From positions 523 to 64,522 of the forward strand of contig JAZQGY010000015.1 of assembly GCA_045540295.1 (NCBI GenBank): DNA of 64,000 nt. Direction: 5' to 3'. This DNA comes from Clostridia bacterium (GTDB taxonomy: Bacteria; Bacillota; Clostridia; UMGS1840). Of this stretch, positions 1 through 64,000 are shown piece by piece. Every line of letters begins with the position of its first letter. Within the stretch, counting starts at the first letter, position 1. The notes under the pieces were generated by a model. It worked only from the letters and a program-made list of their open reading frames with translations, did not search any database and was not told the origin of the DNA. The position numbers were made by a program, and so were the translations under genes.

Positions 1-55
1 AATATCCGCACAAGCCTCCCGGCAGTGAGGTCAACATAATCAGGAGGAGAAAATA

Positions 56-682
56 ATGAGTAAAAATGACTATTTAATTCGTTTAGAAAGAAAAGAAGAC
101 TACCCTGTGGTAGAAAATTTGATTCGTGAATCATTTTGGAATGTATACCGCCCCGGATGTATGGAACACTATCTCATAACACAGTTAAGAGAACATTCTG
201 ACTTTGTCAAGGAACTTGATTTCGTTATGGAAAAGGATGGCGAAATTATCGGGCAAAATGTGTTTGTAAAAGCAAATATCAAAGCAGATGACGGAAGAAA
301 TATTCCGATTCTTACAATGGGACCTATTTGCATTACACCAAAGCTTAAAAGACAAGGTTATGGTAAAATTCTGCTTGATTATTCAACCCGGAAAGCTACC
401 GAACTTGGCTTTGGTGCAGTATGCTTTGAAGGTAATATTAACTTCTATAGCAAAAGCGGTTTTACCTTTGCAAGTGAATTTGGACTCCGTTACCATGGTC
501 TACCAGAAGGTGCAGATGCATCCTTCTTCCTGTGTAAGGAGTTAATTCCAGGGTATTTAAGCGGTATCACGGGAGAATACGGACCACCGGAGGTATATCT
601 TTTCCCCGAGGAAGAATCAGAGGAATTTGATAAAAAATTTCCTTATAAAGAAAAACTGAAACTTCCGGGACAACTTTTCTAA
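56..682 (+). CDS. GNAT family N-acetyltransferase
   Basis: 208-aa ORF with a GNAT acetyl-CoA core (RQGYGKILLDYSTRKATELGF). AGGAGGAG lies upstream of the ATG. Confidence 0.8.
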   Translation: MSKNDYLIRLERKEDYPVVENLIRESFWNVYRPGCMEHYLITQLREHSDFVKELDFVMEKDGEIIGQNVFVKANIKADDGRNIPILTMGPICITPKLKRQGYGKILLDYSTRKATELGFGAVCFEGNINFYSKSGFTFASEFGLRYHGLPEGADASFFLCKELIPGYLSGITGEYGPPEVYLFPEEESEEFDKKFPYKEKLKLPGQLF

Positions 683-692
683 AACGAATAAC

Positions 693-742
693 AATGCACC
701 GCTTTGACAAAATTTTGAGTCAAAAGCGGTGCATTTATTTTT
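693..742 (+). terminator. Intrinsic terminator after the GNAT gene
   Basis: Stem AATGCACCGCTTTGAC / GTCAAAAGCGGTGCATT followed by a T-run. Confidence 0.8.
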
Positions 743-872
743 AGAGATAAGTTTCATTGTGAATTGAGAAAAAGTGTAGAGTGGCAAAATTAACCCGGAA
801 TAAACACATATGAAATTACGATGGAACTTTTCTTTTTTGAGAACCCCCTTTATTTAAGTCTTTTTGAGCATA

Positions 873-910
873 GAAAAAGAACCGTAACTTTGTATCAAAA
901 TTACGGTTCT
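873..910 (-). terminator. Intrinsic terminator after tRNA-Ser
   Basis: Stem AGAACCGTAA / TTACGGTTCT. The minus-sense T-run corresponds to the plus-strand A-run at 874-878. Confidence 0.7.
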
Positions 911-914
911 TCTT

Positions 915-1003
915 TGGCGGAGAGGGCGGGATTCGAACCCGCGTGCGGTTGCCCGCAAACTGATTTCGAGTCAGCCCCGTTATGACCACTTCGATACCTC
1001 TCC
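915..1003 (-). tRNA. tRNA-Ser (anticodon CGA), long variable arm, encoded CCA
   Basis: The reverse complement reads GGAGAGGTATCGAAGTGGTCATAACGGGGCTGACTCGAAATCAGTTTGCGGGCAACCGCACGCGGGTTCGAATCCCGCCCTCTCCGCCA. It has a 7-bp acceptor stem, a GTTCGAATC T-loop, anticodon loop CTCGAAA and a class II variable arm. Confidence 0.88.
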
Positions 1004-1068
1004 CCATTAAATCCTTCATAGTTTACCAAATTTTTGAAGAATTGTCAAGCTAATCAAGAATATTTCTT

Positions 1069-1476
1069 CTATTCCACACCATAAGGCCAATCATTGATGC
1101 CGCCAAATTCTTTCACGTTGGTATAGCCTAACTTTACAAGGCTTTCGGAAGCAATTTTACTGCGGCGTCCTGAACGGCAATACACTAAAATCAGCTGGTT
1201 TTTATCGGGTAATTTTTCCGCTGCCTGCGCTTCGATTTCGGTGTGAGGAATTAACACGGCGTTTTTGATATGACCGCTGTCATATTCGTCCTGTGCTCTC
1301 ACATCCACAATGATAGCGTTGGGGTAAGTATCCATCAGTTCTTTCGCCTGCTGGGGTGTAATTTGTTCATACATGATTTTTTCTCCCTGTTCGCTTGTGA
1401 TCGTATTTGTAGAATTTCCGCAAGCAGTTAAGAATATACAAAGACAAGCAATTAGGATACAATATATTTTTTTCAT
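1069..1476 (-). CDS. Rhodanese-domain lipoprotein (sulfurtransferase-like)
   Basis: Signal peptide with lipobox FLTAC. Rhodanese active-site loop VYCRSGRRS. Confidence 0.8.
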   Translation of the reverse strand: MKKIYCILIACLCIFLTACGNSTNTITSEQGEKIMYEQITPQQAKELMDTYPNAIIVDVRAQDEYDSGHIKNAVLIPHTEIEAQAAEKLPDKNQLILVYCRSGRRSKIASESLVKLGYTNVKEFGGINDWPYGVE

Positions 1477-1480
1477 TGGA

Positions 1481-2221
1481 TTATCCCTCCAGTTCTTTCA
1501 TCACTTTTTGAAATACTTCGCCGATATTTTGACGAATAACCAAATTGGCATTACCATCGTATCCGGTTTCTGATTTGTTAATCATCACAAGATACTTGCC
1601 ACCGAAGTACCGCACAAAAGATGCGGCGGGATACACCGCTAAGGAAGTGCCGCCCACGATGAGCATATCGGCGTTTTCAATATGAGAAACGGCAGCTTCG
1701 GTAACCCCGTCGTAAAGACTTTCTCCGTATAACACCACTTTCGGTTTCATCATACCGTTACAATGAGGGCATCTTGGAATTTCTTCCGCTTTAATATCTG
1801 TGAGAACAGCTTGGCTGTCTCCGATTTTTCCGCATAATGCACAAGAAAATCGGGAGGCAGTTCCGTGAAGCTCAATAACGTTTTGGCTACCTGCCCTTTG
1901 GTGCAGGCCATCAATATTTTGGGTAATGACCGCCTTTAGTTTCCCCATTTCTTCCAATTTCGCCAATGCCTTATGGGCACTGTTCGGCTCCACCGCAATG
2001 ATAAAGTATTTCCGGTAAAAATCATAAAAAATATCGGGATGCTGGAAGAAAAAATCGTGGCTCAAAATCACTTCGGGAGGAACACCGTACTCTTTCACGG
2101 TGTGATAAAGACCGTCCTCACTGCGATAATCCTTTACCCCGCTTTCGGTGGACACACCTGCCCCGCCAAAAAACACGATATTATTACATTCTTTTATCAT
2201 GTTGGCAAACTGTTCTATCAT
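1481..2221 (-). CDS. cobB: NAD-dependent protein deacylase (Sir2 family)
   Basis: GAGVSTESG, TQNIDGLH and zinc-ribbon cysteines CALC...CPHC are present. The size is typical for the family. Confidence 0.85.
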   Translation of the reverse strand: MIEQFANMIKECNNIVFFGGAGVSTESGVKDYRSEDGLYHTVKEYGVPPEVILSHDFFFQHPDIFYDFYRKYFIIAVEPNSAHKALAKLEEMGKLKAVITQNIDGLHQRAGSQNVIELHGTASRFSCALCGKIGDSQAVLTDIKAEEIPRCPHCNGMMKPKVVLYGESLYDGVTEAAVSHIENADMLIVGGTSLAVYPAASFVRYFGGKYLVMINKSETGYDGNANLVIRQNIGEVFQKVMKELEG

Positions 2222-2568
2222 CGTTTCTTCCCTTTCTTTTTAGGTTTGGTTAGCTCATAACTGTCCCAAATCATATTTTTGATTTCTTCATTGGGAATAC
2301 TGCCATCCAAAATGATAGAGTTCCAATGGAATTTATTCATATGATAGGCAGGCACCACAGACCGATAAGTATTACGCCACAAATAAGTGAGGTTGGGATC
2401 ACATTTCAAATTCACCCAGATATTGCCCAGATGTTCATAGATTGCTGCAAACATCTTTTCATTTCCTTTGTGACGCATAATCGTCCAATTAAAATCATGG
2501 AAGGGATAATCTTCGTAGGTGTCCAAAAGGGACAGACAAAAGTCTATCACTTCTTGTCTTGTGTTCAT
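2218..2568 (-). CDS. MmcQ/YjbR family DNA-binding protein
   Basis: 116-aa ORF resembling the YjbR fold family. It overlaps both neighbours by 4 nt, consistent with translational coupling. Confidence 0.6.
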   Translation of the reverse strand: MNTRQEVIDFCLSLLDTYEDYPFHDFNWTIMRHKGNEKMFAAIYEHLGNIWVNLKCDPNLTYLWRNTYRSVVPAYHMNKFHWNSIILDGSIPNEEIKNMIWDSYELTKPKKKGKKR

Positions 2569-3935
2569 TTTGTACCTCCGCTAATCTCTTTTAATGCCTT
2601 CTTAAACTGGACTGTAAAGAGTATGGCTGTAAAGGTAACTGCAATCACATCTGCAACGGGTTCCGCCATATAGACCCCTTTTGTTTTGTCTTCCATCAGA
2701 TTTGGCATAATGTAAATCAGCGGAAGGAGTAAAACGAATTTACGCACAACCGCAACCACAATGGAATTTGCCGCTTTGCCAAGGGAAGTGAAGGTCATCT
2801 GGCAGGCAATCTGTATACCAAAGAGTGCCAATCCGCCAAGATAAATTCTTAACATCGGTGCCGCAAACTGCGCAAGAGCTGCATTGGAGGTAAATATTCT
2901 AACAAAAATTTCGGGTACAATCATCACCGCAGCCCACAATGCAACGGAATACGTCAAGCAAGTAATTAAAAGCAAACGGAAGGTTTTCTTCACTCTGTAC
3001 GCGTTTTTCGCACCAAAGTTGTAGCTTGTAATCGGCTGAGCGCCTTGTGCGATTCCCTGCAACGGTAACATTGCAAACTGCATCACACTTGTCATAATAG
3101 TCATGGCACCAACTGCAATATCTCCGCCATATTGAAGCAGCGAAGAATTAAAACAAACGGAAATGACGCTTTCGCTGGACTGCATCACAAATGCTGCTGT
3201 TCCCAGTGCGATACAAGGCAGAATAACGCTTAAGCGAAGTTTTAAGTTTTCTTTTCTGATTTTCAACTGTGTCTTTTTGCCGCAGAGGAAAGAGATAATC
3301 CATGCACAGGAAAGCATCTGCGAAATAATAGTCGCAAGTGCCGCACCTTTTACTCCCATTCCAAATCCAAAAATAAATATAGGATCAAGCACAATGTTGC
3401 ATACCGCACCGATAATCACCGAAACCATAGATATCGTGGTAAAACCCTGTGCCGTAATGAAGGTATTCATCCCCAAGGTCATCTGCACAAACAAAGTGCC
3501 AAGTGCATATATGCTCATATAGTCGGTTGCATAGCCAATTGTGTTTTCACTGGCACCAAAAGCAAGGAGCAGGTCCTTGTTCCAGACAAGTAAAACGACG
3601 GTCAGCACAACCGACACAACAATCTGCAAACTAAAACAGTTTCCAAGAGTCTTTTCAGCAGACTCGGTATCCTTTTCGCCCATAAAGATAGAGGCTCTCG
3701 GTGCACCGCCTGAGCTTACAAGAGCTGCAAAAGCTGAAACAAGCATAATTATCGGCATACAAACACCAACACCTGTGAGTGCTAAACTGCCATCACCGGG
3801 CATATGACCGATGTAGATACGGTCTACAATATTGTATAGCATATTGATAAGCTGCGCCACAACCGTCGGAATAGACAACTTAAACAAAAGCTTACCGATA
3901 GGCTCCGTCATCAAAAATTCTTTTTTATTATCCAT
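2565..3935 (-). CDS. MATE family efflux transporter
   Basis: 456-aa polytopic ORF with a MATE-like N-terminus (PTVVAQLINMLYNIVDRIYIGH). Confidence 0.85.
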   Translation of the reverse strand: MDNKKEFLMTEPIGKLLFKLSIPTVVAQLINMLYNIVDRIYIGHMPGDGSLALTGVGVCMPIIMLVSAFAALVSSGGAPRASIFMGEKDTESAEKTLGNCFSLQIVVSVVLTVVLLVWNKDLLLAFGASENTIGYATDYMSIYALGTLFVQMTLGMNTFITAQGFTTISMVSVIIGAVCNIVLDPIFIFGFGMGVKGAALATIISQMLSCAWIISFLCGKKTQLKIRKENLKLRLSVILPCIALGTAAFVMQSSESVISVCFNSSLLQYGGDIAVGAMTIMTSVMQFAMLPLQGIAQGAQPITSYNFGAKNAYRVKKTFRLLLITCLTYSVALWAAVMIVPEIFVRIFTSNAALAQFAAPMLRIYLGGLALFGIQIACQMTFTSLGKAANSIVVAVVRKFVLLLPLIYIMPNLMEDKTKGVYMAEPVADVIAVTFTAILFTVQFKKALKEISGGTK

Positions 3936-3948
3936 TTGATAAAATACC

Positions 3949-4647
3949 TTATTTTCGTATATAATTCAACCACAAAACGTCTTCGTATTGCTTGGTTTCC
4001 TGTAATTTGAAGTCCTCTGATAAGCTATCCATAAACAACGGCTTATCATCTGCTTCTGCCACAATCGGTGCAACAACAAGACTCAGTTCATCAATGACGG
4101 CAGCACGGTTAAAATAACCGTTCACAATGCTTCCGCCCTCTAATAAAATTTTTTGAATTCCCAAAAAATTGCTCAGTTTTTCTAACGCCATAGCAACATC
4201 AATTTCGGTTTCTCCCGCAAATATATACGGAATCCCCAAATCACGCAAATAAGCAAGATACCGTCCATCTGCCTGATGGGTTAACACCTCCACAATCTGT
4301 GCACCGCCATAACCCGGGTCTTCATCCACAATCTTAGCTTCCTGCCAGCCAAGTTTTCCCTTGGGATCAAAGCTAATAGCATAGAATCCCGATAAATTAT
4401 CCGGAATAAAATCGTCTTGGTTACCGATAGACTCATACCCTGTTAAATCGGGATACCAGCCACCGGTAAAGCTGCCTTCCATGGTCACACGACCGCAAAG
4501 AAAACCGTTGGCACCGTTTTGGTTATACGTTCGGTTTAATTCGTAATACACATCTGTTGCCGCTTCACATTCGGGACGGGACAAAAAGTCCCCGGTCACC
4601 TTGCCGTCAATGGATGTTACCATATGACAAATGATATAAGGTCTCAT
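3949..4647 (-). CDS. RibD C-terminal domain / dihydrofolate reductase-family protein
   Basis: MRPYIICHMVTSIDGKVTG plus a C-terminal LLEGGSIVNG motif. I moved the start to ATG 4647, which sits behind GGAGGA; the track ORF extends to 4692. Confidence 0.7.
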   Translation of the reverse strand: MRPYIICHMVTSIDGKVTGDFLSRPECEAATDVYYELNRTYNQNGANGFLCGRVTMEGSFTGGWYPDLTGYESIGNQDDFIPDNLSGFYAISFDPKGKLGWQEAKIVDEDPGYGGAQIVEVLTHQADGRYLAYLRDLGIPYIFAGETEIDVAMALEKLSNFLGIQKILLEGGSIVNGYFNRAAVIDELSLVVAPIVAEADDKPLFMDSLSEDFKLQETKQYEDVLWLNYIRK

Positions 4648-4708
4648 CAGTTGATTCCTCCATTGGATTTCAAAAATAGTGGGAAAAAGCACCGTGATGG
4701 TGCTTTTT

Positions 4709-5308
4709 TTACGGTTTATTGGATTTTAGCGAATGTTCCACCAATCCGTGACGGTTGCAATAAGAATACAGCTTTCCGCCATACATCCTCGGGATGCGGA
4801 CCGCTCCGTCCTGCTCGGGATATAGCCGTACGGTGAGTATTCTGTCAAACCGCACATAAGACACGAAAGAAATATAGTGTTCCTTGGTCATAGGATGATG
4901 AAATTCTATATAAAACTCGTCATCCGGTTGGGTAATGCGGATTTCGTGGTCGCTATCTACCTTTTTTGGAACAAGTGCTTCCAACGGTTTTCCGCAACAC
5001 ACAATCTGACTGTTTGCCGTTCCCGTAAGAAAGCTTCCACAGGTGGGACACACATAAAATTTAGTTTTTTTCATATTGCCCGATTCTCCTCTGCCAATTT
5101 TTAATTTGCCCGATAACAGTGTTTGCTCACTGACACCGAGAATCTCTGCCAGAGAAGACACGGTGGCAACATCGGGGAATCCGTGTCCTGTTTCCCATTT
5201 GGAAACAGTTTTGGGAGTAATTCCGAGCTTGTCTGCAATCTCTTTCTGAGTTAGCCCTTTCTGTTTGCGGAGAGTTGCCAGTAACATTCCTGTTTTTTGT
5301 AAATCCAT
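4709..5308 (-). CDS. XRE-family HTH fused to a complete desulfoferrodoxin (desulforedoxin-like CxxC..CC domain plus superoxide-reductase domain)
   Basis: N-terminus LTQKEIADKLGITPKTVSKWETG is an XRE HTH. Next comes YVCPTCG..VCCGKPL, the Dx centre. The SOR ligand motifs follow: HHPMTKEHYI and YCNRHGL. Confidence 0.75.
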   Translation of the reverse strand: MDLQKTGMLLATLRKQKGLTQKEIADKLGITPKTVSKWETGHGFPDVATVSSLAEILGVSEQTLLSGKLKIGRGESGNMKKTKFYVCPTCGSFLTGTANSQIVCCGKPLEALVPKKVDSDHEIRITQPDDEFYIEFHHPMTKEHYISFVSYVRFDRILTVRLYPEQDGAVRIPRMYGGKLYSYCNRHGLVEHSLKSNKP

Positions 5309-5522
5309 ATCTTTTGATCACCTCTTATATAAGATTGTATCAAAAAATTACAGAAAAAGCAATCCACCATCCGTTGACACCAGGCACAACAATTGAGTGT
5401 GTACCGTCTAACCATAGGTATCAAAGCTCATAACATTCCCCTTGGTATTTTATCACCAAATTTACAACCCCGAAAGCGCAATTTTGCTCTTTCGGGGTTG
5501 CCCCTGATTAGCCTTTTATCAT

Positions 5523-5867
5523 TTACTTTTTAATGTATGTTACATACTCACCGAAGCTATCTTCGATTGACAATACATTGTCCTTAATTGTGTATTGATA
5601 GGTGCTCGGCTCGGTTGCAGTTTCATAATGAAGGGTTACAGCCTTGCCATCATCCTCATAGGTAAATTTCATTTCACCGGCTACAAAATAATAGGAACCG
5701 GTTCCGTCTTCGTTAAAGGTATAATACATATCTGAGGAATCCTCATATACCCATTTCCCCACAATGGGAGCTGCGTTTGAGACTTCCTTCTGCGAGCACG
5801 CTGTAAATGCCAGCAGCAGCGCACTTAAACATAAAACCGATACCAAAATTCTGAGTACTCTTTTCAT
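5523..5867 (-). CDS. Small lipoprotein (lipocalin-like, DUF5640-type)
   Basis: Lipobox FTAC. GKWVYED....YTFNEDGTGSYY motif. Confidence 0.6.
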   Translation of the reverse strand: MKRVLRILVSVLCLSALLLAFTACSQKEVSNAAPIVGKWVYEDSSDMYYTFNEDGTGSYYFVAGEMKFTYEDDGKAVTLHYETATEPSTYQYTIKDNVLSIEDSFGEYVTYIKK

Positions 5868-5982
5868 ATCACATTCTCCTTTATTGAATTAAAATCAATG
5901 ATAAACAAATATAGTAAGCGTTTTTGTTTGAAAGGCAAATCAGGTGTAATATTGAATTGTGAGGTCAACTCAGCAACATTGT

Positions 5983-7305
5983 TTACGCTTTATCGTTTTC
6001 GTCAAACAAGTCGCCACATTCCGGGCAGAATTTGGGAGGATTCATGGGGTCTTCAGGAGTCCAGCCACATTTGTCACATTTGTATAACGGTGCATCAGAA
6101 GGCTTTTTTGCGCCACAATTCTGGCAGAATTTGCCCTGATTTACCGCTCCGCAGGAACAGGTCCAGCCGCTTGCCGCAGGCTGAGCTTTTCCGCAGTTTG
6201 TGCAGAATTTACCGGTGTTTTGGGCACCGCATTCGCATTTCCAGCCACCTTGAGAAGTCACACCGCCAACCTGTTGGTTTACCATAGTGTTCTGCTGATT
6301 CTGAGAGTTGCCCACAAAGCCTGCCATGCTACCCATCATATTTCCTGCCATGCCCATACCCATAAAGCCCATTGCTGCACCTGCCTCGTTTGCTGCAGCA
6401 GTGTTCATTGCCTGAGCGGTGGCGCCTGCCATATGACCCCGTAACATACTGTCATCTCTACCCATAGCAGTGGAACGCTGATATTCCAAAATTCTTGCTT
6501 CATCTTCTTCGGTAGCGTTGACGGAAGAAACGCCGAATTCCACGATTTCAATGCCCCGTCTGTCACGCCATTTGGAAGATAACAGCTCGTTTAATTCGTC
6601 CGCCAGCTGCATGGTGTATGCAGGGATGGCTGCATAATAAATATTATTCTGAGAAATCTTGAACATTGCCGGATTTAGTGCAGTCAACAGTTCAGATTTT
6701 AGCTGTCCGTCAATTTCGTCACGGGTGAAGGCATAATCCACATTGGCACACACATTGGTGTAAAAGAGCAACGGATTGGTAATCCGATAGGAATATTCCC
6801 CATGGCAACGGATTTTAATATCCAAGGGGAATCCGATTGCCTGGTCCATAATCCGAAACGGGATGGGAGAGGGCGTGCCATATTTATTGCCCATAATTTC
6901 CTTGGTATTAAAGAAGTATACCCGCTGATCTTTGGCAGGTTCGCCGCCAAAGGCAAATCGTTTACCGATTTCAGAGAAGGATTTTTTGATGTTTTCTCCT
7001 AATTTTCCGTAGAAAATGCTGGGTTCAGTCTGATTATCGTATACAAATTCGCCGGGCTCTGCGCACACTTCCACCACTTTACCGGATTCCACAATCATCA
7101 TACACTGCCCTTCATTGACGTTGATGATGGAACCGTTGGAAATAATGTTATCGGTGCCTTTGGTATTGGAGGAACGGCCTCCTGCTTTCTTTTCGCCTTT
7201 TACCACCAAAGTATCGGCATCCATACTGTCACAATAGAAATAATCACGCCATTGGTCCGCTAAAACGCCGCCCAGCGCACCAAATCCTGCTTTTAATAAG
7301 CCCAT
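5983..7305 (-). CDS. SPFH-domain protein (YdjI-like) with a Gly/Met-rich linker and three C-terminal zinc ribbons
   Basis: N-terminus MGLLKAGFGALGGVLADQWRDYFYCD is typical of YdjI-type SPFH proteins. The tail carries WKCECGAQNTGKFCTNCG, WTCSCGAVNQGKFCQNCG and YKCDKCG..FCPECG. Confidence 0.75.
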   Translation of the reverse strand: MGLLKAGFGALGGVLADQWRDYFYCDSMDADTLVVKGEKKAGGRSSNTKGTDNIISNGSIINVNEGQCMMIVESGKVVEVCAEPGEFVYDNQTEPSIFYGKLGENIKKSFSEIGKRFAFGGEPAKDQRVYFFNTKEIMGNKYGTPSPIPFRIMDQAIGFPLDIKIRCHGEYSYRITNPLLFYTNVCANVDYAFTRDEIDGQLKSELLTALNPAMFKISQNNIYYAAIPAYTMQLADELNELLSSKWRDRRGIEIVEFGVSSVNATEEDEARILEYQRSTAMGRDDSMLRGHMAGATAQAMNTAAANEAGAAMGFMGMGMAGNMMGSMAGFVGNSQNQQNTMVNQQVGGVTSQGGWKCECGAQNTGKFCTNCGKAQPAASGWTCSCGAVNQGKFCQNCGAKKPSDAPLYKCDKCGWTPEDPMNPPKFCPECGDLFDENDKA

Positions 7306-7355
7306 AAGTATTCTCCTTTACATATATGAATCTTGGTAGTATCTACCAACCTGTT

Positions 7356-8528
7356 TTAGCCTTTGGGTAATTCCACGCGGGTTTCGTTGAAAATAATACG
7401 AACCACGATGGCAGCTGCTTCGCTTCGCTTAATCGGGTCAAAAGGATGGAAGCTCATGGTGGTGTCTCCCACGGCCACGCCACGGTCATACAGCTCTAAA
7501 ATTTCGATGGCGAAGGGAGTATTTTCATCCACGTCGGGAATATCGGTAATGGGAACTTCGTTAGGATAGAAGTTGGTGGCATCTGCACGGCAGAATAGAT
7601 ATGCCATCTGTGCACGGGTGATGGGAGCCTCCCAATCAAACATCATGCCTTCTTCTATTACATAATGTTCATAGCAATAGTCCACATAGGGAGCATACCA
7701 GGGACCGGTGGTTTGTTTATCAATGGTCTGTCCGTTGAACATTGCAGCAATACTTGCCGCAATTTTGGCAGCTTCTCCGCAGGTCATGGTAGCATTGGGG
7801 TCAAAGGTTTCCGCACCTTTCCCGTTTAAAATGCCCACATTATATGCCACATCTACATACTGATTAAACCAATCGGCATTTGTTACATCAGTGAAAGGAT
7901 GTCCCAACAGTCCCGGATATCTGGTTTCGGCGTAACCGCAGCCAAGACAAACCGAAACAGGAAGCTGATAATCTCCTCGCTGCTCCACGGTATCTTCCGA
8001 AACCCAATGAATCAGCTCCACGGAAAAGTCCCAGTCTCCTTTCGCCTCATAGAAGGCATTGTGAAATGCTTCCACATCGGTGGTGCAATAAATATGCGCC
8101 GTAATATAGGGGGTATTGTAAAACGCTTTTTCGCCAAAAGCGGGAATAGAATCTCTGTCAAAGAAAAAGATTTCGGATAAGTTTTCGCAGTTCATAAAGG
8201 CACTGTCACCAATTTCGGTAACTGTGGGTGCAAAATCTACAGAATCCAGATTAGAACCCTCAAAAGCGCTATTACCAACGGTGGTTACACCCGGTTCCAT
8301 ATAAACACTTTCCAGTCCTAAATCAAAAAATGCTTTTTCGCCAATGGAGGTAACGGGAACCCCGTCCACCTCGGAAGGGATATATACAAAGCTTTCGCCA
8401 AAGTAGGAAGTGATTTCGCCTTGGGGAGTGATTTCAAACTCAATCGGTAAGTATTCCTCTGAAAACACACTGCCTGCCATAGAAACCATTAAAATCACTG
8501 CAAGTATCAGGGAAAGAATTTTTTTCAT
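7356..8528 (-). CDS. Secreted BspA-type leucine-rich-repeat protein with C-terminal SLH-like repeats
   Basis: Signal peptide present. LRR_5-like repeats (IGEKAFF.., VGNSAFEG.., IGDSAFMNC..). SLH-like segments (FTDV..W...V..A...GILNG....F.P). Confidence 0.6.
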   Translation of the reverse strand: MKKILSLILAVILMVSMAGSVFSEEYLPIEFEITPQGEITSYFGESFVYIPSEVDGVPVTSIGEKAFFDLGLESVYMEPGVTTVGNSAFEGSNLDSVDFAPTVTEIGDSAFMNCENLSEIFFFDRDSIPAFGEKAFYNTPYITAHIYCTTDVEAFHNAFYEAKGDWDFSVELIHWVSEDTVEQRGDYQLPVSVCLGCGYAETRYPGLLGHPFTDVTNADWFNQYVDVAYNVGILNGKGAETFDPNATMTCGEAAKIAASIAAMFNGQTIDKQTTGPWYAPYVDYCYEHYVIEEGMMFDWEAPITRAQMAYLFCRADATNFYPNEVPITDIPDVDENTPFAIEILELYDRGVAVGDTTMSFHPFDPIKRSEAAAIVVRIIFNETRVELPKG

Positions 8529-8676
8529 ATGAAAAACGCCTCCTTTTATTTGTTTGTTTTAAGAAACATCAAAATAAGGTCATAAAATCGAATCGTTATC
8601 AGGGTATGGGTCTGCCGCCGCAATATTGCGGCGGCAGATTCAATCATTTCATTGTTAATCATCAATGAGAAAAATA

Positions 8677-9390
8677 TTAGTCGATTTTTTCGCAGGTAAA
8701 GTAGAAGCCGTTGTCTTCTGCGTCATAGTAGCTAGCTCTTAATTCGCCGTCTTCCATATCCCAGGTAAGGTCACATGCGCTTTCTTCCAGGTAGCCGAAG
8801 GTGTCCATCATAACCCATCTTTCTTCAGGATAGAAGTCGTCACCAATCATAATGTTTGCGGTGCCGTCTGCTAAAAATTCCATAGTTAACGCATCCGCAG
8901 GAATCTGGTCGGAAACATCTTCATCCAATACATTCAATACTTCATAAGACTGCCAGGTACCAACCACTGCCTGGAGCTCTTCCGGCATAAACTGAGTAGG
9001 ATCATAAGAGGTGTCCCCTTCTTTTACCATGTAAACATTAATGCCGAAATCCATAATATTTTCCAAATAAAGCACATTGTCGGTCAGAACAGCGGTATTG
9101 GTGATGTCTAAGGCGGGTTCTTTGAAGGTTAAGGTATCACCGGATACGGTGCCGGTTGCTTCTAATGTTTCTCCGTCAATAGAAAGAGCAACTTTTCCGT
9201 TTTCTGCAACTTTCATAGTATATGCAGCAGCTTCTTCTGCAGTCATGGTGATGTCAAAAACATCACCGCCAACGCCAACCCAGTCGCCGACAAACTTTTC
9301 ATCCAGTTTGGTGGTTGCTTTGTTGCCGCCACAAGCAGCTAAAGATAATACCATCACCATTGCCAATAAGAGTGTAAGTAGTTTTTTCAT
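8677..9390 (-). CDS. Lipoprotein, unknown function
   Basis: Lipobox LAAC. Internal duplication of a GDWVG / GTWQS beta-rich module. Resembles the 5523 and 13911 lipoproteins. Confidence 0.6.
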   Translation of the reverse strand: MKKLLTLLLAMVMVLSLAACGGNKATTKLDEKFVGDWVGVGGDVFDITMTAEEAAAYTMKVAENGKVALSIDGETLEATGTVSGDTLTFKEPALDITNTAVLTDNVLYLENIMDFGINVYMVKEGDTSYDPTQFMPEELQAVVGTWQSYEVLNVLDEDVSDQIPADALTMEFLADGTANIMIGDDFYPEERWVMMDTFGYLEESACDLTWDMEDGELRASYYDAEDNGFYFTCEKID

Positions 9391-9460
9391 GATTCTTTCT
9401 CCCTTTTTTCACAATTTGATTGTAACATATTTTTCTAAAAAAATCAATCAGTTTTTAGAA

Positions 9461-9892
9461 TTACTGGTTCACGCTTAATCCTAAATTTGCAGAGGAGGAC
9501 GCATACAGAGTCCAATTGCCGTCTTTTTCCTGAAAGATTGCTGCAAACCAAGCGGTGGAATCGTCGGATGCTTTCCAGATATAGGTTCTCTGGTTTTGGT
9601 CTTCATTGTACTGATATTCGTTAGCATCCACACCGATATAGGCTTTGAAGTCACCGTAGGTTCTCGTATCATTGGAATATGCGAACATGGTGCCGCCTTC
9701 CAGATATTCTTCCGCAGTTTTCTTTAGCACTTCCACTGTAGCCATTTCTTCTCCCATGGTCTGAGCACCTTCCTTGGTTAAGTCAATTCCAAAGGAAGAG
9801 CCGTCTTCAGGAGCTTTGGTTGCCGGAGCGCCACAAGCCGCCAAAGACAGAGCCATTACAACAACTAACAATAATGCAACTAATTTTTTCAT
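9461..9892 (-). CDS. Lipoprotein, unknown function
   Basis: Lipobox LAAC; 143 aa. Confidence 0.55.
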   Translation of the reverse strand: MKKLVALLLVVVMALSLAACGAPATKAPEDGSSFGIDLTKEGAQTMGEEMATVEVLKKTAEEYLEGGTMFAYSNDTRTYGDFKAYIGVDANEYQYNEDQNQRTYIWKASDDSTAWFAAIFQEKDGNWTLYASSSANLGLSVNQ

Positions 9893-9938
9893 ACTGTTTC
9901 CTTCTTTCTAAAAAAATTAGTCTATTTTATTTTTTTCT

Positions 9939-10715
9939 TTAAAATGATCCGCCACCGCCACCGTGAGTCCTGCCGGAAGAGGAGGTGTGAGAGGAGGAGT
10001 TGGAGGAGGTTTCTTTTTTCACCCGGGTCACATGGCTATATAAGAAAATATCTCTTGCCATATCTAAGTGATAGCTTCCCGGTTTGATATAATTTTGGGC
10101 ATAATCGTTTGTTACTGCCGTGTTCATTTTGGATAACTGAATCTTCATCATAATAAATGCCAAAATCAGCGGAATTCCAACGGCACAGCCTATCACAATG
10201 GCAACATATCCCCAGTCGGTTTCGTGGTAGGGAGTGCCATTTCTTGCCATAGAAAGCAATTCATCCGAAAGGTCAGCAAAAACTTTCATTGCCTGGTAAT
10301 AGTCTTCGTTTTTTAAGTGAGGCTCTACTTCCCGTTTCAGATATTCAATGGCATCGTCATTGAAAGCGGTTCTGCCGTATCCGTGGGTGGAAAAATGATA
10401 CTCTCTTTCCACGGTAGAAATGTAGAACAAAATACCGTCATCATTGGGACCGACACCATATTCTAAATCATCATATAAATCGTCTGCAGACGCTTCTGCA
10501 GTGCTGCTGTAAAATTCTTCGTCTAAAATAATTGCCACATCACAATCATACTGATTGCGAATCGTTTCCAACCTTTCGCAAAGTACCTCCCACTCTTCGT
10601 AGGTTAAAAGATCCGGCATATCAATCACCGGAGAAATTTCCTCGTCGGCAAAAGCAGAAGTACTTACAGTGAGGCACATGAGTAAAACAAAGAGCACAGA
10701 TAAAATTCGTTTCAT
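9939..10715 (-). CDS. TPM-domain membrane protein (YdjH/YgcG-like)
   Basis: Signal peptide, TPM-like domain, a single TM helix and a Ser/Gly tail ending in HGGGGGSF. Confidence 0.7.
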   Translation of the reverse strand: MKRILSVLFVLLMCLTVSTSAFADEEISPVIDMPDLLTYEEWEVLCERLETIRNQYDCDVAIILDEEFYSSTAEASADDLYDDLEYGVGPNDDGILFYISTVEREYHFSTHGYGRTAFNDDAIEYLKREVEPHLKNEDYYQAMKVFADLSDELLSMARNGTPYHETDWGYVAIVIGCAVGIPLILAFIMMKIQLSKMNTAVTNDYAQNYIKPGSYHLDMARDIFLYSHVTRVKKETSSNSSSHTSSSGRTHGGGGGSF

Positions 10716-10727
10716 ATCCTCACCCCC

Positions 10728-11807
10728 CTACTTTAACATCAGATATGCAATCACTGCACAAACGGCAGCTGCAATGCCTGCAATTTTCCAAAAATATTTC
10801 CACTTTTTCTTTTTATCCACAGGATATTTTCCAACCACTTTTCCGGTCTGTCCATTGATAGCATACTGATAATTCTGATCCTGATACTTAATGTTCAGCA
10901 TCCACACAGGCAACAATGCATAGCGGGTTTTTCCGTCTGAGAAGCTGACATGAGTCTGGTCAGGGAACACGCTGGTATAACCGACGGTGGTATCGCGGAA
11001 AGCGCTAACAGTGGAATTTTTTACCCGTTCGTTGGCACGGCTGATGCTATCCTCGTGAGACACATCGTATTTATCTGCCAGGTATCCGGAAAGATAAGCA
11101 CCGTTAAATTCCACGGCATCGTTATAATCAAAAGGTTCCACCGCTTCCATATAGGCATCGTCTGCCTTTTTGGAACCGTCCACGGGGATGTTGGCAAAGC
11201 CCACGCCGCCCTGACGGAGCAGTTTATAGAAATCGGTTTTGGTGTAACGGTAGTTGGAATCGCTCCAGGTGGTTACACGCTGTGCGTCGTAGGTCAGATA
11301 GGCATCGCAGTCACAGTCAAACATCCAGAACGGCACATACACCCCTGCCATTTCTTCAATTTTACGTTTGTCTCGGAAGCTGTCCGGCAAAAAAGGTGCT
11401 TTGTTGGCGGCTTCTTCAAATGCTGCCATTGCCGCTTTTTTATCCACTTTGAAGGGAATGATGTAGTCCGGGCGAAGGGTACCTTCAAACTGCCCTTTCA
11501 CAATGGTAGACTGTCCGCAATAGGGGCAAACGGTTGCACCTAAAGTGTCATCCCCTGTAATCTCTGCACCGCAGGACTTACAAGAATAGTTTACCAGATT
11601 GATATTGCCGTCCGCTTCATAGTTTCTTGGTTCATAATGCTCCCAGTCGTATTTGGATTCCTTGGTTGCCCCTTCCATTCCCTCATTCATCTGACGAATG
11701 GAGTCTAAGGAAAAGGAATTGTCACAGGAATCACAGTGCAGTTCTTCCCCTAAAAAAACCAGGGGTGCTCCACAGCATGGACATTTATAACTGTTCATGG
11801 TATCCAT
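10728..11807 (-). CDS. Double zinc-ribbon membrane-anchored protein (YdjG-like)
   Basis: YKCPCCGAPL..HCDSCDNSF and YSCKSCGAE..VCPYCG ribbons, plus a C-terminal TM helix. Sits immediately upstream of the TPM gene, as in the B. subtilis ydjGH arrangement. Confidence 0.65.
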   Translation of the reverse strand: MDTMNSYKCPCCGAPLVFLGEELHCDSCDNSFSLDSIRQMNEGMEGATKESKYDWEHYEPRNYEADGNINLVNYSCKSCGAEITGDDTLGATVCPYCGQSTIVKGQFEGTLRPDYIIPFKVDKKAAMAAFEEAANKAPFLPDSFRDKRKIEEMAGVYVPFWMFDCDCDAYLTYDAQRVTTWSDSNYRYTKTDFYKLLRQGGVGFANIPVDGSKKADDAYMEAVEPFDYNDAVEFNGAYLSGYLADKYDVSHEDSISRANERVKNSTVSAFRDTTVGYTSVFPDQTHVSFSDGKTRYALLPVWMLNIKYQDQNYQYAINGQTGKVVGKYPVDKKKKWKYFWKIAGIAAAVCAVIAYLMLK

Positions 11808-11915
11808 AGTCGGTTCCTCCTACCGGTTTTGTTTCTTCGCTTTTTGATTTGCTTCCTACGGAAGCAAAATACTGTTGTATTAATTGTATGTTAGCATAAT
11901 TTTTCCCGTTTGTCG

Positions 11916-11984
11916 CCACACTTTTGATGAAATTGGTGTGGGATTTTACACTTTTTTCCAAAAAAGTGTGGGGAAAAGTGTGGG
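11916..11984. promoter_or_regulatory. Cluster of CACACTTTT / AAAAGTGTGGG repeats (operator-like) upstream of the ydjG-like gene
   Basis: CCACACTTTT at 11916. Perfect 10-bp-arm palindrome ACACTTTTTT cc AAAAAAGTGT at 11948-11969. Two tandem AAAAGTGTGGG at 11963-11973 and 11974-11984. Confidence 0.5.
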
Positions 11985-11991
11985 ATGCACC

Positions 11992-12309
11992 CTATTCTAC
12001 CACTTCAATATAGAAGCTGACAGGACGAAATCCGTCATTACAGGAAATCATGGCAGACTTCGGATTTTTTATCCAGCCGTCATAGAAATTCCCCCCGCCA
12101 CGGGCTAATTCCTTTACAAAGAATTCCATACTTTCCCAGGCACTCTGACAAAGATTTTCCGGTTTTTTGGCATCATAGGAGAAAAACACATCTCCCACCT
12201 TGATATCGCAGGTATGCTCTATGGGATTTTCATACTGCGCCATCAAATCCGTGTACTCGGTTTGTTTAACCGCCGTAATTTTACAAGTTTTTAAGGCTTT
12301 ATCCTGCAT
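11992..12309 (-). CDS. TIGR04076-like small protein
   Basis: The conserved part starts at MQDKALKTCKITAVKQTEY. ATG 12309 overlaps the upstream gene's stop by 11 nt. I treat the longer track ORF (to 12432) as an artefact. Confidence 0.6.
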   Translation of the reverse strand: MQDKALKTCKITAVKQTEYTDLMAQYENPIEHTCDIKVGDVFFSYDAKKPENLCQSAWESMEFFVKELARGGGNFYDGWIKNPKSAMISCNDGFRPVSFYIEVVE

Positions 12310-13843
12310 ACATAACTCCCTCAAACATCTCTTCCATACGGTAACCGTCCACCGTGGGCAGATGGTCATCAAATACCACTTCTTTGCGACAGAGTGTGCC
12401 ATCTTCCAATAACAGCCAGATATAGCGGTCATTGTCGGTGGCGTAATAGGTCACCTGTTCCCCTTCGGCTACAGTTACAGTGCCTTTTGCAGAATGGGTT
12501 TTCTTATCATATAGCTCTGCACTAAAATCATGAAGCACCGTAAAAACAAAACGGGCTTCATCCGGAAACTGATAAAAAGGGTCATCAGATACGGCAACGC
12601 CGTGGGTTTCCACACGATATTCCCGATAGCCGGTCACGGTACTTGCCATTTGAGTGCGAACACTCATCCAAAAAGAATCGGGATTGGTCAGCACATCGGA
12701 AACAAAATACATATCTTCTGCGTTGTGATAGTGATACCTCATACCGCCATCCATTACACCGGTATGTTCCACATCTTCACCCAAACGGTAGCAATGGGTT
12801 TCGGTGTAGTCATTTTCCATGGTATTCTGCGCATAAAGATAGTATTCCCCTTCACTGGTTTTTAAGAAGGTGACCACGGTATCAAAGGCGTAAATTTCAA
12901 AGTCATAGTCGGTACCGTTTAAGGTAACGGTCAAGGTTTCAGCTGCACCGTCATACAAACCGAAGGTATTCCATGAGATGCTATCTGCTTTACCGTCATT
13001 TGTCACATCGTCATAGAAATTGCAATCTTTTGGAAGCTGCACACCATAGGAAACAGGAACCATCTGATATTCTTCTTTCACAAGGTCGGGATATTCCGAA
13101 AAAGTCAGTGTTACCTGCTGACAGCCGTAGGCATAGGCAGCAAGGTCATAAGGATTAAAATAGAAGGTGATACCGTTATAATCCAATGTCCAGGAAATCA
13201 CATCTTCTGCTTCAATCCAATCATCAAGGTTGGCTTCTCCATCCCAGATTTCGTCGGGATGGGCTTCCGAAAGCTCTGCCCAAATCAAATCAGAAAGTCC
13301 GTCTTTTTTGGTTACCACATCAGACAGAGTCAGCAATTCTCCGGTGGCAACATCATAGCTTTCACCCCAAAAATAAGGAAAACCGTGTGCGCCTCCGGTG
13401 TATGTATAGCCGTTATGCAGAATGCTTAACACCTTGGTGTCTGCACGGCGGACAAATGCCTGCTCCGTAGATTCATAGGGGTAAAAATAGTCGGAATTTT
13501 CCGAAAAATTCTGTTTGGCATCCTCTTTATTGAGATTTAAAAAATCCAACTTATTGGTACGCTTGCCTTCATAGAGTTCTTCCAGCATTAAATTCATTCT
13601 CTGATAAGCTTCTTCGCCATCCCCGGCTATATGGATATAGGGATAGCCCACCTTTACACAAGGAAGATAGCTTCCGTCTCCGTATTCCCAGATTTCACCG
13701 TATCCGCTGACAAGTTGCAGGGTTTCGGTATGCCCCGGGCGGGAAGGTGGCTGGGTGGTTGGCTCTTTTGAAGGCTGAGACCCACAGGAAGAGAATCCCA
13801 TCAGTATCACCACACATAATAAAAGGGAAACCAGTTTTTTCAT
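12299..13843 (-). CDS. DUF3298/DUF4163-type lipoprotein (RsiV/PdaC-like domain)
   Basis: MKKLVSLLLCVVILMGFSSCGS lipobox. YTYTGGAHGFPY motif typical of DUF3298. The start is taken at the MKK; the track ORF extends to 13879. Confidence 0.65.
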   Translation of the reverse strand: MKKLVSLLLCVVILMGFSSCGSQPSKEPTTQPPSRPGHTETLQLVSGYGEIWEYGDGSYLPCVKVGYPYIHIAGDGEEAYQRMNLMLEELYEGKRTNKLDFLNLNKEDAKQNFSENSDYFYPYESTEQAFVRRADTKVLSILHNGYTYTGGAHGFPYFWGESYDVATGELLTLSDVVTKKDGLSDLIWAELSEAHPDEIWDGEANLDDWIEAEDVISWTLDYNGITFYFNPYDLAAYAYGCQQVTLTFSEYPDLVKEEYQMVPVSYGVQLPKDCNFYDDVTNDGKADSISWNTFGLYDGAAETLTVTLNGTDYDFEIYAFDTVVTFLKTSEGEYYLYAQNTMENDYTETHCYRLGEDVEHTGVMDGGMRYHYHNAEDMYFVSDVLTNPDSFWMSVRTQMASTVTGYREYRVETHGVAVSDDPFYQFPDEARFVFTVLHDFSAELYDKKTHSAKGTVTVAEGEQVTYYATDNDRYIWLLLEDGTLCRKEVVFDDHLPTVDGYRMEEMFEGVMYAG

Positions 13844-13910
13844 AAGCATTCTCCTTATTTTAAAAAAAGCCCGAACCATGGATTATGATTCGGGCTCATT
13901 TGGCTTTTGA

Positions 13911-14285
13911 TTACTGTTTTTGGAAGGTCATTTCAGAAGTGCCTTCAATTGCAACCAGGGTATCCCCCTTCACGGTCAGAACCAGCGGATCAGCAGGTCC
14001 TTCACCAACTGCAGTAAAGGTAACAGTGTCGCCTTCCTGAGCCCAGGTGATTTCAATGTCCATACCGCCGTTTCCGTAAACACCGGTACCGTCTTCATTT
14101 AAAGTAAACTGTAATTCAGCAAACATTTCAAGGTCCAGTTCTTCGCCGTTGTCGGAAGCACCAACTAAAACGTAAGAACCTACAATAGATGTGTCTGCAG
14201 GAGTTGCTGATTGTTTGTTATTCTGGCAAGCTGCTAAGGTAAACACCATCAGAACTGCCAATAGGAGCGCGGTTAACTTTTTCAT
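13911..14285 (-). CDS. Small lipoprotein (paralog of 5523..5867)
   Basis: MKKLTALLLAVLMVFTLAAC, then FTLNEDGTGVY motif. GGAGG lies 9 nt upstream of ATG 14285. Confidence 0.6.
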   Translation of the reverse strand: MKKLTALLLAVLMVFTLAACQNNKQSATPADTSIVGSYVLVGASDNGEELDLEMFAELQFTLNEDGTGVYGNGGMDIEITWAQEGDTVTFTAVGEGPADPLVLTVKGDTLVAIEGTSEMTFQKQ

Positions 14286-14381
14286 GTGTTTCATCCTCCA
14301 AGATTTTTGTGTGAGTCTTTTCCTCATCATTATAATCCATTCCCTAAAAAAAAGCAAGTATTTTTCAAATTTTGTCGCATT

Positions 14382-14768
14382 TTAATGGCAACCGTGATTA
14401 CCGCAGGTATGTCCGCTGCAGGAATGTCCTTCTCCGTGATGATTACAGGTTACGTTGGGATTAAACGCAAGGCTTTCGCTAAGATATGCCGCTACTGCCT
14501 GATCGCAGTCTCCCTTAACACCGCCGAAGAATCGGATACCTGCACTCGTCAGCGCATTCTGTGCGCCTCCACCGATTCCGCCACAGATTACTACACTAAC
14601 ACCGAGGTCTTTTAAAAACCCGGACAGTGCCCCGTGTCCGTTTCCGTTGGTGGAAACCACTTGGGAAGAAATCACCTGTCCGTTTTCAATTTCATAAATT
14701 TTAAACGTTTCGGTGTGCCCGAAATGCTGGAACACCTGATTGTTTTCGTAAGTAACTGCAAGTTTCAT
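14382..14768 (-). CDS. NifB/NifX-family (dinitrogenase FeMo-cofactor-binding fold) protein with a Cys/His-rich tail
   Basis: MKLAVTYENNQVFQHFGHTETFKIYE.. and VVICGGIGGGA. Tail is CNHHGEGHSCSGHTCGNHGCH. Confidence 0.7.
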   Translation of the reverse strand: MKLAVTYENNQVFQHFGHTETFKIYEIENGQVISSQVVSTNGNGHGALSGFLKDLGVSVVICGGIGGGAQNALTSAGIRFFGGVKGDCDQAVAAYLSESLAFNPNVTCNHHGEGHSCSGHTCGNHGCH

Positions 14769-14893
14769 AGTAAAAATCCTTCTTTCTATTTATCTTTGAT
14801 GATTTGATTATAACACAGAATTCAATAAATGTAAAGAGATTTCTCTTGCATTTTAAGCTTCGTTATGCTACAATAAACCAAAGAGGTGAAGCC

Positions 14894-15766
14894 ATGTTAA
14901 CCGGTGAAATTTCGATATTAAATTGGCTGGAAAGCCTGCGAACACCAACCTTGAATACCATTATGGAAGCAGTTTCCTTTTTGGGAGAAGACACGGTGTT
15001 AATCGTGTTGATTTCCATTTTATATTTTATGTTTCAAAAAGAATCTGCCTATCGAATTTGTTTTGTAACCGTCTGTTCTTTGGGATTAAACGGAATTGTA
15101 AAGAATATTTTTAAAATTCCACGTCCCTTTGCCACGGGGCAAGTGACCTGTGTCCGACCGGAAACGGCAACGGGATATTCCCTCCCCAGCGGTCACACGC
15201 AGAATTTTGCCACCTGGACCATTGCTGTTGCCAAAATTCTGAAAAAGCCGTGGGTTTGGTGTGTGGTGCTGGTTTTATCCGCTTTGATGGGCTTTTCCAG
15301 AATGTACTTAGGGGCACACTATCCTTCTGATGTGGCGATTGGCCTTCTGCTTGGAATTTTGGTGGGAGTATTCGGAAGTATTTTGTATGAAAAAGCAAAA
15401 AATCAAAAAAAACTATTGTTACCCGTATTGTTGGGAATGGTTGCCTTTGCTCTGCTTTTTTTGGGAACTCCCGACCCCCACTATGCCGACTATTTTAAAT
15501 GCGTAGGTCTGATGGGTGGACTGACAGTTTCCTCTGTTTTAGACAGTCATTACGGCACAATGACTTATGACGTTCCCTTTTATAAGAAACTGATTCGGGT
15601 AGTGGTAGCATTAGTTCTTGCCTTACTGTTAAAAAAAGGAACGGAGCTGATTGCTTTCCCAAACAATCTGTCTTTGTCTCTCATCTGGGACTGTATCCGG
15701 CATTGGATTCTCATCACGCTGGTGTTTGGCGTATATCCCCTGTTATTACCGAAAATCAAATGTTAA
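14894..15766 (+). CDS. PAP2-family phosphatase (membrane)
   Basis: KIPRP, PSGH and SRMYLGAHYPSD motifs. Start taken at ATG 14894, behind AGAGGTGA. Confidence 0.8.
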   Translation: MLTGEISILNWLESLRTPTLNTIMEAVSFLGEDTVLIVLISILYFMFQKESAYRICFVTVCSLGLNGIVKNIFKIPRPFATGQVTCVRPETATGYSLPSGHTQNFATWTIAVAKILKKPWVWCVVLVLSALMGFSRMYLGAHYPSDVAIGLLLGILVGVFGSILYEKAKNQKKLLLPVLLGMVAFALLFLGTPDPHYADYFKCVGLMGGLTVSSVLDSHYGTMTYDVPFYKKLIRVVVALVLALLLKKGTELIAFPNNLSLSLIWDCIRHWILITLVFGVYPLLLPKIKC

Positions 15767-15774
15767 GGAGAATC

Positions 15775-16305
15775 ATGATGAACGAAATGAATTTTTACGA
15801 ATTGGCAAAAAACCGTTACTCGGTGAGAAATTTTAAGCAAACGAAAGTTTCCAAAGAAATTATCGACAAAATTTTAGCCTATGGGCATATTGCTCCCACA
15901 GGTTGTAATATTCAACCTCAGAGAATTTTGGTGCTGGATTCCGATGAGAACATGATGAAACTGCAAAACTGCACCAAATGTCATTTTGATGCACCGTTAG
16001 CCATGTTAATCTGCTATCATAAAGAAGAAGGCTGGACCCGTCGGTATGACGGTGCCAAATCCGCCCCCGTGGACTGTGCCATTGTGACCACCCACCTGAT
16101 GCTGGGTGCCTGGGAATTAGGCATTGGCTCCTGTTGGGTAATGAGCTTTGACCCTGCAGCAATGAGAGAGGCCTATCAAATTCCCGATGAATTGGAACCT
16201 GTGGCCCTTTTGGTGATGGGTTATCCCGCTGAGGACAGCGTTCCCAATCCCCGCCACGAACAAGTGCGTCCCACGGAGGAAATTGTCAGCTACAATCAGT
16301 TTTAA
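15775..16305 (+). CDS. Nitroreductase family protein
   Basis: NRYSVRNF, PTGCNIQPQRI and SCWV motifs. AAGGAG upstream of ATG 15775. Confidence 0.8.
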   Translation: MMNEMNFYELAKNRYSVRNFKQTKVSKEIIDKILAYGHIAPTGCNIQPQRILVLDSDENMMKLQNCTKCHFDAPLAMLICYHKEEGWTRRYDGAKSAPVDCAIVTTHLMLGAWELGIGSCWVMSFDPAAMREAYQIPDELEPVALLVMGYPAEDSVPNPRHEQVRPTEEIVSYNQF

Positions 16306-16308
16306 GGC

Positions 16309-16337
16309 TTGACAAATTATGAAATCTCTGCTATACT
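16309..16337 (+). promoter_or_regulatory. Sigma-A type promoter (TTGACA-17-TATACT) for pnuC
   Basis: TTGACA at 16309-16314 and TATACT at 16332-16337, with a 17-nt spacer. Confidence 0.75.
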
Positions 16338-16343
16338 GTCACT

Positions 16344-16444
16344 AATCGAATATCAAAGACCTCTGCCACCGGGTAGAGGTCGTGCGGAAGCATTCGGCAT
16401 ACAGCGTTAGGTCTTTAGAAGTTGTATGTACGGGTGCTTTTTTG
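16344..16444 (+). promoter_or_regulatory. Structured leader with an intrinsic terminator upstream of pnuC (candidate riboswitch/attenuator, class not recognised)
   Basis: Hairpin GACCTCT..AGAGGTC. Then a long stem GCATTCG-CATAC / GTATG-CGGGTGC followed by TTTTTT (16390-16443). AAAGACCT at about 16357 can pair instead with AGGTCTTT in the terminator loop. Confidence 0.5.
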
Positions 16445-16456
16445 TTGGGAGAAGCT

Positions 16457-17143
16457 ATGAAACAGATATTATGTTATTTCAAACCAAGAGAATGGTGCCT
16501 CTGGGGCGGCTCGGTGGGAGTTCTCATCTTATCCTATTTGTTGTTTTGTCAGGAAAGCTTGTTGACGCTTGTCGCCTCGCTGCTTGGCGTCACATCCCTC
16601 ATATTCTGTGCCAAAGGAAATCCCATAGGACAAGTGATGATGATTGTATTTGGCTCTATCTACGGATTTATTTCCTATCAGACACACTACTACAGCGAAA
16701 TGATTACCTATCTCGGTATGACCGTCCCCATGGCAGTCTACGCTTTAATCTGTTGGCTGAAAAATCCGTACCAGGGAAAGAAATCACAAGTGGAAGTGAA
16801 TCACATCAAGGGGTGGGAATGGTGTTTTTTAACCCTCTTAACCGCCACGGTGACTATGGTCTTCTACTTTGTGCTAAAATGGCTTCATACCCCTAATCTT
16901 TGGTGGAGCACCTTATCTATTGCCACAAGCTTCGGTGCCTGCTACCTGACCGCACGGCGAAGCCCCTACTTTGCCCTGATTTATTCCCTAAATGACATTG
17001 TGCTGATTGTGCTTTGGATCATTGCATCGGTAACGGACCCTAACTACCTTTCGGTGGTCATTTGCTTTTTGGTGTTTTTGGTGAATGACCTGTATGGCTT
17101 TTTTAACTGGAAAAAAATGTGGAAGCGGCAACAAAACCTATAA
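16457..17143 (+). CDS. pnuC: Nicotinamide riboside transporter PnuC family
   Basis: 7-TM ORF with a PnuC-like C-terminal NDxYGFxNW motif (VNDLYGFFNWKKM). Start taken at ATG 16457. Confidence 0.75.
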   Translation: MKQILCYFKPREWCLWGGSVGVLILSYLLFCQESLLTLVASLLGVTSLIFCAKGNPIGQVMMIVFGSIYGFISYQTHYYSEMITYLGMTVPMAVYALICWLKNPYQGKKSQVEVNHIKGWEWCFLTLLTATVTMVFYFVLKWLHTPNLWWSTLSIATSFGACYLTARRSPYFALIYSLNDIVLIVLWIIASVTDPNYLSVVICFLVFLVNDLYGFFNWKKMWKRQQNL

Positions 17144-17147
17144 ATCA

Positions 17148-17460
17148 TAACCACTAGTAAACTAGTGGTTTGACTGGCCCCTAGAAGGGGCTATTACAGG
17201 CTTAACCCCTCAAAGGGGTACTGAATTATTTTATTGCATTACACGCACTGCAACCCGTAAACGGGTTAAAAAGGCTCCCTTGTGCAAAGGGAGCTGGCGA
17301 ACGAAGTGAAACTGAGGGATTGTCACAACCCCTCCGAGTTTTACTTCGCAAAACCCACCTCCCCTTACACAGGGGAGGCATTTATCTGCTAAAGCTTTTT
17401 AGCCTCCCCCAGTAGAACTGGGGGTTTATTTCCACGCCTAAAGGCACCAACAAAAAAGCA
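17148..17460. repeat. Array of about 8 short GC-rich hairpins (REP-like) between convergent genes
   Basis: ACCACTAGT/ACTAGTGGT, GCCCCT/AGGGGC, ACCCCT/AGGGGT, AACCCG/CGGGTT, GGCTCCCTT/AAGGGAGC, CCTCCCCT/AGGGGAGG and CCCCCAG/CTGGGGG. The terminal terminator is AAGCAGATT/AATCTGCTT. Confidence 0.8.
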
Positions 17461-17499
17461 GATTCGTCATCAAAAAACCAATCTGCTTTTGTTTTTATG

Positions 17500-18111
17500 T
17501 TATTCTAACTCAATTTTTCCAAAAAATTCGGGACGGTGGAAATCCGGCTTTTCGGTGCCGATGAAATTCCAACAACCCCAATGAGGTGCCTCACACAGCT
17601 CACAAAGCTTCTGGAAGTTTCCTGTCCAGGAGGAGGAAATTTGGGGATAATAATTCGTAAGTAAAGTATTCGGGATATAGAATTTTGCTTCCCAGCCACC
17701 GTTTTCGAGTATCCGGGTATCAATGTGCAGCATATCAAAATCGATGTACTGCAGTTCCCGGTCAAATCGGTCGGAGCCGATACCAAAGAGCATAAACCCT
17801 GTTACACTCAGCTCAAAATTCAAGTATTTATCGGTAGCTTCGGGAGCGGCATTCAAAAAGATTTCCACACAACTGTCTAAATACACTTCGGTGTTCATTC
17901 CCTGGGATTTTCCGATGGGGGTTTTTTCGTCGCTATAAAACTTCATCCCGATGCCGTTTTCGTCTTTTAACATATAAAAGTTGGTTCTGACGGTGTCTTC
18001 CGGCTTGTTCCAAGGGTAGTTTGCAATACTGCCCTCGTTTGCTTCCTGCCAAATGGGACTGTCAATAGGAAGGTCCACCAAGGCAACTTTTTTTACGGTA
18101 TAGGTATTCAT
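17500..18111 (-). CDS. Carbohydrate-binding family 9-like / DOMON-like cytoplasmic protein
   Basis: 203-aa ORF. The resemblance to CBM9-like proteins (YLNFELS...GNF...) is judged by eye only. Confidence 0.45.
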   Translation of the reverse strand: MNTYTVKKVALVDLPIDSPIWQEANEGSIANYPWNKPEDTVRTNFYMLKDENGIGMKFYSDEKTPIGKSQGMNTEVYLDSCVEIFLNAAPEATDKYLNFELSVTGFMLFGIGSDRFDRELQYIDFDMLHIDTRILENGGWEAKFYIPNTLLTNYYPQISSSWTGNFQKLCELCEAPHWGCWNFIGTEKPDFHRPEFFGKIELE

Positions 18112-18151
18112 AGTATTTCTCCTTGTTGTAAATTACAGAGTTTCCGATTCC

Positions 18152-18180
18152 AAAAAAGCCCTGAGAACCAGGGCTTTTTG
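18152..18180 (-). terminator. Intrinsic terminator after the guaA-like gene (bidirectional shape)
   Basis: AGCCCTG agaac CAGGGCT, flanked by an A-run and a T-run. Confidence 0.75.
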
Positions 18181-18189
18181 TTTGCGATA

Positions 18190-19191
18190 TTATTCCCATT
18201 CGATGGTGCCGATGGGCTTCGGAGTTAAGTCTAAGAGCACACGGTTGATACCCTCCACTTCGGTGGTGATGCGGTTGGTGATTTTGTGCAGGATTTCATA
18301 GGGGATTTCTTCAATGGTGGCGGTCATGGCGTCGGTGGTGTTCACCGCACGGATGATTGCCGGCCAGCCTTCGTAACGCTGTTCGTTCCGAACGCCAACG
18401 CTTTTTAAATCGGGCACAGCGATAAAGTACTGCCAAACTGTTTCGGCAAGACCGCATTTATCAAATTCTTCCCGTAAGATAGCATCTGCTTCACGGAGGG
18501 CGTGAAGTCTGTCACGAGTGATGGCACCTAAGCAACGCACACCAAGGCCGGGACCCGGGAAGGGCTGACGGTATACCATAGCATGGGGCAGGCCCAATGC
18601 TTCTCCAACTACACGGACTTCGTCTTTAAAGAGCAGTTTCACGGGTTCTACCAGATTCATTTTCATCTCTTCAGGCAATCCGCCCACATTGTGATGACTT
18701 TTTACAGGTTTGCCGCTTTCTGCCGCTTTAATGCTTTCTAAAATATCGGGATAAATGGTACCCTGTGCCAAAAACTCGATACCGTCTAACTTTGCAGCTT
18801 CTTCATCAAACACATTGATAAATTCTGCGCCAATGATTTTACGTTTGGCTTCCGGATCAGAAACGCCTGCCAACAGGTCTAAGAAACGGTCGGTAGCATC
18901 CACATAGACTAAGTTGGCGTCCAACTGATTGCGAAATACTTCAATTACCGCTTCGGATTCGCCTTTTCTCATTAAACCGTGGTTTACATGCACGCAAACT
19001 AACTGTTTGCCGATAGCTTTGATTAACAGTGCTGCAACCACAGAGCTGTCCACGCCGCCGGAGAGTGCCAAAAGCACTTTCTTGTTGCCTACCTGCTGCT
19101 TCACCTGGGCAATCTGTTCAGCAATGAATTTGTCTGCCAGTTCTTTTGTGGTGATACGTTCCATCGTATCCGGTCTTTTGTTGGTATCCAT
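18190..19191 (-). CDS. guaA: GMP synthase ATP-pyrophosphatase plus dimerisation domains only (no glutamine amidotransferase domain)
   Basis: P-loop SGGVDSSV at residues 44-51. C-terminal KPIGTIEWE. Only 333 aa, against about 510 aa for a fused bacterial GuaA. Confidence 0.8.
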   Translation of the reverse strand: MDTNKRPDTMERITTKELADKFIAEQIAQVKQQVGNKKVLLALSGGVDSSVVAALLIKAIGKQLVCVHVNHGLMRKGESEAVIEVFRNQLDANLVYVDATDRFLDLLAGVSDPEAKRKIIGAEFINVFDEEAAKLDGIEFLAQGTIYPDILESIKAAESGKPVKSHHNVGGLPEEMKMNLVEPVKLLFKDEVRVVGEALGLPHAMVYRQPFPGPGLGVRCLGAITRDRLHALREADAILREEFDKCGLAETVWQYFIAVPDLKSVGVRNEQRYEGWPAIIRAVNTTDAMTATIEEIPYEILHKITNRITTEVEGINRVLLDLTPKPIGTIEWE

Positions 19192-19283
19192 AATATCCCT
19201 CCTAAATGCTGATTATTTTTTTATTTTAGCATAGTTTTTTTTGATTTTCAAGTAGTTATGCATAAGTTTCAAAATTTTTTTTA

Positions 19284-19320
19284 GATGAAAAAACGGAACG
19301 GTGCAAACACCATTCCGTTT
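19284..19320 (-). terminator. Intrinsic terminator after the ftsW/rodA-family gene
   Basis: AAACGGAACGGTG caaa CACCATTCCGTTT, with a minus-sense T-run. Confidence 0.75.
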
Positions 19321-19337
19321 GTTTGGTTGCAAAAGAT

Positions 19338-19475
19338 TCTGCAAGAATCCATCCGCTTCCATTTCTGCAGAGGTTCAAGCCCACACGCCTACAATAGGGC
19401 GTGAGAAAACAGATATATTTTTGCTCTTTCAGAGAACGCCGCGTACTTTTTGTACGCAAGTGAACGTAAAGACAA
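19338..19475 (-). repeat. R1 modular 3'UTR element, the only minus-strand copy (variant)
   Basis: Minus sense reads TGGGCTAATCAAACAGC right after the stop (the same 17-mer follows the dnaN stop at 42361). Then TTCACTTGCGTAC aaaaa GTACGC hairpin, CACGCC/GGCGTG hairpin and an arm GAAATGGAAGCGGATGGATTCTTGCAGAAT. Confidence 0.6.
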
Positions 19476-19501
19476 AAAGATGCTGTTTGATTAGCCCATT
19501 C

Positions 19502-20611
19502 CTATATGAAGGATAAATTCTTGTTCTTCATTTTTACATTTAATACCAGTCCGATTGCTATCAAATTGGTCACCATGGAAGAACCTCCGTAGCTTAAAAA
19601 GGGCAAGGTAATCCCTGTTACGGGGGTTAAGCCGATGGTCATACCGATGTTTTCAAAAGACTGCACCAAAAACATGGTGCCAACGCCGATGGCGATGAAG
19701 GAGCCTAAGTGGTCCTTGGCTTTGGTGGCAATATAAAAACAACGGAACACAATAAAGCAAATCAGGCCTAAAATGAGCAAAGCTCCCAAAAAACCAAGTT
19801 CTTCGCAGGCAACAGCAAAGATAAAATCGGTATGCTTGGCAGGGAGAAAACTGTTTTGGGTTAAAATGCCGTTGTAGAGTCCCTGTCCGAAAACTTTTCC
19901 TGCTCCCACGGCAGTTTTAGACTGCATCACCTGATAGCCGGACATCTGAGCATCCAGTTCGGGATTTAAAAAGGTCAAGATACGGTTTTTCTGATATTCT
20001 TTAAATACAAAGAACCACAGAATGGGAACGGTGACTGCCACTGCCGCAAAAGCGGTGGCAATATATTTCCAGCTGATTTTTGCCACAAAAATCATCGCTA
20101 AGAAAATGAAGACAAAAACCATGGTGGTTCCAAAGTCAGGCTGGAGCATTATGAGCGTGACCAATACGGCAATATGCGCCAAGGCACAAAGCACAACGGG
20201 AAGTTCGTTGATGCGGTCTTTATATTTGTCCAACTGATACCCAAAGGATAAAATAAATCCGATTTTCACGATTTCCGCCGGCTGAATCCCAATGGGACCA
20301 AAGCGAATCCAGCTGTTGCCTCCTACCTCTTCGGCACCGGTACCGACCAGCAACACAAGCACCAGTAAAAACACATCTATACCAATGATGTAAAGGTATT
20401 TGGAGGCTAAAAATTCGTAATCTAAAAAAGCTAAAAACAAACAACAGACAAGCCCTAAAAAAAACGCTCCCGTCTGGATAATCACCTGGCTTTTGCTCCC
20501 GAAGGAAGCGGTAGCTGAGGACACCAAAAAGATCCCGATTACACATAAAATGCAAACGGCACTAATCAGCGGAATATCCAGATTTCTTAGCATTTGTTTT
20601 AATTTTTGCAT
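19502..20611 (-). CDS. FtsW/RodA/SpoVE family peptidoglycan glycosyltransferase
   Basis: 10-TM SEDS-type ORF. Start at ATG 20611, behind GAGGAAT; the track extension would overlap trkH. Confidence 0.85.
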   Translation of the reverse strand: MQKLKQMLRNLDIPLISAVCILCVIGIFLVSSATASFGSKSQVIIQTGAFFLGLVCCLFLAFLDYEFLASKYLYIIGIDVFLLVLVLLVGTGAEEVGGNSWIRFGPIGIQPAEIVKIGFILSFGYQLDKYKDRINELPVVLCALAHIAVLVTLIMLQPDFGTTMVFVFIFLAMIFVAKISWKYIATAFAAVAVTVPILWFFVFKEYQKNRILTFLNPELDAQMSGYQVMQSKTAVGAGKVFGQGLYNGILTQNSFLPAKHTDFIFAVACEELGFLGALLILGLICFIVFRCFYIATKAKDHLGSFIAIGVGTMFLVQSFENIGMTIGLTPVTGITLPFLSYGGSSMVTNLIAIGLVLNVKMKNKNLSFI

Positions 20612-20630
20612 AAAAAATTCCTCAATTTGT

Positions 20631-22070
20631 TTATCGTTTCCAGGTTTTGCGGGCAAATAACACCAGCATAGGGAAGATTTCCAGTCTGCCGGCAATCATC
20701 ACAAAGGTTAACACCACAGTGGATAAAGGCGAATAGCCGGAAAAGTTCGCCGTGGGACCAACGCCGGAAAGTCCCGGCCCGATATTGCCTATGGTTGCCG
20801 CAACAGCGGTAAAATTGGTGGTAAAATCAAAATTGTCTAAGCTGATGATTAAAAGTGCAGCAGCAAAAATGAAAATGTAGGCAATAAAAAACACAGTGAT
20901 GCCACGCAGGGTTTCATGCTCTAAGGGGCGACCGTTTAATTTGACTCTGGTGGTGCATTTGGGATGTACCAACACACGGATTTCCTTCAAAACACTTTTA
21001 AAGAGTACCAGCACACGGGATACTTTCAGCCCGCCACCGGTACTTCCTGCACAGGCACCCATAAACATTAAAGCAACCAAGATTATTTGAGAAAACTGGG
21101 GCCAAAGGTTAAAATCGGTGGTGGTATAACCTGTGGTGGTAATAATAGATGCAACCTGAAAGGCGCTGTGACGAAGGGCCTCCTCGGTGATGCCTACAGA
21201 GGAAAAAGCATTGAAACATACAAGCAATGTTGCCGTTAGCACAATTCCCGTGTATGCACGGACCTCCTCCATAGAGAAGGCAAACCTGTAGCGTCGCATG
21301 AGAATGCAATAGTAGAAGGTGAAATCCACCCCAAAGATAAACATAAAAACGGTTATCACCCACTGAATGTAGGGCGAATAGGTAGAGATTCCCGAATTCA
21401 AGACGGAAAAACCGCCGGTACCTGCAGTCCCAAAGGTCAGGGTAAGGGCAGAAAACCAGTCCATTCCCGGGTCTGCCATCATCAGGCAAAACTGCAAAAC
21501 GGTAAGAGCTAAGTAAATACTGTATAAAATTTTAGCGGTAGTTTTCACATGAGGTACTAATTTCCCCACCGAGTGCCCGGGGCTTTCTGCACGAAGCAGA
21601 TGAAGATTATCCCCTCCGGACAAAGGCAGAAGTGCCACTAAAAATACGATAACTCCCATCCCGCCAATCCAATGGGTAAAGCTTCTCCAAAATAACAAGG
21701 ATTTTGGTAATGCTTCCACATCGGATAAAATGGATGCACCTGTGGTGGTAAACCCGGAAGCTGTTTCAAAGAGTGCATCAGTAAATAAGGGAATGTGCCG
21801 GGACAAAAAGAAAGGCAATGCCCCGAAAATACTTAATAAAAGCCAGGAAAGTGCCACAATCACAAAGCCTTCCTTGGCAAACATTGATTTCTCCTTGGGG
21901 CGAATCAAGGTGAGCGGAATTCCCACCAACAAGCAAATTCCCATGCAAATCAAAAAAAGAAAGGGATTTTGCTCCGAAAAGCCCAACGCACAGAAAAAGG
22001 GCAAAAGCATACAAATGCCTTCAAAATTAACCACCCATCCCAGGGTGTGAAGAATCATTTTGTAATTCAT
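20631..22070 (-). CDS. trkH: TrkH/KtrB family potassium uptake protein
   Basis: 479-aa polytopic ORF with repeated selectivity-filter-like TTTG/GTGG/TTGY/STGG segments. Confidence 0.85.
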   Translation of the reverse strand: MNYKMILHTLGWVVNFEGICMLLPFFCALGFSEQNPFLFLICMGICLLVGIPLTLIRPKEKSMFAKEGFVIVALSWLLLSIFGALPFFLSRHIPLFTDALFETASGFTTTGASILSDVEALPKSLLFWRSFTHWIGGMGVIVFLVALLPLSGGDNLHLLRAESPGHSVGKLVPHVKTTAKILYSIYLALTVLQFCLMMADPGMDWFSALTLTFGTAGTGGFSVLNSGISTYSPYIQWVITVFMFIFGVDFTFYYCILMRRYRFAFSMEEVRAYTGIVLTATLLVCFNAFSSVGITEEALRHSAFQVASIITTTGYTTTDFNLWPQFSQIILVALMFMGACAGSTGGGLKVSRVLVLFKSVLKEIRVLVHPKCTTRVKLNGRPLEHETLRGITVFFIAYIFIFAAALLIISLDNFDFTTNFTAVAATIGNIGPGLSGVGPTANFSGYSPLSTVVLTFVMIAGRLEIFPMLVLFARKTWKR

Positions 22071-22080
22071 AAAAATTCCT

Positions 22081-23439
22081 CTATCTTAAAATATCGCTGA
22101 TATCGGTAAAACCTTTATGAGAGGTCACCACAATCACTGTGTCACCGGGGAGAAGCATATCCTTGCCTCGGGGAGTGATAATATCACCCTGACGGTTGAT
22201 GCAGGCAATTAAGATGCCCGGCTTCAAAGACAGGGTTTCCAAGGTCTGATGAATCACAGGAGCATTTTCTAAAATGTTGAATTCCAGCGCTTCTGCCTTG
22301 CCGTCTAAAATTTCGTGCATCGTTTCAATATTACTGCCGATGGAATTATTCTTAGCACGAACAAATCTTAAAATGTATTCTGCAGTAAGGTCCTTGGGGT
22401 AGATAATGGTATCCAGCCCCAAATTGCTGATGACCTCATCATACGCGGTATGGCTGATTTTGGTAACAATCTTTCCCTCGGTGCGGGTTTTGGCATAAAG
22501 AGAAAGCATCACATTTTCCTCATCCAGATTGGTCAGTGCCACAAAGGATTCGGTGGAATCAATCCCTTCTTCCAACAACAAACGGTTTTCAGTACCGTCA
22601 CCGTGAATAACGGTTGCCTTGGGTAAAATCGAGCAAAGCTCGTCGCAGCGGAGAGCATTCTGCTCCACAATTTTTACATCAATTCCCGCTTTAATAAGCA
22701 GGTGAGACAGATAAACTGCAGTTTCCCCACCGCCCACTATCATGGCGTTTTTTACCTTCCCGGTTTTTAAGCCGATTTTTTTGAAGAAATGAGTGGCATC
22801 CCGCACTGTTGCTACAATGCTCACATAGTCTCCCGCCTTCAACACGAAATCACCGCCGGGGATAAAGGCTTCTTCTCCACGCTCAACGCCGCAAATTAAA
22901 ACATTGCAGCCAAGCTTCTGGGGAATATCCATTAACCGTAACTCACATAGAGGAGAGGTGTTTGCAATTTTAAATTTTAAAATTTCCACTCTGCCTTTGG
23001 CAAAGGTATCAATCTGAACGGCAGAGGGGAATCGGAGCAATCTTGCCATTTCCCGAGCGGCTATTAATTCGGGATTAATAATCATGGCAAGGCCAAGGTC
23101 TTCCCGGAACAGCTGGATTTCATCCTGATACTCAGGATTTCTCACTCTGGCAATGGTATTGCAGCTGCTTAATTTTCTGGCTATCAAACAGGTGAGCAGA
23201 TTCAGTTCGTCTGACTGGGTTACGGCAATTAAAATATCTGCCTGACGAATGCCCGCTTCCTCTAAAACCTCAATACTGGCACCGCTTCCCGTGATTCCCA
23301 TCACATCGTATGCGTTCACGGTGTCTGCCAGCACAGACTGACGAAGGTCAATAGCCGTGATGGAATGTTCATTCTCCCGACTCAAGCGGTCTGCCAGCTT
23401 TTGACCGACTTTTCCCAAACCTACTATAATAATATTCAT
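22081..23439 (-). CDS. trkA: Trk system potassium uptake protein TrkA (two RCK/NAD-binding modules)
   Basis: MNIIIVGLGKVGQ and a second IVGGGETAVY Rossmann motif; 452 aa. Confidence 0.88.
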   Translation of the reverse strand: MNIIIVGLGKVGQKLADRLSRENEHSITAIDLRQSVLADTVNAYDVMGITGSGASIEVLEEAGIRQADILIAVTQSDELNLLTCLIARKLSSCNTIARVRNPEYQDEIQLFREDLGLAMIINPELIAAREMARLLRFPSAVQIDTFAKGRVEILKFKIANTSPLCELRLMDIPQKLGCNVLICGVERGEEAFIPGGDFVLKAGDYVSIVATVRDATHFFKKIGLKTGKVKNAMIVGGGETAVYLSHLLIKAGIDVKIVEQNALRCDELCSILPKATVIHGDGTENRLLLEEGIDSTESFVALTNLDEENVMLSLYAKTRTEGKIVTKISHTAYDEVISNLGLDTIIYPKDLTAEYILRFVRAKNNSIGSNIETMHEILDGKAEALEFNILENAPVIHQTLETLSLKPGILIACINRQGDIITPRGKDMLLPGDTVIVVTSHKGFTDISDILR

Positions 23440-23549
23440 AAATTCGCCTCGTTTTTATACATACTTACCATACTATGTTATCCTATATTATAGCAAAACA
23501 AGTTTTTAAAGTCAAGAAATTCAGGAAATATCTTAAAATATCATATCCA

Positions 23550-23586
23550 AAGAAGAAAAGGACAATCCTCTTTGGAGGGATTGTCC
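23550..23586 (-). terminator. Intrinsic terminator after the symporter gene
   Basis: GGACAATCCTC tttg GAGGGATTGTCC, with a minus-sense T-run. Confidence 0.75.
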
Positions 23587-23612
23587 TTTCCGAATGAAAT
23601 GCCAAACGTATT

Positions 23613-25127
23613 TTACAGGTCTTTTTCCTGTTCTTCCTGAATATCGGGGAACACAGACAGCATAGGTTTTACATCTTTCCCTTTTAACCGTCTGTCCACA
23701 TAGTTTCTGGTAATTTTGATAACCAATCCGGATAATGCCAGCACACCAATTAAGTTGGGCACCATCATTAAGCCGTTAAAGGTGTCGGAAATATCCCAAG
23801 CTAAGGAGGAGGTGAGCAGAGCACCTGCCATAATGGTTGCTAAATGAAGCAGCTTATAAATCAGTTTGGTTTTTTCACCGAATAAGTATTCCCAAGCTTT
23901 GGAGCCGTAATGATCCCACCCTAACACAGTGGTGAATGCAAACAGTAAAATGGCGATAGCAATAAACTGTTCCCCAAGCACACCAAATACGCCTGAGAAA
24001 GCTTTTGCCACTAAGGTTGCATCGGTAGTGCCTGCTGCTAAGGCACCGGTGTCTAAGTTAATCATACCGGAGGTTAATACCACCAGTGCGGTCATGGTAC
24101 AAACAATCATGGTATCTGCAAACACTTCAAAAATACCCCAAAGGCCCTGTCGAACAGGTTCCTTTACGTTGGAGTTACTGTGCACCATTACAGAAGAACC
24201 AAGACCTGCTTCGTTGGAGAATACGCCACGTTTACAACCCTGGGTTACAATATCCTTCACCACAATACCGCCAACGCCGCCCAATGCTGCAGGCACTGTG
24301 AACGCATAGCGGAAAATAGAAGCAAATGCAGCTCCGATTAACTGATAGTTGCAAGCAATTACCACAATACTTCCGCCTACAAATAAAACCACCATAAAAG
24401 GAACCACTTTTTCTGCAAATGAAGCAATTCTCTTTAACCCGCCGACAATGATTAACGCAGCAATCACCAAAAGAACAATACCAACAATCAAATGATAAAC
24501 GGAAACGCCGGGATAAAGCAGCTGAGAGGACAATGCAGGAATATCAAATGCAGAAACTACATTGACAACAATTTTGTTGATCTGCCCCATAGCTCCAATC
24601 CCAAAGGATGCCAAAATGGCGAAAATGCTAAATAAAATCGCTAAGATTTTACCAATCCACTTGCAGCCTTTCATCTTGCCAAGACCGTCCTCTAAGTAGT
24701 ACATGGCACCGCCGGACCATTCGCCTTCTTTATTTTTTCTGCGGAAGAAAATTCCTAACACATTTTCGGAGTAGTTCGTCATCATCCCGAAAAATGCTGC
24801 AATCCACATCCAAAACACTGCTCCGGGACCCCCTGCAACAATTGCAGTGGCAACCCCCGCAATGTTACCAACACCAATGGTGGCAGCCAAAGCAGTGCAA
24901 AGTGCCTGGAACTGAGAAATGGATTTTCCTTTTACCTTCCCGGAAACATCTTTTGTGAACAGTTTTCCTAAGGTTTCGGAAAACCAGTGTTTGATATGAG
25001 TAATCTGAAATACGCCGGTAATTACGGTAGTTACAACACCGGTGAGAAGCAAAAGATATAACCCTTTGCCCCAGACGAAACTGTTAATTTCGCCGTTAAA
25101 CCAAGTAAGCCAATTGAAAAAATCCAT
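23613..25127 (-). CDS. Alanine/glycine:cation symporter (AGCS family)
   Basis: SQFQALCTALAATIGVGNIAGVA signature. Start at ATG 25127, behind GGAAGGG; the track ORF starts at GTG 25151. It is preceded by a glycine riboswitch. Confidence 0.85.
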   Translation of the reverse strand: MDFFNWLTWFNGEINSFVWGKGLYLLLLTGVVTTVITGVFQITHIKHWFSETLGKLFTKDVSGKVKGKSISQFQALCTALAATIGVGNIAGVATAIVAGGPGAVFWMWIAAFFGMMTNYSENVLGIFFRRKNKEGEWSGGAMYYLEDGLGKMKGCKWIGKILAILFSIFAILASFGIGAMGQINKIVVNVVSAFDIPALSSQLLYPGVSVYHLIVGIVLLVIAALIIVGGLKRIASFAEKVVPFMVVLFVGGSIVVIACNYQLIGAAFASIFRYAFTVPAALGGVGGIVVKDIVTQGCKRGVFSNEAGLGSSVMVHSNSNVKEPVRQGLWGIFEVFADTMIVCTMTALVVLTSGMINLDTGALAAGTTDATLVAKAFSGVFGVLGEQFIAIAILLFAFTTVLGWDHYGSKAWEYLFGEKTKLIYKLLHLATIMAGALLTSSLAWDISDTFNGLMMVPNLIGVLALSGLVIKITRNYVDRRLKGKDVKPMLSVFPDIQEEQEKDL

Positions 25128-25169
25128 GTTTTTTCCCTTCCTTTTTTTCACAAAATAATAAAAATATAT

Positions 25170-25206
25170 AAAAAAACGGAGTCTTTATGACATCATAAAA
25201 ACTCCG
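25170..25206 (-). terminator. Terminator of the glycine-riboswitch expression platform
   Basis: Minus sense reads CGGAGT..ACTCCG followed by TTTTTTT. Confidence 0.7.
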
Positions 25207-25244
25207 AATTGGTCGATATAACTCAACGAAGTCACCAAAAAAAG

Positions 25245-25436
25245 TGACTGTTTCTCCGTCCTTTTGCCTGAGAGATTAGCCCACATGGGGCTTTACACCT
25301 TCGGCATCCTTAATCTTTTCCTGATTTTCTTCGGGAAAAGGGACTTCTCCGGAGCGCTATCCGTTTGCAGTCTTTGCTAAAAGCGCCTGAGAGCATTACT
25401 CCTTCGGCAAGGCATTCGCCTTTCTCCTGCATCCTT
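25245..25436 (-). promoter_or_regulatory. Tandem glycine riboswitch
   Basis: Minus sense: GCAGGAGAAAGGCGAATGCCTTGCCGAAGGAGTAATGCTCTCAGGCGCTTTTAGC...CTCCGGAGAAGTCC...GATGCCGAAGGTGTAAAG...CTCTCAGGCAAAAGGACGGAG. That is two GGAGA..CCGAAGG..CTCTCAGGC..A aptamers. Confidence 0.88.
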
Positions 25437-25467
25437 CACTTAGCACAATATGCATTTGTCTTCGGGC

Positions 25468-25496
25468 ATTATAAACCTTTTTTTGCGGTTTGTCAA
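25468..25496 (-). promoter_or_regulatory. Sigma-A promoter (TTGACA-17-TATAAT) driving the glycine riboswitch
   Basis: Minus sense reads TTGACAaaccgcaaaaaaaggttTATAAT. Confidence 0.8.
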
Positions 25497-25539
25497 CCCT
25501 TTTTGATAAAATTTTAACGATTTTTTTATTCTTTTCTTT

Positions 25540-26403
25540 TTATTCCTTGGTTAATTCCTTGATTTCCTGAGAATCCTGCTCGTCATGAACCACTGCCTGA
25601 CGGATAATTTTCACGTCTTTTTTATGGTAAGTGCCAACTGCCTCCGTGTCGGAAGAAACGGCACGAAGCATCCCGGTGATTACATTCACATCAATGACGG
25701 TACCTTCACCGCCACCGGGTAATTTCACGATGGAGCCGTGACGGGGAGTATCCTTCCACATATCCTCATAAGATGCCTGCTCATAGTTTAAGCAACACAT
25801 CAGCCTTCCGCAGGCACCTGAAATTTTGGTGGGATTTAAGGATAAATTCTGGTCTTTTGCCATTTTAATGGAAACGGGCTTAAACTCACACAAGAAGGTG
25901 GAGCAACAGCACTGCCGTCCGCAAGGCCCAAAGCATTTTAGCATTTTAGCTTCGTCACGGACACCAATCTGACGCAGTTCGATACGGGTACGGAACACGC
26001 TGGCTAAATCTTTTACCAATTCACGGAAGTCCACTCTGCCGTCTGCAGAGAAATAGAACAGCACTTTGCTTCGATCAAAAGTGTATTCCACTTCCAAAAG
26101 ATTCATTTCCAGACCGTGTTTTTTAATTTTTTCCAACGCAATACCGAAGGCTTTCTGCTCTTTTTCCTTGTTTTCTGCCAGTTGCTTAGCATCCTCTTCG
26201 GTGGCAATCCGGATAACGGGTTTTAAGGGCGGAACCAAGTCTTCCTCAGGAACCATGGAGTTTGGGCGAACAACTTTTCCGTATTCCAAACCGCGGGCGG
26301 TTTCCACAATGACGGAATCCTCTGCCGTTACGGTAAGACCGTTTGGGTCAAAGTAGTAAACCTTGCCAAAATCCTTAAACTTTACGCTGATTACTTCTAT
26401 CAT
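25540..26403 (-). CDS. ricT: PSP1-domain protein YaaT/RicT (stage 0 sporulation)
   Basis: VISVKFKDFGKVYYFD and the Cys cluster CGRQCCCSTFL..CGRLMCCLNYE. Confidence 0.88.
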   Translation of the reverse strand: MIEVISVKFKDFGKVYYFDPNGLTVTAEDSVIVETARGLEYGKVVRPNSMVPEEDLVPPLKPVIRIATEEDAKQLAENKEKEQKAFGIALEKIKKHGLEMNLLEVEYTFDRSKVLFYFSADGRVDFRELVKDLASVFRTRIELRQIGVRDEAKMLKCFGPCGRQCCCSTFLCEFKPVSIKMAKDQNLSLNPTKISGACGRLMCCLNYEQASYEDMWKDTPRHGSIVKLPGGGEGTVIDVNVITGMLRAVSSDTEAVGTYHKKDVKIIRQAVVHDEQDSQEIKELTKE

Positions 26404-26406
26404 AGG

Positions 26407-27360
26407 CTAAAAAATCCTTTCTTCATTCAAATGGGCTTTGATGGCAAGCAATGTTCCCAGTACCGAAACGGCATAGTTTCCGTTTTGGGCAAGTGCTTTT
26501 GCCAGACGGGTGATTTCTTCATATAAAGCGGAGGCCTCTGCCAGACTGATTTTTGGCGTTTCCTCCCAGTCAGTATTTTTTCGGAGGGTTTTGTCCTCTA
26601 AAGAAGCATCGTAGATCAGGCTGGCAAAAACATCCAGCACTCTTGAAACTTCCTTTTCGTAAGTGTGAAAATCACGGTACAGGCGCACCACATCCTTGGC
26701 AGTGCGGTTTTTTAGGAGCAGTCCCCCATCCTGCAAAATGGTCTGACGCATGGTTTTGTAGTCCTCCGAACCGGCAAGAGACATTGCTTCGGTGAGGGAC
26801 CCTTTGGAAAGCGTGAGAATTTCCTCCGTGGGAACGGGTAACCGATGTTTCTCAAAATATTCTTTCAATTCCTTGGGCGTTAACTCGGGGCAACGAATTT
26901 TTACCCCACGGGACAAAATGGTGGGAAGAAGGCTCGCAAGGGAATTGGTCACCAATAAAATCACCGCATACTGAGGCGGTTCTTCAAACACTTTTAAAAG
27001 AGCATTTTGAGCACCCGCCGTCATTTTTTCGGCGTCTTTGATGAGATAAATTTTTTTGTGAAAATGAAACGGTTTTAAATAAATTTCAGTAGTCAATTCC
27101 CGAATCTGATTCACAGAAATCGAACGCTCACCTTCTAAAATATGAATATCCGAGGTGGAGTAAAACTGTTTGCAGGCAGAACAAACCCCGCAGGCCGTAC
27201 GGTTTTCACAAACAATGGCCTTGGCAAATTCCAGTGCCAGCGTGGTTTTGCCCACACCGTCGATGCCATGAAAAATATATGCATGGCTCAGCTTTCCCGT
27301 TTGAATTGCATTTTGCAATAGCCTTTTGGGAAGGGTTTGCCCGATTACTGCATCAAACAT
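26407..27360 (-). CDS. holB: DNA polymerase III subunit delta'
   Basis: HAYIFHGIDGVGKTT, zinc module CGVCSACKQ, and SRGV for the SRC-type motif. Confidence 0.85.
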   Translation of the reverse strand: MFDAVIGQTLPKRLLQNAIQTGKLSHAYIFHGIDGVGKTTLALEFAKAIVCENRTACGVCSACKQFYSTSDIHILEGERSISVNQIRELTTEIYLKPFHFHKKIYLIKDAEKMTAGAQNALLKVFEEPPQYAVILLVTNSLASLLPTILSRGVKIRCPELTPKELKEYFEKHRLPVPTEEILTLSKGSLTEAMSLAGSEDYKTMRQTILQDGGLLLKNRTAKDVVRLYRDFHTYEKEVSRVLDVFASLIYDASLEDKTLRKNTDWEETPKISLAEASALYEEITRLAKALAQNGNYAVSVLGTLLAIKAHLNEERIF

Positions 27361-27370
27361 TATTTTTTAA

Positions 27371-27560
27371 TCCTCGTCTTTCTTAGGATAATCGAAATTC
27401 TGATGTGTTCGTCTCTCTTAAAAACGGCTCTTCCAGAAGAATTTTGATCCTCGTCTTTCTTAAGGTAATCGAAATTCTGATGCGTTCGTCTCTCTTAAAA
27501 ACAGCTCTTCCAAAAGAATTTTGATCCTCGTCTTTCTTAGGATAATCAAAATTCTGAAAA
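27371..27560 (-). repeat. 2.4 tandem copies of a 77-bp unit forming the holB leader
   Basis: Unit starts at 27371, 27448 and 27525. Minus-sense unit: CAGAATTTCGATTATCCTAAGAAAGACGAGGATCAAAATTCTTTTGGAAGAGCTGTTTTTAAGAGAGACGAACGCAT. Confidence 0.85.
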
Positions 27561-27655
27561 CACCTCATCCGTCAAAACCTACGGTTTTGCCACCTTCCCC
27601 TCAAGGGGAAGGCGAAAAAGTGTTGCTTTTTTGCGGTCTGTGTGCTTTTACAAGC
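27561..27655 (-). repeat. R3+R2 composite (stop-proximal module plus hairpin/GATGAGGTG module) immediately 3' of ybeY
   Basis: Minus sense: GGCTTGTAAAAGCACACAGACCGCAAAAAAGCAACACTTTTTCGCCTTCCCCTTGAGGGGAAGGTGGCAAAACCGTAGGTTTTGACGGATGAGGTG. A near-identical copy lies at 57298-57394. Confidence 0.85.
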
Positions 27656-28136
27656 CGTCCGCAACCTGCGAGAGAATCTCTTTTTCACGACCTCGCATCA
27701 CAACCTTATCCTCCTCCACCATATGGTCATAACCAAATAAATGGAGTAAGCCGTGAAGGGTTAAATAGCATAATTCCCGCTGGTAGGTGTGACCGTATTC
27801 CTCTGCCTGGGACGCAATTTTCTCATGGGAAAGCATTAAATCCCCCAGCACCACCAAACCGGTCTCGGGATCGTAATCGTATTCTTGCAGCTCTTCTGCC
27901 AGAACTTCAGGTTCTTGATAAAATAACATGGGAAAAGACAACACATCAGTAGGCTTATCAATGTCTCGTTGCTCACGGTTAATCTGACGGATGGTTTCAT
28001 TATCCGTCACCGTGACGGTTAAAAGAACCTCAAATTCGGGATTTATAATGTCCAGACACCGATTTAAAAATGCGGTCAGTTCTTCTTCTTGGGAGAACAC
28101 GTCCTCCACTTCGTTATAAAACTCTATTTTATGCAT
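27648..28136 (-). CDS. ybeY: rRNA maturation RNase YbeY
   Basis: HGLLHLFGYDH metal motif. Start at ATG 28136; the track extension would overlap degV. Confidence 0.88.
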   Translation of the reverse strand: MHKIEFYNEVEDVFSQEEELTAFLNRCLDIINPEFEVLLTVTVTDNETIRQINREQRDIDKPTDVLSFPMLFYQEPEVLAEELQEYDYDPETGLVVLGDLMLSHEKIASQAEEYGHTYQRELCYLTLHGLLHLFGYDHMVEEDKVVMRGREKEILSQVADGL

Positions 28137-28146
28137 GGTAAACCTC

Positions 28147-29025
28147 TTAGTAAAGCACCTGCTGATTCCGTTTTTCACCTAAATAGCAAATCCCCACAAC
28201 TTCGGGACCTGCATTAATCACGATACAGGGGCCAATCAGCACGGTTTCCAACGGTTTTTCCTTGATGGTATCTTTGGCAAGCTTCATAAAATCCTTGCCG
28301 TCGTTCTTCCCGTGAAGCAGGATATATTTCTTGTCGGCTCCCATTCGTTCTGCCCCAATTTTGCAAAGCGTGTCCATAGCTTTGGGAATGCCTCGGACCT
28401 TCTGGCTGGTCACGGAATCTCCACCCGTTAAACACATAATGGGTTTAATCCCCAAAAGCTCTCCCGCAATGGCTGCTGCTCCGCCGATTCTGCCTGATTT
28501 TTTTGCATACTTCAAATCGTAAACGGTGAAGTACACTTCCAGACGGGTAAACCAGTCCTCCAGATAATTTAAAATAATTTCGGCAGGCTTGCCCTCTTTT
28601 GCCATTTTTGCCGCCGCAATCACTGGGTAACCGTAGCAATAGCTGTAAGAACCTGTATCCACCACGGTAATTTTCATTTTGCAGTCGGGCATGTCGCCGT
28701 AAAACATCTGGCGTGCCAGCTGGGCAGAATTATTGGTGGAAGAAGCCTTTCCGTTGATGGTAACGATAATCAGATCGGTCACATCGTCTTTGTATGCCGC
28801 TTTAATGGCATCTAAAAATTCAAAGGGAGGAATCTGTGCCGTGGTGGGAATTTCATCCCCATCGGGCAGAAGATTATAAAATTCCTCTTTGGTAAAATCG
28901 TAGGCTTCTTTATATTCTTTCTGATTCATGGTAATGGTCATGGGAAGCAACTGAATATCGTATTTTTGCGCAGTTTTTAAGTCGATATCACTTGCGGTGT
29001 CCACACAAATTCTGATGTTTGCCAT
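28147..29025 (-). CDS. DegV family fatty-acid-binding protein
   Basis: ICVDTASDI, TTAQIPP and an SGRIGGAAA-type C-terminal motif. Confidence 0.85.
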   Translation of the reverse strand: MANIRICVDTASDIDLKTAQKYDIQLLPMTITMNQKEYKEAYDFTKEEFYNLLPDGDEIPTTAQIPPFEFLDAIKAAYKDDVTDLIIVTINGKASSTNNSAQLARQMFYGDMPDCKMKITVVDTGSYSYCYGYPVIAAAKMAKEGKPAEIILNYLEDWFTRLEVYFTVYDLKYAKKSGRIGGAAAIAGELLGIKPIMCLTGGDSVTSQKVRGIPKAMDTLCKIGAERMGADKKYILLHGKNDGKDFMKLAKDTIKEKPLETVLIGPCIVINAGPEVVGICYLGEKRNQQVLY

Positions 29026-29240
29026 GTGCAGTTCTCTCCTTTTAAGAATCGGGATGTTTTATGATAATCCACAGTATATTATACTATAGATTTTCTAAAA
29101 TAGCAAGATGATTTTAAAATTTTTTTGGGCAACCGGGACAAACATTTTCACCTTTTTCAAAAAAATGGTTGAATTTTTGGGAAAACTATAGTATAATGAA
29201 GAGAAATCACAGATTTGATATCAGGAAAGGCGTGTTGATT

Positions 29241-30305
29241 ATGGAAATCACAATTACCAGAACCCAAACTCCCAAACAGAAACCCGACCAGTCCAACTTA
29301 GGCTTCGGTAAAATTTTTACCGACCATATGTTTGAAATGGAATATACCGAAGGAATCGGCTGGCACGATGCTAAAATCCTTCCCGTACATAATTTGAGCC
29401 TCCATCCTGCCTGCATGGTGTTCCACTACGGTCAGGAAATGTTTGAAGGCTTAAAAGCTTACCGCGGAAAAGATGGAAAAGTGCGTCTGTTCCGTCCCGA
29501 AATGAACGCAAAAAGAACCAACAACACCAATGACCGTCTCTGTATTCCCCACATTCCCGTGGAAGATTTTGTGGAAGCGGTAAAAGCTGTGGTAAAAGTG
29601 GATGAAGACTGGATTCCCACCGCAGACGGTACTTCTTTATACATCCGTCCCTTTATTATTGCAACCGACGAATTTTTAGGGGTTGCACCCTCTAAAACCT
29701 ACAAATTTATGATTATTCTGTCTCCCTCCGGTGCATACTACGCAAGCGGTTTGGCTCCCGTTGGCATCTGGATTGAAGACGAATACGTGCGTGCCGTAAA
29801 AGGCGGTATCGGCTTTGCCAAAACCGGCGGGAACTATGCTGCATCCTTAGCAGCTCAGGTAAAAGCTCACGATGACGGCTATTCCCAGGTATTATGGTTA
29901 GACGGTGTGGAACGAAAATACATTGAAGAAGTTGGCGCAATGAACATCTTCTTTAAAATTGACGGCAAAATTGTGACTCCTGCCTTAAACGGTTCTATTT
30001 TACCCGGTGTTACCCGTGACAGCGTAATCGCACTGTGTAAAAAAATGGGTCTGCCTGTGGAAGAAAGAAAAATCAGCGCAGAAGAACTGATTGCTGCTCA
30101 GAAAGCAGGAAAACTGGAAGAATGTTTCGGTTCCGGTACTGCAGCGGTAATTTCTCCTGTTGGCAAACTCCGTTACCAGAACGATGTAATGATTATCAAC
30201 AACAACGAAATCGGTCCCGTATCCCAGAAATTATACGATACCATCACCGGTATCCAGTGGGGTAAAATTGAAGACGATATGGGATGGACTGTGGAAGTGA
30301 AATAA
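29241..30305 (+). CDS. ilvE: Branched-chain amino acid aminotransferase
   Basis: FEGLKAYR, YIRPF, AKTGGNYAASL and GTAA motifs. Start at ATG 29241, behind AGGAAAGG. Confidence 0.88.
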   Translation: MEITITRTQTPKQKPDQSNLGFGKIFTDHMFEMEYTEGIGWHDAKILPVHNLSLHPACMVFHYGQEMFEGLKAYRGKDGKVRLFRPEMNAKRTNNTNDRLCIPHIPVEDFVEAVKAVVKVDEDWIPTADGTSLYIRPFIIATDEFLGVAPSKTYKFMIILSPSGAYYASGLAPVGIWIEDEYVRAVKGGIGFAKTGGNYAASLAAQVKAHDDGYSQVLWLDGVERKYIEEVGAMNIFFKIDGKIVTPALNGSILPGVTRDSVIALCKKMGLPVEERKISAEELIAAQKAGKLEECFGSGTAAVISPVGKLRYQNDVMIINNNEIGPVSQKLYDTITGIQWGKIEDDMGWTVEVK

Positions 30306-30404
30306 GTCCGGGCGGTTCCCTTAAGATACCAAAAAGCACAGGCACCAAAAAAATTCTGTGTTTTCCGATACCAAAAGAACCAAAAAAATCAGGAGTGTAG
30401 AGTT

Positions 30405-30965
30405 ATGCAGGTAAACGGCTTTAAAAAATCCATGTTCGGCGGCCTTAAAAAAGAGGAAGTGCTTTCCTATTTGGAGCAGATGTCCCGTGATGTGGAAGCA
30501 AAAATCCGCAATAAGGATGACGATATTCGTGAGCTGAAAAAGGAAGTTTCCGATAAAACAAACACCATTTCGGAATTAAAACAGCAGCTGGAAGATCAGA
30601 GGGCGTCCTACGAAGAAAAACTTGCCAACGAGCAAAAGGAAGCTGCCCAAAATTTGGAGCGCCTTCGTGAAGAATTCCGTAAGGAAAAAGAAGAAATGCA
30701 GGAAAAATTAAGCGACCTGAAGGCTCAGTTTACCTTGGAAAAGGAAAAAATCGGCCGTGCTTTGGTCACCGCAGAGGAAGCGGCAAACAAAATTCTTGCC
30801 GATGCAGGCAAAGAAGCCGACGAAATGATTGCCGAAGCCAAACGGAAAGTAGATGTGGAAAAAGAGCGCTACAAAAAACAAAAGGCAGATGTGACCGATT
30901 TTACCTATGATATTAAGAAGTTAATGGAAAAATTATCATCCGACTTAAAAGAACGTTTGGAATAA
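30405..30965 (+). CDS. DivIVA-like coiled-coil protein
   Basis: N-terminus FKKSMFGGLKKEEVLSYLEQM followed by an extended charged heptad-rich coiled coil. Confidence 0.5.
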   Translation: MQVNGFKKSMFGGLKKEEVLSYLEQMSRDVEAKIRNKDDDIRELKKEVSDKTNTISELKQQLEDQRASYEEKLANEQKEAAQNLERLREEFRKEKEEMQEKLSDLKAQFTLEKEKIGRALVTAEEAANKILADAGKEADEMIAEAKRKVDVEKERYKKQKADVTDFTYDIKKLMEKLSSDLKERLE

Positions 30966-30977
30966 TCGTTCTCTTGC

Positions 30978-31084
30978 GGCTTGACAAAAGGCGCAGAACC
31001 GTTAAACCTCATCACTCGGTAGGCCTTCGGATGACCCCTGTGGGTTCGGTTTTCCAATTCTGCATCCTTTTCTCTGCACCTTAC
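30978..31084 (+). repeat. R1 modular 3'UTR element (copy with the compensated AAAAGG/CCTTTT arms)
   Basis: GGCTTGACAAAAGGCGCAGAAC..AACCTCATCACTCGG..CTTCGG..GACCCCtgtGGGTT..ATTCTGCATCCTTTTCTCTGCACCTTAC. A terminator, AGGCAT..ATGCCTTTT, follows. Confidence 0.8.
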
Positions 31085-31186
31085 ATTTTTGTATGATATA
31101 GAAGGCATGGGATTTCCTATGCCTTTTCTTTTTTAGATAGATGTTCTTTTTCTTTGTTGCCAAAGAAAAGAATTTTTTAAAAATTC

Positions 31187-31215
31187 TTGCAAAATCGGTT
31201 TCGCTGTGTTATACT
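31187..31215 (+). promoter_or_regulatory. Sigma-A promoter (TTGCAA-17-TATACT) for gpsA
   Basis: TTGCAA at 31187-31192 and TATACT at 31210-31215. Confidence 0.7.
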
Positions 31216-31240
31216 GATAGTTGGAAAGGTGTTGATTGTT

Positions 31241-32239
31241 GTGAGTCGTATCGCAATTTTAGGCTCCGGCAGTTGGGGCTGTGCCCTTGCACATACATTA
31301 TCCGGACGTAATGATGTAATCATCTGGTCTTTTTTCCCGGCGGAAACTGAAGAATTAACCCGTTATCGGGAAAACAGAAAGTTTTTGCCCGGTGTGATAT
31401 TAGAAGAACCGATTTCTTTTACAAATGATATCAAAGAAGCAGTGGCAGACGCGGATTTTATCGTGTTTGCAGTGCCGTCTTTTGCGATTCGTTCCACGGC
31501 GAAAACCGTGGCTCCCTTATTCCAACCCGAAAAGCAGATCGCTGTTTGTGTTGCAAAGGGGCTGGAGGAGGATACCCTTTTTACCTTATCAGAAGTAATT
31601 ACCGATGAATTACCCAAAGGCAGCCATGTTTGTGCTTTATCGGGACCTACTCACGCAGAAGAAGTGGGGCGGGATCTTCCCACCACCATTGTGGCGGCTT
31701 GTCCCCAAGAAGAGGTATCGTTGGCTGTGCAATATGCCTTTATGAATGAAAAATTCCGTGTGTATACCTCCACCGACAGTAAGGGTGTGGAGCTTGGCGG
31801 CACGGTAAAAAATATCATTGCCCTTTGCGCCGGCATTTCCGACGGTTGCGGTTTTGGTGACAATGCCAAAGCGGCGCTGATGACCCGCGGAATGTATGAA
31901 ATCGCCAAATTGGGTGTGGCAATGGGCGGCAAAGTGGAAACCTTTTACGGGCTGTCCGGTATGGGTGATTTAATTGTTACCTGCACCAGTATGCATTCCA
32001 GAAACCGCCGTTGCGGGATGTTAATCGGTCAGGGAATGAGTCCCAAAAACGCTATGGACGAAGTGAATATGGTAGTGGAAGGCATCAAATGCTTAAAAGC
32101 CGTGTATAAAGCCTCCCAGAAGTTCAAGGTTTCTATGCCGATTATCAGCGAAGCTTATCAGATTGTATACGAAGGGAAAAATCCCAAGGAATCCGCCATC
32201 GGGTTAATGAACCGTGATAAAAAGGCGGAACGCTCCTAA
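31241..32239 (+). CDS. gpsA: NAD(P)H-dependent glycerol-3-phosphate dehydrogenase
   Basis: IAILGSGSWG, GPTHAEEV and NRRCG motifs. The GTG 31241 start is inferred from the position of GGAAAGGTG. Confidence 0.85.
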   Translation: MSRIAILGSGSWGCALAHTLSGRNDVIIWSFFPAETEELTRYRENRKFLPGVILEEPISFTNDIKEAVADADFIVFAVPSFAIRSTAKTVAPLFQPEKQIAVCVAKGLEEDTLFTLSEVITDELPKGSHVCALSGPTHAEEVGRDLPTTIVAACPQEEVSLAVQYAFMNEKFRVYTSTDSKGVELGGTVKNIIALCAGISDGCGFGDNAKAALMTRGMYEIAKLGVAMGGKVETFYGLSGMGDLIVTCTSMHSRNRRCGMLIGQGMSPKNAMDEVNMVVEGIKCLKAVYKASQKFKVSMPIISEAYQIVYEGKNPKESAIGLMNRDKKAERS

Positions 32240-32273
32240 AAATATCCAAGAAAGAACGGTGTAACCGTGCGGG

Positions 32274-33224
32274 GTGATCGAAATGTACAGCATTTATAAA
32301 TCCTTTGACGGAAAAATTCAGCAGATTTCAGCACTTGAAAAGGACTGCTGGATTAATTTCGTTGATCCTGACGATAAGGACACCCGTTTTCTGACCCAGG
32401 AACTTGGCATTGACCCTGATTTTATTCGTTCCTCCTTGGACGAAGAAGAAATGTCACGTGTTGAAACCGACGATAACGGCACCACCTTAATCATCGTGGA
32501 TATCCCTGCTCCCGAAAAAGAGGAGCACGTAGGGAACACCATTTTGTTTGAAACGCTGCCTTTATCCATTATTTTACACAAAGATTATATCATCACCATT
32601 TGCAACGATGAAACCGCAATTTTAAAAGCGTTTACCGATGGCGTAGTCAAACAGGTACATACTTATATGAAGACCCGTTTCATCCTGCAGATTTTATACC
32701 GTGTGGCAAGTAAATACCTGTTTTACTTAAAACAGATTGATAAAATTTCAAGCTATGTGGAACGGCAGTTGCACCGTTCCATGAAGAATAAAGAGTTAAT
32801 TCAGTTATTGGATTTGGAAAAATCTCTGGTATTCTTCTCCACCTCCCTGAAGGCAAACGAAATCACCATGCAGAAAATCCGTCGGGGAAAATTTATCCGT
32901 TTGTATGAAGAAGACGAAGACCTTTTGGAAGATGTGTTAATTGAAACCAACCAGGCAATTGAAATGGCAAGTATTCATTCCAACATTTTGTCGGGAATGA
33001 TGGATGCTTTTGCTTCGGTTATTTCCAACAACTTAAACATTGTAATGAAGGTGCTGGCATCCGTCACCATCCTGATGGCGATTCCAAACATCGTTACCTC
33101 TTTTTACGGTATGAACATCCAAGGCGGTATTCCCCTGGACCAGTTCTGGTGGTTCCCTCTGGTAATTTCCGTGGTTGCCATCTGTGCGGCTGCGTGGATT
33201 TTAATTAAAAAAGATATGCTCTAG
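32274..33224 (+). CDS. corA: CorA-family magnesium/cobalt transporter
   Basis: YGMN signature (SFYGMNIQGG) before the last TM helix. The start could be GTG 32274 or ATG 32283. Confidence 0.85.
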   Translation: MIEMYSIYKSFDGKIQQISALEKDCWINFVDPDDKDTRFLTQELGIDPDFIRSSLDEEEMSRVETDDNGTTLIIVDIPAPEKEEHVGNTILFETLPLSIILHKDYIITICNDETAILKAFTDGVVKQVHTYMKTRFILQILYRVASKYLFYLKQIDKISSYVERQLHRSMKNKELIQLLDLEKSLVFFSTSLKANEITMQKIRRGKFIRLYEEDEDLLEDVLIETNQAIEMASIHSNILSGMMDAFASVISNNLNIVMKVLASVTILMAIPNIVTSFYGMNIQGGIPLDQFWWFPLVISVVAICAAAWILIKKDML

Positions 33225-33282
33225 GTCGTAATCCTTCATTCTATCGGCTCCATTCGTACGGTAAAAATCGAAAAAACCATCC

Positions 33283-33308
33283 AAAACCCTTGATTTTCAA
33301 GGGTTTTT
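33283..33308 (+). terminator. Intrinsic terminator after corA
   Basis: AAAACCCTTGA ttt TCAAGGGTTTT. Confidence 0.8.
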
Positions 33309-33363
33309 GCATAAACAGAAAAATCACGAAAAATTTACTGAAAAAAGGAATTTTTTTACAAAA

Positions 33364-34668
33364 ATGAAAACTTTTCGCATCGTCACCTTAGGGTGCAAGG
33401 TAAATCAGTATGAATCAGAAGCTTTGGCACAGCAATTCCAACAAGCGGGCTACCGTCCTGCCAAAAAGGGAGAGGCTGCGTCTGTTTCCGTTGTAAATAC
33501 CTGCTCGGTAACCAATATGAGTGACCGAAAATCCCGAAAGCTGATTCGCCAATGCACAAAGGACAGCGACTTTGTTGCCGTTTGCGGCTGCTATGCCCAG
33601 GCAAAACCGGAGGAAGCTGCCCAAATCGAAGGTGTAGACTTGGTTATCGGAAACGGGGATAAACACCGTCTCTTCAGCAAAATCGAAGCAAAACTGCTAT
33701 CAAAGGAAATGGAAAAAATTTTCATTTCTGATTTAACGGCAGAAACTTCTTTTGATAAAGAACCTATCACGAACTATCGGGAAAAAACAAGAGCCATTTT
33801 AAAAATTCAGGACGGTTGCAATTCTTTCTGCTCTTATTGTATCATTCCTTATGTGAGAGGTCGGCTAAGAAGCCGAAATCCCTTGGAAATCCTGGAAGAA
33901 GCGAAGGCACTTGCCCAAAACGGATACCAAGAAATTGTGCTGGCAGGGATTCACGTTTGTAAATACGGAGCTGATTCTTCCGGCAATTCTCCCATCCGGG
34001 ATTTAACGGATTTACTGATAGAATTAGAAAAAATTGACGGGATTTGTCGAATCCGTTTAAGCTCAATCGAACCATTTGCATTCCACGAGAAGTTTTTTAC
34101 CTATTATAAAGATTCCAAAAAGCTTTGCCCGTCTTTTCATATCTCGCTACAAAGTGGCTCAGATATCATATTAAAAAAAATGAATCGGCATTACAGTGCA
34201 GAATACTATCAAAAAACTGTGGAAACTTTGCGGAAAATCAAGCCGGAAACCACGGTGACCACCGATGTAATTGTGGGATTCCCCGGGGAAGGGGAAGAAG
34301 AATTTCAGGAAACTCTTACCCTGATCAAAAAAGTGGGCTTTTTAAAAGTGCATACTTTTCCGTATTCCAGACGCTCCGGCACCGTGGCTGATGCCATGCC
34401 GGACCAGATTCCCCAAAATATCAAGGAGATTCGCAGCAAAGTGGTGTTAGAGCTGTCGAATCAGCAAGAGAAAGCAGTCTTAACAAACTTTATCGGAAAA
34501 CCCTTATTGGTTCTGGCAGAGGAAGAAAAACAGGGCGGTATGTACGGACTCAGCGAAAATCACCTTCCTGTGATTCTGGAAGGTGAAGGAATTTTAGAAA
34601 ACCGCATTTACCAAGTAACTCCCAACCGCACGGACGGAATGTTTCTTTATGCAAAAGTTTCCCAATAA
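33364..34668 (+). CDS. mtaB: tRNA t6A37 methylthiotransferase MtaB (radical SAM)
   Basis: TLGCKVNQYESE at the N-terminus. Radical-SAM CNSFCSYC. Start at ATG 33364. Confidence 0.85.
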   Translation: MKTFRIVTLGCKVNQYESEALAQQFQQAGYRPAKKGEAASVSVVNTCSVTNMSDRKSRKLIRQCTKDSDFVAVCGCYAQAKPEEAAQIEGVDLVIGNGDKHRLFSKIEAKLLSKEMEKIFISDLTAETSFDKEPITNYREKTRAILKIQDGCNSFCSYCIIPYVRGRLRSRNPLEILEEAKALAQNGYQEIVLAGIHVCKYGADSSGNSPIRDLTDLLIELEKIDGICRIRLSSIEPFAFHEKFFTYYKDSKKLCPSFHISLQSGSDIILKKMNRHYSAEYYQKTVETLRKIKPETTVTTDVIVGFPGEGEEEFQETLTLIKKVGFLKVHTFPYSRRSGTVADAMPDQIPQNIKEIRSKVVLELSNQQEKAVLTNFIGKPLLVLAEEEKQGGMYGLSENHLPVILEGEGILENRIYQVTPNRTDGMFLYAKVSQ

Positions 34669-34675
34669 CAACATC

Positions 34676-34712
34676 AAAAAAGCACGAAATCCCTTGAGAT
34701 TTCGTGCTTTTT
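34676..34712. terminator. Bidirectional terminator between convergent genes
   Basis: AAGCACGAAATC ccttga GATTTCGTGCTT, flanked by A- and T-runs. Confidence 0.8.
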
Positions 34713-34718
34713 AATATA

Positions 34719-34952
34719 TTATTCCTTTTTACCCAACCGACGGAAACAGCAATCTAAAAAAACTGCCCCCCATACACCCTGACTAACCAATATCACCGAA
34801 AGAATCAAAAGATACCTGGCAGCCGAAATATTCTGAAAAGCTCCCGCAACCAATATACCAACCAATATCAGAAGAATTGCTGCCCGAAAAAACCATCGGA
34901 GTAAAACAACACACCGTTTTTCCACGGTTTTTAATGCCTCTCTCATCTTCAT
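34719..34952 (-). CDS. Small two-TM membrane protein, unknown function
   Basis: 77 aa with two hydrophobic helices. GGGAGG lies upstream of the ATG. Confidence 0.5.
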   Translation of the reverse strand: MKMREALKTVEKRCVVLLRWFFRAAILLILVGILVAGAFQNISAARYLLILSVILVSQGVWGAVFLDCCFRRLGKKE

Positions 34953-35011
34953 ACAATCCTCATACCTCCCATTATTACTTCATGTATCAGACTTTTCAGG
35001 TTCCTTAAAAA

Positions 35012-35027
35012 TGTTCCACGGGGAACA
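35012..35027. promoter_or_regulatory. parS site 1 (TGTTCCACGGGGAACA)
   Basis: 16-bp near-palindrome matching the Firmicute parS consensus TGTTNCACGTGAAACA at 13 of 16 positions. Confidence 0.8.
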
Positions 35028-35153
35028 ATTTTAAAAGAAAGAACCGTCTTCATAAAAAATTTATTTTTTTATGAAAAACTATAGACTTTTTTGCCGTATT
35101 GTGATACAATAATCGGTACCCACCTATTTTTTAGATGGAAAATGTGCCGTTTT

Positions 35154-35169
35154 TGTTCCACGGGGAACA
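35154..35169. promoter_or_regulatory. parS site 2 (TGTTCCACGGGGAACA)
   Basis: Identical 16-mer. Confidence 0.8.
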
Positions 35170-35199
35170 ATTTTGGCAGAAATTACATAAAAAGCAGGA

Positions 35200-35215
35200 T
35201 GTTCCACGGGGAACA
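35200..35215. promoter_or_regulatory. parS site 3 (TGTTCCACGGGGAACA)
   Basis: Identical 16-mer, 45 nt upstream of the parA start. Confidence 0.8.
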
Positions 35216-35259
35216 TTTGAGATTTTTACATACTGTGTATCACAGGAAAGGGCAAAAAA

Positions 35260-36024
35260 ATGGGAAAAATTATTGCAGTTGCCAATCAGAAGGGCGGCGT
35301 TGGAAAAACCACTTCCGCCATTAATATTGCGGCTTGCTTAGGGCATTTTGGCAAAAAGGTTCTGCTCATTGATGCTGACCCCCAGGGAAATGCAACCAGC
35401 GGCGTAGGCGTGGATAAGGAAAGTGTGGAAACCTCTTTCTACGATGTGCTGATCGGAAACGAGCCCATCGAAAAATCTGTTATTGCAACCAACTTCAAAA
35501 ATCTTTGGGTCTGCCCTTGCAACATTGAACTGGCAGGCGCTGAGGTGGAACTGGTAGGAGTAAATGACCGTGAATTTCAGTTTTCCAAGTCATTAGAACC
35601 CATTCGGAATGTGTATGATTTCGTGATTGTGGACTGTCCGCCCTCATTGGGGTTAATCACCATCAACATTTTATCCGGTTCCGATTCCATTGTGATTCCG
35701 CTCCAGTGCGAATATTTTGCTTTGGAGGGACTCAGTCAGCTGATGAATACCCTAAGGAAAATTAAATCCCGTTACAATGAAGGCTTAGAGGTAGAAGGAG
35801 TTGTACTGACAATGTATGACGGCAGAACCAACTTAACCCTTCAGGTAGCAGGGGAAATTAAAAAGTATTTTGGAGAAAAGGTATTTAAATCACCGGTTCC
35901 CAGAAGTGTGCGATTGGGAGAAGCCCCCAGCTACGGAGAACCTATTTTATATTATGATAAACGTTCTCACTGCACAGAGGCCTATCTGAGAATCGCCCAG
36001 GATATTATAGATCACAACAAGTAA
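35260..36024 (+). CDS. parA: ParA/Soj chromosome partitioning ATPase
   Basis: Deviant Walker A: KGGVGKTT. Confidence 0.9.
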   Translation: MGKIIAVANQKGGVGKTTSAINIAACLGHFGKKVLLIDADPQGNATSGVGVDKESVETSFYDVLIGNEPIEKSVIATNFKNLWVCPCNIELAGAEVELVGVNDREFQFSKSLEPIRNVYDFVIVDCPPSLGLITINILSGSDSIVIPLQCEYFALEGLSQLMNTLRKIKSRYNEGLEVEGVVLTMYDGRTNLTLQVAGEIKKYFGEKVFKSPVPRSVRLGEAPSYGEPILYYDKRSHCTEAYLRIAQDIIDHNK

Positions 36025-36067
36025 TGCTGTTTTGCGGATAAAACAGGAAAAGAGAGGATATGAAACT

Positions 36068-36919
36068 ATGATGAAAAAAGGCGGACTTGGCCGGGGTCTT
36101 TCATCTTTGTTGGAAGAAAAGATTGAAACCGGTTCCGGACGCGTAAACGAGCTTTCCATTATGGATATTGAGCCCAATCCCGCACAGCCCAGAAAGGATT
36201 TTTCGGAAGAAGGCTTGCAGGCATTGGCAGATTCCATTGCGGAGGTGGGAGTATTATCTCCGATTTTAGTCAGACAAAAAGACAACGGTTTATATGAAAT
36301 TATTGCAGGAGAGCGCCGTTGGCGGGCTTCCAAATTGGCAGGAAAGAAGAAAATTCCCGCTATTGTGAAGGATTATAAAACAAAAGAAGTGATGGAAATT
36401 GCCTTAATTGAAAACCTTCAAAGGGAGGATTTAAACCCCTTGGAAGAAGCAATGGGCTACCAGACCTTAAAGGAACAGTTCGGATTAACCCAGGAAGAAA
36501 TCGCAAAACGGGTATCCAAAAGCCGTTCCACCGTTGCCAACATTTTAAGAATTTTAAATCTGCCGGATTTTGTGCTCCGGGAAATCAAGGCAGGGAAGGT
36601 AAGCTTAGGACATGCAAAAGCGCTTTCTTCCTTGGAATCAGATGAATCCAAAAAACTGCTCCTGTATGAAATTGTGAAAAATGAGATTTCCGTTCGGGAT
36701 GCGGAAGAGCTTGCGAAAAAGCTATCTCAGAAGAAACGTACCAACTTAATTAAAAAAACCTTGAAAAAAGACCCCAACCTGATTGAAGTGGAATCTCAGC
36801 TGACCAAAAAGTTTGGCACCAAGGTGCAAATTAAAAGCGGCAAAATCAAAAGCAAAATTGAGATCGAGTACTACTCACAGGATGACTTAAAACGAATCAT
36901 TGATACTTTTTTGGAGTAG
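36068..36919 (+). CDS. parB: ParB/Spo0J chromosome partitioning protein
   Basis: GLGRGLSSLL, IIAGERRWRA and an HTH (QEEIAKRVSKSRSTVANILRIL). Start at ATG 36068. Confidence 0.9.
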   Translation: MMKKGGLGRGLSSLLEEKIETGSGRVNELSIMDIEPNPAQPRKDFSEEGLQALADSIAEVGVLSPILVRQKDNGLYEIIAGERRWRASKLAGKKKIPAIVKDYKTKEVMEIALIENLQREDLNPLEEAMGYQTLKEQFGLTQEEIAKRVSKSRSTVANILRILNLPDFVLREIKAGKVSLGHAKALSSLESDESKKLLLYEIVKNEISVRDAEELAKKLSQKKRTNLIKKTLKKDPNLIEVESQLTKKFGTKVQIKSGKIKSKIEIEYYSQDDLKRIIDTFLE

Positions 36920-37013
36920 CCGAATTATTTCAAGATAGTTTCGGGATATTTTTCGGAAAACATACCATACAAAATAAGAAAAAGAACTGAAAAAATTGTA
37001 CCAAATATTGAGC

Positions 37014-37042
37014 TTGACGGCTCAAAAGCCATAAGATATAAT
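37014..37042 (+). promoter_or_regulatory. Sigma-A promoter (TTGACG-17-TATAAT) for serS
   Basis: TTGACG at 37014-37019 and TATAAT at 37037-37042. The leader is only about 40 nt, which leaves no room for a T-box. Confidence 0.75.
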
Positions 37043-37044
37043 AG

Positions 37045-38358
<1,314 letters not shown>

Positions 38359-38444
38359 TAAAGAATAAAAAAGTTGCGGTGGCAGGTTTTGCCTGCATGA
38401 CAATGCATCCAATCAGTGCCACCAATTCTGCTTTATTCTTGAAA

Positions 38445-38668
38445 CGACTTTGGATAGTGCCATACCAAAAATAATGGCGAGGTACTACCTATAAAGCTTC
38501 TGTATTCTTCGGATAGTGCCATACCAAAAACAACGGCGAGATACTGTGTATAAAGTTTTCTCAATCTTCAGATAGTGCCATACCAAAATAAAGGCGAGGT
38601 ACTACCTATAAAGTTTTCTCAATCTTCGGATAGTGCCATACCAAAAAAGTGGTATACCAAAAAAAGTC
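38445..38668 (+). repeat. Origin array U: 3.5 tandem units of 58-59 bp upstream of dnaA
   Basis: The core GGATAGTGCCATACCAAAAA starts at 38452, 38511, 38570 and 38628. The second half of each unit is GGCGAGGTACTACCTATAAAG. Confidence 0.88.
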
Positions 38669-38756
38669 AAGAGGCAAATGAAAAATAAAAAATATTATTA
38701 TGATAATTATTATGTAAACCATGAAATGTGAAAAACCTTAGGAATTATGGGAAAGG

Positions 38757-38801
38757 TTTTCCACATAAAATTGAAAAATATTCCACAAAAAATGTGGATA
38801 A
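38757..38801. promoter_or_regulatory. DnaA-box cluster upstream of dnaA
   Basis: TTTTCCACA at 38757, TATTCCACA at 38779, and a perfect TGTGGATAA at 38793-38801. Confidence 0.75.
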
Positions 38802-38825
38802 ATCCAAAAAATGAGGTGAAATCAC

Positions 38826-40145
38826 TTGTTTAGTGTATCAGAACTCTACGAAAATGTAGTAGACATAATAAAAAGCGAAATTTCCCCGGTAGCATACAGC
38901 ACCTGGTTTTCCTCTGTTACCCCGGAAAAAATTGAAAACAACATCTTTTATTTCCGTGTTCCCATTGAATATACTCGCGATATGATTGAAAGAAAATACT
39001 CTGAACTGTTAAAAACTGCGGTGGTAACTGCATCTCAGGGACAGATTGCCGATTTTTCGTTCCTGGTGGACGACAGAAGAAACACTCCTTCTGTGTTAGA
39101 CCGGTTCTCCAATACCCAGGATGAAGTATCCACCCTAAACAAAAAATATACTTTCCAGAATTTTGTCATTGGCGAATCCAACCGTTTTGCCCATGCAGCA
39201 GCCATTGCTGTGGCAGAAAGTCCGGCAGAAAATTATAATCCTTTATTTATATACGGCGGTGTTGGTCTGGGAAAAACCCATTTGTTACATGCAATCGGTA
39301 ACCGAATTAAAGAAAACGATCCTACAAAAAAAGTGTTATACTTAACTTCAGAATCCTTCACCAATGAATTTATTGATTCCATTAAATCCGGTCAGAATAC
39401 CGCATTCCGTGATAAACTTCGCAACATTGATGTATTGATGGTAGACGACATTCAGTTTATTGGCGGAAAAGAAGGGACTCAGGAAGAATTTTTCCATACC
39501 TTCAACCATTTATATCAGAACGATAAACAGATTGTGTTATCCTCTGACCGTCCACCAAAAGATATCAGAACGTTGGAAGAAAGACTTCGAACCCGTTTTG
39601 AAGCAGGCTTGATGTGTGACATTAATGCTCCTGACTTAGAAACCAGAATTGCAATTTTAAAGAAAAAAACAGAAGAAGAAAATTTCCCTATTGACGATGA
39701 AATCATCCAGTTTATTGCATCTAAAATCAGATCTAATGTTCGTGAGCTGGAAGGAATCTTCACCCGTCTGGTTGCCTTAACAAAGCTTTCTAAAAAAGAA
39801 ATTACCAAAGAATTGGCAGAAGATGTGATCAAGGTCATCATTGCAGATTCTAAAAAGGCAAAACCCGGCATTGAAACGGTAATGGTGGAAACTGCAGGTT
39901 ACTTTAATATTGATCCACAGCTTTTAAAATCATCTTCCAAAAAGAAAGAAATCGTAAAAGCACGACAGGTGGCAATGTTTTTGGCAAGAGAAGTGCTGGA
40001 AATGAGTACCACCAAAATCGGTGAAGAATTTGAAAGAGACCATTCCACCGTGATGTATTCCATTGAAAAAATTAAAGAAACCCGTCAGACAGACGCTTAT
40101 ATTGATACCATTATTGAGGAAATCACCGGCCTCTTAGAAGATTAA
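38826..40145 (+). CDS. dnaA: Chromosomal replication initiator protein DnaA
   Basis: GGVGLGKTHLLHAIGN Walker A, a box VII-type arginine region, and the C-terminal DNA-binding domain DHSTVMYSIEKI. TTG start. Confidence 0.95.
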   Translation: MFSVSELYENVVDIIKSEISPVAYSTWFSSVTPEKIENNIFYFRVPIEYTRDMIERKYSELLKTAVVTASQGQIADFSFLVDDRRNTPSVLDRFSNTQDEVSTLNKKYTFQNFVIGESNRFAHAAAIAVAESPAENYNPLFIYGGVGLGKTHLLHAIGNRIKENDPTKKVLYLTSESFTNEFIDSIKSGQNTAFRDKLRNIDVLMVDDIQFIGGKEGTQEEFFHTFNHLYQNDKQIVLSSDRPPKDIRTLEERLRTRFEAGLMCDINAPDLETRIAILKKKTEEENFPIDDEIIQFIASKIRSNVRELEGIFTRLVALTKLSKKEITKELAEDVIKVIIADSKKAKPGIETVMVETAGYFNIDPQLLKSSSKKKEIVKARQVAMFLAREVLEMSTTKIGEEFERDHSTVMYSIEKIKETRQTDAYIDTIIEEITGLLED

Positions 40146-40435
40146 TTTTTTTAGTATAACACTATTATAAGATAGCAATAACTTAAAAATTTGTTTTTCT
40201 ATTATTTGATACCCTCTTTTTTAGTATAACACTATTATGAAATAGCAGAAACTTAATAATTTATTTTTCTATTATCTGATACCCTCTTTTTGGGATAACA
40301 CTATTATGAGATAGCAAAAACTTAAAAGAAATTTTTCGATTCATTGTTACCTTTTTTGGGATAACTCTTTTATAAGATTGTATGAATTTGAAAAATAATA
40401 CTTCTACTATTTGATACCCTCTATCATACTTTTGT
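40146..40435 (-). repeat. Origin array M: 4 tandem units (70/70/66 bp), inverted relative to U and D
   Basis: Units start at 40152, 40222, 40292 and 40358. The reverse complement of a unit, ATAATAGTGTTATACTAAAAAA, aligns with GGATAGTGCCATACCAAAAA of U. Units end in TTGATACCCTC. Confidence 0.8.
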
Positions 40436-40549
40436 ACTGAAAAAGAAGGTTCTTACATAGAGAAAACCGTAAACATGTTACTGCTATTATATATATAGTA
40501 TAATGGATTTTCATTGTAAAAAATAACACATCAAAAAAAATTCTACAGA

Positions 40550-40900
40550 ATTTGGGGATAAGTGTTGTGGAAACGAAAAAAATTCCTGTGCAATTTGATA
40601 GGGTTCTCCACATCTATGGTTGACAGAAAAATTTCATTCTCCAAAAAAAACAAAAAAATCCACAAAGTAATACACATTCCCACAGGGAAAACCGATGAAA
40701 AAGCTGTGGATAAAAACTCCCCATTTCATGCTATGTGGAAAGCAATCATTTTATGCACAAATTGTTATAAAAGTTATAAACTGTAAAAACTCTGATATTT
40801 CAGGGGTATCAAAGACTTTTCAACAATTCCCCAGCCCCTATTACAATATACTGTTTATCCTTATTTATTTTCCTTTCTATTATCCTGATTGATTTTGACA
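40550..40900. other. oriC core: DnaA-box cluster plus an AT-rich stretch in the dnaA-dnaN spacer
   Basis: TGGGGATAA at 40553, TTCTCCACA at 40604, AAATCCACA at 40656, a perfect TGTGGATAA at 40705-40713, and TGTGGAAAG at 40734. AT-rich sequence runs from 40741 to 40900. Confidence 0.7.
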
Positions 40901-40969
40901 TTTTAAAAATCACTGTTTTTAGAAATCGTCATTCAAAAACTGATAGCAAGGTAAGAATTTATTATTTGT

Positions 40970-41180
40970 ACAATCTTCGGATAATGTCATACTAAAAAAA
41001 TGCGAGGTACTATCTATCAAGTTTCTATATCCTTTGGATAGAGCCATACTAAAAAAAATGCGTGGTACTATCTATAAAGCTTCTGTATCCTTTGGATAGA
41101 GCCATACCAAAAAATATTTGCGAGACAATATTTTATTAATTGTACTATTTTAGAATAGTGCTATACCAAAAAAAGAGGAT
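40970..41180 (+). repeat. Origin array D: 3.5 tandem units of 57-59 bp upstream of dnaN (same family and orientation as U)
   Basis: Cores are GGATAATGTCATACTAAAAAAA at 40979, GGATAGAGCCATACTAAAAAAAA at 41036, GGATAGAGCCATACCAAAAAA at 41094, and GAATAGTGCTATACCAAAAAAA at 41153. Confidence 0.88.
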
Positions 41181-41262
41181 CAAATTATTTTGATACTTAT
41201 AAACCTATGATAGACGGATGTCTTACAATTTTGATAAACCTAAGAAAGACGAGGATTAAAAA

Positions 41263-42357
41263 ATGAAGTTTAGTTTTTTAAAAGAAGTGTTTTTGGAAAA
41301 TTTATCCACCGTGTTAAAAGCGGTATCCCCCAAAGCAACCGTTCCTCAGTTGGAAGGGGTATACATTTTAGCTCGCGGTAATATGATTACCTTAATCGGT
41401 AACAACACAGAAATTGCCATCAAAGCCCGTTTTGAAGCAGATGTGGAAGAAGAAGGTGTTGGCGTAATCAATGCCAAAAACTTATTTGATATGGTTCGTC
41501 TGATGCCGGAAGGAACGGTTAGTATTTCTGTGGATGAAAAACTGACTACCGTTATCAAATCCGGTGCTACCCGTTATGAAATTGTGGCAATGGATGCAGA
41601 AATGTTCCCTGTGGTGGAAGAATTAAACTGCGAATTCTCTTTAAAAATTACCGAACAGAAGTTAAAAGAGCTGATTAAGAAAACTCTGTTTTCCATTGGT
41701 ACCCAAGATACCAAAATCACTTTTACCGGTGCTTTATTTGAAGTACGAGATAACGAATTGACCGTGGTTACCTTAGACGGTTACCGTATGGCAGTGAGAA
41801 AAGAAGAAATTTATCCTACCGGCGAAAACCGTTCTTATATCATTCCCGGTAAGAGCTTAAATGAACTTTTAAAAATCTTAGCAGACACCAAAGATGACAC
41901 CGTCATCGAATTTGGAGACAGAAAAGCATTGGTAAAACTGGATAACTACGAATTTTATACCAGATTAATTGACGGCGAATTCTTTAATTACGAACAGATT
42001 ATCCCCAAAAACGCAGAAATCAAAGTGAAAGCTGTAACCAAAGAGCTGGTGGAAGCGTTAGAGAGAGCATCTCTTTTAATTACTGCGGATAATAAAGCAC
42101 CTATCCGTATGCACCTAGAAGAGGATAAAATGCATTTCAATACCATTTCCAGAATCGGTCACGCTCAGGATATGATTCACATTGAAAAAACCGGTGACGA
42201 TTTGGAAATCGGCTTTAACCATAAGTTTTTGTTAGATGCCTTAAAAGCCTCTGAAACCGAAGAAATTTTCTTAGATTTCAGCAATAACTTAAGTCCCTGC
42301 ATTTTGCGTGGAGACAGTGACGAATTTTTGTATATGGTGTTACCTGTGCGATTATAG
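41263..42357 (+). CDS. dnaN: DNA polymerase III subunit beta (sliding clamp)
   Basis: 364 aa, a three-domain clamp, with C-terminal FLYMVLPVRL. Confidence 0.92.
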   Translation: MKFSFLKEVFLENLSTVLKAVSPKATVPQLEGVYILARGNMITLIGNNTEIAIKARFEADVEEEGVGVINAKNLFDMVRLMPEGTVSISVDEKLTTVIKSGATRYEIVAMDAEMFPVVEELNCEFSLKITEQKLKELIKKTLFSIGTQDTKITFTGALFEVRDNELTVVTLDGYRMAVRKEEIYPTGENRSYIIPGKSLNELLKILADTKDDTVIEFGDRKALVKLDNYEFYTRLIDGEFFNYEQIIPKNAEIKVKAVTKELVEALERASLLITADNKAPIRMHLEEDKMHFNTISRIGHAQDMIHIEKTGDDLEIGFNHKFLLDALKASETEEIFLDFSNNLSPCILRGDSDEFLYMVLPVRL

Positions 42358-42360
42358 TAT

Positions 42361-42476
42361 GGGCTAATCAAACAGCGCCCTGTTGGAAAGGTAAAATGGC
42401 ACACAATTGGTGAAGTTCACCGCTATAGTATAGCTTTTTGTTCAATTTCCAAATTCTGCATCCATTTTCCTGCACG
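42361..42476 (+). repeat. R1 modular 3'UTR element (degenerate copy)
   Basis: TGGGCTAATCAAACAGC right after the dnaN stop, then TAAAATGGCACACAAT..AAGTTCACCGC..GCTATagtATAGC..AATTCTGCATCCATTTTCCTGCAC. Confidence 0.65.
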
Positions 42477-42558
42477 TTTTGATGACGTTAGATAACATCT
42501 TTGAAGAAGTGAATCCTTTCTAAAAAAAAAGAAACCAAAAAAGGAGAACCCCTGCACT

Positions 42559-43644
42559 ATGAAAAAAACAGCATTAACTCTGGAAGGTACCAATGATATT
42601 TTATTTTCCGAGTGCCAGTTTAAACATCAGATAGAAGATAGTATCTTAGGATGTTTTAAGTCCTACGGCTATTTCCCCATTGAAACGCCTTTAATGGAAT
42701 ATGACAGTGTTTTTTTTGGTAATTCTGATGCAGAAGGTCTGTACCGTCTGGTAGACAGAACCGGTGCAGTGGTATCCTTACGTCCTGATATGACCATGCC
42801 CATTGCCAGAGTGGCAGCAACCAAATTATACGATCAGCTTCCCATAAGAGCATCTTATTTAGGAAATGTGTACCGTTTTTTAGATCCTACCAAAGGTGGC
42901 AGACAGAATGAATTTACCCAGGCAGGGATTGAATTACTGGGAGAAAAAGGCACTTTTTATGATGCGGAAGTCATTGCCGCAACGGTGAATGCCCTCTTAG
43001 ATGCAGGTGCTACTGATTTTATGGTGGAATTAGGAAACGTAAACTTCGTAAGAGGACTCTTATCCGAAAGTCAGCTTTGTGAGGAATTACAAGAAGAAAT
43101 CAACGAACTGATGGTGAAAAAAGACATTTTGTCTATGGAAGAAGTGCTCCAAACTGTTACCTTAGATACCACCATCAAGGATATTATTCTAAAGCTTCCC
43201 ACCTTATTCGGCGGAAAAGAAGTATTGGATGAAATGCTTTCAAAAAAACTTCCCGAACCCTCTAAGAAAGCCTTAACCGAGCTTTTGGAAATTTACACCT
43301 ATCTTTCCTACTATGGTTACGAAAACTATATCACCTTCGATCTTGGAATGAATAAAAATATGGATTACTACACCGGTATGATTTTTAAAATTTTTCATCA
43401 GGGTGTTGGATTTCCGGTAGCCGGCGGAGGACGGTATGACAAATTGATTTCCCGTTTCGGCAAAGAAATTCCTGCAACCGGTTCTGCCATTTATATTAAC
43501 CGTTTGACTGACGGTATGAGCCATGTTATTTCGCTTACGCCCCCAACAGCAGACGAACAGTTAACAGGTGATGACAAAAAAGCTTTAATTGAAAAAGCCA
43601 AAGAATTACGAAAAGCAGGCAAATCTGTCATCGTGAACGGATAG
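42559..43644 (+). CDS. hisZ: ATP phosphoribosyltransferase regulatory subunit
   Basis: HisRS-paralog motifs (RPDMTMPIAR, FTQAGIELLG, GGRYD) with no anticodon-binding domain. Confidence 0.85.
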   Translation: MKKTALTLEGTNDILFSECQFKHQIEDSILGCFKSYGYFPIETPLMEYDSVFFGNSDAEGLYRLVDRTGAVVSLRPDMTMPIARVAATKLYDQLPIRASYLGNVYRFLDPTKGGRQNEFTQAGIELLGEKGTFYDAEVIAATVNALLDAGATDFMVELGNVNFVRGLLSESQLCEELQEEINELMVKKDILSMEEVLQTVTLDTTIKDIILKLPTLFGGKEVLDEMLSKKLPEPSKKALTELLEIYTYLSYYGYENYITFDLGMNKNMDYYTGMIFKIFHQGVGFPVAGGGRYDKLISRFGKEIPATGSAIYINRLTDGMSHVISLTPPTADEQLTGDDKKALIEKAKELRKAGKSVIVNG

Positions 43645-43658
43645 GGGGTACAACGGAA

Positions 43659-44294
43659 ATGGAATATATCACAGTTGCATTGGCAAAAGGCCGTTTGGGT
43701 GACTACGCTGCTGAAATTTTCGGCAAAGCAGGTTACGATATTTCCTGCTTGGAAGACAAAGGCAGAAAGTTGATTTTTACTGATGAAGTGGGTAAAATCA
43801 AGTATATTCTGGTAAAAGCCTCCGATGTTCCATGCTATGTGGAATACGGTGCAGCCGACATCGGTGTGGTTGGAAAAGACACTATTTTAGAAGAGGGAAG
43901 AAGCCTCTATGAAGTTTTGAATCTTAATTTCGGAAAGTGCAGAATGTGTGTCTGCGGACCTGAATCGGCAAGAGAGAAACTCCAAAGCCGTGTGTCATCT
44001 TTAAAGGTTGCCACCAAATACCCCAATATTGCAAGAGCTTATTTTAAAGATGTGAAAAAGCAGTCTCCCGATATTATCAAATTAAACGGTTCTATTGAAC
44101 TTGCTCCCATTGTGGGCTTATCTGATGTGATCGTGGATATTGTGGAATCCGGCAAAACTTTAGAAGAAAACGGACTGGGTGTGCTGGAGGAAGTATGTCA
44201 GCTGTCTGCACGTCTCATTGTGAATAAAGTCAGCATGAAAATGAAAAAACAAATTATGCCCATGATAGAAAAAGTGAAAGCGGTTATAGAATAA
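43659..44294 (+). CDS. hisG: ATP phosphoribosyltransferase (short form)
   Basis: ITVALAKGRL, and DIVESGKTLEENGL near the C-terminus. Confidence 0.9.
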   Translation: MEYITVALAKGRLGDYAAEIFGKAGYDISCLEDKGRKLIFTDEVGKIKYILVKASDVPCYVEYGAADIGVVGKDTILEEGRSLYEVLNLNFGKCRMCVCGPESAREKLQSRVSSLKVATKYPNIARAYFKDVKKQSPDIIKLNGSIELAPIVGLSDVIVDIVESGKTLEENGLGVLEEVCQLSARLIVNKVSMKMKKQIMPMIEKVKAVIE

Positions 44295-44295
44295 T

Positions 44296-44895
44296 ATGAT
44301 AGCAATTATTGATTACGGTGCAGGAAATCTGTTTGGGGTTTCCAATGCGCTAAAACAGTTTACCAAAGAAGTGGAAATCACTTCCGACAAAGATACCATC
44401 CGTGCTGCCGACCATGTGATTTTGCCCGGTGTTGGAAGCTTTGACGATGCTATGGGAAGTATGAACCGCTCCGGTTTAATTGAAACCGTTTATGAAGTGA
44501 TTGATAAAAAAACTCCTTTTTTGGGAATCTGCGTGGGGCTTCAGATGTGCTTTGAGAAATCCGAGGAAGGGGTATTACCCGGTCTTGGCATTTTCCCCGG
44601 TGAAATCAAAAAGTTTCCCGTGGATATCTGCAAAAAGGTACCTCAGATTGGCTGGAATCGGGTAACCACCAAGGAAAGTCCCTTGTTTTTGGACTTGCCT
44701 GATGACTACTTCTATTTTGTGCATAGTTATTATTTACAAGCCAAAAACCGTGATGAAGTGATTGCAACGGCAGAATACGGTATTCCTTTTGACTGCGCTT
44801 ATCAGAGAGATAACGTGTTTTTAACTCAGTTTCATCCCGAAAAAAGCGGCAAAACAGGGCTAAAGCTACTTGAAAATTTTTTAGCAGTGAAATAG
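44296..44895 (+). CDS. hisH: Imidazole glycerol phosphate synthase subunit HisH
   Basis: IDYGAGNL, GICVGLQ (catalytic Cys), VPQIGWN and FHPEKS. Confidence 0.9.
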   Translation: MIAIIDYGAGNLFGVSNALKQFTKEVEITSDKDTIRAADHVILPGVGSFDDAMGSMNRSGLIETVYEVIDKKTPFLGICVGLQMCFEKSEEGVLPGLGIFPGEIKKFPVDICKKVPQIGWNRVTTKESPLFLDLPDDYFYFVHSYYLQAKNRDEVIATAEYGIPFDCAYQRDNVFLTQFHPEKSGKTGLKLLENFLAVK

Positions 44896-45337
44896 CCTTC
44901 TCCTTTGAGGAGAAGGGGGACCGCTTGCGGTGGATGAGGTGTTTTGGAATGAATCCGTTTCAGAATCAAAAACTGACCGACAATGCCAAATCTTTACGAA
45001 AAGAAATGACGAAAGAAGAACGGCATTTATGGTATGATTTTTTAAAAACATTACCCGTTACTGTCCATCGGCAAAAAGTCATTGGAAGCTATATTGTGGA
45101 TTTTTATATCGCATCTGCCAAATTAGTGATTGAACTGGACGGTTCCCAGCATTTTGAAGATGGACATCAACTACGGGATATCAAAAGAGACGAATACCTG
45201 ATGAAATTAGGGATTCGGGTACTTCGATATACTAATTTAGAAATTCAAAAAAACTTTCAAGGTGTTTGTTTGGATATTGGAAACCATTTAGACACCTCAT
45301 CAGTCACTTCGTGACAGCTTCTCCTCAAGGAGAAGCC
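44895..45337 (+). mobile_element. DUF559 gene bounded by hairpin-bearing inverted ends (R2 full-length element)
   Basis: Left end: GCCTTCTCCTTTGAGGAGAAGGGGGACCGCTTGCGGTGGATGAGGTG. Right end: CACCTCATCAGTCACTTCGTGACAGCTTCTCCTCAAGGAGAAGCC. Miniature copies lie at 48548 and 63362. Confidence 0.55.
44949..45314 (+). CDS. DUF559 (Vsr/restriction-endonuclease-like fold) protein
   Basis: LRKEMTKEERHLWYDFLK..FHRQKVIGSYIVDFY..KLVIELDGSQH..RDEYL..G..VLR is typical DUF559. The last 8 codons and the stop lie inside the right terminal module. Confidence 0.8.
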   Translation: MNPFQNQKLTDNAKSLRKEMTKEERHLWYDFLKTLPVTVHRQKVIGSYIVDFYIASAKLVIELDGSQHFEDGHQLRDIKRDEYLMKLGIRVLRYTNLEIQKNFQGVCLDIGNHLDTSSVTS

Positions 45338-45370
45338 TAAAATATGACAGAAAGGAGGTTTTTTGCTATC

Positions 45371-46045
45371 ATGGAAAAAAAGATCGGATACGTCTTCAAA
45401 AATAAAGAACTGCTTCGTAACGCCTTAACCCGTCGTTCCTATGCAGTGGAGCATAATTTGGAAGAATATAATCAGCGGTTGGAATTTTTGGGAGATTCGG
45501 TATTGGGCTTAACAATTGCCGAGGAGCTTTACAAACTGCTTCCCGATGTGAAGGAAGGGGAGCTGACCAAATTAAAAGCATCTGTAGTTTGTGAAAAATC
45601 CTTGGCCATTGTGGCAAACTCTTTGGAAATTCCCCGTTATCTTCTGATTGGGAACGGAGAAAGACTCCTGGGCATTCAAAATTTAGATTCCACCACCTCA
45701 GATACGTTGGAAGCCATTTTTGGTGCCGTGTTTTTAGACAGCGATTTCGTTACCGCCAAGAAAGTAGTGCTTCGTCTGATGCGTGACGCGGTGGCAGACA
45801 CGGTAAAAAACCGAAACATGTTGGATTCCAAGTCTAAATTACAGGAACTGGTGCAAAAGGAATCCAAAGTGGATTTAGTGTATGAACTGGTGAAATCCGA
45901 AGGGCCTGATCACGATAAGCATTTTGTTTCCCAAGTGTCTCATATGGGAAAAGTGCTGGGCGTGGGTGAAGGCAAAACCAAAAAAGAGGCAGAAAAACAA
46001 GCTGCCCGAAAAGCTATTGAAACTTACTACCCCAATGAAGTATAG
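45371..46045 (+). CDS. rnc: Ribonuclease III
   Basis: The RNase III signature NQRLEFLGDSVL and a C-terminal dsRBD (GEGKTKKEAEKQAARKAI). Confidence 0.9.
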   Translation: MEKKIGYVFKNKELLRNALTRRSYAVEHNLEEYNQRLEFLGDSVLGLTIAEELYKLLPDVKEGELTKLKASVVCEKSLAIVANSLEIPRYLLIGNGERLLGIQNLDSTTSDTLEAIFGAVFLDSDFVTAKKVVLRLMRDAVADTVKNRNMLDSKSKLQELVQKESKVDLVYELVKSEGPDHDKHFVSQVSHMGKVLGVGEGKTKKEAEKQAARKAIETYYPNEV

Positions 46046-46103
46046 TTTTTTCATTTTTTAACAGAACAGAAACAGACTACCCTAAAGAAAGGAATACCAA
46101 AAT

Positions 46104-47288
46104 ATGCAGTATCACATTTCTGACAATATGAAAACCATGCAGGGTTCTGCCATCCGTGAAATGTTTAAAACCATGGCAAAACCCGGCATTATCTCTTTTG
46201 CGGGAGGAAATCCCTCTCCTTTGACATTCCCTGTGGATGAAATTAAAGAAATCGCAGAGAGAGTACTTACCGAAATGCCTTCTTTATGCTTGCAGTACGG
46301 CATCACCGAAGGCTACACTCCCTTAATTGAGCAGGTGGAAGCCCGCTTAAAAAAACAGGGTATTTATCGGGAAGGATGTAACACGATTATTACCACCGGC
46401 GGTCAGCAGGGATTGGATCTGGCAGTAAAAAGCATCCTAAATCCCGGTGACACCATTATTGTGGAAGAACCCAGCTTTATCGGTGCGTTAAACTCTTTTC
46501 GTACCTACGGTGCCGTGTTAAAGGGCGTTCCCGTGGCAGAAGACGGTATGGATATGGAAAAACTGGAAGAAATTTTAAAAAGTGATGACCGTGTTCGCAT
46601 CATTTATGTGATTCCCACTTTCCAGAATCCCACCGGCATTACCATGAGTTTAGAAAAAAGAAAGAAACTGCTTTCCTTAGCTTATCAGTACAATGTGGTG
46701 ATTTTTGAAGATAACCCCTACGGCGAACTTCGTTTTAAAGGGGAAAACGTGCCCACCTTAAAATCTATGGACGAAGAAAATGCGGTGATGTATTTTGGGT
46801 CCTTCTCCAAAATTTTAGCACCGGGCCTTCGTTTGGGCTTTACCCACGGGATTCCTCAGATTATGGAAAAAATGGTGGTGGCAAAGCAGGTAAACGACGT
46901 GCATACCAACCTGTTAACTCAGGTCATCGCCTCCGAATGGCTGAAAACCTGCGACATTGATACCCACATTCAGAAAGCAAGAGAGCTTTACGGTCATCAG
47001 TGCGACTTAATGCTCTCCGAAATGGACAAACATTTCCCCAAAGAAGTTACCTATACCCGTCCCGAAGGCGGACTTTTCATCTGGTGCACCTTACCCCAAG
47101 GAATGGATGCGGCAGGTATTGTGAAAAAAGGGGTGGAAAAGAATGTTGCCTTTGTGCCCGGTTCCAACTTTATGACCGATATGACAAAACCCTGTAACTG
47201 CTTCCGCTTAAACTATTCCACTATGACCGACGACAAAATTGTGGAAGGTATCGGCATCTTAGCAGACGTGCTGAAAGAAAATTTGTAA
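46104..47288 (+). CDS. PLP-dependent aminotransferase (class I/II, MocR/LysN-like catalytic domain only)
   Basis: GGNPSP, NPTG and SFSKILAPGLRLG (PLP lysine) motifs. Confidence 0.8.
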   Translation: MQYHISDNMKTMQGSAIREMFKTMAKPGIISFAGGNPSPLTFPVDEIKEIAERVLTEMPSLCLQYGITEGYTPLIEQVEARLKKQGIYREGCNTIITTGGQQGLDLAVKSILNPGDTIIVEEPSFIGALNSFRTYGAVLKGVPVAEDGMDMEKLEEILKSDDRVRIIYVIPTFQNPTGITMSLEKRKKLLSLAYQYNVVIFEDNPYGELRFKGENVPTLKSMDEENAVMYFGSFSKILAPGLRLGFTHGIPQIMEKMVVAKQVNDVHTNLLTQVIASEWLKTCDIDTHIQKARELYGHQCDLMLSEMDKHFPKEVTYTRPEGGLFIWCTLPQGMDAAGIVKKGVEKNVAFVPGSNFMTDMTKPCNCFRLNYSTMTDDKIVEGIGILADVLKENL

Positions 47289-47294
47289 TTTGCG

Positions 47295-47400
47295 GTTTGA
47301 TAAATGGCGCATAATTCGTTAATCTCACCGCTCGCAGTACACACAAGTACAGCTTCGGGTTCGATTAGCAAATTCTGCATCCATTTCCCTTCACCTTAGG
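47295..47400 (+). repeat. R1 modular 3'UTR element
   Basis: GTTTGATAAATGGCGCATAAT..AATCTCACCGCTC GCAGTACacacaaGTACAGC TTCGGGT..ATTCTGCATCCATTTCCCTTCACCTTAGG. Confidence 0.85.
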
Positions 47401-47477
47401 TTGGTGGATTGGAAATGCGGTGGATGAGGTGTTTTGTGCCCTTTTTCTGCGCCTTAGAGGTGGCATCACCAAATTAT

Positions 47478-47515
47478 AATTTTGATTATCCTAACAGAGA
47501 CGAGGAGCAAAGAAA
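47478..47515 (+). promoter_or_regulatory. Shared leader module upstream of trpS
   Basis: AATTTTGATTATCCTAACAGAGACGAGGAGCAAAGAAA followed by the ATG. Compare 41227-41262 (dnaN) and 27361-27402 (holB, minus strand). Confidence 0.6.
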
Positions 47516-48523
47516 ATGGAAAATGTAGAACGAAAAAAACGTATCTTTTCGGGCATTCAGCCCTCCGGACATATCACCATCGGAAACTACATCGGCGCCT
47601 TAAAAAACTGGGTAAAATTGCAGGACGAATATGACTGCGCATACTGTGTTGTGGATATGCACGCTATCACCGTCCGTCAGACACCGGCAGACCTCCGGAA
47701 GCGTTGTTTAGACTTTTTAACCCAGTATATTGCCTGCGGATTGGACCCGGAAAAAAATATTATGTTTATGCAGTCCCATAACCCGGCACACGCAGAACTG
47801 GCTTGGGTTCTGATGTGTAATTCCTATATGGGCGAGCTGTCCCGTATGACCCAGTTTAAAGACAAAACCAAAAATAAGCAGAATGAATCCATCGGCGCAG
47901 GACTCTTCACCTATCCTGTGTTAATGGCAGCAGATATTCTTTTATACGGAACCGATTTGGTGCCTGTTGGCATTGACCAGATGCAGCATCTGGAGTTAGC
48001 AAGAGACTTGGCAATCCGTTTTAACAATGTGTATGGCGAAACCTTCACCGTGCCGGAAGGATATTTGTCCAAAACCGGTGCCAAAATTATGAGCCTGCAG
48101 GAACCCACCAAGAAAATGTCCAAGTCTGACGAAAACCCCAAAGCCTATATCACTGTGACAGATGATCCTGATGCGATTACCAAAAAAATCAAGTCTGCGG
48201 TGACCGACAGCGATATGAAAATCTGCCGTGGGGAAGGCAAAGAAGGTATCGAAAACTTAATGAGCATTATGGGTGCCATCACCGGTAAGTCTTTCCAGGA
48301 AATCGAAGCCGAATACCAGGGTAAAAATTACGGTATTTTTAAATCCGATGTGGCAGAATGTGTGGTGGAAGAATTACGCCCCGTCAGAGAAAAATATTTG
48401 CAATTACAGGGCGATAAGGCATATTTGGAACAGATTTATAAATCCGGTGCCGAAAAGGCGTGCTTGGCTTCCCGCAAAATTTTAAGAAAAGTGTATAAAA
48501 AAATCGGGTTTATCGAACGGTAG
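47516..48523 (+). CDS. trpS: Tryptophan--tRNA ligase
   Basis: A GHITIGNY HIGH-type motif and KMSKS. Confidence 0.92.
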   Translation: MENVERKKRIFSGIQPSGHITIGNYIGALKNWVKLQDEYDCAYCVVDMHAITVRQTPADLRKRCLDFLTQYIACGLDPEKNIMFMQSHNPAHAELAWVLMCNSYMGELSRMTQFKDKTKNKQNESIGAGLFTYPVLMAADILLYGTDLVPVGIDQMQHLELARDLAIRFNNVYGETFTVPEGYLSKTGAKIMSLQEPTKKMSKSDENPKAYITVTDDPDAITKKIKSAVTDSDMKICRGEGKEGIENLMSIMGAITGKSFQEIEAEYQGKNYGIFKSDVAECVVEELRPVREKYLQLQGDKAYLEQIYKSGAEKACLASRKILRKVYKKIGFIER

Positions 48524-48547
48524 AGCGGATATCAAAAGAAAAGCAAA

Positions 48548-48686
48548 GCCTTCTCCTTTGAAGAGAAGGGGGACCGCTTGCGGTATTCCAACTTAGATAT
48601 GAAAAGAAATTTTAATGGTGTCTGTCAGCATATTTTATTAGACACCTCATCAGTCACTTCGTGACAGCTTCCCGAAAAGCGGGAAG
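48548..48686 (+). mobile_element. Miniature (139 bp) deletion derivative of the DUF559 element
   Basis: Left end is GCCTTCTCCTTTGAAGAGAAGGGGGACCGCTTGCGGT. The interior, AAATTTTAATGGTGTCTGTCAGCATATTTTATTAGAC, is homologous to the 3' end of the DUF559 ORF. Right end is CACCTCATCAGTCACTTCGTGACAGCTTCCCGAAAAGCGGGAAG. Confidence 0.7.
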
Positions 48687-48727
48687 ACTTTCTCAGAAAA
48701 TTAAATTCCAAAAAAGGAGTGTTTTTT

Positions 48728-49717
48728 ATGAACAAGTATATCGGACATCCTGGCCAGTTGGGTGGCGTGGAAGAAGTTACCTTAGCAAAAGGAAAAGGCA
48801 AGGGTATGAATCTTCTGCAGATTAAAAATACCAAAGGAGTGGACATCACTTTGGTGTGTGACAGATGTATGGACATTTCCCGTCTGTCTTATAAAGGGGT
48901 AAACTTAGGTTGGTTCTCCCCTGCAGGCTATGTGTCTCCTGCTTTGTATGACGATGCCAAAGGCAGAGGATTCTTGCAGAACTTTACTGCCGGCTTTATG
49001 ACCACCTGTGGCTTAACTGCAGTTGGCGGTTCCTGCATGGACGACGGAGAAAGCACCCCCATGCACGGCTTAATCAGCAATATCCCTTGCGATAGCTACA
49101 ACTACTGGGAAACCGAAGACGAAATCATTGTGGAAGCGGTTGCTACCGAAGCATCCTTATTTGCCTGCCACACCCAGATGAAACGTACTTATAAAATTTC
49201 CAAAACCGAAGACAAGGTAACCCTGTCTGACACCATTACCAACATTGGCAACAAAACCGCACCCAGCCAGGTGCTCTATCATATCAATTTAGGATACCCC
49301 CTGCTTTCCGAAAATGCAAAAGTGATGATTCCCGAAATCTCCAGCAAACCCACCGCTGATGCATTTATTCCCAAATACGATCAGCGAAAGGTGATGGAAA
49401 AACCTCAGGCAGGTTTTTCGGAAGAATGCTATGTGTATGATGTGGCGGAAACTGACGGCAAAGCAAAAATCGGTATTTACAATCCTGATGTGAACGCAGG
49501 CTTTACCATGACCATGTCCAAAGAAACGCTCCCCTTCTTAACCGAATGGAAAATGATGGGTGAATACGAATACGTGCTGGGATTAGAACCCGGTAACGCT
49601 TGGCCCTGCGGCAGAAAAACCATGAGAGAAAACGGAGAATTAAAATTCTTAGAACCCGGCGAATCCATTACCACCGAGATTGTGTTGGAATTTACCGACA
49701 AAGACTTCGACCTCTAA
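48728..49717 (+). CDS. Aldose 1-epimerase-superfamily protein (DUF4432-like)
   Basis: 329 aa with a beta-rich mutarotase-like sequence (HGLISN, YHINLGYP). Start at ATG 48728, behind AAAGGAG. Confidence 0.55.
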   Translation: MNKYIGHPGQLGGVEEVTLAKGKGKGMNLLQIKNTKGVDITLVCDRCMDISRLSYKGVNLGWFSPAGYVSPALYDDAKGRGFLQNFTAGFMTTCGLTAVGGSCMDDGESTPMHGLISNIPCDSYNYWETEDEIIVEAVATEASLFACHTQMKRTYKISKTEDKVTLSDTITNIGNKTAPSQVLYHINLGYPLLSENAKVMIPEISSKPTADAFIPKYDQRKVMEKPQAGFSEECYVYDVAETDGKAKIGIYNPDVNAGFTMTMSKETLPFLTEWKMMGEYEYVLGLEPGNAWPCGRKTMRENGELKFLEPGESITTEIVLEFTDKDFDL

Positions 49718-49720
49718 GAC

Positions 49721-49850
49721 GGCTTGATAAATGGCGCATAATGAATGAACCTCACCGCTCGCCGTACACGCGGTACGGCTTCGGGTAACCACCTTCGGTG
49801 TTCGGTTTCTTCATTCTGCATCCATTTCTCTTCGCCTTGGATAGAGGTTT
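49721..49850 (+). repeat. R1 modular 3'UTR element (best-preserved copy)
   Basis: GGCTTGATAAATGGCGCATAAT gaatg AACCTCACCGCTC GCCGTACacgcgGTACGGC TTCGGGT AACCACCttcGGTGTT CGGTTTCTTC ATTCTGCATCCATTTCTCTTCGCCTTGG. The terminator at 49875-49905 follows. Confidence 0.88.
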
Positions 49851-49874
49851 GGAAAAGAAATATGGAGACCGCAA

Positions 49875-49905
49875 AAGGCATGGATTTTATTCCATGTCTT
49901 TTTGT
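49875..49905 (+). terminator. Intrinsic terminator after the DUF4432-like gene and its R1 element
   Basis: AAGGCATGGA ttttat TCCATGTCTT followed by a T-run. Confidence 0.75.
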
Positions 49906-49908
49906 TTA

Positions 49909-50052
49909 AGGTGAAAATTTGTTGACACAAATTTTAATGATAATGCCTTTTGCTATCCGCAAACCTCACCTCTCAGCGTACCAATGTACGCTTTCGGGTA
50001 ACCCCTATCGGGTTCGGTTGATTGATTCTGCGTCCTTTTCCTGCACCTTAGG
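49909..50052 (+). repeat. R1 element, B-subtype (different left arm)
   Basis: AAGGTGAAAATTTGTTGACACAAATTTTAATGATAATGCCTTTTGCTATCCGC AAACCTCACCTCTC AGCGTACcaatGTACGCT TTCGGGT AACCCCtatcGGGTT..ATTCTGCGTCCTTTTCCTGCACCTTAGG. An orphan left arm, GGCTTGATAAATGGCGTACAAT, follows at 50060-50082. Confidence 0.8.
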
Positions 50053-50129
50053 TGGTGGCGGCTTGATAAATGGCGTACAATCTTTCGCAACAAAACAAAC
50101 GGGGCGACACACAGGTCACCCCCTACATA

Positions 50130-50174
50130 CCTCGCCCTTTGGGAGAGGTGGCACCGAAGGTGACGGAGAGGGCG
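50130..50174 (+). repeat. R2-like solo end (variant)
   Basis: CCTCGCCCTTTGGGAGAGG TGGCACCGAAGGTGAC GGAGAGGGCG. It has the same hairpin-hairpin-tail layout as 44895-44941 and 57342-57394. Confidence 0.5.
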
Positions 50175-50193
50175 TGCGCCTTAAAATACGGCA

Positions 50194-50235
50194 TAAAAAA
50201 AGACGAAATTCGAAAACGGATTTCGTCTTTTTTGT
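50194..50235. terminator. Bidirectional terminator (serves trmB on the minus strand)
   Basis: AGACGAAAT tcgaaaacgg ATTTCGTCT, flanked by A7 and T6. Confidence 0.75.
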
Positions 50236-50293
50236 TTGCGTAGAGCTTGTAGGGAACGACCTGTGTGTCGTTCCGTTTTTTCTCGCCATTTAT

Positions 50294-50953
50294 CTATCCT
50301 TTAAATCTTGCCACCAATTTCTGAATGGGGTACCCCATCCCCGAAAACCGTGTTTCATACTCGGTCATAATATTGCCTTCGGGATACTCATTATGCAAAT
50401 CAAAGGTTAAAAGAAGCCACTCCATGCCGTATTCCTTGGTTTCTAACAGAGAAAAACGGAACAGACGCACATTGTCTGTTTTAAAGTGAAGCTCCCCGCC
50501 GTTTGCCAACACGGTTTCGTATTTCTTCAAAAACAGTTTATGGGTTAAGCGTTTTCTTCTGTGGCGACCTTTGGGCCAGGGGTCGGAAAAGTTTAAGTAG
50601 ATCCGAGCAATGCTTCCCGGCGCAAACATACTATCTAACAGGTTCGCATCCAGGTTGGCAAAACGAAGATTCAAAAGACCCTCTGCTTTGGTTGCCGCAA
50701 TGGCAATCACATCTGCACATTTTTCAAATGCAATATAGTTAATATTGGGGTTTTGTTTTGCCAACGTGGTGATAAAATCACCCTTTCCCGCTCCGATTTC
50801 AATATGTACGGGATTGCTGTTTCCAAAAATTTTTTGGCAGTCAATAAAGTCTGCTTTCGCATCGGCATTCTGTTCAATATCGGAAAAGTCCAGGAAAAAA
50901 TCCTTATAAAATTCCAAACGCTTGGGCGTGTTCTTCTTTTTTCGTAATCGCAT
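50294..50953 (-). CDS. trmB: tRNA (guanine46-N7)-methyltransferase
   Basis: The SAM motif IEIGAGKGDF and FSDPWPK. Start at ATG 50953. Confidence 0.88.
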   Translation of the reverse strand: MRLRKKKNTPKRLEFYKDFFLDFSDIEQNADAKADFIDCQKIFGNSNPVHIEIGAGKGDFITTLAKQNPNINYIAFEKCADVIAIAATKAEGLLNLRFANLDANLLDSMFAPGSIARIYLNFSDPWPKGRHRRKRLTHKLFLKKYETVLANGGELHFKTDNVRLFRFSLLETKEYGMEWLLLTFDLHNEYPEGNIMTEYETRFSGMGYPIQKLVARFKG

Positions 50954-51250
50954 ACTAAAAAATTCCTTTTCTGTTAAGATGCAAAGCTCTCCCCGACCAG
51001 AAGCTGATGAGGGATTTTGCACTGATGTTTTCATGAATTGTTGCATCGGCAACATGATTTAAATTGCCTTTTCATGCACTTTTTTGCAATTCATAAGCCG
51101 TAAGGCATTCTTCATGAAATCTTTGATTTCAATTCATGCCGAAGGCAATTCATTGATTTCATCCTTAATGAAATCATTCTATCATATGAAATAAAAAAAT
51201 ACAAGTAATTCTCCCAAAAAAGTCGTGTCTTGTTTTGTTACCGTTTCTTT

Positions 51251-51290
51251 TGTCGAAAAGTTTTTCGATTTCTTCTCGGTTCCCGACAGA
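51251..51290 (+). promoter_or_regulatory. Spo0A-box-like sites upstream of spoIIE
   Basis: A perfect 0A box TGTCGAA at 51251-51257, with weaker TTCGATT at 51264 and CCCGACA at 51282. A TGcTATACT -10-like element lies at 51317-51325. Confidence 0.45.
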
Positions 51291-51364
51291 TTGCAACACC
51301 TTTTTCAGAAAACCTGTGCTATACTGATAAAAATTGGAAAAATTTGGAAAAAGGAGTGACTGCC

Positions 51365-53788
51365 GTGAGTCTGATTACCCGAAAAAAAGAATCCGTCAAA
51401 AAAACCGTACCGAAAAAGGAACACCGGGAAATAGAAACAAAAGAAGCAAAAGAACCAAAAGAACCAAAAGAAGCGAAAGAGCCCAAGGAAGCACAAAAAC
51501 TAAAAAAAGCAAACCAATCAAAAGAACAAAACAGACCGAAAAGAATAAAAAACCGAAAGAATTTGTTTTGGCAAGTCTGTGTGGGGTTATTACATTTCTT
51601 TTTATCTTTCTTTTTAAGCCGGACAAGTCTGTTTTTCGGAATGGCACCCTTTGGGGGCGCAATTCTTCTGGCAACAGGCGGAAGTGTTGCCTCCTATGTG
51701 GGAGCAATGCTTGGAAGCTATACGCTTGGGGGTTATGACACCATGGGTGCATTGACCGCTTGTTTTCTTCTAAAACAATTGCTTCGGGCTGAGCGGTGGG
51801 ATCCTCTTCTCATCTTTGTTTCCTTTGGAAGTGTGTTCACAGCGGTGCTTTTGGGGTCTTCTCCCCTCCCTTGGGACGTGATTGTAAAAGTGGTTTCCCT
51901 GCTTTTTACCCTGTCTTCTTATTACATACTAAAAAAGGCATACCGCGCTCAGTTTGTGAAGTCGCCCCAACTGAAATTCACCAAGGATGAAGGATACTGC
52001 TCGTTATTCTTGCTGTTTGCCCTGCTTTCTGGTATTCGCTCGGAAACAGTGGTTTTTTTAGTAAGGTTTCATGACGTCCTCACTTTTTTTGTCATCGCCC
52101 GTGCCGCTTACAGCTTTGGTATCGGCGGAGGTGCCGCAACGGGTGCCATACTGGGGATGCTTTCCGGACGGACAGCAGAGTTTGCCACTCTTTCTATGTC
52201 GGTGTATTCCCTCTTTGGTTTTTTTACGGGAATTTTTTCAAAATTCAATAAGTTTACTGCCTTTCTGGGTTTTCTGTTTTCCTATGTGTTTGCCGCAGCT
52301 TACTTTCCTCAAACGGCGAATCTTGTTTCTTATCAGGATATTTTGTGGGCGGGTATTTTGTTTTTGCTCTCGCCTGACGGATTGATGGAGCCATACTTAG
52401 ACCGCTATCGGGAAGGAACTCCTGTGGCAGACAGAGTTGCCTCGGAGAATCAGATTACCATCGGCAGATTAGACCGTCTTGCCAAGTCCTTTTCCGGATT
52501 ATCTGTGGAAATTGGGCGTCATGAGAAGCAGTTTTGGAATTTATCGTCTGTCAGCGAGCAAACCCTTTATGATTTTGTGGGAGACAGACTTTGCCGTGGC
52601 TGCAGTCTAAAACGTTCCTGCTGGCAGGAGCATTTTTCCGAAACTTCCGAAGGCTTGACGGCAGGAATGAACCGTTTGGTAAAAGTTGGAACTCTCTCCA
52701 AAAAGCATTTGCCCGAAGGTATTCGGAATCGGTGCGTCAGAGGGGACAAGCTCATAGAAACGCTGACGGGCTTTTTTGAAATTTCTCGCCTGAATGCGTT
52801 CTGGAAACACCGTCTTGCGGAAAACACCCACGCTTTTCGGGAACAGTTTTTAGAGCTTTCAGACATTATCTGCCAACTGAAAAAGAATATGGAAACCAAC
52901 CGTTATTTTGACGCTCCCTTATCTGCAGAGCTATACAGTGCATTGGGAAATGAGGGGTATCTGATTCGTGAGGCATCTGTGTTTCACTCGGCAGAGGACC
53001 AATATCTGGTAAAGCTGGGGATGTCACCCTGTAAACATGGGGAAAACTGTTTTCCCACCGTGGAGAAAATCGCTACTGAACTATTGGGCGTTCCCATGAC
53101 GGTTACCGAAGGCGCCTGCGGACGTCGGCTTTGCAATTTGCTTTTAACCGAAGGAGATTTGGGGAACGTGGAACAGCGGATTCAGAGTTTTTCCAAAAAG
53201 GAGGGAGACCCCTCCGGGGATAGTCATATCGTTTCCCGGTTAAGCCGTCATCGCTACTTAATGGCGCTCTCCGACGGAATGGGGAGTGGCGGGAAGGCAA
53301 ACCAAGTGTCTTCCTCAGTTGTTACATTATTAGACGAGATGCTTCGGGCAGGATTTTCGGAGACTTCCGCCTTTTCGATGCTAAACTCCTTTTTAATTGC
53401 CTCTTCTTCAGCATCTGCTACCCTGGATTTTGCCATTGTGGATTTGAAGAAAATGACGGCAACCGTTTTAAAAACCGGTGCTTGCCCCACCTATTTAAAA
53501 CGGGGCGAGGAAGTAATTGCCGTAGGGACAGACTCTCTGCCGGCAGGAATCCGTCCCAAAAAACCGTATCAAAAAACGCTTCACCTATGCCATGGGGATA
53601 TGCTTTTTCTGATTTCCGACGGTGTGGCAGATGCTCTCCCCGAGAAAGATTGGGTATACAGCGCTCTTTGTAAATATCCATCCTCCCACCTTTCGGAACA
53701 TGTGGACTATCTGGCATCGGTGTCTTATGAGGCAAGTCGGGAAACTCCCGATGATATTACGGTGCTGGGACTAAAAATTTTGCCGTAG
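51365..53788 (+). CDS. spoIIE: Stage II sporulation protein E (membrane PP2C phosphatase)
   Basis: A charged KEAKEPKEPKEAKEPKEA N-terminal tract, about 10 TM helices, and a C-terminal PP2C domain (GDSH..MALSDGMGSG..FLISDGV..DDITV). The GTG 51365 start is inferred from AAGGAG; the track ORF begins at 51230. Confidence 0.85.
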   Translation: MSLITRKKESVKKTVPKKEHREIETKEAKEPKEPKEAKEPKEAQKLKKANQSKEQNRPKRIKNRKNLFWQVCVGLLHFFLSFFLSRTSLFFGMAPFGGAILLATGGSVASYVGAMLGSYTLGGYDTMGALTACFLLKQLLRAERWDPLLIFVSFGSVFTAVLLGSSPLPWDVIVKVVSLLFTLSSYYILKKAYRAQFVKSPQLKFTKDEGYCSLFLLFALLSGIRSETVVFLVRFHDVLTFFVIARAAYSFGIGGGAATGAILGMLSGRTAEFATLSMSVYSLFGFFTGIFSKFNKFTAFLGFLFSYVFAAAYFPQTANLVSYQDILWAGILFLLSPDGLMEPYLDRYREGTPVADRVASENQITIGRLDRLAKSFSGLSVEIGRHEKQFWNLSSVSEQTLYDFVGDRLCRGCSLKRSCWQEHFSETSEGLTAGMNRLVKVGTLSKKHLPEGIRNRCVRGDKLIETLTGFFEISRLNAFWKHRLAENTHAFREQFLELSDIICQLKKNMETNRYFDAPLSAELYSALGNEGYLIREASVFHSAEDQYLVKLGMSPCKHGENCFPTVEKIATELLGVPMTVTEGACGRRLCNLLLTEGDLGNVEQRIQSFSKKEGDPSGDSHIVSRLSRHRYLMALSDGMGSGGKANQVSSSVVTLLDEMLRAGFSETSAFSMLNSFLIASSSASATLDFAIVDLKKMTATVLKTGACPTYLKRGEEVIAVGTDSLPAGIRPKKPYQKTLHLCHGDMLFLISDGVADALPEKDWVYSALCKYPSSHLSEHVDYLASVSYEASRETPDDITVLGLKILP

Positions 53789-53835
53789 GAAGCTTGTAAC
53801 AGAACATAGACCGCAAAAAGCATAGGCTTTTTATA
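53789..53835 (+). repeat. R3 stop-proximal module after spoIIE
   Basis: GAAGCTTGTAACAGAACATAGACCGCAAAAAGCATAGGCTTTTTAT. Compare GGCTTGTAAAAGAACACAGACCACAAAAAAGCAACATTTTTTAT at 57298. Confidence 0.7.
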
Positions 53836-53849
53836 TCAATTTTTTCAGA

Positions 53850-53960
53850 TGAAATGCCTTTTGCTATCCGGAAACCTCACCTCCTAGAGTACCAATGTAC
53901 GCCTTCGGGGAATCCTGCGGTTCGGTTTGGAAATTCTATGCCCTTTTCCTTCACCTTGGA
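53850..53960 (+). repeat. R1 element, B-subtype
   Basis: ATGCCTTTTGCTATCCGG AAACCTCACCTCCT AGAGTACcaatGTACGCC TTCGGGG AATCCtgcGGTT..ATTCTATGCCCTTTTCCTTCACCTTGG. Confidence 0.8.
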
Positions 53961-53965
53961 TTACA

Positions 53966-54006
53966 GAAAAAAAGACTGCAAAGCTTTTGGCTTTTGCAGT
54001 CTTTTT
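53966..54006. terminator. Bidirectional terminator between spoIIE and the ireB-like gene
   Basis: GACTGCAAAGC ttttg GCTTTTGCAGTC, flanked by A- and T-runs. Confidence 0.8.
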
Positions 54007-54012
54007 ACCTTT

Positions 54013-54252
54013 TTAATTTAAATAGAAGCGGAACAGTTCTTCCAAAATATCGTCCCTCTCCAGACGGCCAATCATAGCTCTTGCGCCGTTATGACTGGTA
54101 ATATAGGTGGGGTCCCCCGAAAGCACGTAGCCCACCAGCTGATTGATGGGATTATAGCCCTTTTCCTTCAGAGCCGCATACACAAAATGCAAAATCTCAT
54201 GAATATTTTTTTCGTCCTCTCTGGGAATCTGCACCATTCTGGTTTCGCTCAT
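54013..54252 (-). CDS. IreB/UPF0297 family regulatory phosphoprotein
   Basis: [40 protein letters not shown]. Start at ATG 54252. Confidence 0.8.
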
Positions 54253-54422
54253 GGGAATCCATCCTTTCTGTTTCGTATTCATTTGACTGTATTATACCAT
54301 ATTTTTTTGGGGATTTCAACTGTTTTTGTATAATTTTTTGCCAAAATCAGTATGAAATTTCGCTTTCGGGGATACACTTTTGGAATATCAAAAAAATTTT
54401 TCAAGAAAAATTACCAAAAAAC

Positions 54423-54451
54423 TTGATTTTTGGAAAAAGGTATGCTATAAT
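54423..54451 (+). promoter_or_regulatory. Sigma-A promoter (TTGATT-17-TATAAT) for rpsB-tsf
   Basis: TTGATT at 54423-54428 and TGcTATAAT with the hexamer at 54446-54451. The leader is about 125 nt. Confidence 0.75.
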
Positions 54452-54585
54452 AGTCGAGAATTCGCACGCGCCCTTGTACAAACTCGGTGACAAAGTTAAA
54501 TTTTTTCATGGCTTTGTTCGTTTGTAAGTATAGCAATTCCAAGGCTTTACGCGGCGCCGAGGAACAACCAGAAAGGAATTTTATC

Positions 54586-55317
54586 ATGAGCAACGTAATC
54601 TCCATGAAACAGTTATTGGAAGCAGGCGTTCACTTCGGTCATCAGACCAGAAGATGGAACCCCAAAATGGCTCCGTACATCTTCACCGAAAGAAACGGAA
54701 TCTACATCATCGACCTGCAGAAAACTCTGAAAAAAGTAGAAGAAGCTTACTACTTTGTTAGAGACATTGCTGCAGAAGGTGGCGAAATCCTGTTTGTTGG
54801 TACCAAAAAACAGGCTGCAGACGCTGTAAAAGCAGAAGCAGAAAGAATCGGTATGTACTATGTAAACGCAAGATGGTTAGGCGGTATGTTAACCAACTTC
54901 AAAACCATCCGCAGAAGAATTGACAGACTCTTCCAGTTAAACAAAATGGAAGAAGACGGCACCTTTGATTTACTGCCGAAAAAAGAAGTTATCAAATTAA
55001 ACTTAGAAAGAGAAAAACTGGAAAAATACCTGGGCGGTATTAAAAACATGAAAAAACTCCCCAGCGTTATTTTCGTAGTTGACCCCAGAAAAGAAAGAAA
55101 CGCTATCTTAGAAGCAAAGAAACTGCACATTCCTGTTGTTGCAATTGTTGATACCAACTGTGACCCCGATGAAGTGGATTATGTAATCCCCGGTAACGAT
55201 GATGCAATCCGTGCCGTTAAACTGATTGCTGAAACCATGGCAAACGCTATGATCGAAGGCAGAGAAGGCGCAGCTCAGGCAATGGAAGAAGAAACTGACG
55301 AAGAAGCAGCTGAATAA
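54586..55317 (+). CDS. rpsB: 30S ribosomal protein S2
   Basis: [22 protein letters not shown]. Start at ATG 54586. Confidence 0.95.
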
Positions 55318-55395
55318 TTAGAAACAGATTTTAAGAAAATAGGCAACAGTTCGCTTGCCTATTTTCCATATCATAAAGAAAAGGAGTATTTTATT

Positions 55396-56283
55396 ATGGT
55401 TACACCTCAGATGGTTAAAGAATTAAGAGAAATCACCGGTTGCGGTATGATGGACTGTAAAAAAGCATTAACCGAAACCAATGGCGATATGGACAAAGCA
55501 GTTGAATTTTTAAGAGAAAAAGGTTTAGCAGCAGCTGCGAAAAAAGCAGGCAGAATTGCAGCAGAAGGTATTGTTTCCGACTTCACTTGTGATGGCGTTG
55601 GCGTTATCATCGAAGTAAACTCCGAAACCGACTTTGTTGGTAAAAATGCAGATTTCCAGACCTTCGTTAAAGACCTGGCTGAAATCGTTGCAAAAGAAAA
55701 TCCCGCAGATGTTGCAGCATTATTAACCTTAGCATACAAAGATTCCGGCATGAGCGTTGAAGAAATGTTAAGAGACAAAATCTTAACCATCGGCGAAAAC
55801 ATGACCATCAGAAGATTTGAAAGATACGAAGGCGCTGTTGCTACCTATATCCATGGCGGCGGCAGAATCGGTGTTATGGTTCAGGCTGAAAACGCTTTAG
55901 ACGGTGATGCTTACGAAGCTGCTCGTGATGCAGCAATGCAGATTGCAGCAATCAACCCCACCTATTTAGACAAATCCACCGTTCCTGCAGAAGATGTTGA
56001 AAAAGAAAAGAAAATCTTAATTGAACAGATCAAAAACGATCCTAAATCTGCAGGCAAACCCGATAATATCATTGAAAAAATGGTAATGGGCAGAATTTCC
56101 AAGTTCTACACCTTAAATTGCTTAAATCAGCAGGAATTCGTAAAAGATTCCGACAAAACTGTGGAACAGTATCTGTCTTCTAAGGGCGTTAAATTAGTAA
56201 AATTTGTTCGTTTTGAAAAAGGCGAAGGCTTAGAAAAGAAAGTTGACAACTTTGCAGAAGAAGTTGCAAATATGTCCAAATAA
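55396..56283 (+). CDS. tsf: Elongation factor Ts
   Basis: VKELREITGCGMMDCKKAL (UBA-like N-terminus). Confidence 0.95.
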   Translation: MVTPQMVKELREITGCGMMDCKKALTETNGDMDKAVEFLREKGLAAAAKKAGRIAAEGIVSDFTCDGVGVIIEVNSETDFVGKNADFQTFVKDLAEIVAKENPADVAALLTLAYKDSGMSVEEMLRDKILTIGENMTIRRFERYEGAVATYIHGGGRIGVMVQAENALDGDAYEAARDAAMQIAAINPTYLDKSTVPAEDVEKEKKILIEQIKNDPKSAGKPDNIIEKMVMGRISKFYTLNCLNQQEFVKDSDKTVEQYLSSKGVKLVKFVRFEKGEGLEKKVDNFAEEVANMSK

Positions 56284-56293
56284 TTATTGAACG

Positions 56294-56335
56294 AAAAAAA
56301 TGGCAAGCACCAACTTCTGATGCTTGCCATTTTTA
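56294..56335 (+). terminator. Intrinsic terminator after tsf
   Basis: ATGGCAAGCA ccaacttctga TGCTTGCCAT followed by TTTT. Confidence 0.8.
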
Positions 56336-56583
56336 CGGCACACCCCATCGGGTGTTCTTTCCGGCTTCGCCGGATACTCTCCTAAAACTAAGAGAGGACA
56401 AGCTAAAAATTCATCTTTTCGGAGATTTACTTCCCGAAAAGATACCGACAATAAGCCCACAGGGAATCACCCGAGCTGTGCGAGGGTGCAGACTCCCGAA
56501 GCACAGCGGAATGTGTTTTTTTAAAAATTTTGGGAGACAAGGACGAGCAAAATTTTAAAAAAACGGGAATTATATAGAGAGGA

Positions 56584-57297
56584 TTGAAAAAAATGCAACC
56601 TATTTATAAAAGAGTATTGTTAAAAATCAGCGGCGAAGCTTTAGCAGGGGAAAACGGCTTCGGCTTGGATTTTAATGTAATCGGCGATATTGGTAAACAG
56701 GTGAAAAAATGCGTATCCATGGGTGTTCAGGTAGCTATCGTTGTAGGTGGCGGTAACTTCTGGAGAGGCAGAACCGGCGAAAATATGGACAGAACCCGTG
56801 CAGACCACATGGGTATGCTGGCAACTGCCATCAACTCCTTAGCCATTGCAGATTCTCTGGAAGCATTAGGCGTTCAGGCAAGAGTGCAGACCGCCATTGA
56901 TATGCGTCAGATTGCAGAACCCTATATCCGTGGCAGAGCAGAACGTCACTTAGACAAAGGCAGAGTGGTTATTTTCGGTTGCGGAACCGGGAATCCCTAT
57001 TTCTCCACCGACACTGCAGCAGCTCTTCGTGCCGCAGAAATTGGTGCAGACGTGATTTTACTTGCCAAAAAAGTGGATGCAGTGTACGATTCTGATCCGG
57101 CAGTAAACCCCGATGCGAAAAAATTCGATACCATTTCCTATATCGATGTGTTAAACAGAGGCTTAGGTGTAATGGATTCCACCGCAACCTCTCTTTGCAT
57201 GGACAACAAAATTCCGATTCATGTGTTTGGCTTATCCGAACCGGAAAATATCATTAAAGCCATCACCGGCGAAACAATAGGAACGTTAGTGAAATAG
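56584..57297 (+). CDS. pyrH: UMP kinase
   Basis: [23 protein letters not shown], and a [10 protein letters not shown]-type motif ([14 protein letters not shown]). The start could be TTG 56584 or ATG 56593. Confidence 0.92.
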
Positions 57298-57394
57298 GCT
57301 TGTAAAAGAACACAGACCACAAAAAAGCAACATTTTTTATAGCCTTCCCCTTGAGGGGAAGGTGGCAAAACCGTAGGTTTTGACGGATGAGGTG
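57298..57394 (+). repeat. R3+R2 composite immediately 3' of pyrH (twin of 27561-27655)
   Basis: GGCTTGTAAAAGAACACAGACCACAAAAAAGCAACATTTTTTATAGCCTTCCCCTTGAGGGGAAGGTGGCAAAACCGTAGGTTTTGACGGATGAGGTG. Confidence 0.85.
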
Positions 57395-57402
57395 TCATTT
57401 TT

Positions 57403-57549
57403 CAAAGTGAAAATTGTTTGCAACAATTTTAGATTGTAATTGCTTTTTTGTTACGAACAAACTTCACCTCTCGGCGTACCTGTGTACGCCTTCGGGTAAC
57501 CCCTACGGGTTCAGTTTGTCCGTTCTGTGCCCTTTTCCTGCACCTTAGG
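57403..57549 (+). repeat. R1 element, B-subtype
   Basis: AAAGTGAAAATTGTTTGCAACAATTTTAGATTGTAATTGC.. AAACTTCACCTCTC GGCGTACctgtGTACGCC TTCGGGT AACCCCtaCGGGTT ..GTTCTGTGCCCTTTTCCTGCACCTTAGG. Confidence 0.8.
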
Positions 57550-57680
57550 CAGCGGCATAATAAACGACGCCAAATGGATGAACCTCATCACTCGGCGTAC
57601 AGCACGTACGCCTTCGGGCTCGTCAAGGCGTTGCCTTGATTCGATTTGTGAATTCTGCATCCATTTCTCATCACCTATGG
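57550..57680 (+). repeat. R1 element, A-subtype, directly abutting the previous copy
   Basis: ..AACCTCATCACTC GGCGTACagcacGTACGCC TTCGGGC TCGTCAAGGCgtTGCCTTGATTCG ..ATTCTGCATCCATTTCTCATCACCTATGG. Confidence 0.8.
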
Positions 57681-57841
57681 TGAGAAAGAATGTTTAGAGA
57701 ATCAACCAAGATATATTAACAAAAGAACCAAAAAACCGTAAGGATTCTAAAGATAAAATCCTTACGGTTTTTCAAGGAAATTTTTTGATTTTCCAATCCC
57801 GAAAAAATGTAGAAATATACGAAAAAACCAAGAAAAAATCA

Positions 57842-57870
57842 TTGACAATTACCTATGAAAATGATACAAT
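57842..57870 (+). promoter_or_regulatory. Sigma-A promoter (TTGACA-17-TACAAT, TG-extended) for carAB
   Basis: TTGACA at 57842-57847 and TGaTACAAT ending at 57870. Confidence 0.75.
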
Positions 57871-58036
57871 AGATAGAAAGAAATTTTAGAAGATTTCTAA
57901 AGGAGAGACCATCTCCTTTTCTAAAAAACCCGAAATCCTAAGTGATTTCGGAAAAAATTTTACCCATTTTTAAGAAAAACCGCTGATTTTGGGGTAAAGT
58001 CCCCCAAAACGGCTATGATAGATATCAAGAAAGGAT
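57871..58036 (+). promoter_or_regulatory. Hairpin-rich carAB leader (possible pyrimidine/PyrR-type attenuator)
   Basis: AAAGGAGAgaccaTCTCCTTTT, CCGAAATCctaagtGATTTCGG followed by A6T4, and TTTGGGGtaaagtCCCCAAA. The resemblance to the PyrR binding loop (..GGAGAG..) is weak. Confidence 0.35.
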
Positions 58037-58054
58037 GTGCTTTTTTTGAAAGAA

Positions 58055-59116
58055 ATGTACTTAATTCTGGAAAATAAAACAGTTTTCAAAGGCAAAAGCT
58101 TTGGTGCTTACCGTGAAGCGGTAGGCGAACTGGTGTTTTCCACCAATATGCTTGGTTATATGGATACCCTGACCGATCCTGCAAACTTCGGTCAGCTTGT
58201 GATTTCCACCTTCCCCGAAATGGGTTGCCACGGCACCATCGCGGAAGAAATGGCAGGAGAAAAGGCATCCTGTTTTGGTTATATTGTGAAAGATTGGTGT
58301 CAGTCACCGTCCAACTGGCGTATGGAGGGTGATCTTGACACTTTTTTAAAGGAAAAAGACATTCCGGGAATTTACGGCATTGATACCAGAAAGCTGACGA
58401 AAATGGTTCGTGATGCCGGCACTATGAATGCCAAAATTTCCTTTACCCCCGACTTTACCGATGATATTGCAACCTATAAAATTGTGGATGCGGTAAAATC
58501 CGTGTCCGTCCCCGAAAAGATTACCTCTATGGGTAAGGATGCCAAATATCGCGTAGTGATGTGGGATTTTGGTGCCAACAACAATATGATGAAGGCATTT
58601 TTAGATGCAGGCTGTGATGTGACCAAAGTGCCTTACAACACCCAGGCAGAAGAAATCATCGCAATGCGTCCCGACGGAGTGATTTTATCCGGAGGTCCCG
58701 GGGATCCCACCCAGTTAATTGACGTGATTACCGAAATCCGCGGGATAAAAGACATTCCCACCTTGGGAACCGGGCTGGGGCATCAGCTTTTGGCATTATC
58801 TCAAGGTGCGAAAATAGAAAAATTGAAATTCGGCCACCGTGGTGCATCCGTTCCTGTTCGGAACGAAACCACCGGAAAAGTGTATATTTCCTCTCAGAAT
58901 CACAGCTACCAGGTGGTAAACGATTCTGTAGAATCCTTTGGGAAGGTTTCCTATCGCAATGTGAATGACGGCACCGTGGAAGGCATTGACTATGCCAACA
59001 TTCCTGCCTTTTCCGTGCAGTTTAACATTGAAAGTTTCTCCGAGCCTATGCATCCGGGCTTCTTGGTAGACAGATTTGTAGAAATGATGGAGGGAAAAAA
59101 AGATGCCGTTAAATAA
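58055..59116 (+). CDS. carA: Carbamoyl-phosphate synthase small (glutaminase) subunit
   Basis: A GIDTRKLT motif and a GATase domain (the usual catalytic GxCxG position reads GTGLGHQLL here). The start could be ATG 58055 or GTG 58037. Confidence 0.85.
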   Translation: MYLILENKTVFKGKSFGAYREAVGELVFSTNMLGYMDTLTDPANFGQLVISTFPEMGCHGTIAEEMAGEKASCFGYIVKDWCQSPSNWRMEGDLDTFLKEKDIPGIYGIDTRKLTKMVRDAGTMNAKISFTPDFTDDIATYKIVDAVKSVSVPEKITSMGKDAKYRVVMWDFGANNNMMKAFLDAGCDVTKVPYNTQAEEIIAMRPDGVILSGGPGDPTQLIDVITEIRGIKDIPTLGTGLGHQLLALSQGAKIEKLKFGHRGASVPVRNETTGKVYISSQNHSYQVVNDSVESFGKVSYRNVNDGTVEGIDYANIPAFSVQFNIESFSEPMHPGFLVDRFVEMMEGKKDAVK

Positions 59117-62100
59117 GGAAATCAAAAAAGTATTAGTAATCGGATCAGGCCCTATCATCATCGGTCAGGCAGCAGAGTTTGACTATGCAGGTACCCAGGC
59201 TTGCCGCGCCCTAAAGGAAGACGGTCTGGAAGTGGTGCTGGTGAACTCCAACCCTGCAACCATTATGACCGATAGCAAGATGGCAGACAAAATCTATATT
59301 GAACCTCTGACCTTGCCTGTTATCAAAAGAATTATTGAAAAAGAAAAGCCGGACAGCCTGCTCTCCACCTTAGGGGGACAGACCGGGTTAACCTTATCCA
59401 TGCAGTTGGCAAAGGAAGGCTTTTTGGACAAGCATAACGTAAAACTTTTAGGCGCAAATCCCGAAACCATCGACAAAGCGGAAGACCGCCAGATGTTTAA
59501 GGATATGATGGAAAAAATCAATCAGCCCGTCATTCCCTCTAAGGTTGTAAATACCTTAGAAGATGCACTGGCTTTTGCACACACCATCGGCTATCCTTTA
59601 ATTATCCGTCCTGCCTTTACCTTAGGGGGTACCGGCGGCGGTATTGTCAACAATGAAGAAGAAATGATTGAGATTACCACCAACGGTCTGCGTCTTTCTC
59701 CCATTACCCAGGTTTTGGTAGAAAAATGTGTGTCCGGTTGGAAAGAAATCGAATTTGAAGTAATTCGTGACAGTAAGGGCAACTCCATCACCGTCTGCAG
59801 TATGGAAAACTTAGACCCCGTTGGGGTTCATACCGGTGACTCTATCGTAATTGCGCCGGCAGTTTCCTTATCTGATTATGAGTATTCCATGCTCCGCCGT
59901 GCAGCTTTGGATATTTTAAATGAATTAAAAATTGAAGGCGGTTGTAACTGTCAGTTTGCCTTAAATCCCGATAGCTTTGAATATGCGGTTATTGAAGTAA
60001 ACCCCAGAGTTTCCCGTTCCTCCGCATTGGCATCCAAAGCAACCGGTTATCCCATCGCAAAGGTTGCGGCAAAAATTGCCATCGGCTATCAGTTAGATGA
60101 AATTTTAAATGCAGTAACCGGCAAAACCTACGCTTGCTTTGAACCTGCCATTGACTATGTGGTAGTAAAATTCCCCAAATTCCCCTTCGATAAATTCGTG
60201 TATGCGAAACGTGACTTGGGAACCCAGATGAAGGCAACCGGGGAAGTTATGGCAATCGGCGCCACCTTTGAAGAAGCTATTATGAAAGCCGTTCGCGGTG
60301 CAGAAATTTCCAAGGATTCTATGCGTCATAAAGACTTGGTTGGTCTTTCTGACGATGTGATTATGGAAAAACTTCACCAGTGCAACGACGAGCGAATTTT
60401 CGTGGTGTATGAAGCCATTACCCGTGGCGTATCTATTGATACCATCTATGATATCACCAAAATTGACCGTTGGTTCTTATCCAAACTGGCAAATATTTTC
60501 AAAATGGAAAGCCGTTTAAAAGAAGAAACCTTAACAAAAGAACTTCACTTAGAAGCCAAGAAAATGGGCTTTTTGGATAAGGTTATCGAAAGACTGTCGG
60601 GCCAAAAAATTCCCGAAAAAATCTATGCATCCTATAAGATGGTAGACACCTGTGCCGGTGAGTTTAACGCTCAGACTCCCTACTTCTACTCTTCCTATGA
60701 GGAAGCCAACGAAGCAAGAGAGTTTATCGACAATAACCCCACCGACAAGAAAACCGTTATTGTATTCGGTTCCGGCCCCATCCGAATCGGTCAGGGGATT
60801 GAGTTTGACTATGCCTCTGTTCATTGTGTATGGGCACTGCAGGAGGCAGGCTACGAAGTGGTGATTGTGAACAACAACCCGGAAACTGTTTCCACCGACT
60901 TTGACACTGCAAACCGTCTGTATTTTGAACCCTTGAATCCCGAAGACGTCATGAACGTTATTCATACGGAAAAACCCTATGGCGTGGTAGTTGCTTTTGG
61001 TGGCGGTACTGCTATCAAATTAACCAACTTCCTCCAGGAAAACGGTGTTCGCATTTTGGGTACCGGTGCAGACAGTATTGATATGGCGGAAGACAGAGAA
61101 CGGTTTGACGATCTTCTGGAACGTTTAAACATCAAACGTCCTCAGGGCTTTACTGTGTTAACCGAAGAAGAAGCGTTGGAAACTGCAAACCGTATCGGTT
61201 ATCCCGTTTTGATTCGTCCCTCTTATGTATTGGGCGGTCAGAATATGATTATCGCCTGGAATGATTCCGATACCAAGGAATATATGAAGATTATTCTTCA
61301 CGGTCTGGACGAAAATCCCATCTTAATTGACAAATATTTAATGGGTACCGAAATTGAAGTGGATGCCATCTCCGACGGGGAAGACATTTTAATCCCCGGT
61401 ATTATGGAGCATATTGAGCGTGCAGGGGTTCACTCCGGTGACTCAATTGCGGTTTATCCGGCATTCAATTTAGATGTTCCCATGATTCAAAAAATCATTG
61501 ATTCCACCAAAAAACTGGCAGTTGCCTTAAATACCAAAGGTTTGGTAAACATCCAGTATTTGGTGTATGACAATGAATTATATGTCATTGAAGTAAATCC
61601 CCGTTCCTCCCGTACCGTTCCCTACATCAGCAAGGTTACCAAAGTTCCCATGATTGACCTGGCAACCCGTGCAATGCTGGGCGAAAAATTAAAGGATATG
61701 GGTTACGGCACCGGTCTTTACAAAAACTCTCCTTATGTGGCAGTAAAAGTGCCTGTGTTCTCCTTTGCCAAACTCTTGGGCGTGGATATCCACTTAGGAC
61801 CTGAAATGAAATCCACCGGGGAAGTTTTGGGCATTGGTGCAAACTTAGAAGAAGCACTGTATAAAGGGTTAATTGCAGCAGGTTACAAACTGCAGAAAAA
61901 AGGCGGCGTATTCATTTCCGTAAGAAATTCCGACAAAGCGGAAATCTACGGCGTGGCAAAAGGATTTTATGATTTAGGCTTCACCGTGTATGCAACTCAC
62001 GGTACCGCCAAAATTTTATCCGATGCAGGAATTCCGGTAATTCCTGTGGATAAAATTCACGAAAATGCCGAAAACAATACCTTAACCTTAATTGAAAGCG

Positions 62101-63146
62101 GAAAAGTAAACTTTGTTGTTTCTACCTCTGCAAAAGGCAGACTGCCGGAACGTGACAGTGTAAAAATCAGAAGAAAAGCAGTAGAAAGAAGCGTTCCCTG
62201 CTTCACCTCTATTGATACCGCAAATGCTGTTATTAACTCCATGAAGGGAAAATATTCTGAAGCTAGCATCGAAATTGTGGATATCAACAATATGCGTGAA
62301 GAAAAAATCGCAGTAGAATTCACCAAGATGCAGAGCTTAGGAAACGACTATATCTATTTTGACTGCTTAAATAAACAAATTGATAATCCGGAAGCTTTGG
62401 CTATCCGTCTCTCCGACCGTCACTTCGGCATCGGTGCAGACGGTGCGGTAGTCATTGAAGCTTCCAAAACCGCAGATGCGAAAATGAGAATTTTCAATTC
62501 CGACGGTACCGAAGGCAGAATGGGCGGTAACGCCATCCGTTGCGTTGGTAAATATCTGTATGACAAGGGCATCGTTCCACGCGAAGATATGGAAATTGAA
62601 ACCTTGAGCGGTGTGAAAAAGCTGAAGGTGTATCCCTTGGAAGGGGAAGTTGTGGCAGCTCGTGTGGATATGGGCAAGGCAGAAACCAAGCCGGAGCTTG
62701 TTCCCGTGGTTTCCGATAAAGAAATCGTGAAAAACGAACCCATTACCGTGGCGGGAGAAGAATTCCATGTGACCTGTGTGTCTGTGGGCAATCCCCATGC
62801 GGTCGTATTTACCGACAATTTAGACACCGTGGATATGCAAAAAGTTGGTCCCGAATTTGAATATCATCCCATGTTCCCCGACAGAGTGAATCTGGAAGTG
62901 GTTACCGTAATTGATAAAAACACCTTGAAAATGCGTGTTTGGGAACGTGGTATTGGCGAAACTTTAGCGTGCGGAACCGGTGCTTGTGCAGCAGCCGTTG
63001 CAGCAATCTTAAACGGTTACTGCGAAAAAGATACCGACATCACCGTGAAGCTTCCCGGTGGCGACTTAAAAATCCGTTACACAGATTCGTCCATTCAAAT
63101 GACTGGACCTGCAGTGAAATCCTTCGAAGGTAAGGTATCTATCTAG
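59103..63146 (+). CDS. carB: Carbamoyl-phosphate synthase large subunit fused in frame to a diaminopimelate-epimerase-like domain
   Basis: Residues 1-1063 are a complete CarB: two ATP-grasp halves and an MGS-like domain ending ..IEIVDINN. Residues 1064-1347 (from ATG 62292) read MREEKIAVEFTKMQSLGNDYIYFD...ERGIGETLACGTGACAA.., which is the DapF fold. No stop codon separates the two parts. Confidence 0.8.
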   Translation: MPLNKEIKKVLVIGSGPIIIGQAAEFDYAGTQACRALKEDGLEVVLVNSNPATIMTDSKMADKIYIEPLTLPVIKRIIEKEKPDSLLSTLGGQTGLTLSMQLAKEGFLDKHNVKLLGANPETIDKAEDRQMFKDMMEKINQPVIPSKVVNTLEDALAFAHTIGYPLIIRPAFTLGGTGGGIVNNEEEMIEITTNGLRLSPITQVLVEKCVSGWKEIEFEVIRDSKGNSITVCSMENLDPVGVHTGDSIVIAPAVSLSDYEYSMLRRAALDILNELKIEGGCNCQFALNPDSFEYAVIEVNPRVSRSSALASKATGYPIAKVAAKIAIGYQLDEILNAVTGKTYACFEPAIDYVVVKFPKFPFDKFVYAKRDLGTQMKATGEVMAIGATFEEAIMKAVRGAEISKDSMRHKDLVGLSDDVIMEKLHQCNDERIFVVYEAITRGVSIDTIYDITKIDRWFLSKLANIFKMESRLKEETLTKELHLEAKKMGFLDKVIERLSGQKIPEKIYASYKMVDTCAGEFNAQTPYFYSSYEEANEAREFIDNNPTDKKTVIVFGSGPIRIGQGIEFDYASVHCVWALQEAGYEVVIVNNNPETVSTDFDTANRLYFEPLNPEDVMNVIHTEKPYGVVVAFGGGTAIKLTNFLQENGVRILGTGADSIDMAEDRERFDDLLERLNIKRPQGFTVLTEEEALETANRIGYPVLIRPSYVLGGQNMIIAWNDSDTKEYMKIILHGLDENPILIDKYLMGTEIEVDAISDGEDILIPGIMEHIERAGVHSGDSIAVYPAFNLDVPMIQKIIDSTKKLAVALNTKGLVNIQYLVYDNELYVIEVNPRSSRTVPYISKVTKVPMIDLATRAMLGEKLKDMGYGTGLYKNSPYVAVKVPVFSFAKLLGVDIHLGPEMKSTGEVLGIGANLEEALYKGLIAAGYKLQKKGGVFISVRNSDKAEIYGVAKGFYDLGFTVYATHGTAKILSDAGIPVIPVDKIHENAENNTLTLIESGKVNFVVSTSAKGRLPERDSVKIRRKAVERSVPCFTSIDTANAVINSMKGKYSEASIEIVDINNMREEKIAVEFTKMQSLGNDYIYFDCLNKQIDNPEALAIRLSDRHFGIGADGAVVIEASKTADAKMRIFNSDGTEGRMGGNAIRCVGKYLYDKGIVPREDMEIETLSGVKKLKVYPLEGEVVAARVDMGKAETKPELVPVVSDKEIVKNEPITVAGEEFHVTCVSVGNPHAVVFTDNLDTVDMQKVGPEFEYHPMFPDRVNLEVVTVIDKNTLKMRVWERGIGETLACGTGACAAAVAAILNGYCEKDTDITVKLPGGDLKIRYTDSSIQMTGPAVKSFEGKVSI

Positions 63147-63285
63147 GCTCGATAAATGGCGCATAATCCGTGAATCTCACCGCTCGGCGTACCGTTATGC
63201 TGTACGCAGTACTACGGCTTCGGGCTTGTCAAGGCGTTGCCTTGATCTGATTTCTCCATTCTGCATCCATTTCTCATTGCCTTAC
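63147..63285 (+). repeat. R1 modular 3'UTR element directly after the carB-dapF stop
   Basis: GGCTCGATAAATGGCGCATAAT ccgtg AATCTCACCGCTC GGCGTAC..GTACGC.. CTTCGGGC TTGTCAAGGCgtTGCCTTGATC ..ATTCTGCATCCATTTCTCATTGCCTTAC. Confidence 0.85.
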
Positions 63286-63361
63286 ATCAGGTCAAATGAT
63301 AAAAGACGAAATTCTTTCGCAAAAAGCAAAGAATTTCGTCTTTTTTTTGGTACGGGCGAAA

Positions 63362-63477
63362 GCCTTCTCCTCGAGGAGAAGGGGGACCGCTTGCGGTGGA
63401 TGAGGTGGCAAGATGCGAAGAATGTTATATAACACCTCATCAGTCACTTCGTGACAGCTTCCCCTCAAGGGGAAGCC
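63362..63477 (+). mobile_element. Miniature (116 bp) two-ended derivative of the DUF559 element
   Basis: GCCTTCTCCTCGAGGAGAAGGGGGACCGCTTGCGGTGGATGAGGTG, then 25 nt, then CACCTCATCAGTCACTTCGTGACAGCTTCCCCTCAAGGGGAAGCC. Confidence 0.7.
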
Positions 63478-63524
63478 TATCAGAACAGAGCTTCTCTCCT
63501 ACAATTTTTTCTTCTAAAAAATAC

Positions 63525-63553
63525 TTGTAAATTTAAAAAATTTATGATACAAT
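63525..63553 (+). promoter_or_regulatory. Sigma-A promoter (TTGTAA-17-TGaTACAAT) with no protein gene behind it
   Basis: TTGTAA at 63525-63530 and TACAAT at 63548-63553. Confidence 0.65.
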
Positions 63554-63559
63554 AAACTT

Positions 63560-63816
63560 GCGACATAATCCTGTATATTGTACCCCAATGGGAATACTTT
63601 TGGTAAAAGGTATTTCCTCTATTTCTTATCCGTTGGGGTATGGATTATGTCGCAGCAATCGAGGATAATACTTTTTCGGTGTGTCTTCGATTGGAGGCAC
63701 ACTTTTTTATTTTTAGAAGGAAAACCGAAAACCCCGCCATTATTTTTGCAATGGAGAAAAGTTGCCGGAAGACGGAGGCTTGGATTGCAAAAATCCCGGC
63801 GGCAGTTTCTTTTTTG
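63560..63816 (+). ncRNA. Candidate structured RNA (unclassified): a 94-nt nested three-helix domain plus two terminator-like hairpins
   Basis: P1 is GCGACATAATCC (63560-71) with GGATTATGTCGC (63642-53). P2 is TACCCCAA (63581-88) with TTGGGGTA (63633-40). P3 is GGAATAC with GTATTTCC. The hairpin GTGTGTC..GGCACAC plus T6 lies at 63679-63710. The hairpin CCGCC-ATTTTTGCAAT..ATTGCAAAAAT-GGCGG plus a T-run lies at 63734-63816. Confidence 0.45.
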
Positions 63817-63863
63817 GTTCATTTTTTCTTTGCAGTCAAAGAAAAAATGAACATCATTCTATT

Positions 63864-63902
63864 AAAAATAAAAAAGAACGCTATTTTTGATAGCGTTCTT
63901 TT
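63864..63902 (-). terminator. Intrinsic terminator of the minus-strand gene entering from the right edge
   Basis: AAGAACGCTAT ttttg ATAGCGTTCTT, with a minus-sense T-run. Confidence 0.75.
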
Positions 63903-63940
63903 CATTGTGCCTTTTTTAGAAACGACACACAAGTCGTTCC

Positions 63941-64000
63941 CTACAGTTTTTCAATAACGATTGCATTGTCTTTGCAGTCTGCCGTAAAGGTATCACCTGT
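63941..64000 (-). CDS. 3' end (last 19 codons) of an unidentified minus-strand gene
   Basis: The reverse complement reads ..TGDTFTADCKDNAIVIEKL* and is followed by a hairpin and a terminator. Too short to identify. Confidence 0.4.
   Translation of the reverse strand, partial: TGDTFTADCKDNAIVIEKL

Follow-up and report, generated by a model that had tools for sequence, protein, structure and literature searches.

A putative ribosome-binding leader module shared by holB, dnaN and trpS in uncultured gut Clostridia, and its minisatellite array before holB

Results

A common module ahead of three start codons

The 64,000-nucleotide stretch of DNA analysed here, called the window below, carries holB, dnaN and trpS within 20 kb around oriC, an arrangement whose synteny is kept in relatives. 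The last 35-40 nt ahead of each of the three start codons are formed by a copy of the same module, always in sense orientation, and before holB the module is additionally repeated in a tandem array. The spacers involved are ybeY-holB, dnaA-dnaN and aminotransferase-trpS; the genes flanking each spacer are co-oriented, and the module lies in gene orientation. The features are as follows.

25540-26403, minus strand: ricT, downstream of holB (RicT match 5e-94, NCBIfam)
26407-27360, minus strand: holB, DNA polymerase III delta' (NCBIfam TIGR00678, 5e-47, under the model's curated cut-off)
27364..27400, minus strand: module copy 1, gene-proximal, the holB ribosome-binding leader (…GAATTTCGATTATCCTAAGAAAGACGAGGATTAAAAAATA-ATG; HMM E = 7e-12; GAGGA 10 nt from ATG)
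27440..27477, minus strand: module copy 2, array-internal, an orphan Shine-Dalgarno site without ATG
27517..27554, minus strand: module copy 3, distal, flanked by a perfect 10-bp inverted repeat, GAATTTTGAT…ATCAAAATTC
27560..27656, minus strand: double-hairpin repeat of ~100 nt ending in GGATGAGGTGT, directly 3' of the ybeY stop codon
38826-40145: dnaA (NCBIfam)
41175-41179, plus strand: orphan GAGGA ahead of the dnaN unit
41180..41255, plus strand: complete 76-nt unit before dnaN, consisting of a spacer, which holds a degenerate half-module at 41199-41216, followed by the module
41226..41262, plus strand: module copy before dnaN, the ribosome-binding leader (HMM E = 3e-10; GAGGA 7 nt from ATG)
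41263-42357, plus strand: dnaN (TIGR00663, 8e-82)
47423..47432, plus strand: GATGAGGTGT before trpS, inner end of a half-copy of the double-hairpin family
47477..47513, plus strand: module copy before trpS, the ribosome-binding leader with the trpS-type core CCTAACAGAGACGAGGAGCAAAGAAA (HMM E = 4e-11)
47516-48523, plus strand: trpS (TIGR00233, 8e-105)
57297-57395: second double-hairpin copy, after pyrH (inverted-repeat pairs I1 and I4, 93-97% identical)

The naming of holB follows from its best match together with the conserved ybeY-holB-ricT gene order, in which ybeY precedes holB, and from its orthologs. That the three leaders are similar had been noted in the original prediction, and the sequences and coordinates quoted there are correct; both word counts and a profile search support the likeness. 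Allowing up to three mismatches, the 17-mer CCTAAGAAAGACGAGGA has five matches in the window (three on the minus strand at 27371, 27448 and 27525, two on the plus strand at 41239 and 47490) versus 0.14 expected, and none of 100 shuffles reached five. An HMM from the five copies of ~38 nt recovers just those five in the window, which are the same copies it was built from, with E values of 1e-10 to 1e-12, while the next-best match has E > 1. The gene-proximal copies place their GAGGA 7-10 nt from the ATG, and this is the sole Shine-Dalgarno-like sequence of the holB, dnaN and trpS leaders, in agreement with the proposal that the module supplies the ribosome-binding signal. A degenerate version had also been proposed before pyrH (56524-56556). 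This copy could not be upheld: the HMM misses it, its gapped local score of 22 is below that of chance hits in the window (27-32), and, instead of adjoining the likely pyrH start, the candidate site is separated from it by some 35-70 nt on the upstream side.

An alignment of 16 copies from eight genomes (alignment A2) gives the conserved core AATTTYGAT-NAN-CYTAA-S-A-R-AGACGAGGA, which is followed by an A-rich spacer or tail of 7-10 nt. The core exists in gene-specific variants, AACAGAG at trpS and AAGAAAG at holB, each stably inherited across species.

The minisatellite array before holB

Tandem repeats of 77 bp had been reported before holB, and TRF indeed finds a 77-bp unit in 2.5 copies at 27365-27557 on the minus strand (92% matches), coinciding with the three minus-strand matches of the 17-mer. 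Each unit starts just past one GAGGA and stops at the end of the next, so that the GAGGA-to-GAGGA distances in the window are 77 and 77 nt, and it is built from a 43-nt spacer followed by a 34-nt module. The spacer itself holds a degenerate half-module, TTAAGAGAGACGAAC, at ~27409-27421 and 27486-27497 (weak HMM matches); the half-module of the dnaN unit reads CCTATGATAGACGGAT, and the holB spacers of the relative JAZQKB contain the variant TTAACAGAGTCGGAT. The unit looks like an old duplication of an element of ~38 nt. Downstream of copy 2 there is just a TTG, 11 nt away and without conservation in relatives, and copy 3 is predicted to fold at -11.4 kcal/mol (z = -1.5).

The unit length is similar elsewhere, with 77 nt in JAZNNT, 75/76/78 nt in JAZQKB, 77 nt in Ga0224414 and 71 nt before trpS of JAFYVF; the GAGGA-to-GAGGA spacing at holB is 75-78 nt across relatives. 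In the array at locus L011 all three copies share an identical 23-nt core, with differing spacers. The dnaN unit is 79% identical to the proximal holB unit over 66 nt (repeat pair I2), and compared with every holB unit it reaches ~80% identity in the module and ~55% in the spacer. No donor-recipient relationship can be demonstrated.

The sequence GATGAGGTGT had been described as preceding the module at holB and trpS. It is present at both (27560-27569 at holB), but it belongs to a separate repeat: it has seven exact occurrences in the window, on both strands, forms the inner end of the double-hairpin family, and at trpS lies 45 nt upstream of the module. The double-hairpin repeat is context and separate from the module. 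A hammerhead in this neighbouring repeat (CUGAUGAG) was considered by eye and rejected for a poor consensus match or the lack of an Rfam match. The host genome contains other small mobile-looking repeats, one of them with a DUF559 gene. Derivation of the array unit from the DUF559 element was rejected (similarity score 20 versus a shuffle mean of 18.6).

Distribution of the module in relatives

The pattern was scanned on both strands of one genome per species, covering 185,579 species, and gave 18 matches. The true matches fall into five uncultured 'Clostridia bacterium' gut MAGs, each before holB or trpS; the remainder are chance matches in coding sequence. JAZNNT has two copies before holB and a match before trpS, JAZQKB has three copies before holB, and JAGAKI, JAZUBQ and JAFYVF have the module before trpS. 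At pattern stringency each relative genome contains one or two module loci; the window contains three. Listing the genes downstream of genome-wide matches had been suggested as a check on the module, and in these five genomes the list holds holB and trpS alone. Since the relatives' copies are confined to the same genes as in the window, the spread over many functionally unrelated genes that would speak against a shared control was not found. The exact pattern misses diverged variants such as that at L051, so the restriction to these genes is firm at that stringency alone, and in two cases, dnaN in JAZNNT and trpS in JAZQKB, the leader was judged solely by absence of an exact pattern match. Across ~170 kb comprising the window and related loci, the HMM found no further module copy. 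A scan of JGI metagenomes gave 18 matches, and all 18 were apparently unrelated, mostly coding sequence of the D-x-L/P-K-K-D-E-E type. BLAST against phages and plasmids returned no match to the unit, and pattern matches in viral contigs were rejected as coding chance matches.

Among relatives traced by way of their orthologous proteins, each of the three loci is patchy. The orthologous holB site is occupied to very different degrees. It has no units at L041, the 3' half only at L042 and L048, one unit at L037, two module copies (one full unit) at L003, three copies in the window and 3.5 units at L011; at L047 the module is absent. Seen by genome, JAGAKI is without the module, ybeY abutting holB with a 3-nt gap, and JAZQUU is without units, while JAZUBQ (GGAAAGACGAGGA) and JAZMUF carry the 3' half of the module only, whose TAA in JAZMUF is the ybeY stop codon. 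Before dnaN the module is present in the window and at L051, where DnaN is 89% identical, and absent at L043-L046, that is, in JAZQKB (L043, DnaN 97% identical) and in three relatives at 71-79%. The genome of L043 has 3.5 units before holB. At L051 the dnaN leader joins a trpS-type core to the tail TTAAAAAAT; the same tail is found before trpS at L014, where two module copies lie 71 nt apart. Before trpS the module is found in every case with a TrpS identity of 94% or more and is missing at 78-82%. Conservation upstream of dnaN and holB in relatives, as anticipated for a shared element, therefore holds for some species and breaks down in others, with dnaN lacking the module at 97% DnaN identity and holB ranging from 0 to 3.5 units. 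It is trpS, a gene for no polymerase subunit, that according to these comparisons keeps the module most faithfully.

Selection on the leader

Between the window and JAZNNT, JAGAKI and JAZUBQ the four-fold sites of trpS differ at 34%, 50% and 45%, respectively, whereas the last 31 nt of the trpS leader show 0, 1 and 0 differences. At holB, the leader differs from that of Ga0224414 at 6 of 40 positions, versus 55% of four-fold sites. In those species pairs, leaders of neighbouring genes share 5-50% identity. An origin of the leader identity in horizontal transfer of trpS was rejected, the four-fold sites being 34-50% diverged right up to the ATG; a recent transfer fails to explain the identity because the nucleotide divergence of trpS resembles that of neighbouring genes. 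The comparison thus indicates purifying selection over roughly 30 nt of the module, far beyond what a Shine-Dalgarno sequence needs. At holB and dnaN the module is dispensable in some species; it may nevertheless have a sequence-specific function, since the constraint reaches well past the Shine-Dalgarno sequence.

Signals, structure and coding potential

The module's duplex with the anti-Shine-Dalgarno tail has an energy of -10.3 to -12.3 kcal/mol, mid-range among 36 window genes when calculated with the canonical tail, which may not be that of the host; an unusually strong Shine-Dalgarno sequence was rejected on this ground. A mimic of the pre-16S tail was also set aside as marginal (17/22 positions versus 15-16/22 at other sites, with the downstream part of the tail assumed). 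Scanning both strands of 27300-27700 and 47250-47550 for promoters of the sigma-70 type revealed none, and no terminators were found in the holB and trpS spacers. Binding sites of known factors were inspected by eye. For the DnaA box TTATNCACA the best case, TTATCCTAA, agrees in 7/9 positions, and the TTAT part varies (TAAA, TGAA, TTAC); DnaA box, CodY box, PyrR site, TRAP triplets and sigma-H promoter were all rejected for poor consensus matches or the lack of an Rfam match.

Neither at gathering scores nor at E <= 1 did any Rfam 15 covariance model match the module or the leader of trpS, and no T-box was found before trpS. The gene-proximal copies fold at -2 to -4 kcal/mol with z near 0, and the internal array copies form an outer-stem hairpin of -8.7 to -11.4 kcal/mol. 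Over the 16 copies a UCCU:AGGA pairing of 4 bp is possible in 89% of cells and the outer stem in 58%. Covariation in the two candidate helices is at the level of chance in these 16 copies, with 67.0% paired cells versus a shuffle mean of 67.0% and two double-sided changes versus 3.4 expected. The 10-bp inverted repeat flanks internal array copies only, and comparison of filled and empty sites shows no clean duplication.

In the window, open reading frames cross the module in a common frame. Before dnaN the frame reads MSYNFDKPKKDED followed by a stop, before holB and trpS it starts with MRCF…, and the read-through frames terminate 4-7 nt short of the ATG or extend over it. Neither the starts nor the frames are conserved: L011 and L037 have in-frame stops just upstream and no start codon, and at L004 and L017 the sole upstream ATG, as judged by eye, opens a different frame.

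Discussion

The module is real and evolutionarily conserved. An ordinary ribosome-binding site has no need for 30 or more invariant nucleotides. The account that we tentatively prefer, with limited confidence, is that of a clade-specific leader or ribosome-binding cassette, which would have been copied among three origin-proximal genes, amplified by slippage, and would act in cis on the mRNA. By analogy, the module most resembles small repeats that supply expression signals, not a dedicated polymerase switch. Its patchy distribution and mosaic variants suggest that copying between the three neighbouring genes took place at the DNA level, by ectopic recombination or gene conversion, and unit number would grow or shrink by slippage or unequal exchange between the GAGGA-ended repeats. 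Local ectopic recombination is favoured over a link through polymerase III because the loci cluster at the origin and because core and tail form mosaics between genes and species. On the mRNA, the proximal copy would initiate translation via split complementarity to the 16S 3' tail (AGAAAG..GAGG), and the upstream copies, as orphan Shine-Dalgarno sites, may be ribosome standby sites or 5' stabilisers comparable to STAB-SD. We assume that ybeY, dnaA and the aminotransferase gene are co-transcribed with holB, dnaN and trpS, respectively, solely because the holB and trpS spacers contain no sigma-70-like promoter. A cassette of this kind would not be a control element dedicated to polymerase III. 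The strength of conservation goes beyond what the cassette alone accounts for and therefore points to an additional specific partner.

Two interpretations had been offered with the original prediction, and each survives in part. The case for a post-transcriptional control common to DNA polymerase III subunits is weakened, the module being patchy at dnaN and holB and trpS being its most faithful carrier; because the three genes lie so close together around oriC, their proximity explains the gene set as well as a common function does. A repeat that donates a ribosome-binding site agrees with the copy-number variation, the patchiness and the whole units of 71-78 nt running from GAGGA to GAGGA, but such a repeat is here, at pattern stringency, not promiscuous and is under strong purifying selection.

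It is possible, though on balance unlikely, that the module is a shared translational operator. An RNA-binding protein or small RNA would recognise the ~30-nt module overlapping the Shine-Dalgarno sequence and co-regulate trpS, holB and some dnaN genes; the tandem copies at holB would increase affinity or provide a platform for cooperative binding or titration. No other reading accounts as well for the conservation, or for the fact that the same three genes recur in every genome examined: at trpS and holB the constraint extends ~25 nt past the Shine-Dalgarno sequence despite saturated synonymous divergence, as it does not in other leaders, the gene-specific cores are stably inherited, and the copies of the L011 array agree in their core and differ in their spacers. 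In addition, ACGAGGAU may loosely resemble a CsrA-type GGA site. An operator fits less well with a dnaN gene that is without the module in a 97% relative and with the bare holB genes of L041 and L047. No candidate factor was found, nor a complementary copy in the relatives' genomes (both strands, pattern stringency), and a stable fold, covariation and an Rfam match are all missing from the module. The gene set could also be explained without a common function, by the 20-kb proximity. We know of no rationale that would tie trpS to polymerase III. Distinctly unlikely is the proposal that the module is the operator of a new post-transcriptional regulon in a family of uncultured gut Clostridia, in which a sequence-specific RNA-binding protein or small RNA would occlude the Shine-Dalgarno sequence of trpS, holB and some dnaN genes, tryptophanyl-tRNA synthetase supply would be coupled to the clamp and clamp loader, and the number of sites would be tuned by the holB array.

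A non-autonomous mobile element of the MIRU or MITE type, inserting at start codons, bringing its own Shine-Dalgarno sequence and forming the array by tandem reinsertion or amplification, is improbable. Filled and empty orthologous sites exist, the tandem units of 71-78 bp sit in gene-matched orientation between co-oriented genes as MIRUs do (PMC12548453, PMC3184786), internal copies have the 10-bp inverted repeat, and the host has other small mobile-looking repeats. The target genes are, however, three only, all within 20 kb and the same in every species; target-site duplications or terminal inverted repeats are not definable at the unit ends, there is no similarity to the DUF559 element and no phage, plasmid or viral-contig match, a conserved coupled ORF as in MIRUs is absent, and the orthologous copies are old and conserved, not recent insertions. 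An RNA switch, in which a UCCU-AGGA hairpin extended by GAAUUUUGAU-AUCAAAAUUC hides the Shine-Dalgarno sequence and opens with temperature or ligand, is highly improbable: the short pairing is widely available and the outer stem is stable in internal copies, but the gene-proximal copies fold weakly, the outer stem pairs in little more than half of the cells, covariation equals the shuffle mean and Rfam has no match at E <= 1. Scarcely credible is a small upstream ORF, with the module as the 3' end of a leader peptide (…NFDYPKKDED-stop) whose termination delivers ribosomes to the gene. The window ORFs do share one frame through the module, and the module TAA at L042 is a real ybeY stop; against this stand the unconserved starts and frames, the in-frame stops and deviating frames seen in relatives, and the start codon of the MRCF ORFs, which is part of the GATGAGGTGT repeat and so unrelated to the module.

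Several families of bacterial repeats invite comparison with the proposed cassette. MIRUs, tandem units of 40-100 bp whose copy number varies, are described as elements that insert within operons at start codons (Supply et al., 1997, summarised in PMC12548453 and PMC3184786). The module shares with them tandem units in this size range and in variable number, co-oriented spacers, gene orientation, a position adjoining the start codon of the downstream gene, orthologous sites both with and without the repeat, and, presumably, preserved expression of that gene. However, MIRUs occupy ~40 loci, maintain translation by means of a small ORF that overlaps the start codon, and are mycobacterial sequences rich in GC, whereas the module has three loci, no conserved ORF and its own Shine-Dalgarno sequence, and is unrelated in sequence. 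Neisseria REP2, or contact-regulated repeat, and the Borrelia IR-A/IR-B are upstream repeats that provide co-regulated genes with promoter, ribosome-binding site and ATG (PMC3184786). Like these, the module is a dispersed repeat directly upstream of several unrelated genes that supplies a ribosome-binding site. Co-regulation of the genes with the repeat, as in Neisseria, corresponds to the shared control that the original prediction considered conceivable here. REP2 is 120-150 bp long, is present in 23-26 copies and additionally brings a promoter, an ATG and two stem-loops; the module, in contrast, is 35-40 nt long (77 nt for the unit) and tandemly amplified, with no promoter or stable stem-loop detected.

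In Firmicutes, orphan Shine-Dalgarno sequences in 5' untranslated regions, termed STAB-SD, stabilise the mRNA (Agaisse and Lereclus, 1996; PMC4113751); through their complementarity to the 16S 3' end they can retain a 30S subunit, which blocks RNase J1 (PMC4113751). The distal module copies are similar in reaching -12.3 kcal/mol with the canonical tail and in not being followed by a conserved start codon. STAB-SD consists of one short motif (GAAAGGAGG), whereas the module is a conserved 35-nt sequence within a minisatellite, and the likeness is one of anatomy only. BOX, MITE and REP elements are intergenic repeats near genes that can modulate the expression of their neighbours (PMC3184786). 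Pneumococcal BOX is also a modular intergenic repeat with an internal subunit in variable number. These families are high-copy, occur in both orientations and have terminal inverted repeats or stable stem-loops, while the module is low-copy, always sense, always at a start codon and essentially unstructured. For each family compared, the module lacks one or more of the defining features, and it has a sequence relationship to none.

The module would be a clostridial addition to the small class of start-codon repeats that carry expression signals, such as MIRU and Neisseria REP2, and it serves three essential genes near the replication origin. It would be a case of an entire translation-initiation region that is copied from one gene to another, multiplied as a minisatellite and subsequently kept near-invariant by selection. 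The copy-number-variable holB array could serve to mark strains of this uncultured gut lineage. Should the ~25 nt of extra constraint indeed reflect a trans-acting partner, the module would be a new regulatory motif linking an aminoacyl-tRNA synthetase to the replisome clamp system.

Repeats at the module-bearing genes

The spacer upstream of trpS (47289-47515) contains repeat fragments followed by the ribosome-binding leader module, and no T-box was detected in it by Rfam searches, whether at gathering scores or with a limit of E <= 1. Lack of a T-box is unusual for the tryptophanyl-tRNA synthetase gene of a Firmicute. Several relatives carry a palindromic element of ~90 nt in the ybeY-holB spacer, composed of AATGAATAATTGCGGTGG…CCACCATAATTC between GAATGA/TTCATT-rich arms; in a further relative it is also found upstream of the duplicated trpS module.

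Palindromic ~90-nt element in relatives
L011 (ybeY-holB locus), ~560-660
L037 (ybeY-holB locus), ~2800-2890
L041 (ybeY-holB locus), ~1815-1905, orientation reversed
L014 (trpS locus), trpS leader

The oriC region of the window contains three minisatellites. The arrays upstream of dnaA and dnaN represent one family with the common core CTTCGGATAGTGCCATACCAAAAA. L043, the closest relative, shows a rearranged oriC region.

Minisatellites of the oriC region
38448-38647, 59 bp x 3.4, upstream of dnaA
40147-40421, 70 bp x 4, directly 3' of dnaA
40971-41176, 58 bp x ~4, upstream of dnaN

Repeats at stop codons and other features

Comparison of repeat pairs revealed a ~100-nt element whose two copies are 93-97% identical (pairs I1 and I4). 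It has two hairpins and terminates in GGATGAGGTGT, and at ybeY it supplies the last codons together with the TAA. Two other intergenic families, 110-160 nt in length and without a match in Rfam, start mostly no more than a few bases from a stop codon. The long spacer 57297-58037 is a mosaic of several repeat families.

Intergenic repeats and further features of the window
27560-27656 (-), ~100-nt element starting at the ybeY stop codon
57297-57395 (+), ~100-nt element starting at the pyrH stop codon
30977-31103, 47293-47418, 49720-49859, 57553-57676 and 63145-63304, intergenic family (D5, D6, D10, D12)
49948-50059, 53859-53967 and 57446-57556, intergenic family (D8, D13)
25246-25439 (-), tandem glycine riboswitch with two aptamers (Rfam RF00504), upstream of a sodium:alanine symporter gene (23613-25151)
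51433-51561, 9-, 18- and 27-bp repeats (AGAAGCAAA…) within a SpoIIE-family gene (51230-53788), in its 5' part; if in frame, the repeats would encode a lysine/glutamate-rich stretch

A putative mobile element

A small DUF559 gene with a Vsr-like endonuclease fold (Pfam E = 3.8e-28) is flanked by double-hairpin end modules, …GGATGAGGTGT on one side and ACACCTCATC… on the other, and the Shine-Dalgarno sequence of its ATG (GAGGTG) comes from GATGAGGTGT. After trpS and carB both end modules adjoin back to back without the gene.

DUF559 locus and gene-less end pairs
44894-45339, DUF559 gene with end modules
48547-48689, end modules after trpS
63360-63479, end modules after carB

The DUF559 locus and the gene-less end pairs look like an autonomous element and its ORF-less, MITE-like derivatives.

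Follow-up and report, generated by a model that had tools for sequence, protein, structure and literature searches.

Three tandem arrays of a single repeat family, termed U, M and D here, surround dnaA and the replication origin in the 64-kb stretch of DNA that we analysed (the window). We tentatively favor the reading that they are accessory, iteron-like binding sites for a candidate factor other than DnaA, whose copy number would have been changed by unequal recombination. On this reading, the arrays would be accessory cis elements added to a canonical bipartite oriC in one uncultured Clostridia clade. The flanking genes serS, dnaA and dnaN were confirmed by Pfam, and the features of the region are collected in Table 1.

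Table 1. Positions of the repeat arrays, origin elements and genes in the window.
Feature	Position	Strand	Details
Array U	38445-38668	+	Four full units and a partial fifth; period 58-59 bp
Array U 20-mer cores	38452, 38511, 38570, 38628	+	
Array U partial fifth core	38649-38665		GTGGTATACCAAAAAAA
oriC1 / dnaA control block	38666-38825	+	86% identical across 7 lineages; includes ribosome-binding site GAGGTGA, followed by the dnaA TTG start
oriC1 block motifs	38666-38674; 38706-38720		GTCAAGAGG; AT-rich stretch; ATTATTATGTAAACC
oriC1 DnaA boxes	38757; 38779; 38793		TTTTCCACA; TATTCCACA; TGTGGATAA (perfect)
dnaA	38826-40145	+	439 aa, TTG start
Array M	40146-40421	-	Four units, 70/69/66 bp; same family as U/D, inverted
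Array M cores	40148-40167, 40218-40237, 40287-40306, 40353-40372	-	
Nearly invariant block between M and DnaA boxes	40478-40504		TTACTG, 15 nt, TATAAT within TATATATAGTATAAT
oriC2 DnaA-box cluster	40553-40825		10 sites with at most 2 mismatches from consensus versus 2.3 expected; perfect TGTGGATAA at 40705
GC cluster	40829-40838	+	CCCCAGCCCC
DnaA-trio-like run	40839-40853	+	TATTACAATATACTG
76% A+T stretch	40854-40960	+	Array D begins at its end
Array D	40971-41176	+	Four units, period 57-59 bp; oriented like U
Array D cores	40979, 41036, 41094, 41153	+	
dnaN leader	41177-41262	+	
dnaN	41263-42357	+	

Tandem Repeats Finder detects array U at 38448-38647 (period 59, 3.4 copies, 84% matches), array M at 40147-40327 (period 70, 2.6 copies, 88% matches) and array D at 40988-41114 (period 58, 2.2 copies, 91% matches). 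A repeat search joins U and D in one 32-nt family of eight copies, spaced by 59/59/58 and 57/58/59, and returns M as a 70-nt family of four copies, spaced by 70/69/66. Together with the matches to the core, these results place three arrays of one family where a first-pass annotation of the sequence had put them. The same annotation described M as an inverted form of the U/D family beginning at the first base past the dnaA stop, and both points are confirmed: in local alignments, reverse-complemented M scores z = 13.6 against D and z = 5.4 against U, versus z ~0 for M in the plus orientation, and unit M1 adjoins the stop codon (40143-40145). The fourth M unit is degenerate. Array U follows the terminator hairpin of serS (~38378-38423) and precedes the conserved GTCAAGAGG that opens the dnaA promoter and DnaA-box block, and the last core of D is followed downstream by an A-run and a Shine-Dalgarno-like GAGGA. 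Because the periods are not multiples of 3, we take the arrays to be non-coding; because the family is present in independent assemblies from JGI, ENA and NCBI, they are not an assembly artefact.

The basal origin between the arrays is, judged from its sequence, an ordinary bipartite Firmicute oriC. DnaA-box clusters lie both upstream and downstream of dnaA (the upstream region holds four sites with at most two mismatches from the consensus, versus 1.1 expected), and the dnaA-dnaN spacer contains a GC cluster, a DnaA-trio-like run and an AT-rich stretch that together probably form the unwinding element. The arrangement of GC cluster and trio matches the C. difficile trio (PMC7561715). The block at 40478-40504 looks like a promoter on both strands. 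As the first reading of the sequence had it for the DnaA boxes and the AT-rich stretch, these origin elements sit between the arrays and not inside them, with the exception of a one-mismatch box, TGTGTATAA (38545), within unit U2; the spacer is indeed stretched, at 1117 bp versus 363-864 bp in relatives. Two copies of another short repeat, ATAAACCTAwGAwAGACG, unrelated to the first, lie in the dnaN leader (41199 and 41234), which also shares an 18-mer, CCTAAGAAAGACGAGGAT (41239-41256), with the leader of holB, where the genome has a second tandem leader duplication.

The core is restricted to the origin. The 20-mer core GGATAGTGCCATACCAAAAA, allowing up to three mismatches, has eight matches in the 64 kb, all at U and D cores (0.02 in shuffled sequence), and the degenerate core GTGYYATACYAAA, allowing one mismatch, has 13, all within 38457-41170 (0.6 in shuffled sequence); the arrays account for 12 of these 13, and the remaining one falls within the dnaA coding sequence. 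This confinement does not fit dispersed extragenic repeats of the REP/BIME or MITE kind. A profile HMM built from the units gave significant matches in two places only, the serS-dnaA spacer and the dnaA-dnaN spacer, in the window as in its relatives, and the degenerate core was likewise found only in these two spacers in related loci of up to ~21 kb each. Across 185,579 species genomes, a collection without the window's own genome that was scanned for the exact 17-mer only, we found 43 unrelated single matches and two related loci, both of them dnaA loci; no other contig of these two related genomes matched. Further, no arrays were found in 2.9 million viral contigs, whose 84 single matches never exceeded one per contig and were read as chance, and BLAST of U and M against 72,556 plasmids gave no match. 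A metagenome scan for two tandem cores returned one unrelated high-GC contig, and the same scan missed the JGI contigs holding lineages L001-L003. Origin restriction thus covers the window and all related loci searched, and a few diverged copies may lie elsewhere in the genome.

Conservation between species is concentrated in the core. Across seven lineages, the 14-nt core GTGCCATACCAAAA is 87% identical (three aligned U cores) and the DnaA-box/promoter block 86%, versus 56% for the U linkers; four-fold sites of dnaA are only 45-72% identical in the same lineages. Neighboring units show a similar difference, with 89% identity in cores versus 63% in linkers, a contrast weakened in both comparisons by the facts that cores were partly chosen by similarity and that the aligner anchors on them. 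In lineage L143, the two linkers have diverged to noise (52%), and the cores are still identical at 12-14 of 14 positions and still 58-59 bp apart. These data suggest that the core is under selection, conserved as strongly as the DnaA boxes. The DnaA-box-like GGATA flank beside the core is not conserved.

The arrays are specific to one clade. U (2-4 cores) and M (1-4 units) are found in eight lineages whose DnaA proteins are 92-95% identical, such that at least two U cores and at least one M unit are kept in all eight, and D varies from zero to four. U, M and D are all present in L010, L046 and L142; L143 has U, M and at least one D unit; L001 has no D. Wherever relatives have M, unit M1 adjoins the dnaA stop. 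Both the unit period (58, 59, 62 or 67-71 bp) and the number of copies (0-4) differ among relatives. The D unit of L143 is identical to U1 over 43 nt, pointing to gene conversion, and the contig ends there; metagenome-assembled genomes (MAGs) of this clade break inside the arrays, a practical warning for anyone working with them. A sister lineage (L004 and L011) has an array at the U position only, built on a different core, GYGTCCCGAATTCTAAAA. In L004, these type-2 units look like a sigma-H promoter (AAAGGAAAC, 12 nt, CCCGAAT), and the spacing in L011 differs by 3 nt.

Three more distant lineages with the same DnaA boxes (L006, L008 and L146) have no arrays at all. The first-pass annotation had proposed that relatives of this kind would speak against a role for the arrays, and here the outcome is mixed: such relatives exist, but the cores are conserved within the clade like DnaA boxes. 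With arrays missing in these three lineages and D missing in L001, the symmetric triple layout is not essential to the origin, and the labile copy number, together with the array-free lineages and their identical DnaA-box clusters, indicates that the arrays are dispensable for origin function. At the same time, conservation of the clade's cores as strong as that of its DnaA boxes favors the second of the options first offered for the repeats, a different origin-binding regulator, over low-affinity DnaA sites or a selfish repeat.

If the arrays are sites of this kind, the working part of each unit would be a core of ~14-20 bp, distinct from a DnaA box, with the sequence (A)TAGTG-YY-ATAC-Y-AAAA, and each core would be the recognition site of a sequence-specific DNA-binding factor. 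The logic would be iteron-like, with many copies of one site beside the origin and on both sides of the initiator gene. Retention of the motif at three sites, one of them inverted, in several species suggests as much. The array sites are at the outer edges of the two DnaA-box clusters and lie just upstream of the dnaA control block, the conserved promoter-like block and the dnaN ribosome-binding site, so a bound factor would modulate initiation, dnaA/dnaN expression, or both. Possible routes include occlusion, bridging of U, M and D sites, or insulation of the unwinding region. Unequal recombination or slippage would change copy number and unit length, and U and D would swap sequence by gene conversion. 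We infer, then, that a protein binds the core, that it is a factor other than DnaA and that its binding acts in one of these ways.

A more specific version, possible but somewhat less likely, is that a clade-specific origin-binding protein occupies the arrays flanking oriC1 and oriC2, bridges or insulates the two halves of the origin, and sets initiation frequency or dnaA/dnaN expression. Occupied arrays would then flank dnaA (U and M) as well as the DnaA boxes and unwinding element (M and D), and such a protein would amount to plasmid-style iteron control on a chromosome, superimposed on an origin that depends on DnaA. The different core at the U position in L004 and L011 is what a site co-evolving with its binder is expected to look like. 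Against binding by any such factor, no candidate protein was found, and no feature of the window varies together with the arrays. Many bacterial DNA-binding dimers need a site with dyad symmetry, and the core shows none that is clear. Moreover, the units hold what appears to be passenger sequence, a run of A and a Shine-Dalgarno-like GAGG resembling the sequence at the dnaN ribosome-binding site, which points to duplication at the DNA level and not to site-by-site selection.

That passenger sequence is one reason to consider that the arrays are functionless, VNTR-like tandem duplications of one ancestral functional sequence per site, such as the element just upstream of the dnaN ribosome-binding site, whose extra copies would lie idle while slippage, unequal recombination and ectopic copying among U, M and D altered them. 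We regard this as rather unlikely, although much of the pattern among relatives agrees with it: the shifting periods and copy numbers, the loss of D in L001, the three array-free lineages, the apparent U-to-D gene conversion at the broken contig end of L143, the position of the last D core 20-27 nt upstream of the dnaN ATG, and the separate tandem leader duplication at holB. Neutral copies, however, should decay evenly, yet non-terminal cores are 85-90% identical across species and linkers are at 56%, approximately the synonymous-site level. Conversion tracts would homogenise linkers as well as cores, and U and M persist in all eight clade lineages. A distinctly less probable alternative makes each unit a promoter or 5' leader module, in which the core serves as an RNA motif or as a -10-like element with a TG extension, ahead of the A-run and Shine-Dalgarno-like segment; U and D would drive or sit in the dnaA and dnaN transcripts, M would drive or sit in a dnaA-antisense transcript, and divergent transcription from M and D, which point away from oriC2, could aid origin opening through negative supercoiling. 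The M cores read TGTTATACT, that is TGnTATACT; many cores are preceded, 15-17 nt upstream, by a hexamer containing TTG (TTGTAC, TTGAAA at U1, TTGCAC in L142); in L010, L046 and L142 the dnaN ribosome-binding site follows immediately after the last D core; and M and D diverge around the DnaA boxes and AT-rich stretch. An antisense RNA controlling DnaA is known from B. subtilis (PMC12112137), which we also count for this alternative. But only the M cores resemble extended -10 elements: most cores read CATACC, ending in C where the essential final T of a -10 is due, a position that varies among C, T and A. Units do not fit a sigma-70-type promoter (-35 and -10 hexamers, 16-18 nt spacing, with an A second and a T sixth in the -10), and a consensus scan found 14 sites versus 13.8 expected, none of them in repeat units. 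No other gene in the 64 kb has the core motif, so it does not represent a promoter type in general use. Conservation does not extend to the Shine-Dalgarno-like part (GGCAAGAC in L001 and L143, ACAGATAC in L009), RNA folds are inconsistent across units, and M1 and D1, complementary at 24 of 29 positions, might have paired in one RNA, but M and U/D cores show no complementary co-variation across genomes.

The leading idea of the first-pass annotation, that the units are phased low-affinity DnaA sites extending or titrating a DnaA oligomer, now appears improbable. In its favor, the 5' flank TT(C/T)GGATA(A/G) matches 6-8 of 9 DnaA-box positions in the window, L010 and L046; M3 and M4 read TTGGGATAA; and the window's arrays hold 2-3 sites each with at most two mismatches versus ~1 expected, while the U array of L010 has three one-mismatch sites. 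The enrichment, however, amounts to only 1-2 standard deviations, and the box-like segment does not occupy the same part of the unit in U/D as in M. In relatives, CAAAAG or TTGCTCT has replaced GGATA(A/G) in L001, L142, L143 and L009 and the adjacent core is intact in all four; the U arrays of L001 and L143 are left without any site of at most two mismatches. The conserved part, GTGCCATACC, matches only ~4 of 9 DnaA-box positions. Least credible, and largely refuted, is the suggestion that a selfish or mobile element (REP/MITE-like, or the remnant of a plasmid or phage origin) colonised the origin. The family does occupy three nearby sites in both orientations, and unit sequences move between U and D, but there is no copy outside the two spacers in the window and related loci, the viral and plasmid searches were negative for arrays, and we see neither terminal inverted repeats nor target-site duplications, nor an adjacent rep, transposase or integrase gene.

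Comparison with other kinds of element likewise left the binding of a non-DnaA factor to the core as our preferred explanation. The core does not keep a 9-mer within one or two mismatches of TTATCCACA, as a DnaA box would. Plasmid-type iterons would be 17-22 bp sites beside their own rep gene; here there is no rep gene, the initiator is DnaA, units are 58-70 bp and the core is 14-20 bp. The arrays contain nothing that matches the 16-bp parS palindrome for ParB, TGTTNCACGTGAAACA; instead, palindromes resembling it, TGTTCCACGGGGAACA, occur at three positions upstream of parA (35012, 35154 and 35200) and are unrelated to the core. A CRISPR array does not fit, since the sequences between cores are also repeated (84-91% over whole units) and there are no cas genes. 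Neither the gathering threshold nor a cut-off of E at most 1 gave an Rfam match in the arrays; folds of unit RNAs ranged from z = -2.4 to +1.1 with no shared structure, and U1, U3 and D2 form a hairpin (z ~-2), but U2, D1, D3 and all M units do not. No intrinsic terminators were called in the units, and the Spo0A box TGTCGAA is absent from the arrays. By-eye comparison with NrdR, AbrB, WalR and VirR boxes, with sigma-E/G/K/H/D/B/54 promoters and with a tRNA 3' end found none that fits all three arrays. Phasing of A-tracts is not supported either, as the 58-71 bp periods amount to 5.5-6.8 helical turns and keep no constant phase.

Accounts of bacterial chromosomal origins usually name DnaA boxes, DnaA-trios, an unwinding element and a few regulator sites (Spo0A, SeqA, IHF, CtrA). 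Here, an origin-restricted motif that is not a DnaA box is conserved like one and is present in multiple copies at three positions around dnaA in several species. If a protein binds the core, it would represent a new lineage-specific layer of control over replication or dnaA/dnaN expression in uncultured Clostridia, and the arrays would serve as ready bait for it; if nothing binds, they clearly illustrate how tandem repeats can turn over for a long time beside an essential origin. A brief literature search found no described oriC with a triple-array layout, and the first-pass annotation likewise knew of none with this symmetric arrangement.

Several known systems share parts of this design. 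Plasmid iteron arrays flank initiator genes, as in P1 (incC-repA-incA) and mini-F (ori2-repE-incC); iterons are 17-22 bp sites for the adjacent Rep protein, spaced by ~22-33 bp, and their copy number acts through titration and handcuffing. The arrays resemble them in placing copies of a short site beside the origin and beyond the initiator gene, but in our case DnaA is the initiator, its box differs from the core and the spacing is 58-70 bp. Some partition centromeres are also long tandem repeats, such as F sopC (12 x 43 bp), whose units carry a clear inverted repeat bound by SopB, and pB171 parC1/parC2, which flank the par operon. These share with U, M and D tandem units of tens of base pairs with one short site each; unlike sopC, however, our arrays lack a conserved dyad, and the nearby ParB has parS-like palindromes of its own. 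E. coli datA and DARS are clusters of DnaA boxes on the chromosome, outside the origin, that control DnaA. They are accessory cis elements that modulate initiation from outside the minimal origin, as we propose here, but consist of genuine DnaA boxes. Intergenic VNTRs are likewise head-to-tail, differ in copy number between relatives and break assemblies; in our case, a short core is conserved across species with near-saturated synonymous sites, and the family occupies three sites, one inverted.

Similar in overall plan are the bipartite Firmicute origins of B. subtilis (incA/incB-dnaA-incC) and C. difficile (oriC1-dnaA-oriC2; PMC7561715), which also have box clusters on both sides of dnaA and a GC cluster, a DnaA-trio-like run and an AT-rich stretch in the dnaA-dnaN spacer (PMC7561715). 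The upstream genes differ, being parA-parB-serS here and rnpA-rpmH in the described origins. Those origins comprise DnaA boxes, trios and unwinding elements, with Spo0A boxes in addition in B. subtilis, whereas the origin described here has, besides, three 58-70 bp arrays at its edges that are not built from DnaA boxes.

Repeat searches of the window recovered three arrays of one repeat family: U, in the serS-dnaA spacer; M, directly after dnaA; and D, before dnaN. Each array comprises four units, spaced 59/59/58 bp in U, 70/69/66 bp in M and 57/58/59 bp in D, with a conserved core of 14-20 bp, and homology among units spans the whole unit, core and remainder. The 20-mer core proposed in the first-pass annotation has eight matches at ≤3 mismatches in 64 kb (0.02 expected), falling exactly on the array positions reported there; a degenerate core, GTGYYATACYAAA, has 13 at ≤1 mismatch (0.6 expected), all between 38457 and 41170. 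The proposal that M is an inverted member of the family holds, as its reverse complement aligns with D (z = 13.6) and with U (z = 5.4); in the + orientation it gives only a background score against the other arrays. M begins at the base directly 3' of the dnaA stop, and the dnaA-dnaN spacer measures 1117 bp. Together, the repeat searches, core matches and M alignments confirm the original observation in every particular. The sole core-like 13-mer outside the arrays, GTGTTATACTTAA, follows an A-run within the dnaA coding sequence (39333-39345) and is probably due to chance.

Features of the origin region and its surroundings (window coordinates unless a related locus is named)
Feature	Position	Description
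holB (DNA polymerase III delta' gene)	26407-27360	minus strand; Pfam PF13177
parS-like near-palindromes TGTTCCACGGGGAACA, three identical	35012-35027, 35154-35169, 35200-35215	within the 250 bp upstream of parA
parA	35260	gene order, Pfam
parB	36032	gene order, Pfam
serS	37090-38358	gene order, Pfam
Array U	38448-38647	Tandem Repeats Finder: period 59, 3.4 copies
DnaA-box-like site TTTTCCACA	38757	between U and dnaA
DnaA-box-like site TATTCCACA	38779	between U and dnaA
Perfect DnaA box TGTGGATAA	38793	between U and dnaA
dnaA	38826-40145	TTG start
Array M	40147-40327	Tandem Repeats Finder: period 70, 2.6 copies
Promoter-like block (T)ATATATAAT(A/G)GTATAA	40478-40504	between M and oriC2 DnaA boxes
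TTTTCAACA		after M-to-D DnaA-box sites, ahead of GC cluster
GC cluster CCCCAGCCCC	40829-40838	
Trio-like run TATTACAATATACTG	40839-40853	
76% A+T stretch	to about 40960	after trio-like run
Array D	40988-41114	Tandem Repeats Finder: period 58, 2.2 copies
dnaN	41263-42357	followed by hisZ and hisG
PF04480 gene	44925-45314	
PF04480 gene, L009	18760-19125	
PF04480 gene, L010	15843-16208, 19416-19805	two copies
PF04480 gene, L011	15365-15718	
Sister-lineage array, L004	9530-9840	5' of dnaA; core GYGTCCCGAATTCTAAAA, second block CACGTGTTCCAATACGTAAAGGAAAC
Sister-lineage array, L011	9640-9840	5' of dnaA; core GYGTCCCGAATTCTAAAA, second block CACGTGTTCCAATACGTAAAGGAAAC

Judged from its sequence, the basal origin between the arrays is ordinary, and the region as a whole carries the testable defining features of the bipartite Firmicute oriC type, with one DnaA-box cluster 5' of dnaA (oriC1) and another in the dnaA-dnaN spacer (oriC2). 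The M-to-D interval holds ten sites within two mismatches of a DnaA box, where 2.3 are expected, with a perfect box at 40705. The order of GC cluster, trio-like run and AT-rich stretch in oriC2 is that of C. difficile and other clostridia, in which a GC cluster and a trio such as CACCTACTACTATTACTACTATGA precede the unwinding element (PMC7561715). The arrays are peripheral additions, with U to the left of oriC1, M to the left of oriC2, and D starting at the end of the AT-rich stretch. The promoter-like block, nearly invariant in eight lineages, reads TTACTG, 15 nt, TATAAT on the + strand and ATGAAA, 17 nt, TATAAT on the minus strand; it may provide promoters that read toward dnaN across oriC2, leftward across M in antisense to dnaA, or both.

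We compared dnaA loci (L numbers) from a graded homologue series of DnaA in uncultured Clostridia MAGs, with L046 taken from a DNA scan. A sister lineage (L004/L005 and L011; DnaA 88-90%) has an array at the U position only, with a different core and periods of 31-112 bp; neither M nor D has a counterpart in the L004 and L011 loci. The L004 units resemble a sigma-H-type promoter (AAAGGAAAC, 12 nt, CCCGAAT). No arrays were found in the L006/L007 (DnaA 88%), L008 (72%) and L146 (70%) loci, although their DnaA boxes, trio and promoter block recognisably match those of the window. Among complete MAGs, GCA_045580405.1, GCA_045591845.1, GCA_045631485.1, GCA_017549265.1 and GCA_052839145.1 carry arrays, GCA_045638525.1 and the ENA bins containing L004/L005 have the sister-lineage (type-2) core, and GCA_017936745.1 lacks arrays. 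By this comparison the arrays are clade-specific and dispensable in relatives. At four-fold degenerate sites of dnaA, relatives are 45-67% identical to the window, and L001, L009 and L142/L143 are 64-72% identical among themselves; the genomes are too divergent to be strains of a single species.

Cores or units per array in related loci
Locus	DnaA identity to window	U	M	D
L010	95%	4 (61-62 bp)	about 3	3
L142	95%	3 + a partial	2-3	2-3
L143/L144	95%	3	2	at least 1; contig ends inside D
L001-L003	94-95%	3	3	none
L046	95%	3	1	2
L009	93%	2	2	one degenerate core GTGCGATTCC at dnaN ribosome-binding site
L145	92%	3-4	1	contig ends before D

The arrays break MAG assemblies. Three of the shorter contigs end inside or just before M or D, at 5043 in L143, 4467 in L144 and 4864 in L145. 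At the L143 break, the terminal D unit matches U1 exactly for 43 nt, which indicates U-D gene conversion. We propose that U and D swap sequence in this way and that unequal recombination expands and contracts the arrays.

To compare cores with linkers, the sequence between them, we built an alignment of seven lineages across the serS-dnaA spacer. Pairwise identity is 85-90% at the three aligned core positions (overall 87%), 86% in the DnaA-box/promoter block and 56% in the linkers, which do no better than synonymous sites; neighbouring units inside arrays are 89% identical in cores and 63% in linkers. The core/linker contrast is weakened in that similarity partly guided the choice of cores, which also serve as anchors for the aligner. 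In L143, the two linkers are unalignable (52%), and the cores, 58 and 59 bp apart, remain identical at 12-14 of 14 positions. Throughout the clade, unit M1, abutting the dnaA stop, is conserved along all 70 bp.

The family is also restricted to the origin in the DNA searched. A profile HMM of the units matched significantly only in both spacers of the window, L010, L001 and L046, and the degenerate core, scanned in the window and related loci, occurs in every related locus only in the serS-dnaA and dnaA-dnaN spacers. The genome-wide scan used the exact 17-mer ATAGTGCCATACCAAAA alone, in collections outside which the window's own genome falls; across 185,579 species genomes it found 45 loci, 43 of them single matches in unrelated phyla (about the chance number) and two the dnaA loci of array-clade genomes, in which no other contig matched.

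Our tentative reading is that the cores are sites, in an iteron-like arrangement, recognised by a sequence-specific DNA-binding factor distinct from DnaA. We favour it because the core is asymmetric, short and conserved like DnaA boxes as the linkers drift; because several copies stand at three fixed positions, one inverted; because the family is confined to the origin; and because a sister lineage has a different core at the same position. The first-pass annotation had suggested phased low-affinity DnaA sites, based on a DnaA-box-like flank, GGATA(A/G), and each window array does contain two to three 9-mers within two mismatches of a DnaA box versus about one expected. This idea fails on conservation, and we consider it quite improbable: CAAAAG or TTGCTCT replaces the flank in L001, L142 and L143, as does CAAAG or TTGTTCT in L009, and the U arrays of L001 and L143 have no 9-mer within two mismatches of the box. 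A mobile or selfish repeat, also raised there, founders on distribution and is very improbable indeed, as matches in the window and related loci are confined to the two spacers, viral contigs gave single chance matches only, and plasmid records gave none.

Functionless duplication, which we judge rather unlikely, accounts for the lability and dispensability of the arrays and for a passenger Shine-Dalgarno-like sequence, and fits a second tandem leader duplication in the same genome, at holB, but leaves core-specific conservation across species unexplained. Were the units instead promoter, leader or RNA modules, this would account for their orientation, with M and D pointing away from oriC2, for the TGnTATACT that M contains and for where the last D core sits; however, the -10 sequence does not fit, the motif is absent at other genes and no fold is conserved, making this account unlikely. 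For the favoured reading, we infer that a protein binds the cores; the analysis found no candidate. The array positions suggest that such a factor would act on expression, as the arrays lie upstream of the dnaA control block, the promoter-like block and the dnaN ribosome-binding site. It could also act on the origin, where arrays border both DnaA-box clusters and D abuts the unwinding element.

Several classes were rejected for U, M and D. The arrays are non-coding because their periods are not multiples of three; no Rfam family matched, and the units share no consistent hairpin. A run of sigma-70-type promoters was dismissed on a negative promoter scan, most cores ending in C where the -10 hexamer needs T. 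Nor are the units a run of terminators, a CRISPR array, a dispersed repeat (matches are origin-only in the DNA searched) or parS, since the three parS-like palindromes are found upstream of parA instead. These near-palindromes are unrelated to the array core and are probably the ParB loading or autoregulation site.

Directly upstream of holB, a 77-bp tandem repeat (27365-27557, minus strand; 2.5 copies, 92% matches) contains an 18-mer, CCTAAGAAAGACGAGGAT, that recurs exactly in the dnaN leader (41199-41256) and with three mismatches at 47490-47507, just upstream of a class I (Trp/Tyr-type) tRNA synthetase gene (47516), giving five matches versus 0.05 expected. The dnaN and holB leaders have about 40 nt in common, up to the ATG. 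The 18-mer could be a common leader or ribosome-binding-site motif of replication genes, prone to tandem duplication, and pairing of ATCCT...AGGAT into a stem could mask the Shine-Dalgarno sequence. The coding strand switches, and cumulative GC skew reaches its minimum, at about 29025-29169, 9-10 kb left of dnaA (38826), so that about nine genes (29169-38358, including parA, parB and serS) would be head-on to a leftward fork from oriC. Relatives differ in gene order upstream of parA, suggesting rearrangement beside the origin. A small DUF559/restriction-endonuclease-like gene (PF04480) occupies differing intergenic positions 3' of dnaN among relatives and may be a mobile, homing-type element. 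A tandem glycine riboswitch (two aptamers, Rfam RF00504; 25246-25439, minus strand), upstream of a minus-strand gene ending at 25151, is ordinary. A degenerate 9/18/27-bp tandem repeat (AGAAGCAAA and variants; 51433-51561) inside an 852-aa ORF (51230-53788) presumably encodes a Lys/Glu-rich low-complexity segment.

The arrays are real, and the conservation of their cores is surprising; interest is tempered by their clade-specificity, their dispensability in relatives, their uncultured hosts and the putative nature of the trans factor. A limited full-text search of the literature turned up no chromosomal oriC described as carrying such arrays. In the P1 and F plasmids, iteron sets flank a rep gene, and sopC is a long-unit centromere. 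U, M and D share the logic of both systems but belong to neither class, having no Rep protein, the wrong spacing, no conserved dyad and no sequence relative. The known part of the region is a DnaA-dependent bipartite origin; the new part is an added, conserved, non-DnaA repeat system.

Follow-up and report, generated by a model that had tools for sequence, protein, structure and literature searches.

The window analysed here, a stretch of 64,000 nucleotides from a Clostridia bacterium, carries at 44894-45338 a full unit of 443 bp in which an intact DUF559 gene is enclosed by inverted ends of about 45 bp. The left end (44894-44941, plus strand; covariance model E=1.7e-7, with a computed fold and a purine-motif mirror with 0 mismatches) opens with AG, followed by a pyrimidine arm CCTTCTCC (44896-44903), a loop and a purine arm GGAGAAGG (44909-44916), and continues inward through a linker hairpin (44920-44931) to a third-strand box GGATGAGGTG (44932-44941) that doubles as a Shine-Dalgarno sequence 7 nt 5' of the ATG. 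The gene itself (44949-45314, plus strand) encodes a Vsr-like / EDxHD-like PD-(D/E)XK nuclease of 121 aa. The right end (45293-45338, plus strand; repeat family D13; covariance model E=1.1e-19, fold z=-4.9) runs outward from the box complement CACCTCATC (45293-45301) through a linker hairpin AGTCACTTCGTGACAG (45302-45317) to an outer hairpin GCTTCTCC-TCAA-GGAGAAGC (45317-45336) and a final CT. A sequence-only reading of the window had described an ORF between structured inverted ends, each composed of an outer hairpin, a second hairpin and an inverted 9-mer, and we re-found the sequence, coordinates, repeats and blocks as described. It had also placed the stop and the last 8 codons of the gene inside the right end; the stop TGA (45312-45314) does lie there, but with the last 6-7 codons (DTSSVTS) rather than 8.

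The termini are inverted (AAAAG[C/G]CTTCCCC ... GGGGAAG[C/G]CTTT), with an A-run before the outer hairpin and CTTT(T) after it. CTTT follows the right terminus with T at 83, 56 and 55%, and a terminator scan of the window made no call there. Within the window, CACCTCATC with at most one mismatch occurs 22 times versus 9 expected, and a strict three-block motif finder returned 8 matches, with 0 in 20 shuffles. No Rfam covariance model matched the ends at its gathering threshold, the best being whalefall-1 with 13.5 bits versus a threshold of 37.

Each end comprises three blocks on one strand, namely a hairpin CCTTCYCC / GGRGAAGG, a linker hairpin and a purine box GGATGAGG. The linker, which separates the purine arm from the box, is a 13-40-nt hairpin of free sequence, and the box mirrors the purine arm of the outer hairpin. 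The inverted 9-mer of the sequence-only reading is this purine mirror, a relation that it had missed and that places the ends in the BoxC/PIT/TMECO triplex-type class. Because the three blocks are mirror-patterned, an end present as single-stranded DNA could fold back into a predicted purine-motif triplex; the end folds reported here were computed with Watson-Crick pairing only. Among 208 end units, 68 follow the mirror rule perfectly and 136 deviate from it at one of 7 positions; for random 7-mers the corresponding values are 0.0004 and 0.005. The CTTCTCC variant allows antiparallel purine-motif pairing with the purine arm at 8/8 positions, the commonest variant, CTTCCCC, has one triplex mismatch, and a double change from GGAGAAG/GATGAGG to GGAGAGG/GGTGAGG is consistent with the mirror. 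The inner hairpins comprise 120 different sequences whose structure is kept by fully compensated changes: each of the 5 linker pairs shows covariation, with pairing at 100%, a result reached by 0/500 shuffles, and the covariation is almost purely Watson-Crick (one G-U in 125 cells). Compensated changes in the outer hairpin, noticed earlier from the letters of the window, hold up as C-G/T-A exchanges (14 vs 10 of 25 distinct units). At most loci a GAGGTG box precedes the start codon by 5-8 nt; the left box doubles as a ribosome-binding site, and the complement of the right box encodes the protein tail. The ends can also swap sides between elements, with A..B' in the window and B..A' in locus L016.

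To our knowledge, DUF559 is a very large orphan family of small nucleases without an assigned role. The window protein is a clear member (Pfam PF04480, E=3e-28, 98.3 bits versus a cut-off of 20.6, 106/109 model positions), and its Pfam matches are DUF559 and MTES_1575 only, with no HUH Y1 transposase (TnpA-REP) and no recognisable transposase or integrase domain. The invariant residues of DUF559 are D51, E62, D64, H68, D77, R93, Y94 and N96, and D51, E62, D64, H68 and D77 are unchanged across 33 homologues. The protein matches PDB 3HRL (E=1.7e-10), and its AF2 model (pLDDT 73.7) finds as top Foldseek match 3R3P, the catalytic domain of the homing endonuclease I-Bth0305I (E=9e-5, TM 0.59/0.71), along with 3HRL and 1VSR; no sequence-level similarity to EDxHD homing endonucleases of the I-Bth0305I type was detectable. 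It consists of the nuclease domain alone, 121 aa long, and lacks any obvious module for DNA binding. Reading frames are free of internal stops in 78/80 DUF559 genes, the exceptions being L008 and L046. An exact-sequence look-up of the window protein and of its 100% match P0001 returned no record, and searches of defence-system libraries gave only weak partial matches, to DpdF and a methyl-directed restriction enzyme. Carriage by phage or plasmid, also considered, is unsupported, with 2 viral contigs and distant matches only.

Gene-less relatives of the unit are scattered through the window. The first mini (48547-48686, plus strand) consists of a left end without its box (48547-48584), 58 nt of the ORF 3' end (48585-48642) and a right end (48643-48686). 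It arose by internal deletion of a full copy in place, with its junction at the 7-nt direct repeat TTGCGGT, and at the same site, between trpS and DUF4432, the full DUF559 element is still present in relatives L003 and L002. The mini is thus an internal-deletion derivative, as the sequence-only reading had it, but one formed where it sits and so a decay product, not evidence for trans-mobilisation. The second mini (63361-63478, plus strand) joins a complete left end (63361-63407) and a complete right end (63433-63477) across a 25-nt interior; its ends match the covariance model at E=7e-20 and 6e-9, and its computed five-helix fold has z=-4.8. Two solo ends share a linker hairpin that differs from that of the full unit (CAAAACC/GGTTTTG), one in right-end orientation (27561-27613, plus strand; E=6e-12) and one on the minus strand, presenting as a left end on the plus strand (57341-57394; E=6e-12), which directly follows pyrH and is missing from that site in L002. 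Both minis and both solo ends had been picked out in the earlier reading, and the covariance model recovers them at E = 1e-7 to 1e-20.

Two further sites that it had listed as solo ends call for correction. The segment 17273-17322 makes up the left half of a mini that belongs to a variant subfamily (17273-17377, plus strand) and has two units that are both perfect mirrors, the left with CTCCCTT/AAGGGAG, linker and GAGGGAT and the right with CTCCCCT/AGGGGAG, linker and GAGGGGT; L094 has a DUF559 gene in an element of a sister subfamily, whose ends are CTCCCTC/GAGGGAG. The diverged solo unit at 50130-50174 (plus strand) does have the three-part design, with an imperfect hairpin CCTCGCCC/GGAGAGG, a linker hairpin GGCACC/GGTGAC and a box GGAGAGGG, but it matches the model weakly (E about 1), and its membership of the family is weakly indicated. 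A left-end remnant, TGCGGTG-GATGAGGTG-TTTTG (47416-47436, plus strand; E=0.38), lies at a site where L003 has a whole left end. Cassettes and their wrecks are dense in the window, at about one relic per 8 kb. As a side observation, such relics distort gene calls by adding false N- or C-terminal extensions, e.g. ...SDEVEMN and ...PPSPQGEG.

We compared the window with six syntenic relatives, all of them metagenome-assembled contigs, gathered through rnc homologues and contig look-ups; an aminotransferase-based metagenome scan gave one useful relative. At the hisH-rnc site the window and L003 hold the same element, L094 holds a 58%-identical DUF559 gene with different ends, L002 and L087 another repeat, and L093 a single hairpin. 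At the trpS-DUF4432 site, L003 and L002 have full copies, and the window, L087 and L094 have three independent deletion derivatives; every one of the six relatives has either an occupant or a scar there, in keeping with long vertical inheritance. Close relatives therefore differ in which sites are occupied, and some sites look empty or nearly so, in line with the presence/absence polymorphism for which the sequence-only reading had called. Several other repeat families also occupy the same intergenic sites in the window genome and its relatives. The full copy does sit where the his cluster breaks off, as had been pointed out, but the link is coincidental: relatives without the element share the hisH-rnc junction and likewise end the cluster at hisH, which rules out that the element split it.

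Over its 443 nt the window element differs from a relative's copy at 7 positions (98.4% identity), compared to 90-92% identity for the flanking genes, and its left end is identical to that of L003 at 47/47 nt. The tract of low divergence (44884-45365) coincides with the element and has sharp boundaries. The element is much younger than its flanks, although its young age could stem from ordinary recombination between strains rather than from movement driven by the element. L003 has two copies with just 83% identity to each other, which gives no sign of a recent burst.

We then turned to 79 loci from other Clostridia, with 80 DUF559 genes scored. A left end was present at 66/80 loci, a right end at 68/80 and both at 59/80, and the genomic context differs at each bracketed locus. 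The covariance models gave 232 matches to the ends at E<=1e-3 in 1.1 Mb. DUF559 homology is found no further than 150 nt from 172/208 end units, an enrichment of about 90-fold, and the ends are therefore not a generic REP sequence, the outcome that the earlier reading had named as fatal to its proposal. No other gene in 1.18 Mb is bracketed by the ends; the only three other (-,+) pairs are spaced 3.5-9 kb apart. The sampled DNA holds 61 full copies versus 17 minis, whose interiors cluster at 25-70 nt, with almost none between 70 and 340 nt; an identical mini interior occurs in different genomes (L014 and L039), and one occurs twice in L063. The gene is multi-copy in Clostridia: the flanks alone supply 6 further copies, and L003 has two inside 4 kb. 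A minority of genes show reversed or mini-flanked arrangements (L063, L074, L079, L081).

DUF559 genes tend to be co-oriented inside operons: the upstream neighbour is co-oriented in 48 cases versus 9, and in 20 cases the upstream stop codon is no more than 16 nt from the left terminus. This position, mostly directly behind a co-oriented gene, makes expression by read-through possible. No target-site duplication was seen by eye in 78 junction pairs. We rejected the flank TTTTTGTCCCT...TTGACA as a common target of insertion, because it is a promoter-like repeat specific to one lineage, neither a tRNA nor a general target. No identical copy was seen in two contexts; P0100 occurs on 7 contigs, all in one context, and so gives no direct evidence for recent transposition.

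That E. coli carries repeats of the BoxC/PIT/TMECO class has been known since the 1990s, and its protein YcjD belongs to DUF559. Strict triplex motifs lie within 150 nt of the gene at 10/14 DUF559 loci from other phyla, 5 of which have 26-63-nt inverted repeats around the gene, and are absent at the remaining 4/14. The motif-flanked distant genes come from Deinococcus, Proteobacteria (including E. coli ycjD) and Cyanobacteria; Shinella, for instance, has CTTCTCC...GGAGAAG-16 nt-GATGAGG, and Photobacterium has one DUF559 gene followed by an array of 16 motifs. In E. coli, a TMECO-like unit supplies the codons for the YcjD tail, with TMECO no. 9 as its neighbour, and a perfect 19-bp hairpin sequesters the AATGAGGTGA of ycjD. 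Together with published data (PMC4666352), the genome has one ycjD and 23 TMECO units, including five inverted pairs with 16-59-nt spacers that always join a type A with a type B. We found no literature linking DUF559 to BoxC/PIT/TMECO-type repeats in a search that covered few subscription journals.

We consider it probable that the window unit belongs to a family of small selfish DUF559 nuclease cassettes with inverted structured ends that decay in place. The comparisons show a discrete unit that recurs at different intergenic sites in many genomes of gut Clostridia, that can persist at a site through speciation while deletions between short repeats reduce it to minis, solo ends and single hairpins, and whose sites turn over between close relatives. 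The earlier suggestion that the gene is the nuclease of a self-propagating element gains from the recurrence of the unit (59/80), the turnover in occupancy and the youth of the element relative to its flanks, but loses the 48548 mini as evidence. Mechanistically, the nuclease would recognise the folded ends and nick there, after which repair would copy the filled cassette with the conserved ends as homology. Cassettes would thereby be installed or replaced at sites already holding an end-like hairpin, a mini or an older cassette, in a homing-like cassette conversion rather than cut-and-paste transposition.

The arrangement could instead be REP/RAYT-like, with the gene-less doublet (the mini, REPIN-like) as the replicating entity and DUF559 as a host-retained, essentially immobile nuclease that disperses or maintains doublets. 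The gene lies between two repeats, as RAYT genes do; E. coli has a single ycjD for its 23 TMECO units and five inverted A+B pairs, Photobacterium one gene for 16 arrayed motifs, and the Clostridia mini interiors cluster at 25-70 nt, with the same interior in L014 and L039 and twice in L063. We nevertheless regard it as unlikely, since in Clostridia the gene is multi-copy at sites that differ per genome (6 extra flank copies; two in L003), the low-divergence tract is the whole gene-bearing unit, both window minis keep remnants of the ORF 3' end, one being an in-place deletion, and full copies exceed minis by 61 to 17 in the sampled DNA. Same-site presence, absence and replacement in close relatives, and an element younger than its flanks, likewise make it improbable that the ends are expression signals of a potentially toxic host nuclease, with 5' hairpins and the Shine-Dalgarno box controlling translation, a 3' hairpin terminating transcription, and minis and solo ends as vertically inherited wrecks of dead genes. 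Such signals would account for the GAGGTG box 5-8 nt before most starts, the ycjD hairpin that sequesters AATGAGGTGA, the CTTT(T) after and A-run before the outer hairpin, and the co-orientation of the genes within operons. However, the ends are inverted copies that swap sides (A..B' versus B..A'), their linkers covary in near-pure Watson-Crick fashion (one G-U in 125 cells), and the terminator scan made no call at the right end; moreover, purine-motif triplexes do not form in RNA, and PIT elements show neither promoter nor terminator activity in E. coli (PMC4666352). Finally, that a generic intergenic palindrome (REP or terminator) lies beside an unrelated gene by chance is scarcely credible: several other repeat families do share these intergenic sites, but the roughly 90-fold enrichment beside DUF559, the same bracket at 59/80 loci and again in other phyla, and the lack of any other gene so bracketed in 1.18 Mb contradict it.

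Beyond a family of selfish nuclease cassettes in Clostridia, we tentatively raise a broader reading, somewhat less likely than its opposite, in which DUF559, across bacteria, is the missing protein partner of BoxC/PIT/TMECO-type repeats, a structure-specific nuclease that recognises an intrastrand triplex or hairpin at its own cassette ends and thereby creates, moves or maintains the repeats. The unit may connect a protein with a class of bacterial repeats, E. coli BoxC, that has long lacked an explanation. If true, this would define a new nuclease-and-repeat class of mobile DNA on a Vsr-like fold, a second such partnership parallel to and beside REP/RAYT, and would mean that selfish DNA beyond introns and inteins has co-opted a Vsr-like repair fold; and if DUF559 and the triplex repeats belong together, both puzzles become open to simple experiments.

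Among known systems, BoxC/PIT/TMECO repeats of E. coli and other Proteobacteria (Holder et al., 2015; PMC4666352) resemble the ends in their pyrimidine arm, purine complement and second mirroring purine block, in their intergenic location, often as inverted pairs of different types (A+B) with short spacers, and in their strain-variable loci, where deletions leave a hairpin. The ends share this design without belonging to the same family by sequence: they do not fit the TMECO consensus CCCTCNCCC-N3-6-GGGNGAGGG-N3-GGGNGAGGG, having CCTTCYCC / GGRGAAGG / GGATGAGG, with CTTCYCC in place of the block CCCTCNCCC and a variable 13-40-nt hairpin in place of the 3-nt second linker. The published finder (ITxF) allows loops of 1-6 nt, so hairpin-linked ends could not be detected with it. 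The host here is also a Firmicutes, and a gene is present in many of the copies, unlike in BoxC/PIT/TMECO repeats, for which the published study describes no accompanying mobility or nuclease gene and states that none for mobility was ever found nearby (PMC4666352). These repeats form triplexes in vitro and mark unstable loci, and triplex formation in E. coli in vivo was not clearly seen by Holder et al. (PMC4666352), who list TMECO for E. coli and Enterobacter but none for Salmonella.

REP/BIME/REPIN repeats with RAYT ('REPtron'; PMC3116915, PMC3337134, PMC3333891; REPIN and RAYT are defined in the first two) likewise pair a small nuclease gene with two structured repeats in inverted orientation, also occur as single repeats and gene-less inverted doublets across intergenic DNA, and persist for long in lineages. 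However, the REPtron nuclease is an HUH Y1 transposase rather than a PD-(D/E)XK Vsr-like fold, RAYT is usually single copy whereas DUF559 is multi-copy in Clostridia, the ends here overlap the ribosome-binding site and last codons of the gene, and the repeats carry a mirror (triplex) block in place of the REP design. IS200/IS605 and MITE-forming insertion sequences share tiny size, one small gene, terminal hairpins and internal deletions that keep the ends, but the cassette has neither an HUH or DDE transposase nor a target-site duplication, its ends are true inverted repeats, as those of IS200/IS605 are not, and at least one mini, unlike MITEs, arose in place and not by mobilisation. EDxHD homing endonucleases such as I-Bth0305I (PMC3239194, PMC2677866) have a similar fold, as judged from the model, a comparable E..D..H..D set and the habit of a selfish nuclease gene that degenerates after fixation. 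Such enzymes are encoded within introns or inteins or by free-standing genes of phage genomes, possess NUMOD/HTH domains for DNA binding and lack terminal inverted repeats around their genes, whereas the DUF559 gene lies outside any intron or intein, encodes the catalytic domain alone and is part of a cassette that has such repeats; the low divergence of the element and its sharp boundaries would fit copying.

The DUF559 gene lies in a discrete unit between hisZ, hisG and hisH, which extend up to 44895, and rnc, which begins at 45371. Its ORF of 121 codons (44949-45314; Pfam DUF559, E=3e-28) is bracketed by a left end at 44894-44941, AG-CCTTCTCC-TTTGA-GGAGAAGG-GGG-ACCGCTTGCGGT-GGATGAGGTG, and a right end at 45293-45337, CACCTCATC-AGTCACTTCGTGACAG-CTTCTCC-TCAA-GGAGAAG-CC, in which the final 6-7 codons of the ORF and its stop lie. 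Repeat finding recovered two gene-less minis (48548-48686 and 63362-63477; families D13 and D16), and a covariance model of the ends scored seven window units at E = 1e-7 to 1e-20 (44897, 45293, 48643, 63364, 63433, 27561 and 57344). Re-inspection, repeat finding, Pfam and the covariance model thus bore out the sequence-only reading's description of the unit, its ends and its minis. Among the variant solo ends it listed, those at 27561 and 57342 had strong model scores, the unit at 50130 was weak (E about 1), and that at 17273 proved to be one half of a variant-subfamily mini (17273-17377). Upstream of one solo end, three 77-nt units stand in tandem (27365-27595), the third continuing directly into CACCTCATC at 27561.

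Close relatives of the window protein number more than 8000. When one genome per species was scanned, 79 loci encoding proteins 60-99% identical came from many Clostridia MAGs (Oscillospiraceae, Acutalibacteraceae, Ructibacterium, Faecousia and others). Almost all share a bracket of AAAAGCC-TTCCCC..GGGGAAGG, the second hairpin and GGATGAGGTG 5-8 nt before ATG on the 5' side, and of CACCTCATC, a hairpin and CTTCCCC..GGGGAAGCCTTT on the 3' side; the left end was found in 66/80 loci, the right in 68/80 and both in 59/80. The covariance model detected 232 end units in 1.1 Mb, and 172 of 208 end units lay within 150 nt of DUF559 homology, with 36 elsewhere. The alternative that the ends are a generic REP sequence fails because of this approximately 90-fold enrichment. 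Left-to-right spacing was bimodal (61 full units of 346-432 nt, 17 minis of 25-70 nt), DUF559 frames lacked internal stops in 78/80 cases (exceptions L008 and L046), and the D/E/D/H residues were invariant among the homologues compared. End modules also change sides, with type A left and B' right in the window and the opposite at locus L016, which explains the 121-aa versus 130-aa protein tails. Other arrangements, tandem or nested, include three left and three right ends around one gene (L064 9843-10496), four right ends in series (L070 1181-1484) and head-to-tail arrays of whole elements with identical spacer (L073 and L077, around 9280-10730). In a minority layout (L063 9776-10573; L074, L079 and L081, around 9930-10410) the gene lies between two minis or outside-in, with a right end before it and a left end after it, the reverse of the usual bracket.

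The sequence-only reading described an inverted 9-mer in each end and overlooked that, judged by its bases, it is a mirror of the hairpin's purine arm. Under the purine-motif rules, which place G on G and either A or T on A, GGATGAGG pairs antiparallel to purine arm GGAGAAGG at 8/8 positions; the commoner CTTCCCC variant has one mirror mismatch. Over 208 units, 68 mirrors were perfect and 136 had one mismatch of 7, compared to 0.04% and 0.5% of random window 7-mers. One double change, GGAGAAG/GATGAGG to GGAGAGG/GGTGAGG, keeps the mirror, which is also obeyed by the variant subfamily at 17273-17377 (AAGGGAG/GAGGGAT and AGGGGAG/GAGGGGT, by motif finder) and, as read from sequence, by the units in relative L094 (GAGGGAG/GAGGGAG) and at 50130 (GGGAGAGG/GGAGAGGG). 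A strict finder, which required a perfect 7-bp Py/Pu hairpin, a linker no longer than 45 nt and a third block mismatched at one position or none, gave eight matches in the 64-kb window, all ends of the DUF559-element family, and none in 20 shuffles.

The second hairpin took 120 different sequences in 208 units, nearly all perfect 5-13-bp stems, with a mean energy of -7.3 versus -2.6 kcal/mol for shuffles. Among 25 distinct units of equal length, each of its five pairs had changed on both sides with 100% of cells paired, and one outer-hairpin pair covaried (C-G/T-A), in keeping with the compensated changes already noted there. The covariation score was reached by 0/500 shuffles, and slid controls fell to about 55% paired. 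Compensation in the end hairpins was almost exclusively Watson-Crick, and a mini folded into five helices (z=-4.8). The structure of the ends is under selection. They matched no Rfam family.

We then compared the element with its flanks. Between the window and relative L003, hisZ, hisG, hisH, rnc and the aminotransferase gene are 90.2-92.4% identical; identity is 98.4% over the 443-bp element and 100% in each of its ends. Mismatches are dense to 44883 and from 45366 with only seven between, so the low-divergence tract coincides with the element, matching its limits to within 12 and 28 nt. Installation or replacement of the unit thus postdates the divergence of its flanks, and co-conversion barely extended into them.

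Six syntenic genomes (the window, L003, L087, L094, L093 and L002; rnc proteins 78-96% identical to the window's) showed different occupants at the same sites. Between hisH and rnc, the window and L003 carry the same full element, L094 a DUF559 only 58% identical with CTCCCTC/GAGGGAG ends and box GAGGGAGAG, L002 and L087 an unrelated palindromic mini, and L093 a single hairpin, CTTCCCC-A7G-GGGGAAGCC. At the aminotransferase-trpS site the window has a box scar (47416-47436) and a 98-nt insertion of another repeat, L003 a solo left end, L094, L002 and L087 the other palindromic mini, and L093 12 nt of spacer. Occupants of both sites differ between close relatives, the comparison that had been proposed for a mobile family. 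Between trpS and DUF4432, L003 and L002 hold a full copy, L093 a short hairpin, and the window, L094 and L087 a deletion derivative each: the window's arose by deletion between two TTGCGGT repeats, L087 has lost the left end, and L094 retains just the two outer hairpins. These derivatives are independent, and the window minis are therefore decay products made in place; the earlier view of the copy at 48548 as an internal-deletion derivative holds, with the qualification that it formed where it stands. Sites can remain occupied through speciation, and other sites vary among close relatives.

The palindromic mini of the relatives belongs to a third family, tgtaGGGGACGATGCCCACATCGTCCC ... GGACAGATGTGGGCATCTGTCCCtaca (L002 6796-6884 and 8826-8888; L087 and L094 at corresponding sites), filling exactly those intergenic sites where the window and L003 have DUF559-type elements; different repeat families seem to use hisH-rnc and aminotransferase-trpS as common hot spots. 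A second dispersed family of about 100-190 nt lies in constant orientation, usually directly after a gene's stop codon (30976-31103, 47292-47418, 49719-49859, 49948-50059, 53859-53967, 57446-57676 and 63144-63304), and holds GC hairpins such as GTACAC..GTAC and motif TTCTGCATCCATTTC, with no Rfam match. Its 98-nt copy at 47294-47391 is absent at the same site in L003, so this family is also polymorphic. Eight copies of a 32-nt motif (..GGATAGTGCCATACCAAAAA..), spaced about 58 nt, flank both sides of a putative dnaA (38826-40145, by synteny with L002), with four 70-nt repeats between it and dnaN (38444-38651, 40147-40421 and 40971-41176; families D2-D4); these are probably replication-origin DnaA-box clusters. 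At gathering threshold, Rfam identified only a tandem glycine riboswitch (25246-25439) and a tRNA gene (918-1003) in the window, both on the minus strand.

Element termini read AAAAG[C/G]C...G[C/G]CTTT, and a search for target duplication, suggested by the sequence-only reading, found none at the junctions. The upstream neighbour was co-oriented in 48 cases versus 9, and 20 of the 48 have stop codons within 16 nt of the left terminus. Since no promoter was called ahead of the window copy, it is probably expressed by read-through. In one Clostridia lineage a promoter-like repeat, TTTTTGTCCCT-aac-TTGACA-16 nt-TATACA-AGGGACAAAAA, adjoins the element (L008 10459-10512 and 11145-11175; L095 2925-2952 and 3405-3435; further in L004, L005, L009-L011, L013, L014, L025, L046, L056 and L078) and may serve as its transcription source. 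The element is rare in phages and plasmids.

A PDB sequence search with the protein returned only 3HRL, a Neisseria DUF559 protein. The modelled protein best matches the I-Bth0305I catalytic domain (3R3P); 3HRL, proteins with a RAP domain and Vsr rank after it. Among homing endonucleases with a Vsr-like fold, I-Bth0305I is a representative of the EDxHD family (PMC3239194). A comparable set of residues (E62/D64/H68/D77) is present in the window protein, and the NUMOD region that binds DNA is missing from it.

Distant DUF559 genes (32-48% identity), drawn from plasmid-database records and inspected with 2.5-kb flanks, had strict-finder triplex motifs within 150 nt in 10/14 loci, with 24 motifs in 9.2 kb near genes versus 21 in 65 kb elsewhere; 15 of these 21 make up a single array immediately downstream of the gene in Photobacterium, which is followed by 16 triplex-type motifs in series. 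Inverted repeats bracket the gene in two Deinococcus species (61 and 63 nt), in Novosphingobium (47 nt; the linker is a hairpin, as it is in Clostridia), and at 26 nt in both D. aetherius and a Sphingomonas, and the Shinella sequence CCTTCTCCCC-AGC-GGGGAGAAGG-TGGCCCGAAGGGTCG-GATGAGGGGG-TT-ATG almost equals the Clostridial left end. Triplex-type (BoxC/TMECO-like) flanks, often long inverted repeats, accompany DUF559 in Deinococcus, Alpha- and Gammaproteobacteria, Neisseria and Cyanobacteria (L104, which is E. coli ycjD, L105 and L107-L123), often within housekeeping operons; genes lie inside sufB-sufC, paaD-paaZ, yqeY-dnaG and the hpa cluster. In E. coli K-12, the final codons of ycjD (SPSPQPSP*; 1351407-1351760) are encoded by a TMECO-like unit, TMECO no. 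9 (1351204-1351239, Holder) lies between ycjD and fabI, and a perfect 19-bp hairpin sequesters AATGAGGTGA directly before the ycjD start.

The reading best supported by these data is a family of selfish cassettes in which triplex-type inverted ends enclose a DUF559 gene; such cassettes would persist and decay where they sit, with installation or replacement now and then. The DUF559 nuclease would nick the folded end of a cassette, and repair would then copy a filled cassette, with the ends serving as homology. The original suggestion of a mobile element stands insofar as the unit is discrete and recurring, turns over and is younger than its flanks. Old paralogues (83% identical) argue against a simple transposon, as does the finding of no target duplication, no transposase and no identical copies in two contexts.

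Purely regulatory ends would account for the box as a ribosome-binding site but leave the gene-less copies, the turnover and the age difference unexplained. In the main rival, a REP/RAYT-like system, it is the doublets that replicate, and the gene has been kept as a helper; E. coli, with one gene and 23 repeats, resembles this arrangement. Its agreement with the Clostridial data is poorer.

The ends share their three-block design with the BoxC / PIT / TMECO repeats of E. coli. The TMECO pattern, CCCTCNCCC-N3-6-GGGNGAGGG-N3-GGGNGAGGG, occurs in 23 copies in MG1655 and includes five inverted pairs, each always type A plus type B; in vitro these repeats fold into triplexes, strains differ at the loci that hold them, and the authors report never finding transposase or integrase remnants near them (PMC4666352). 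In Clostridia, by contrast, a 13-40-nt hairpin takes the place of the second loop, and the ends would have escaped the published finder, which is limited to loops of 1-6 nt (PMC4666352). We found no paper connecting DUF559 or YcjD with triplex-type repeats in the searchable literature, which, as far as it shows, makes the link of DUF559 to this known but unexplained repeat class new.
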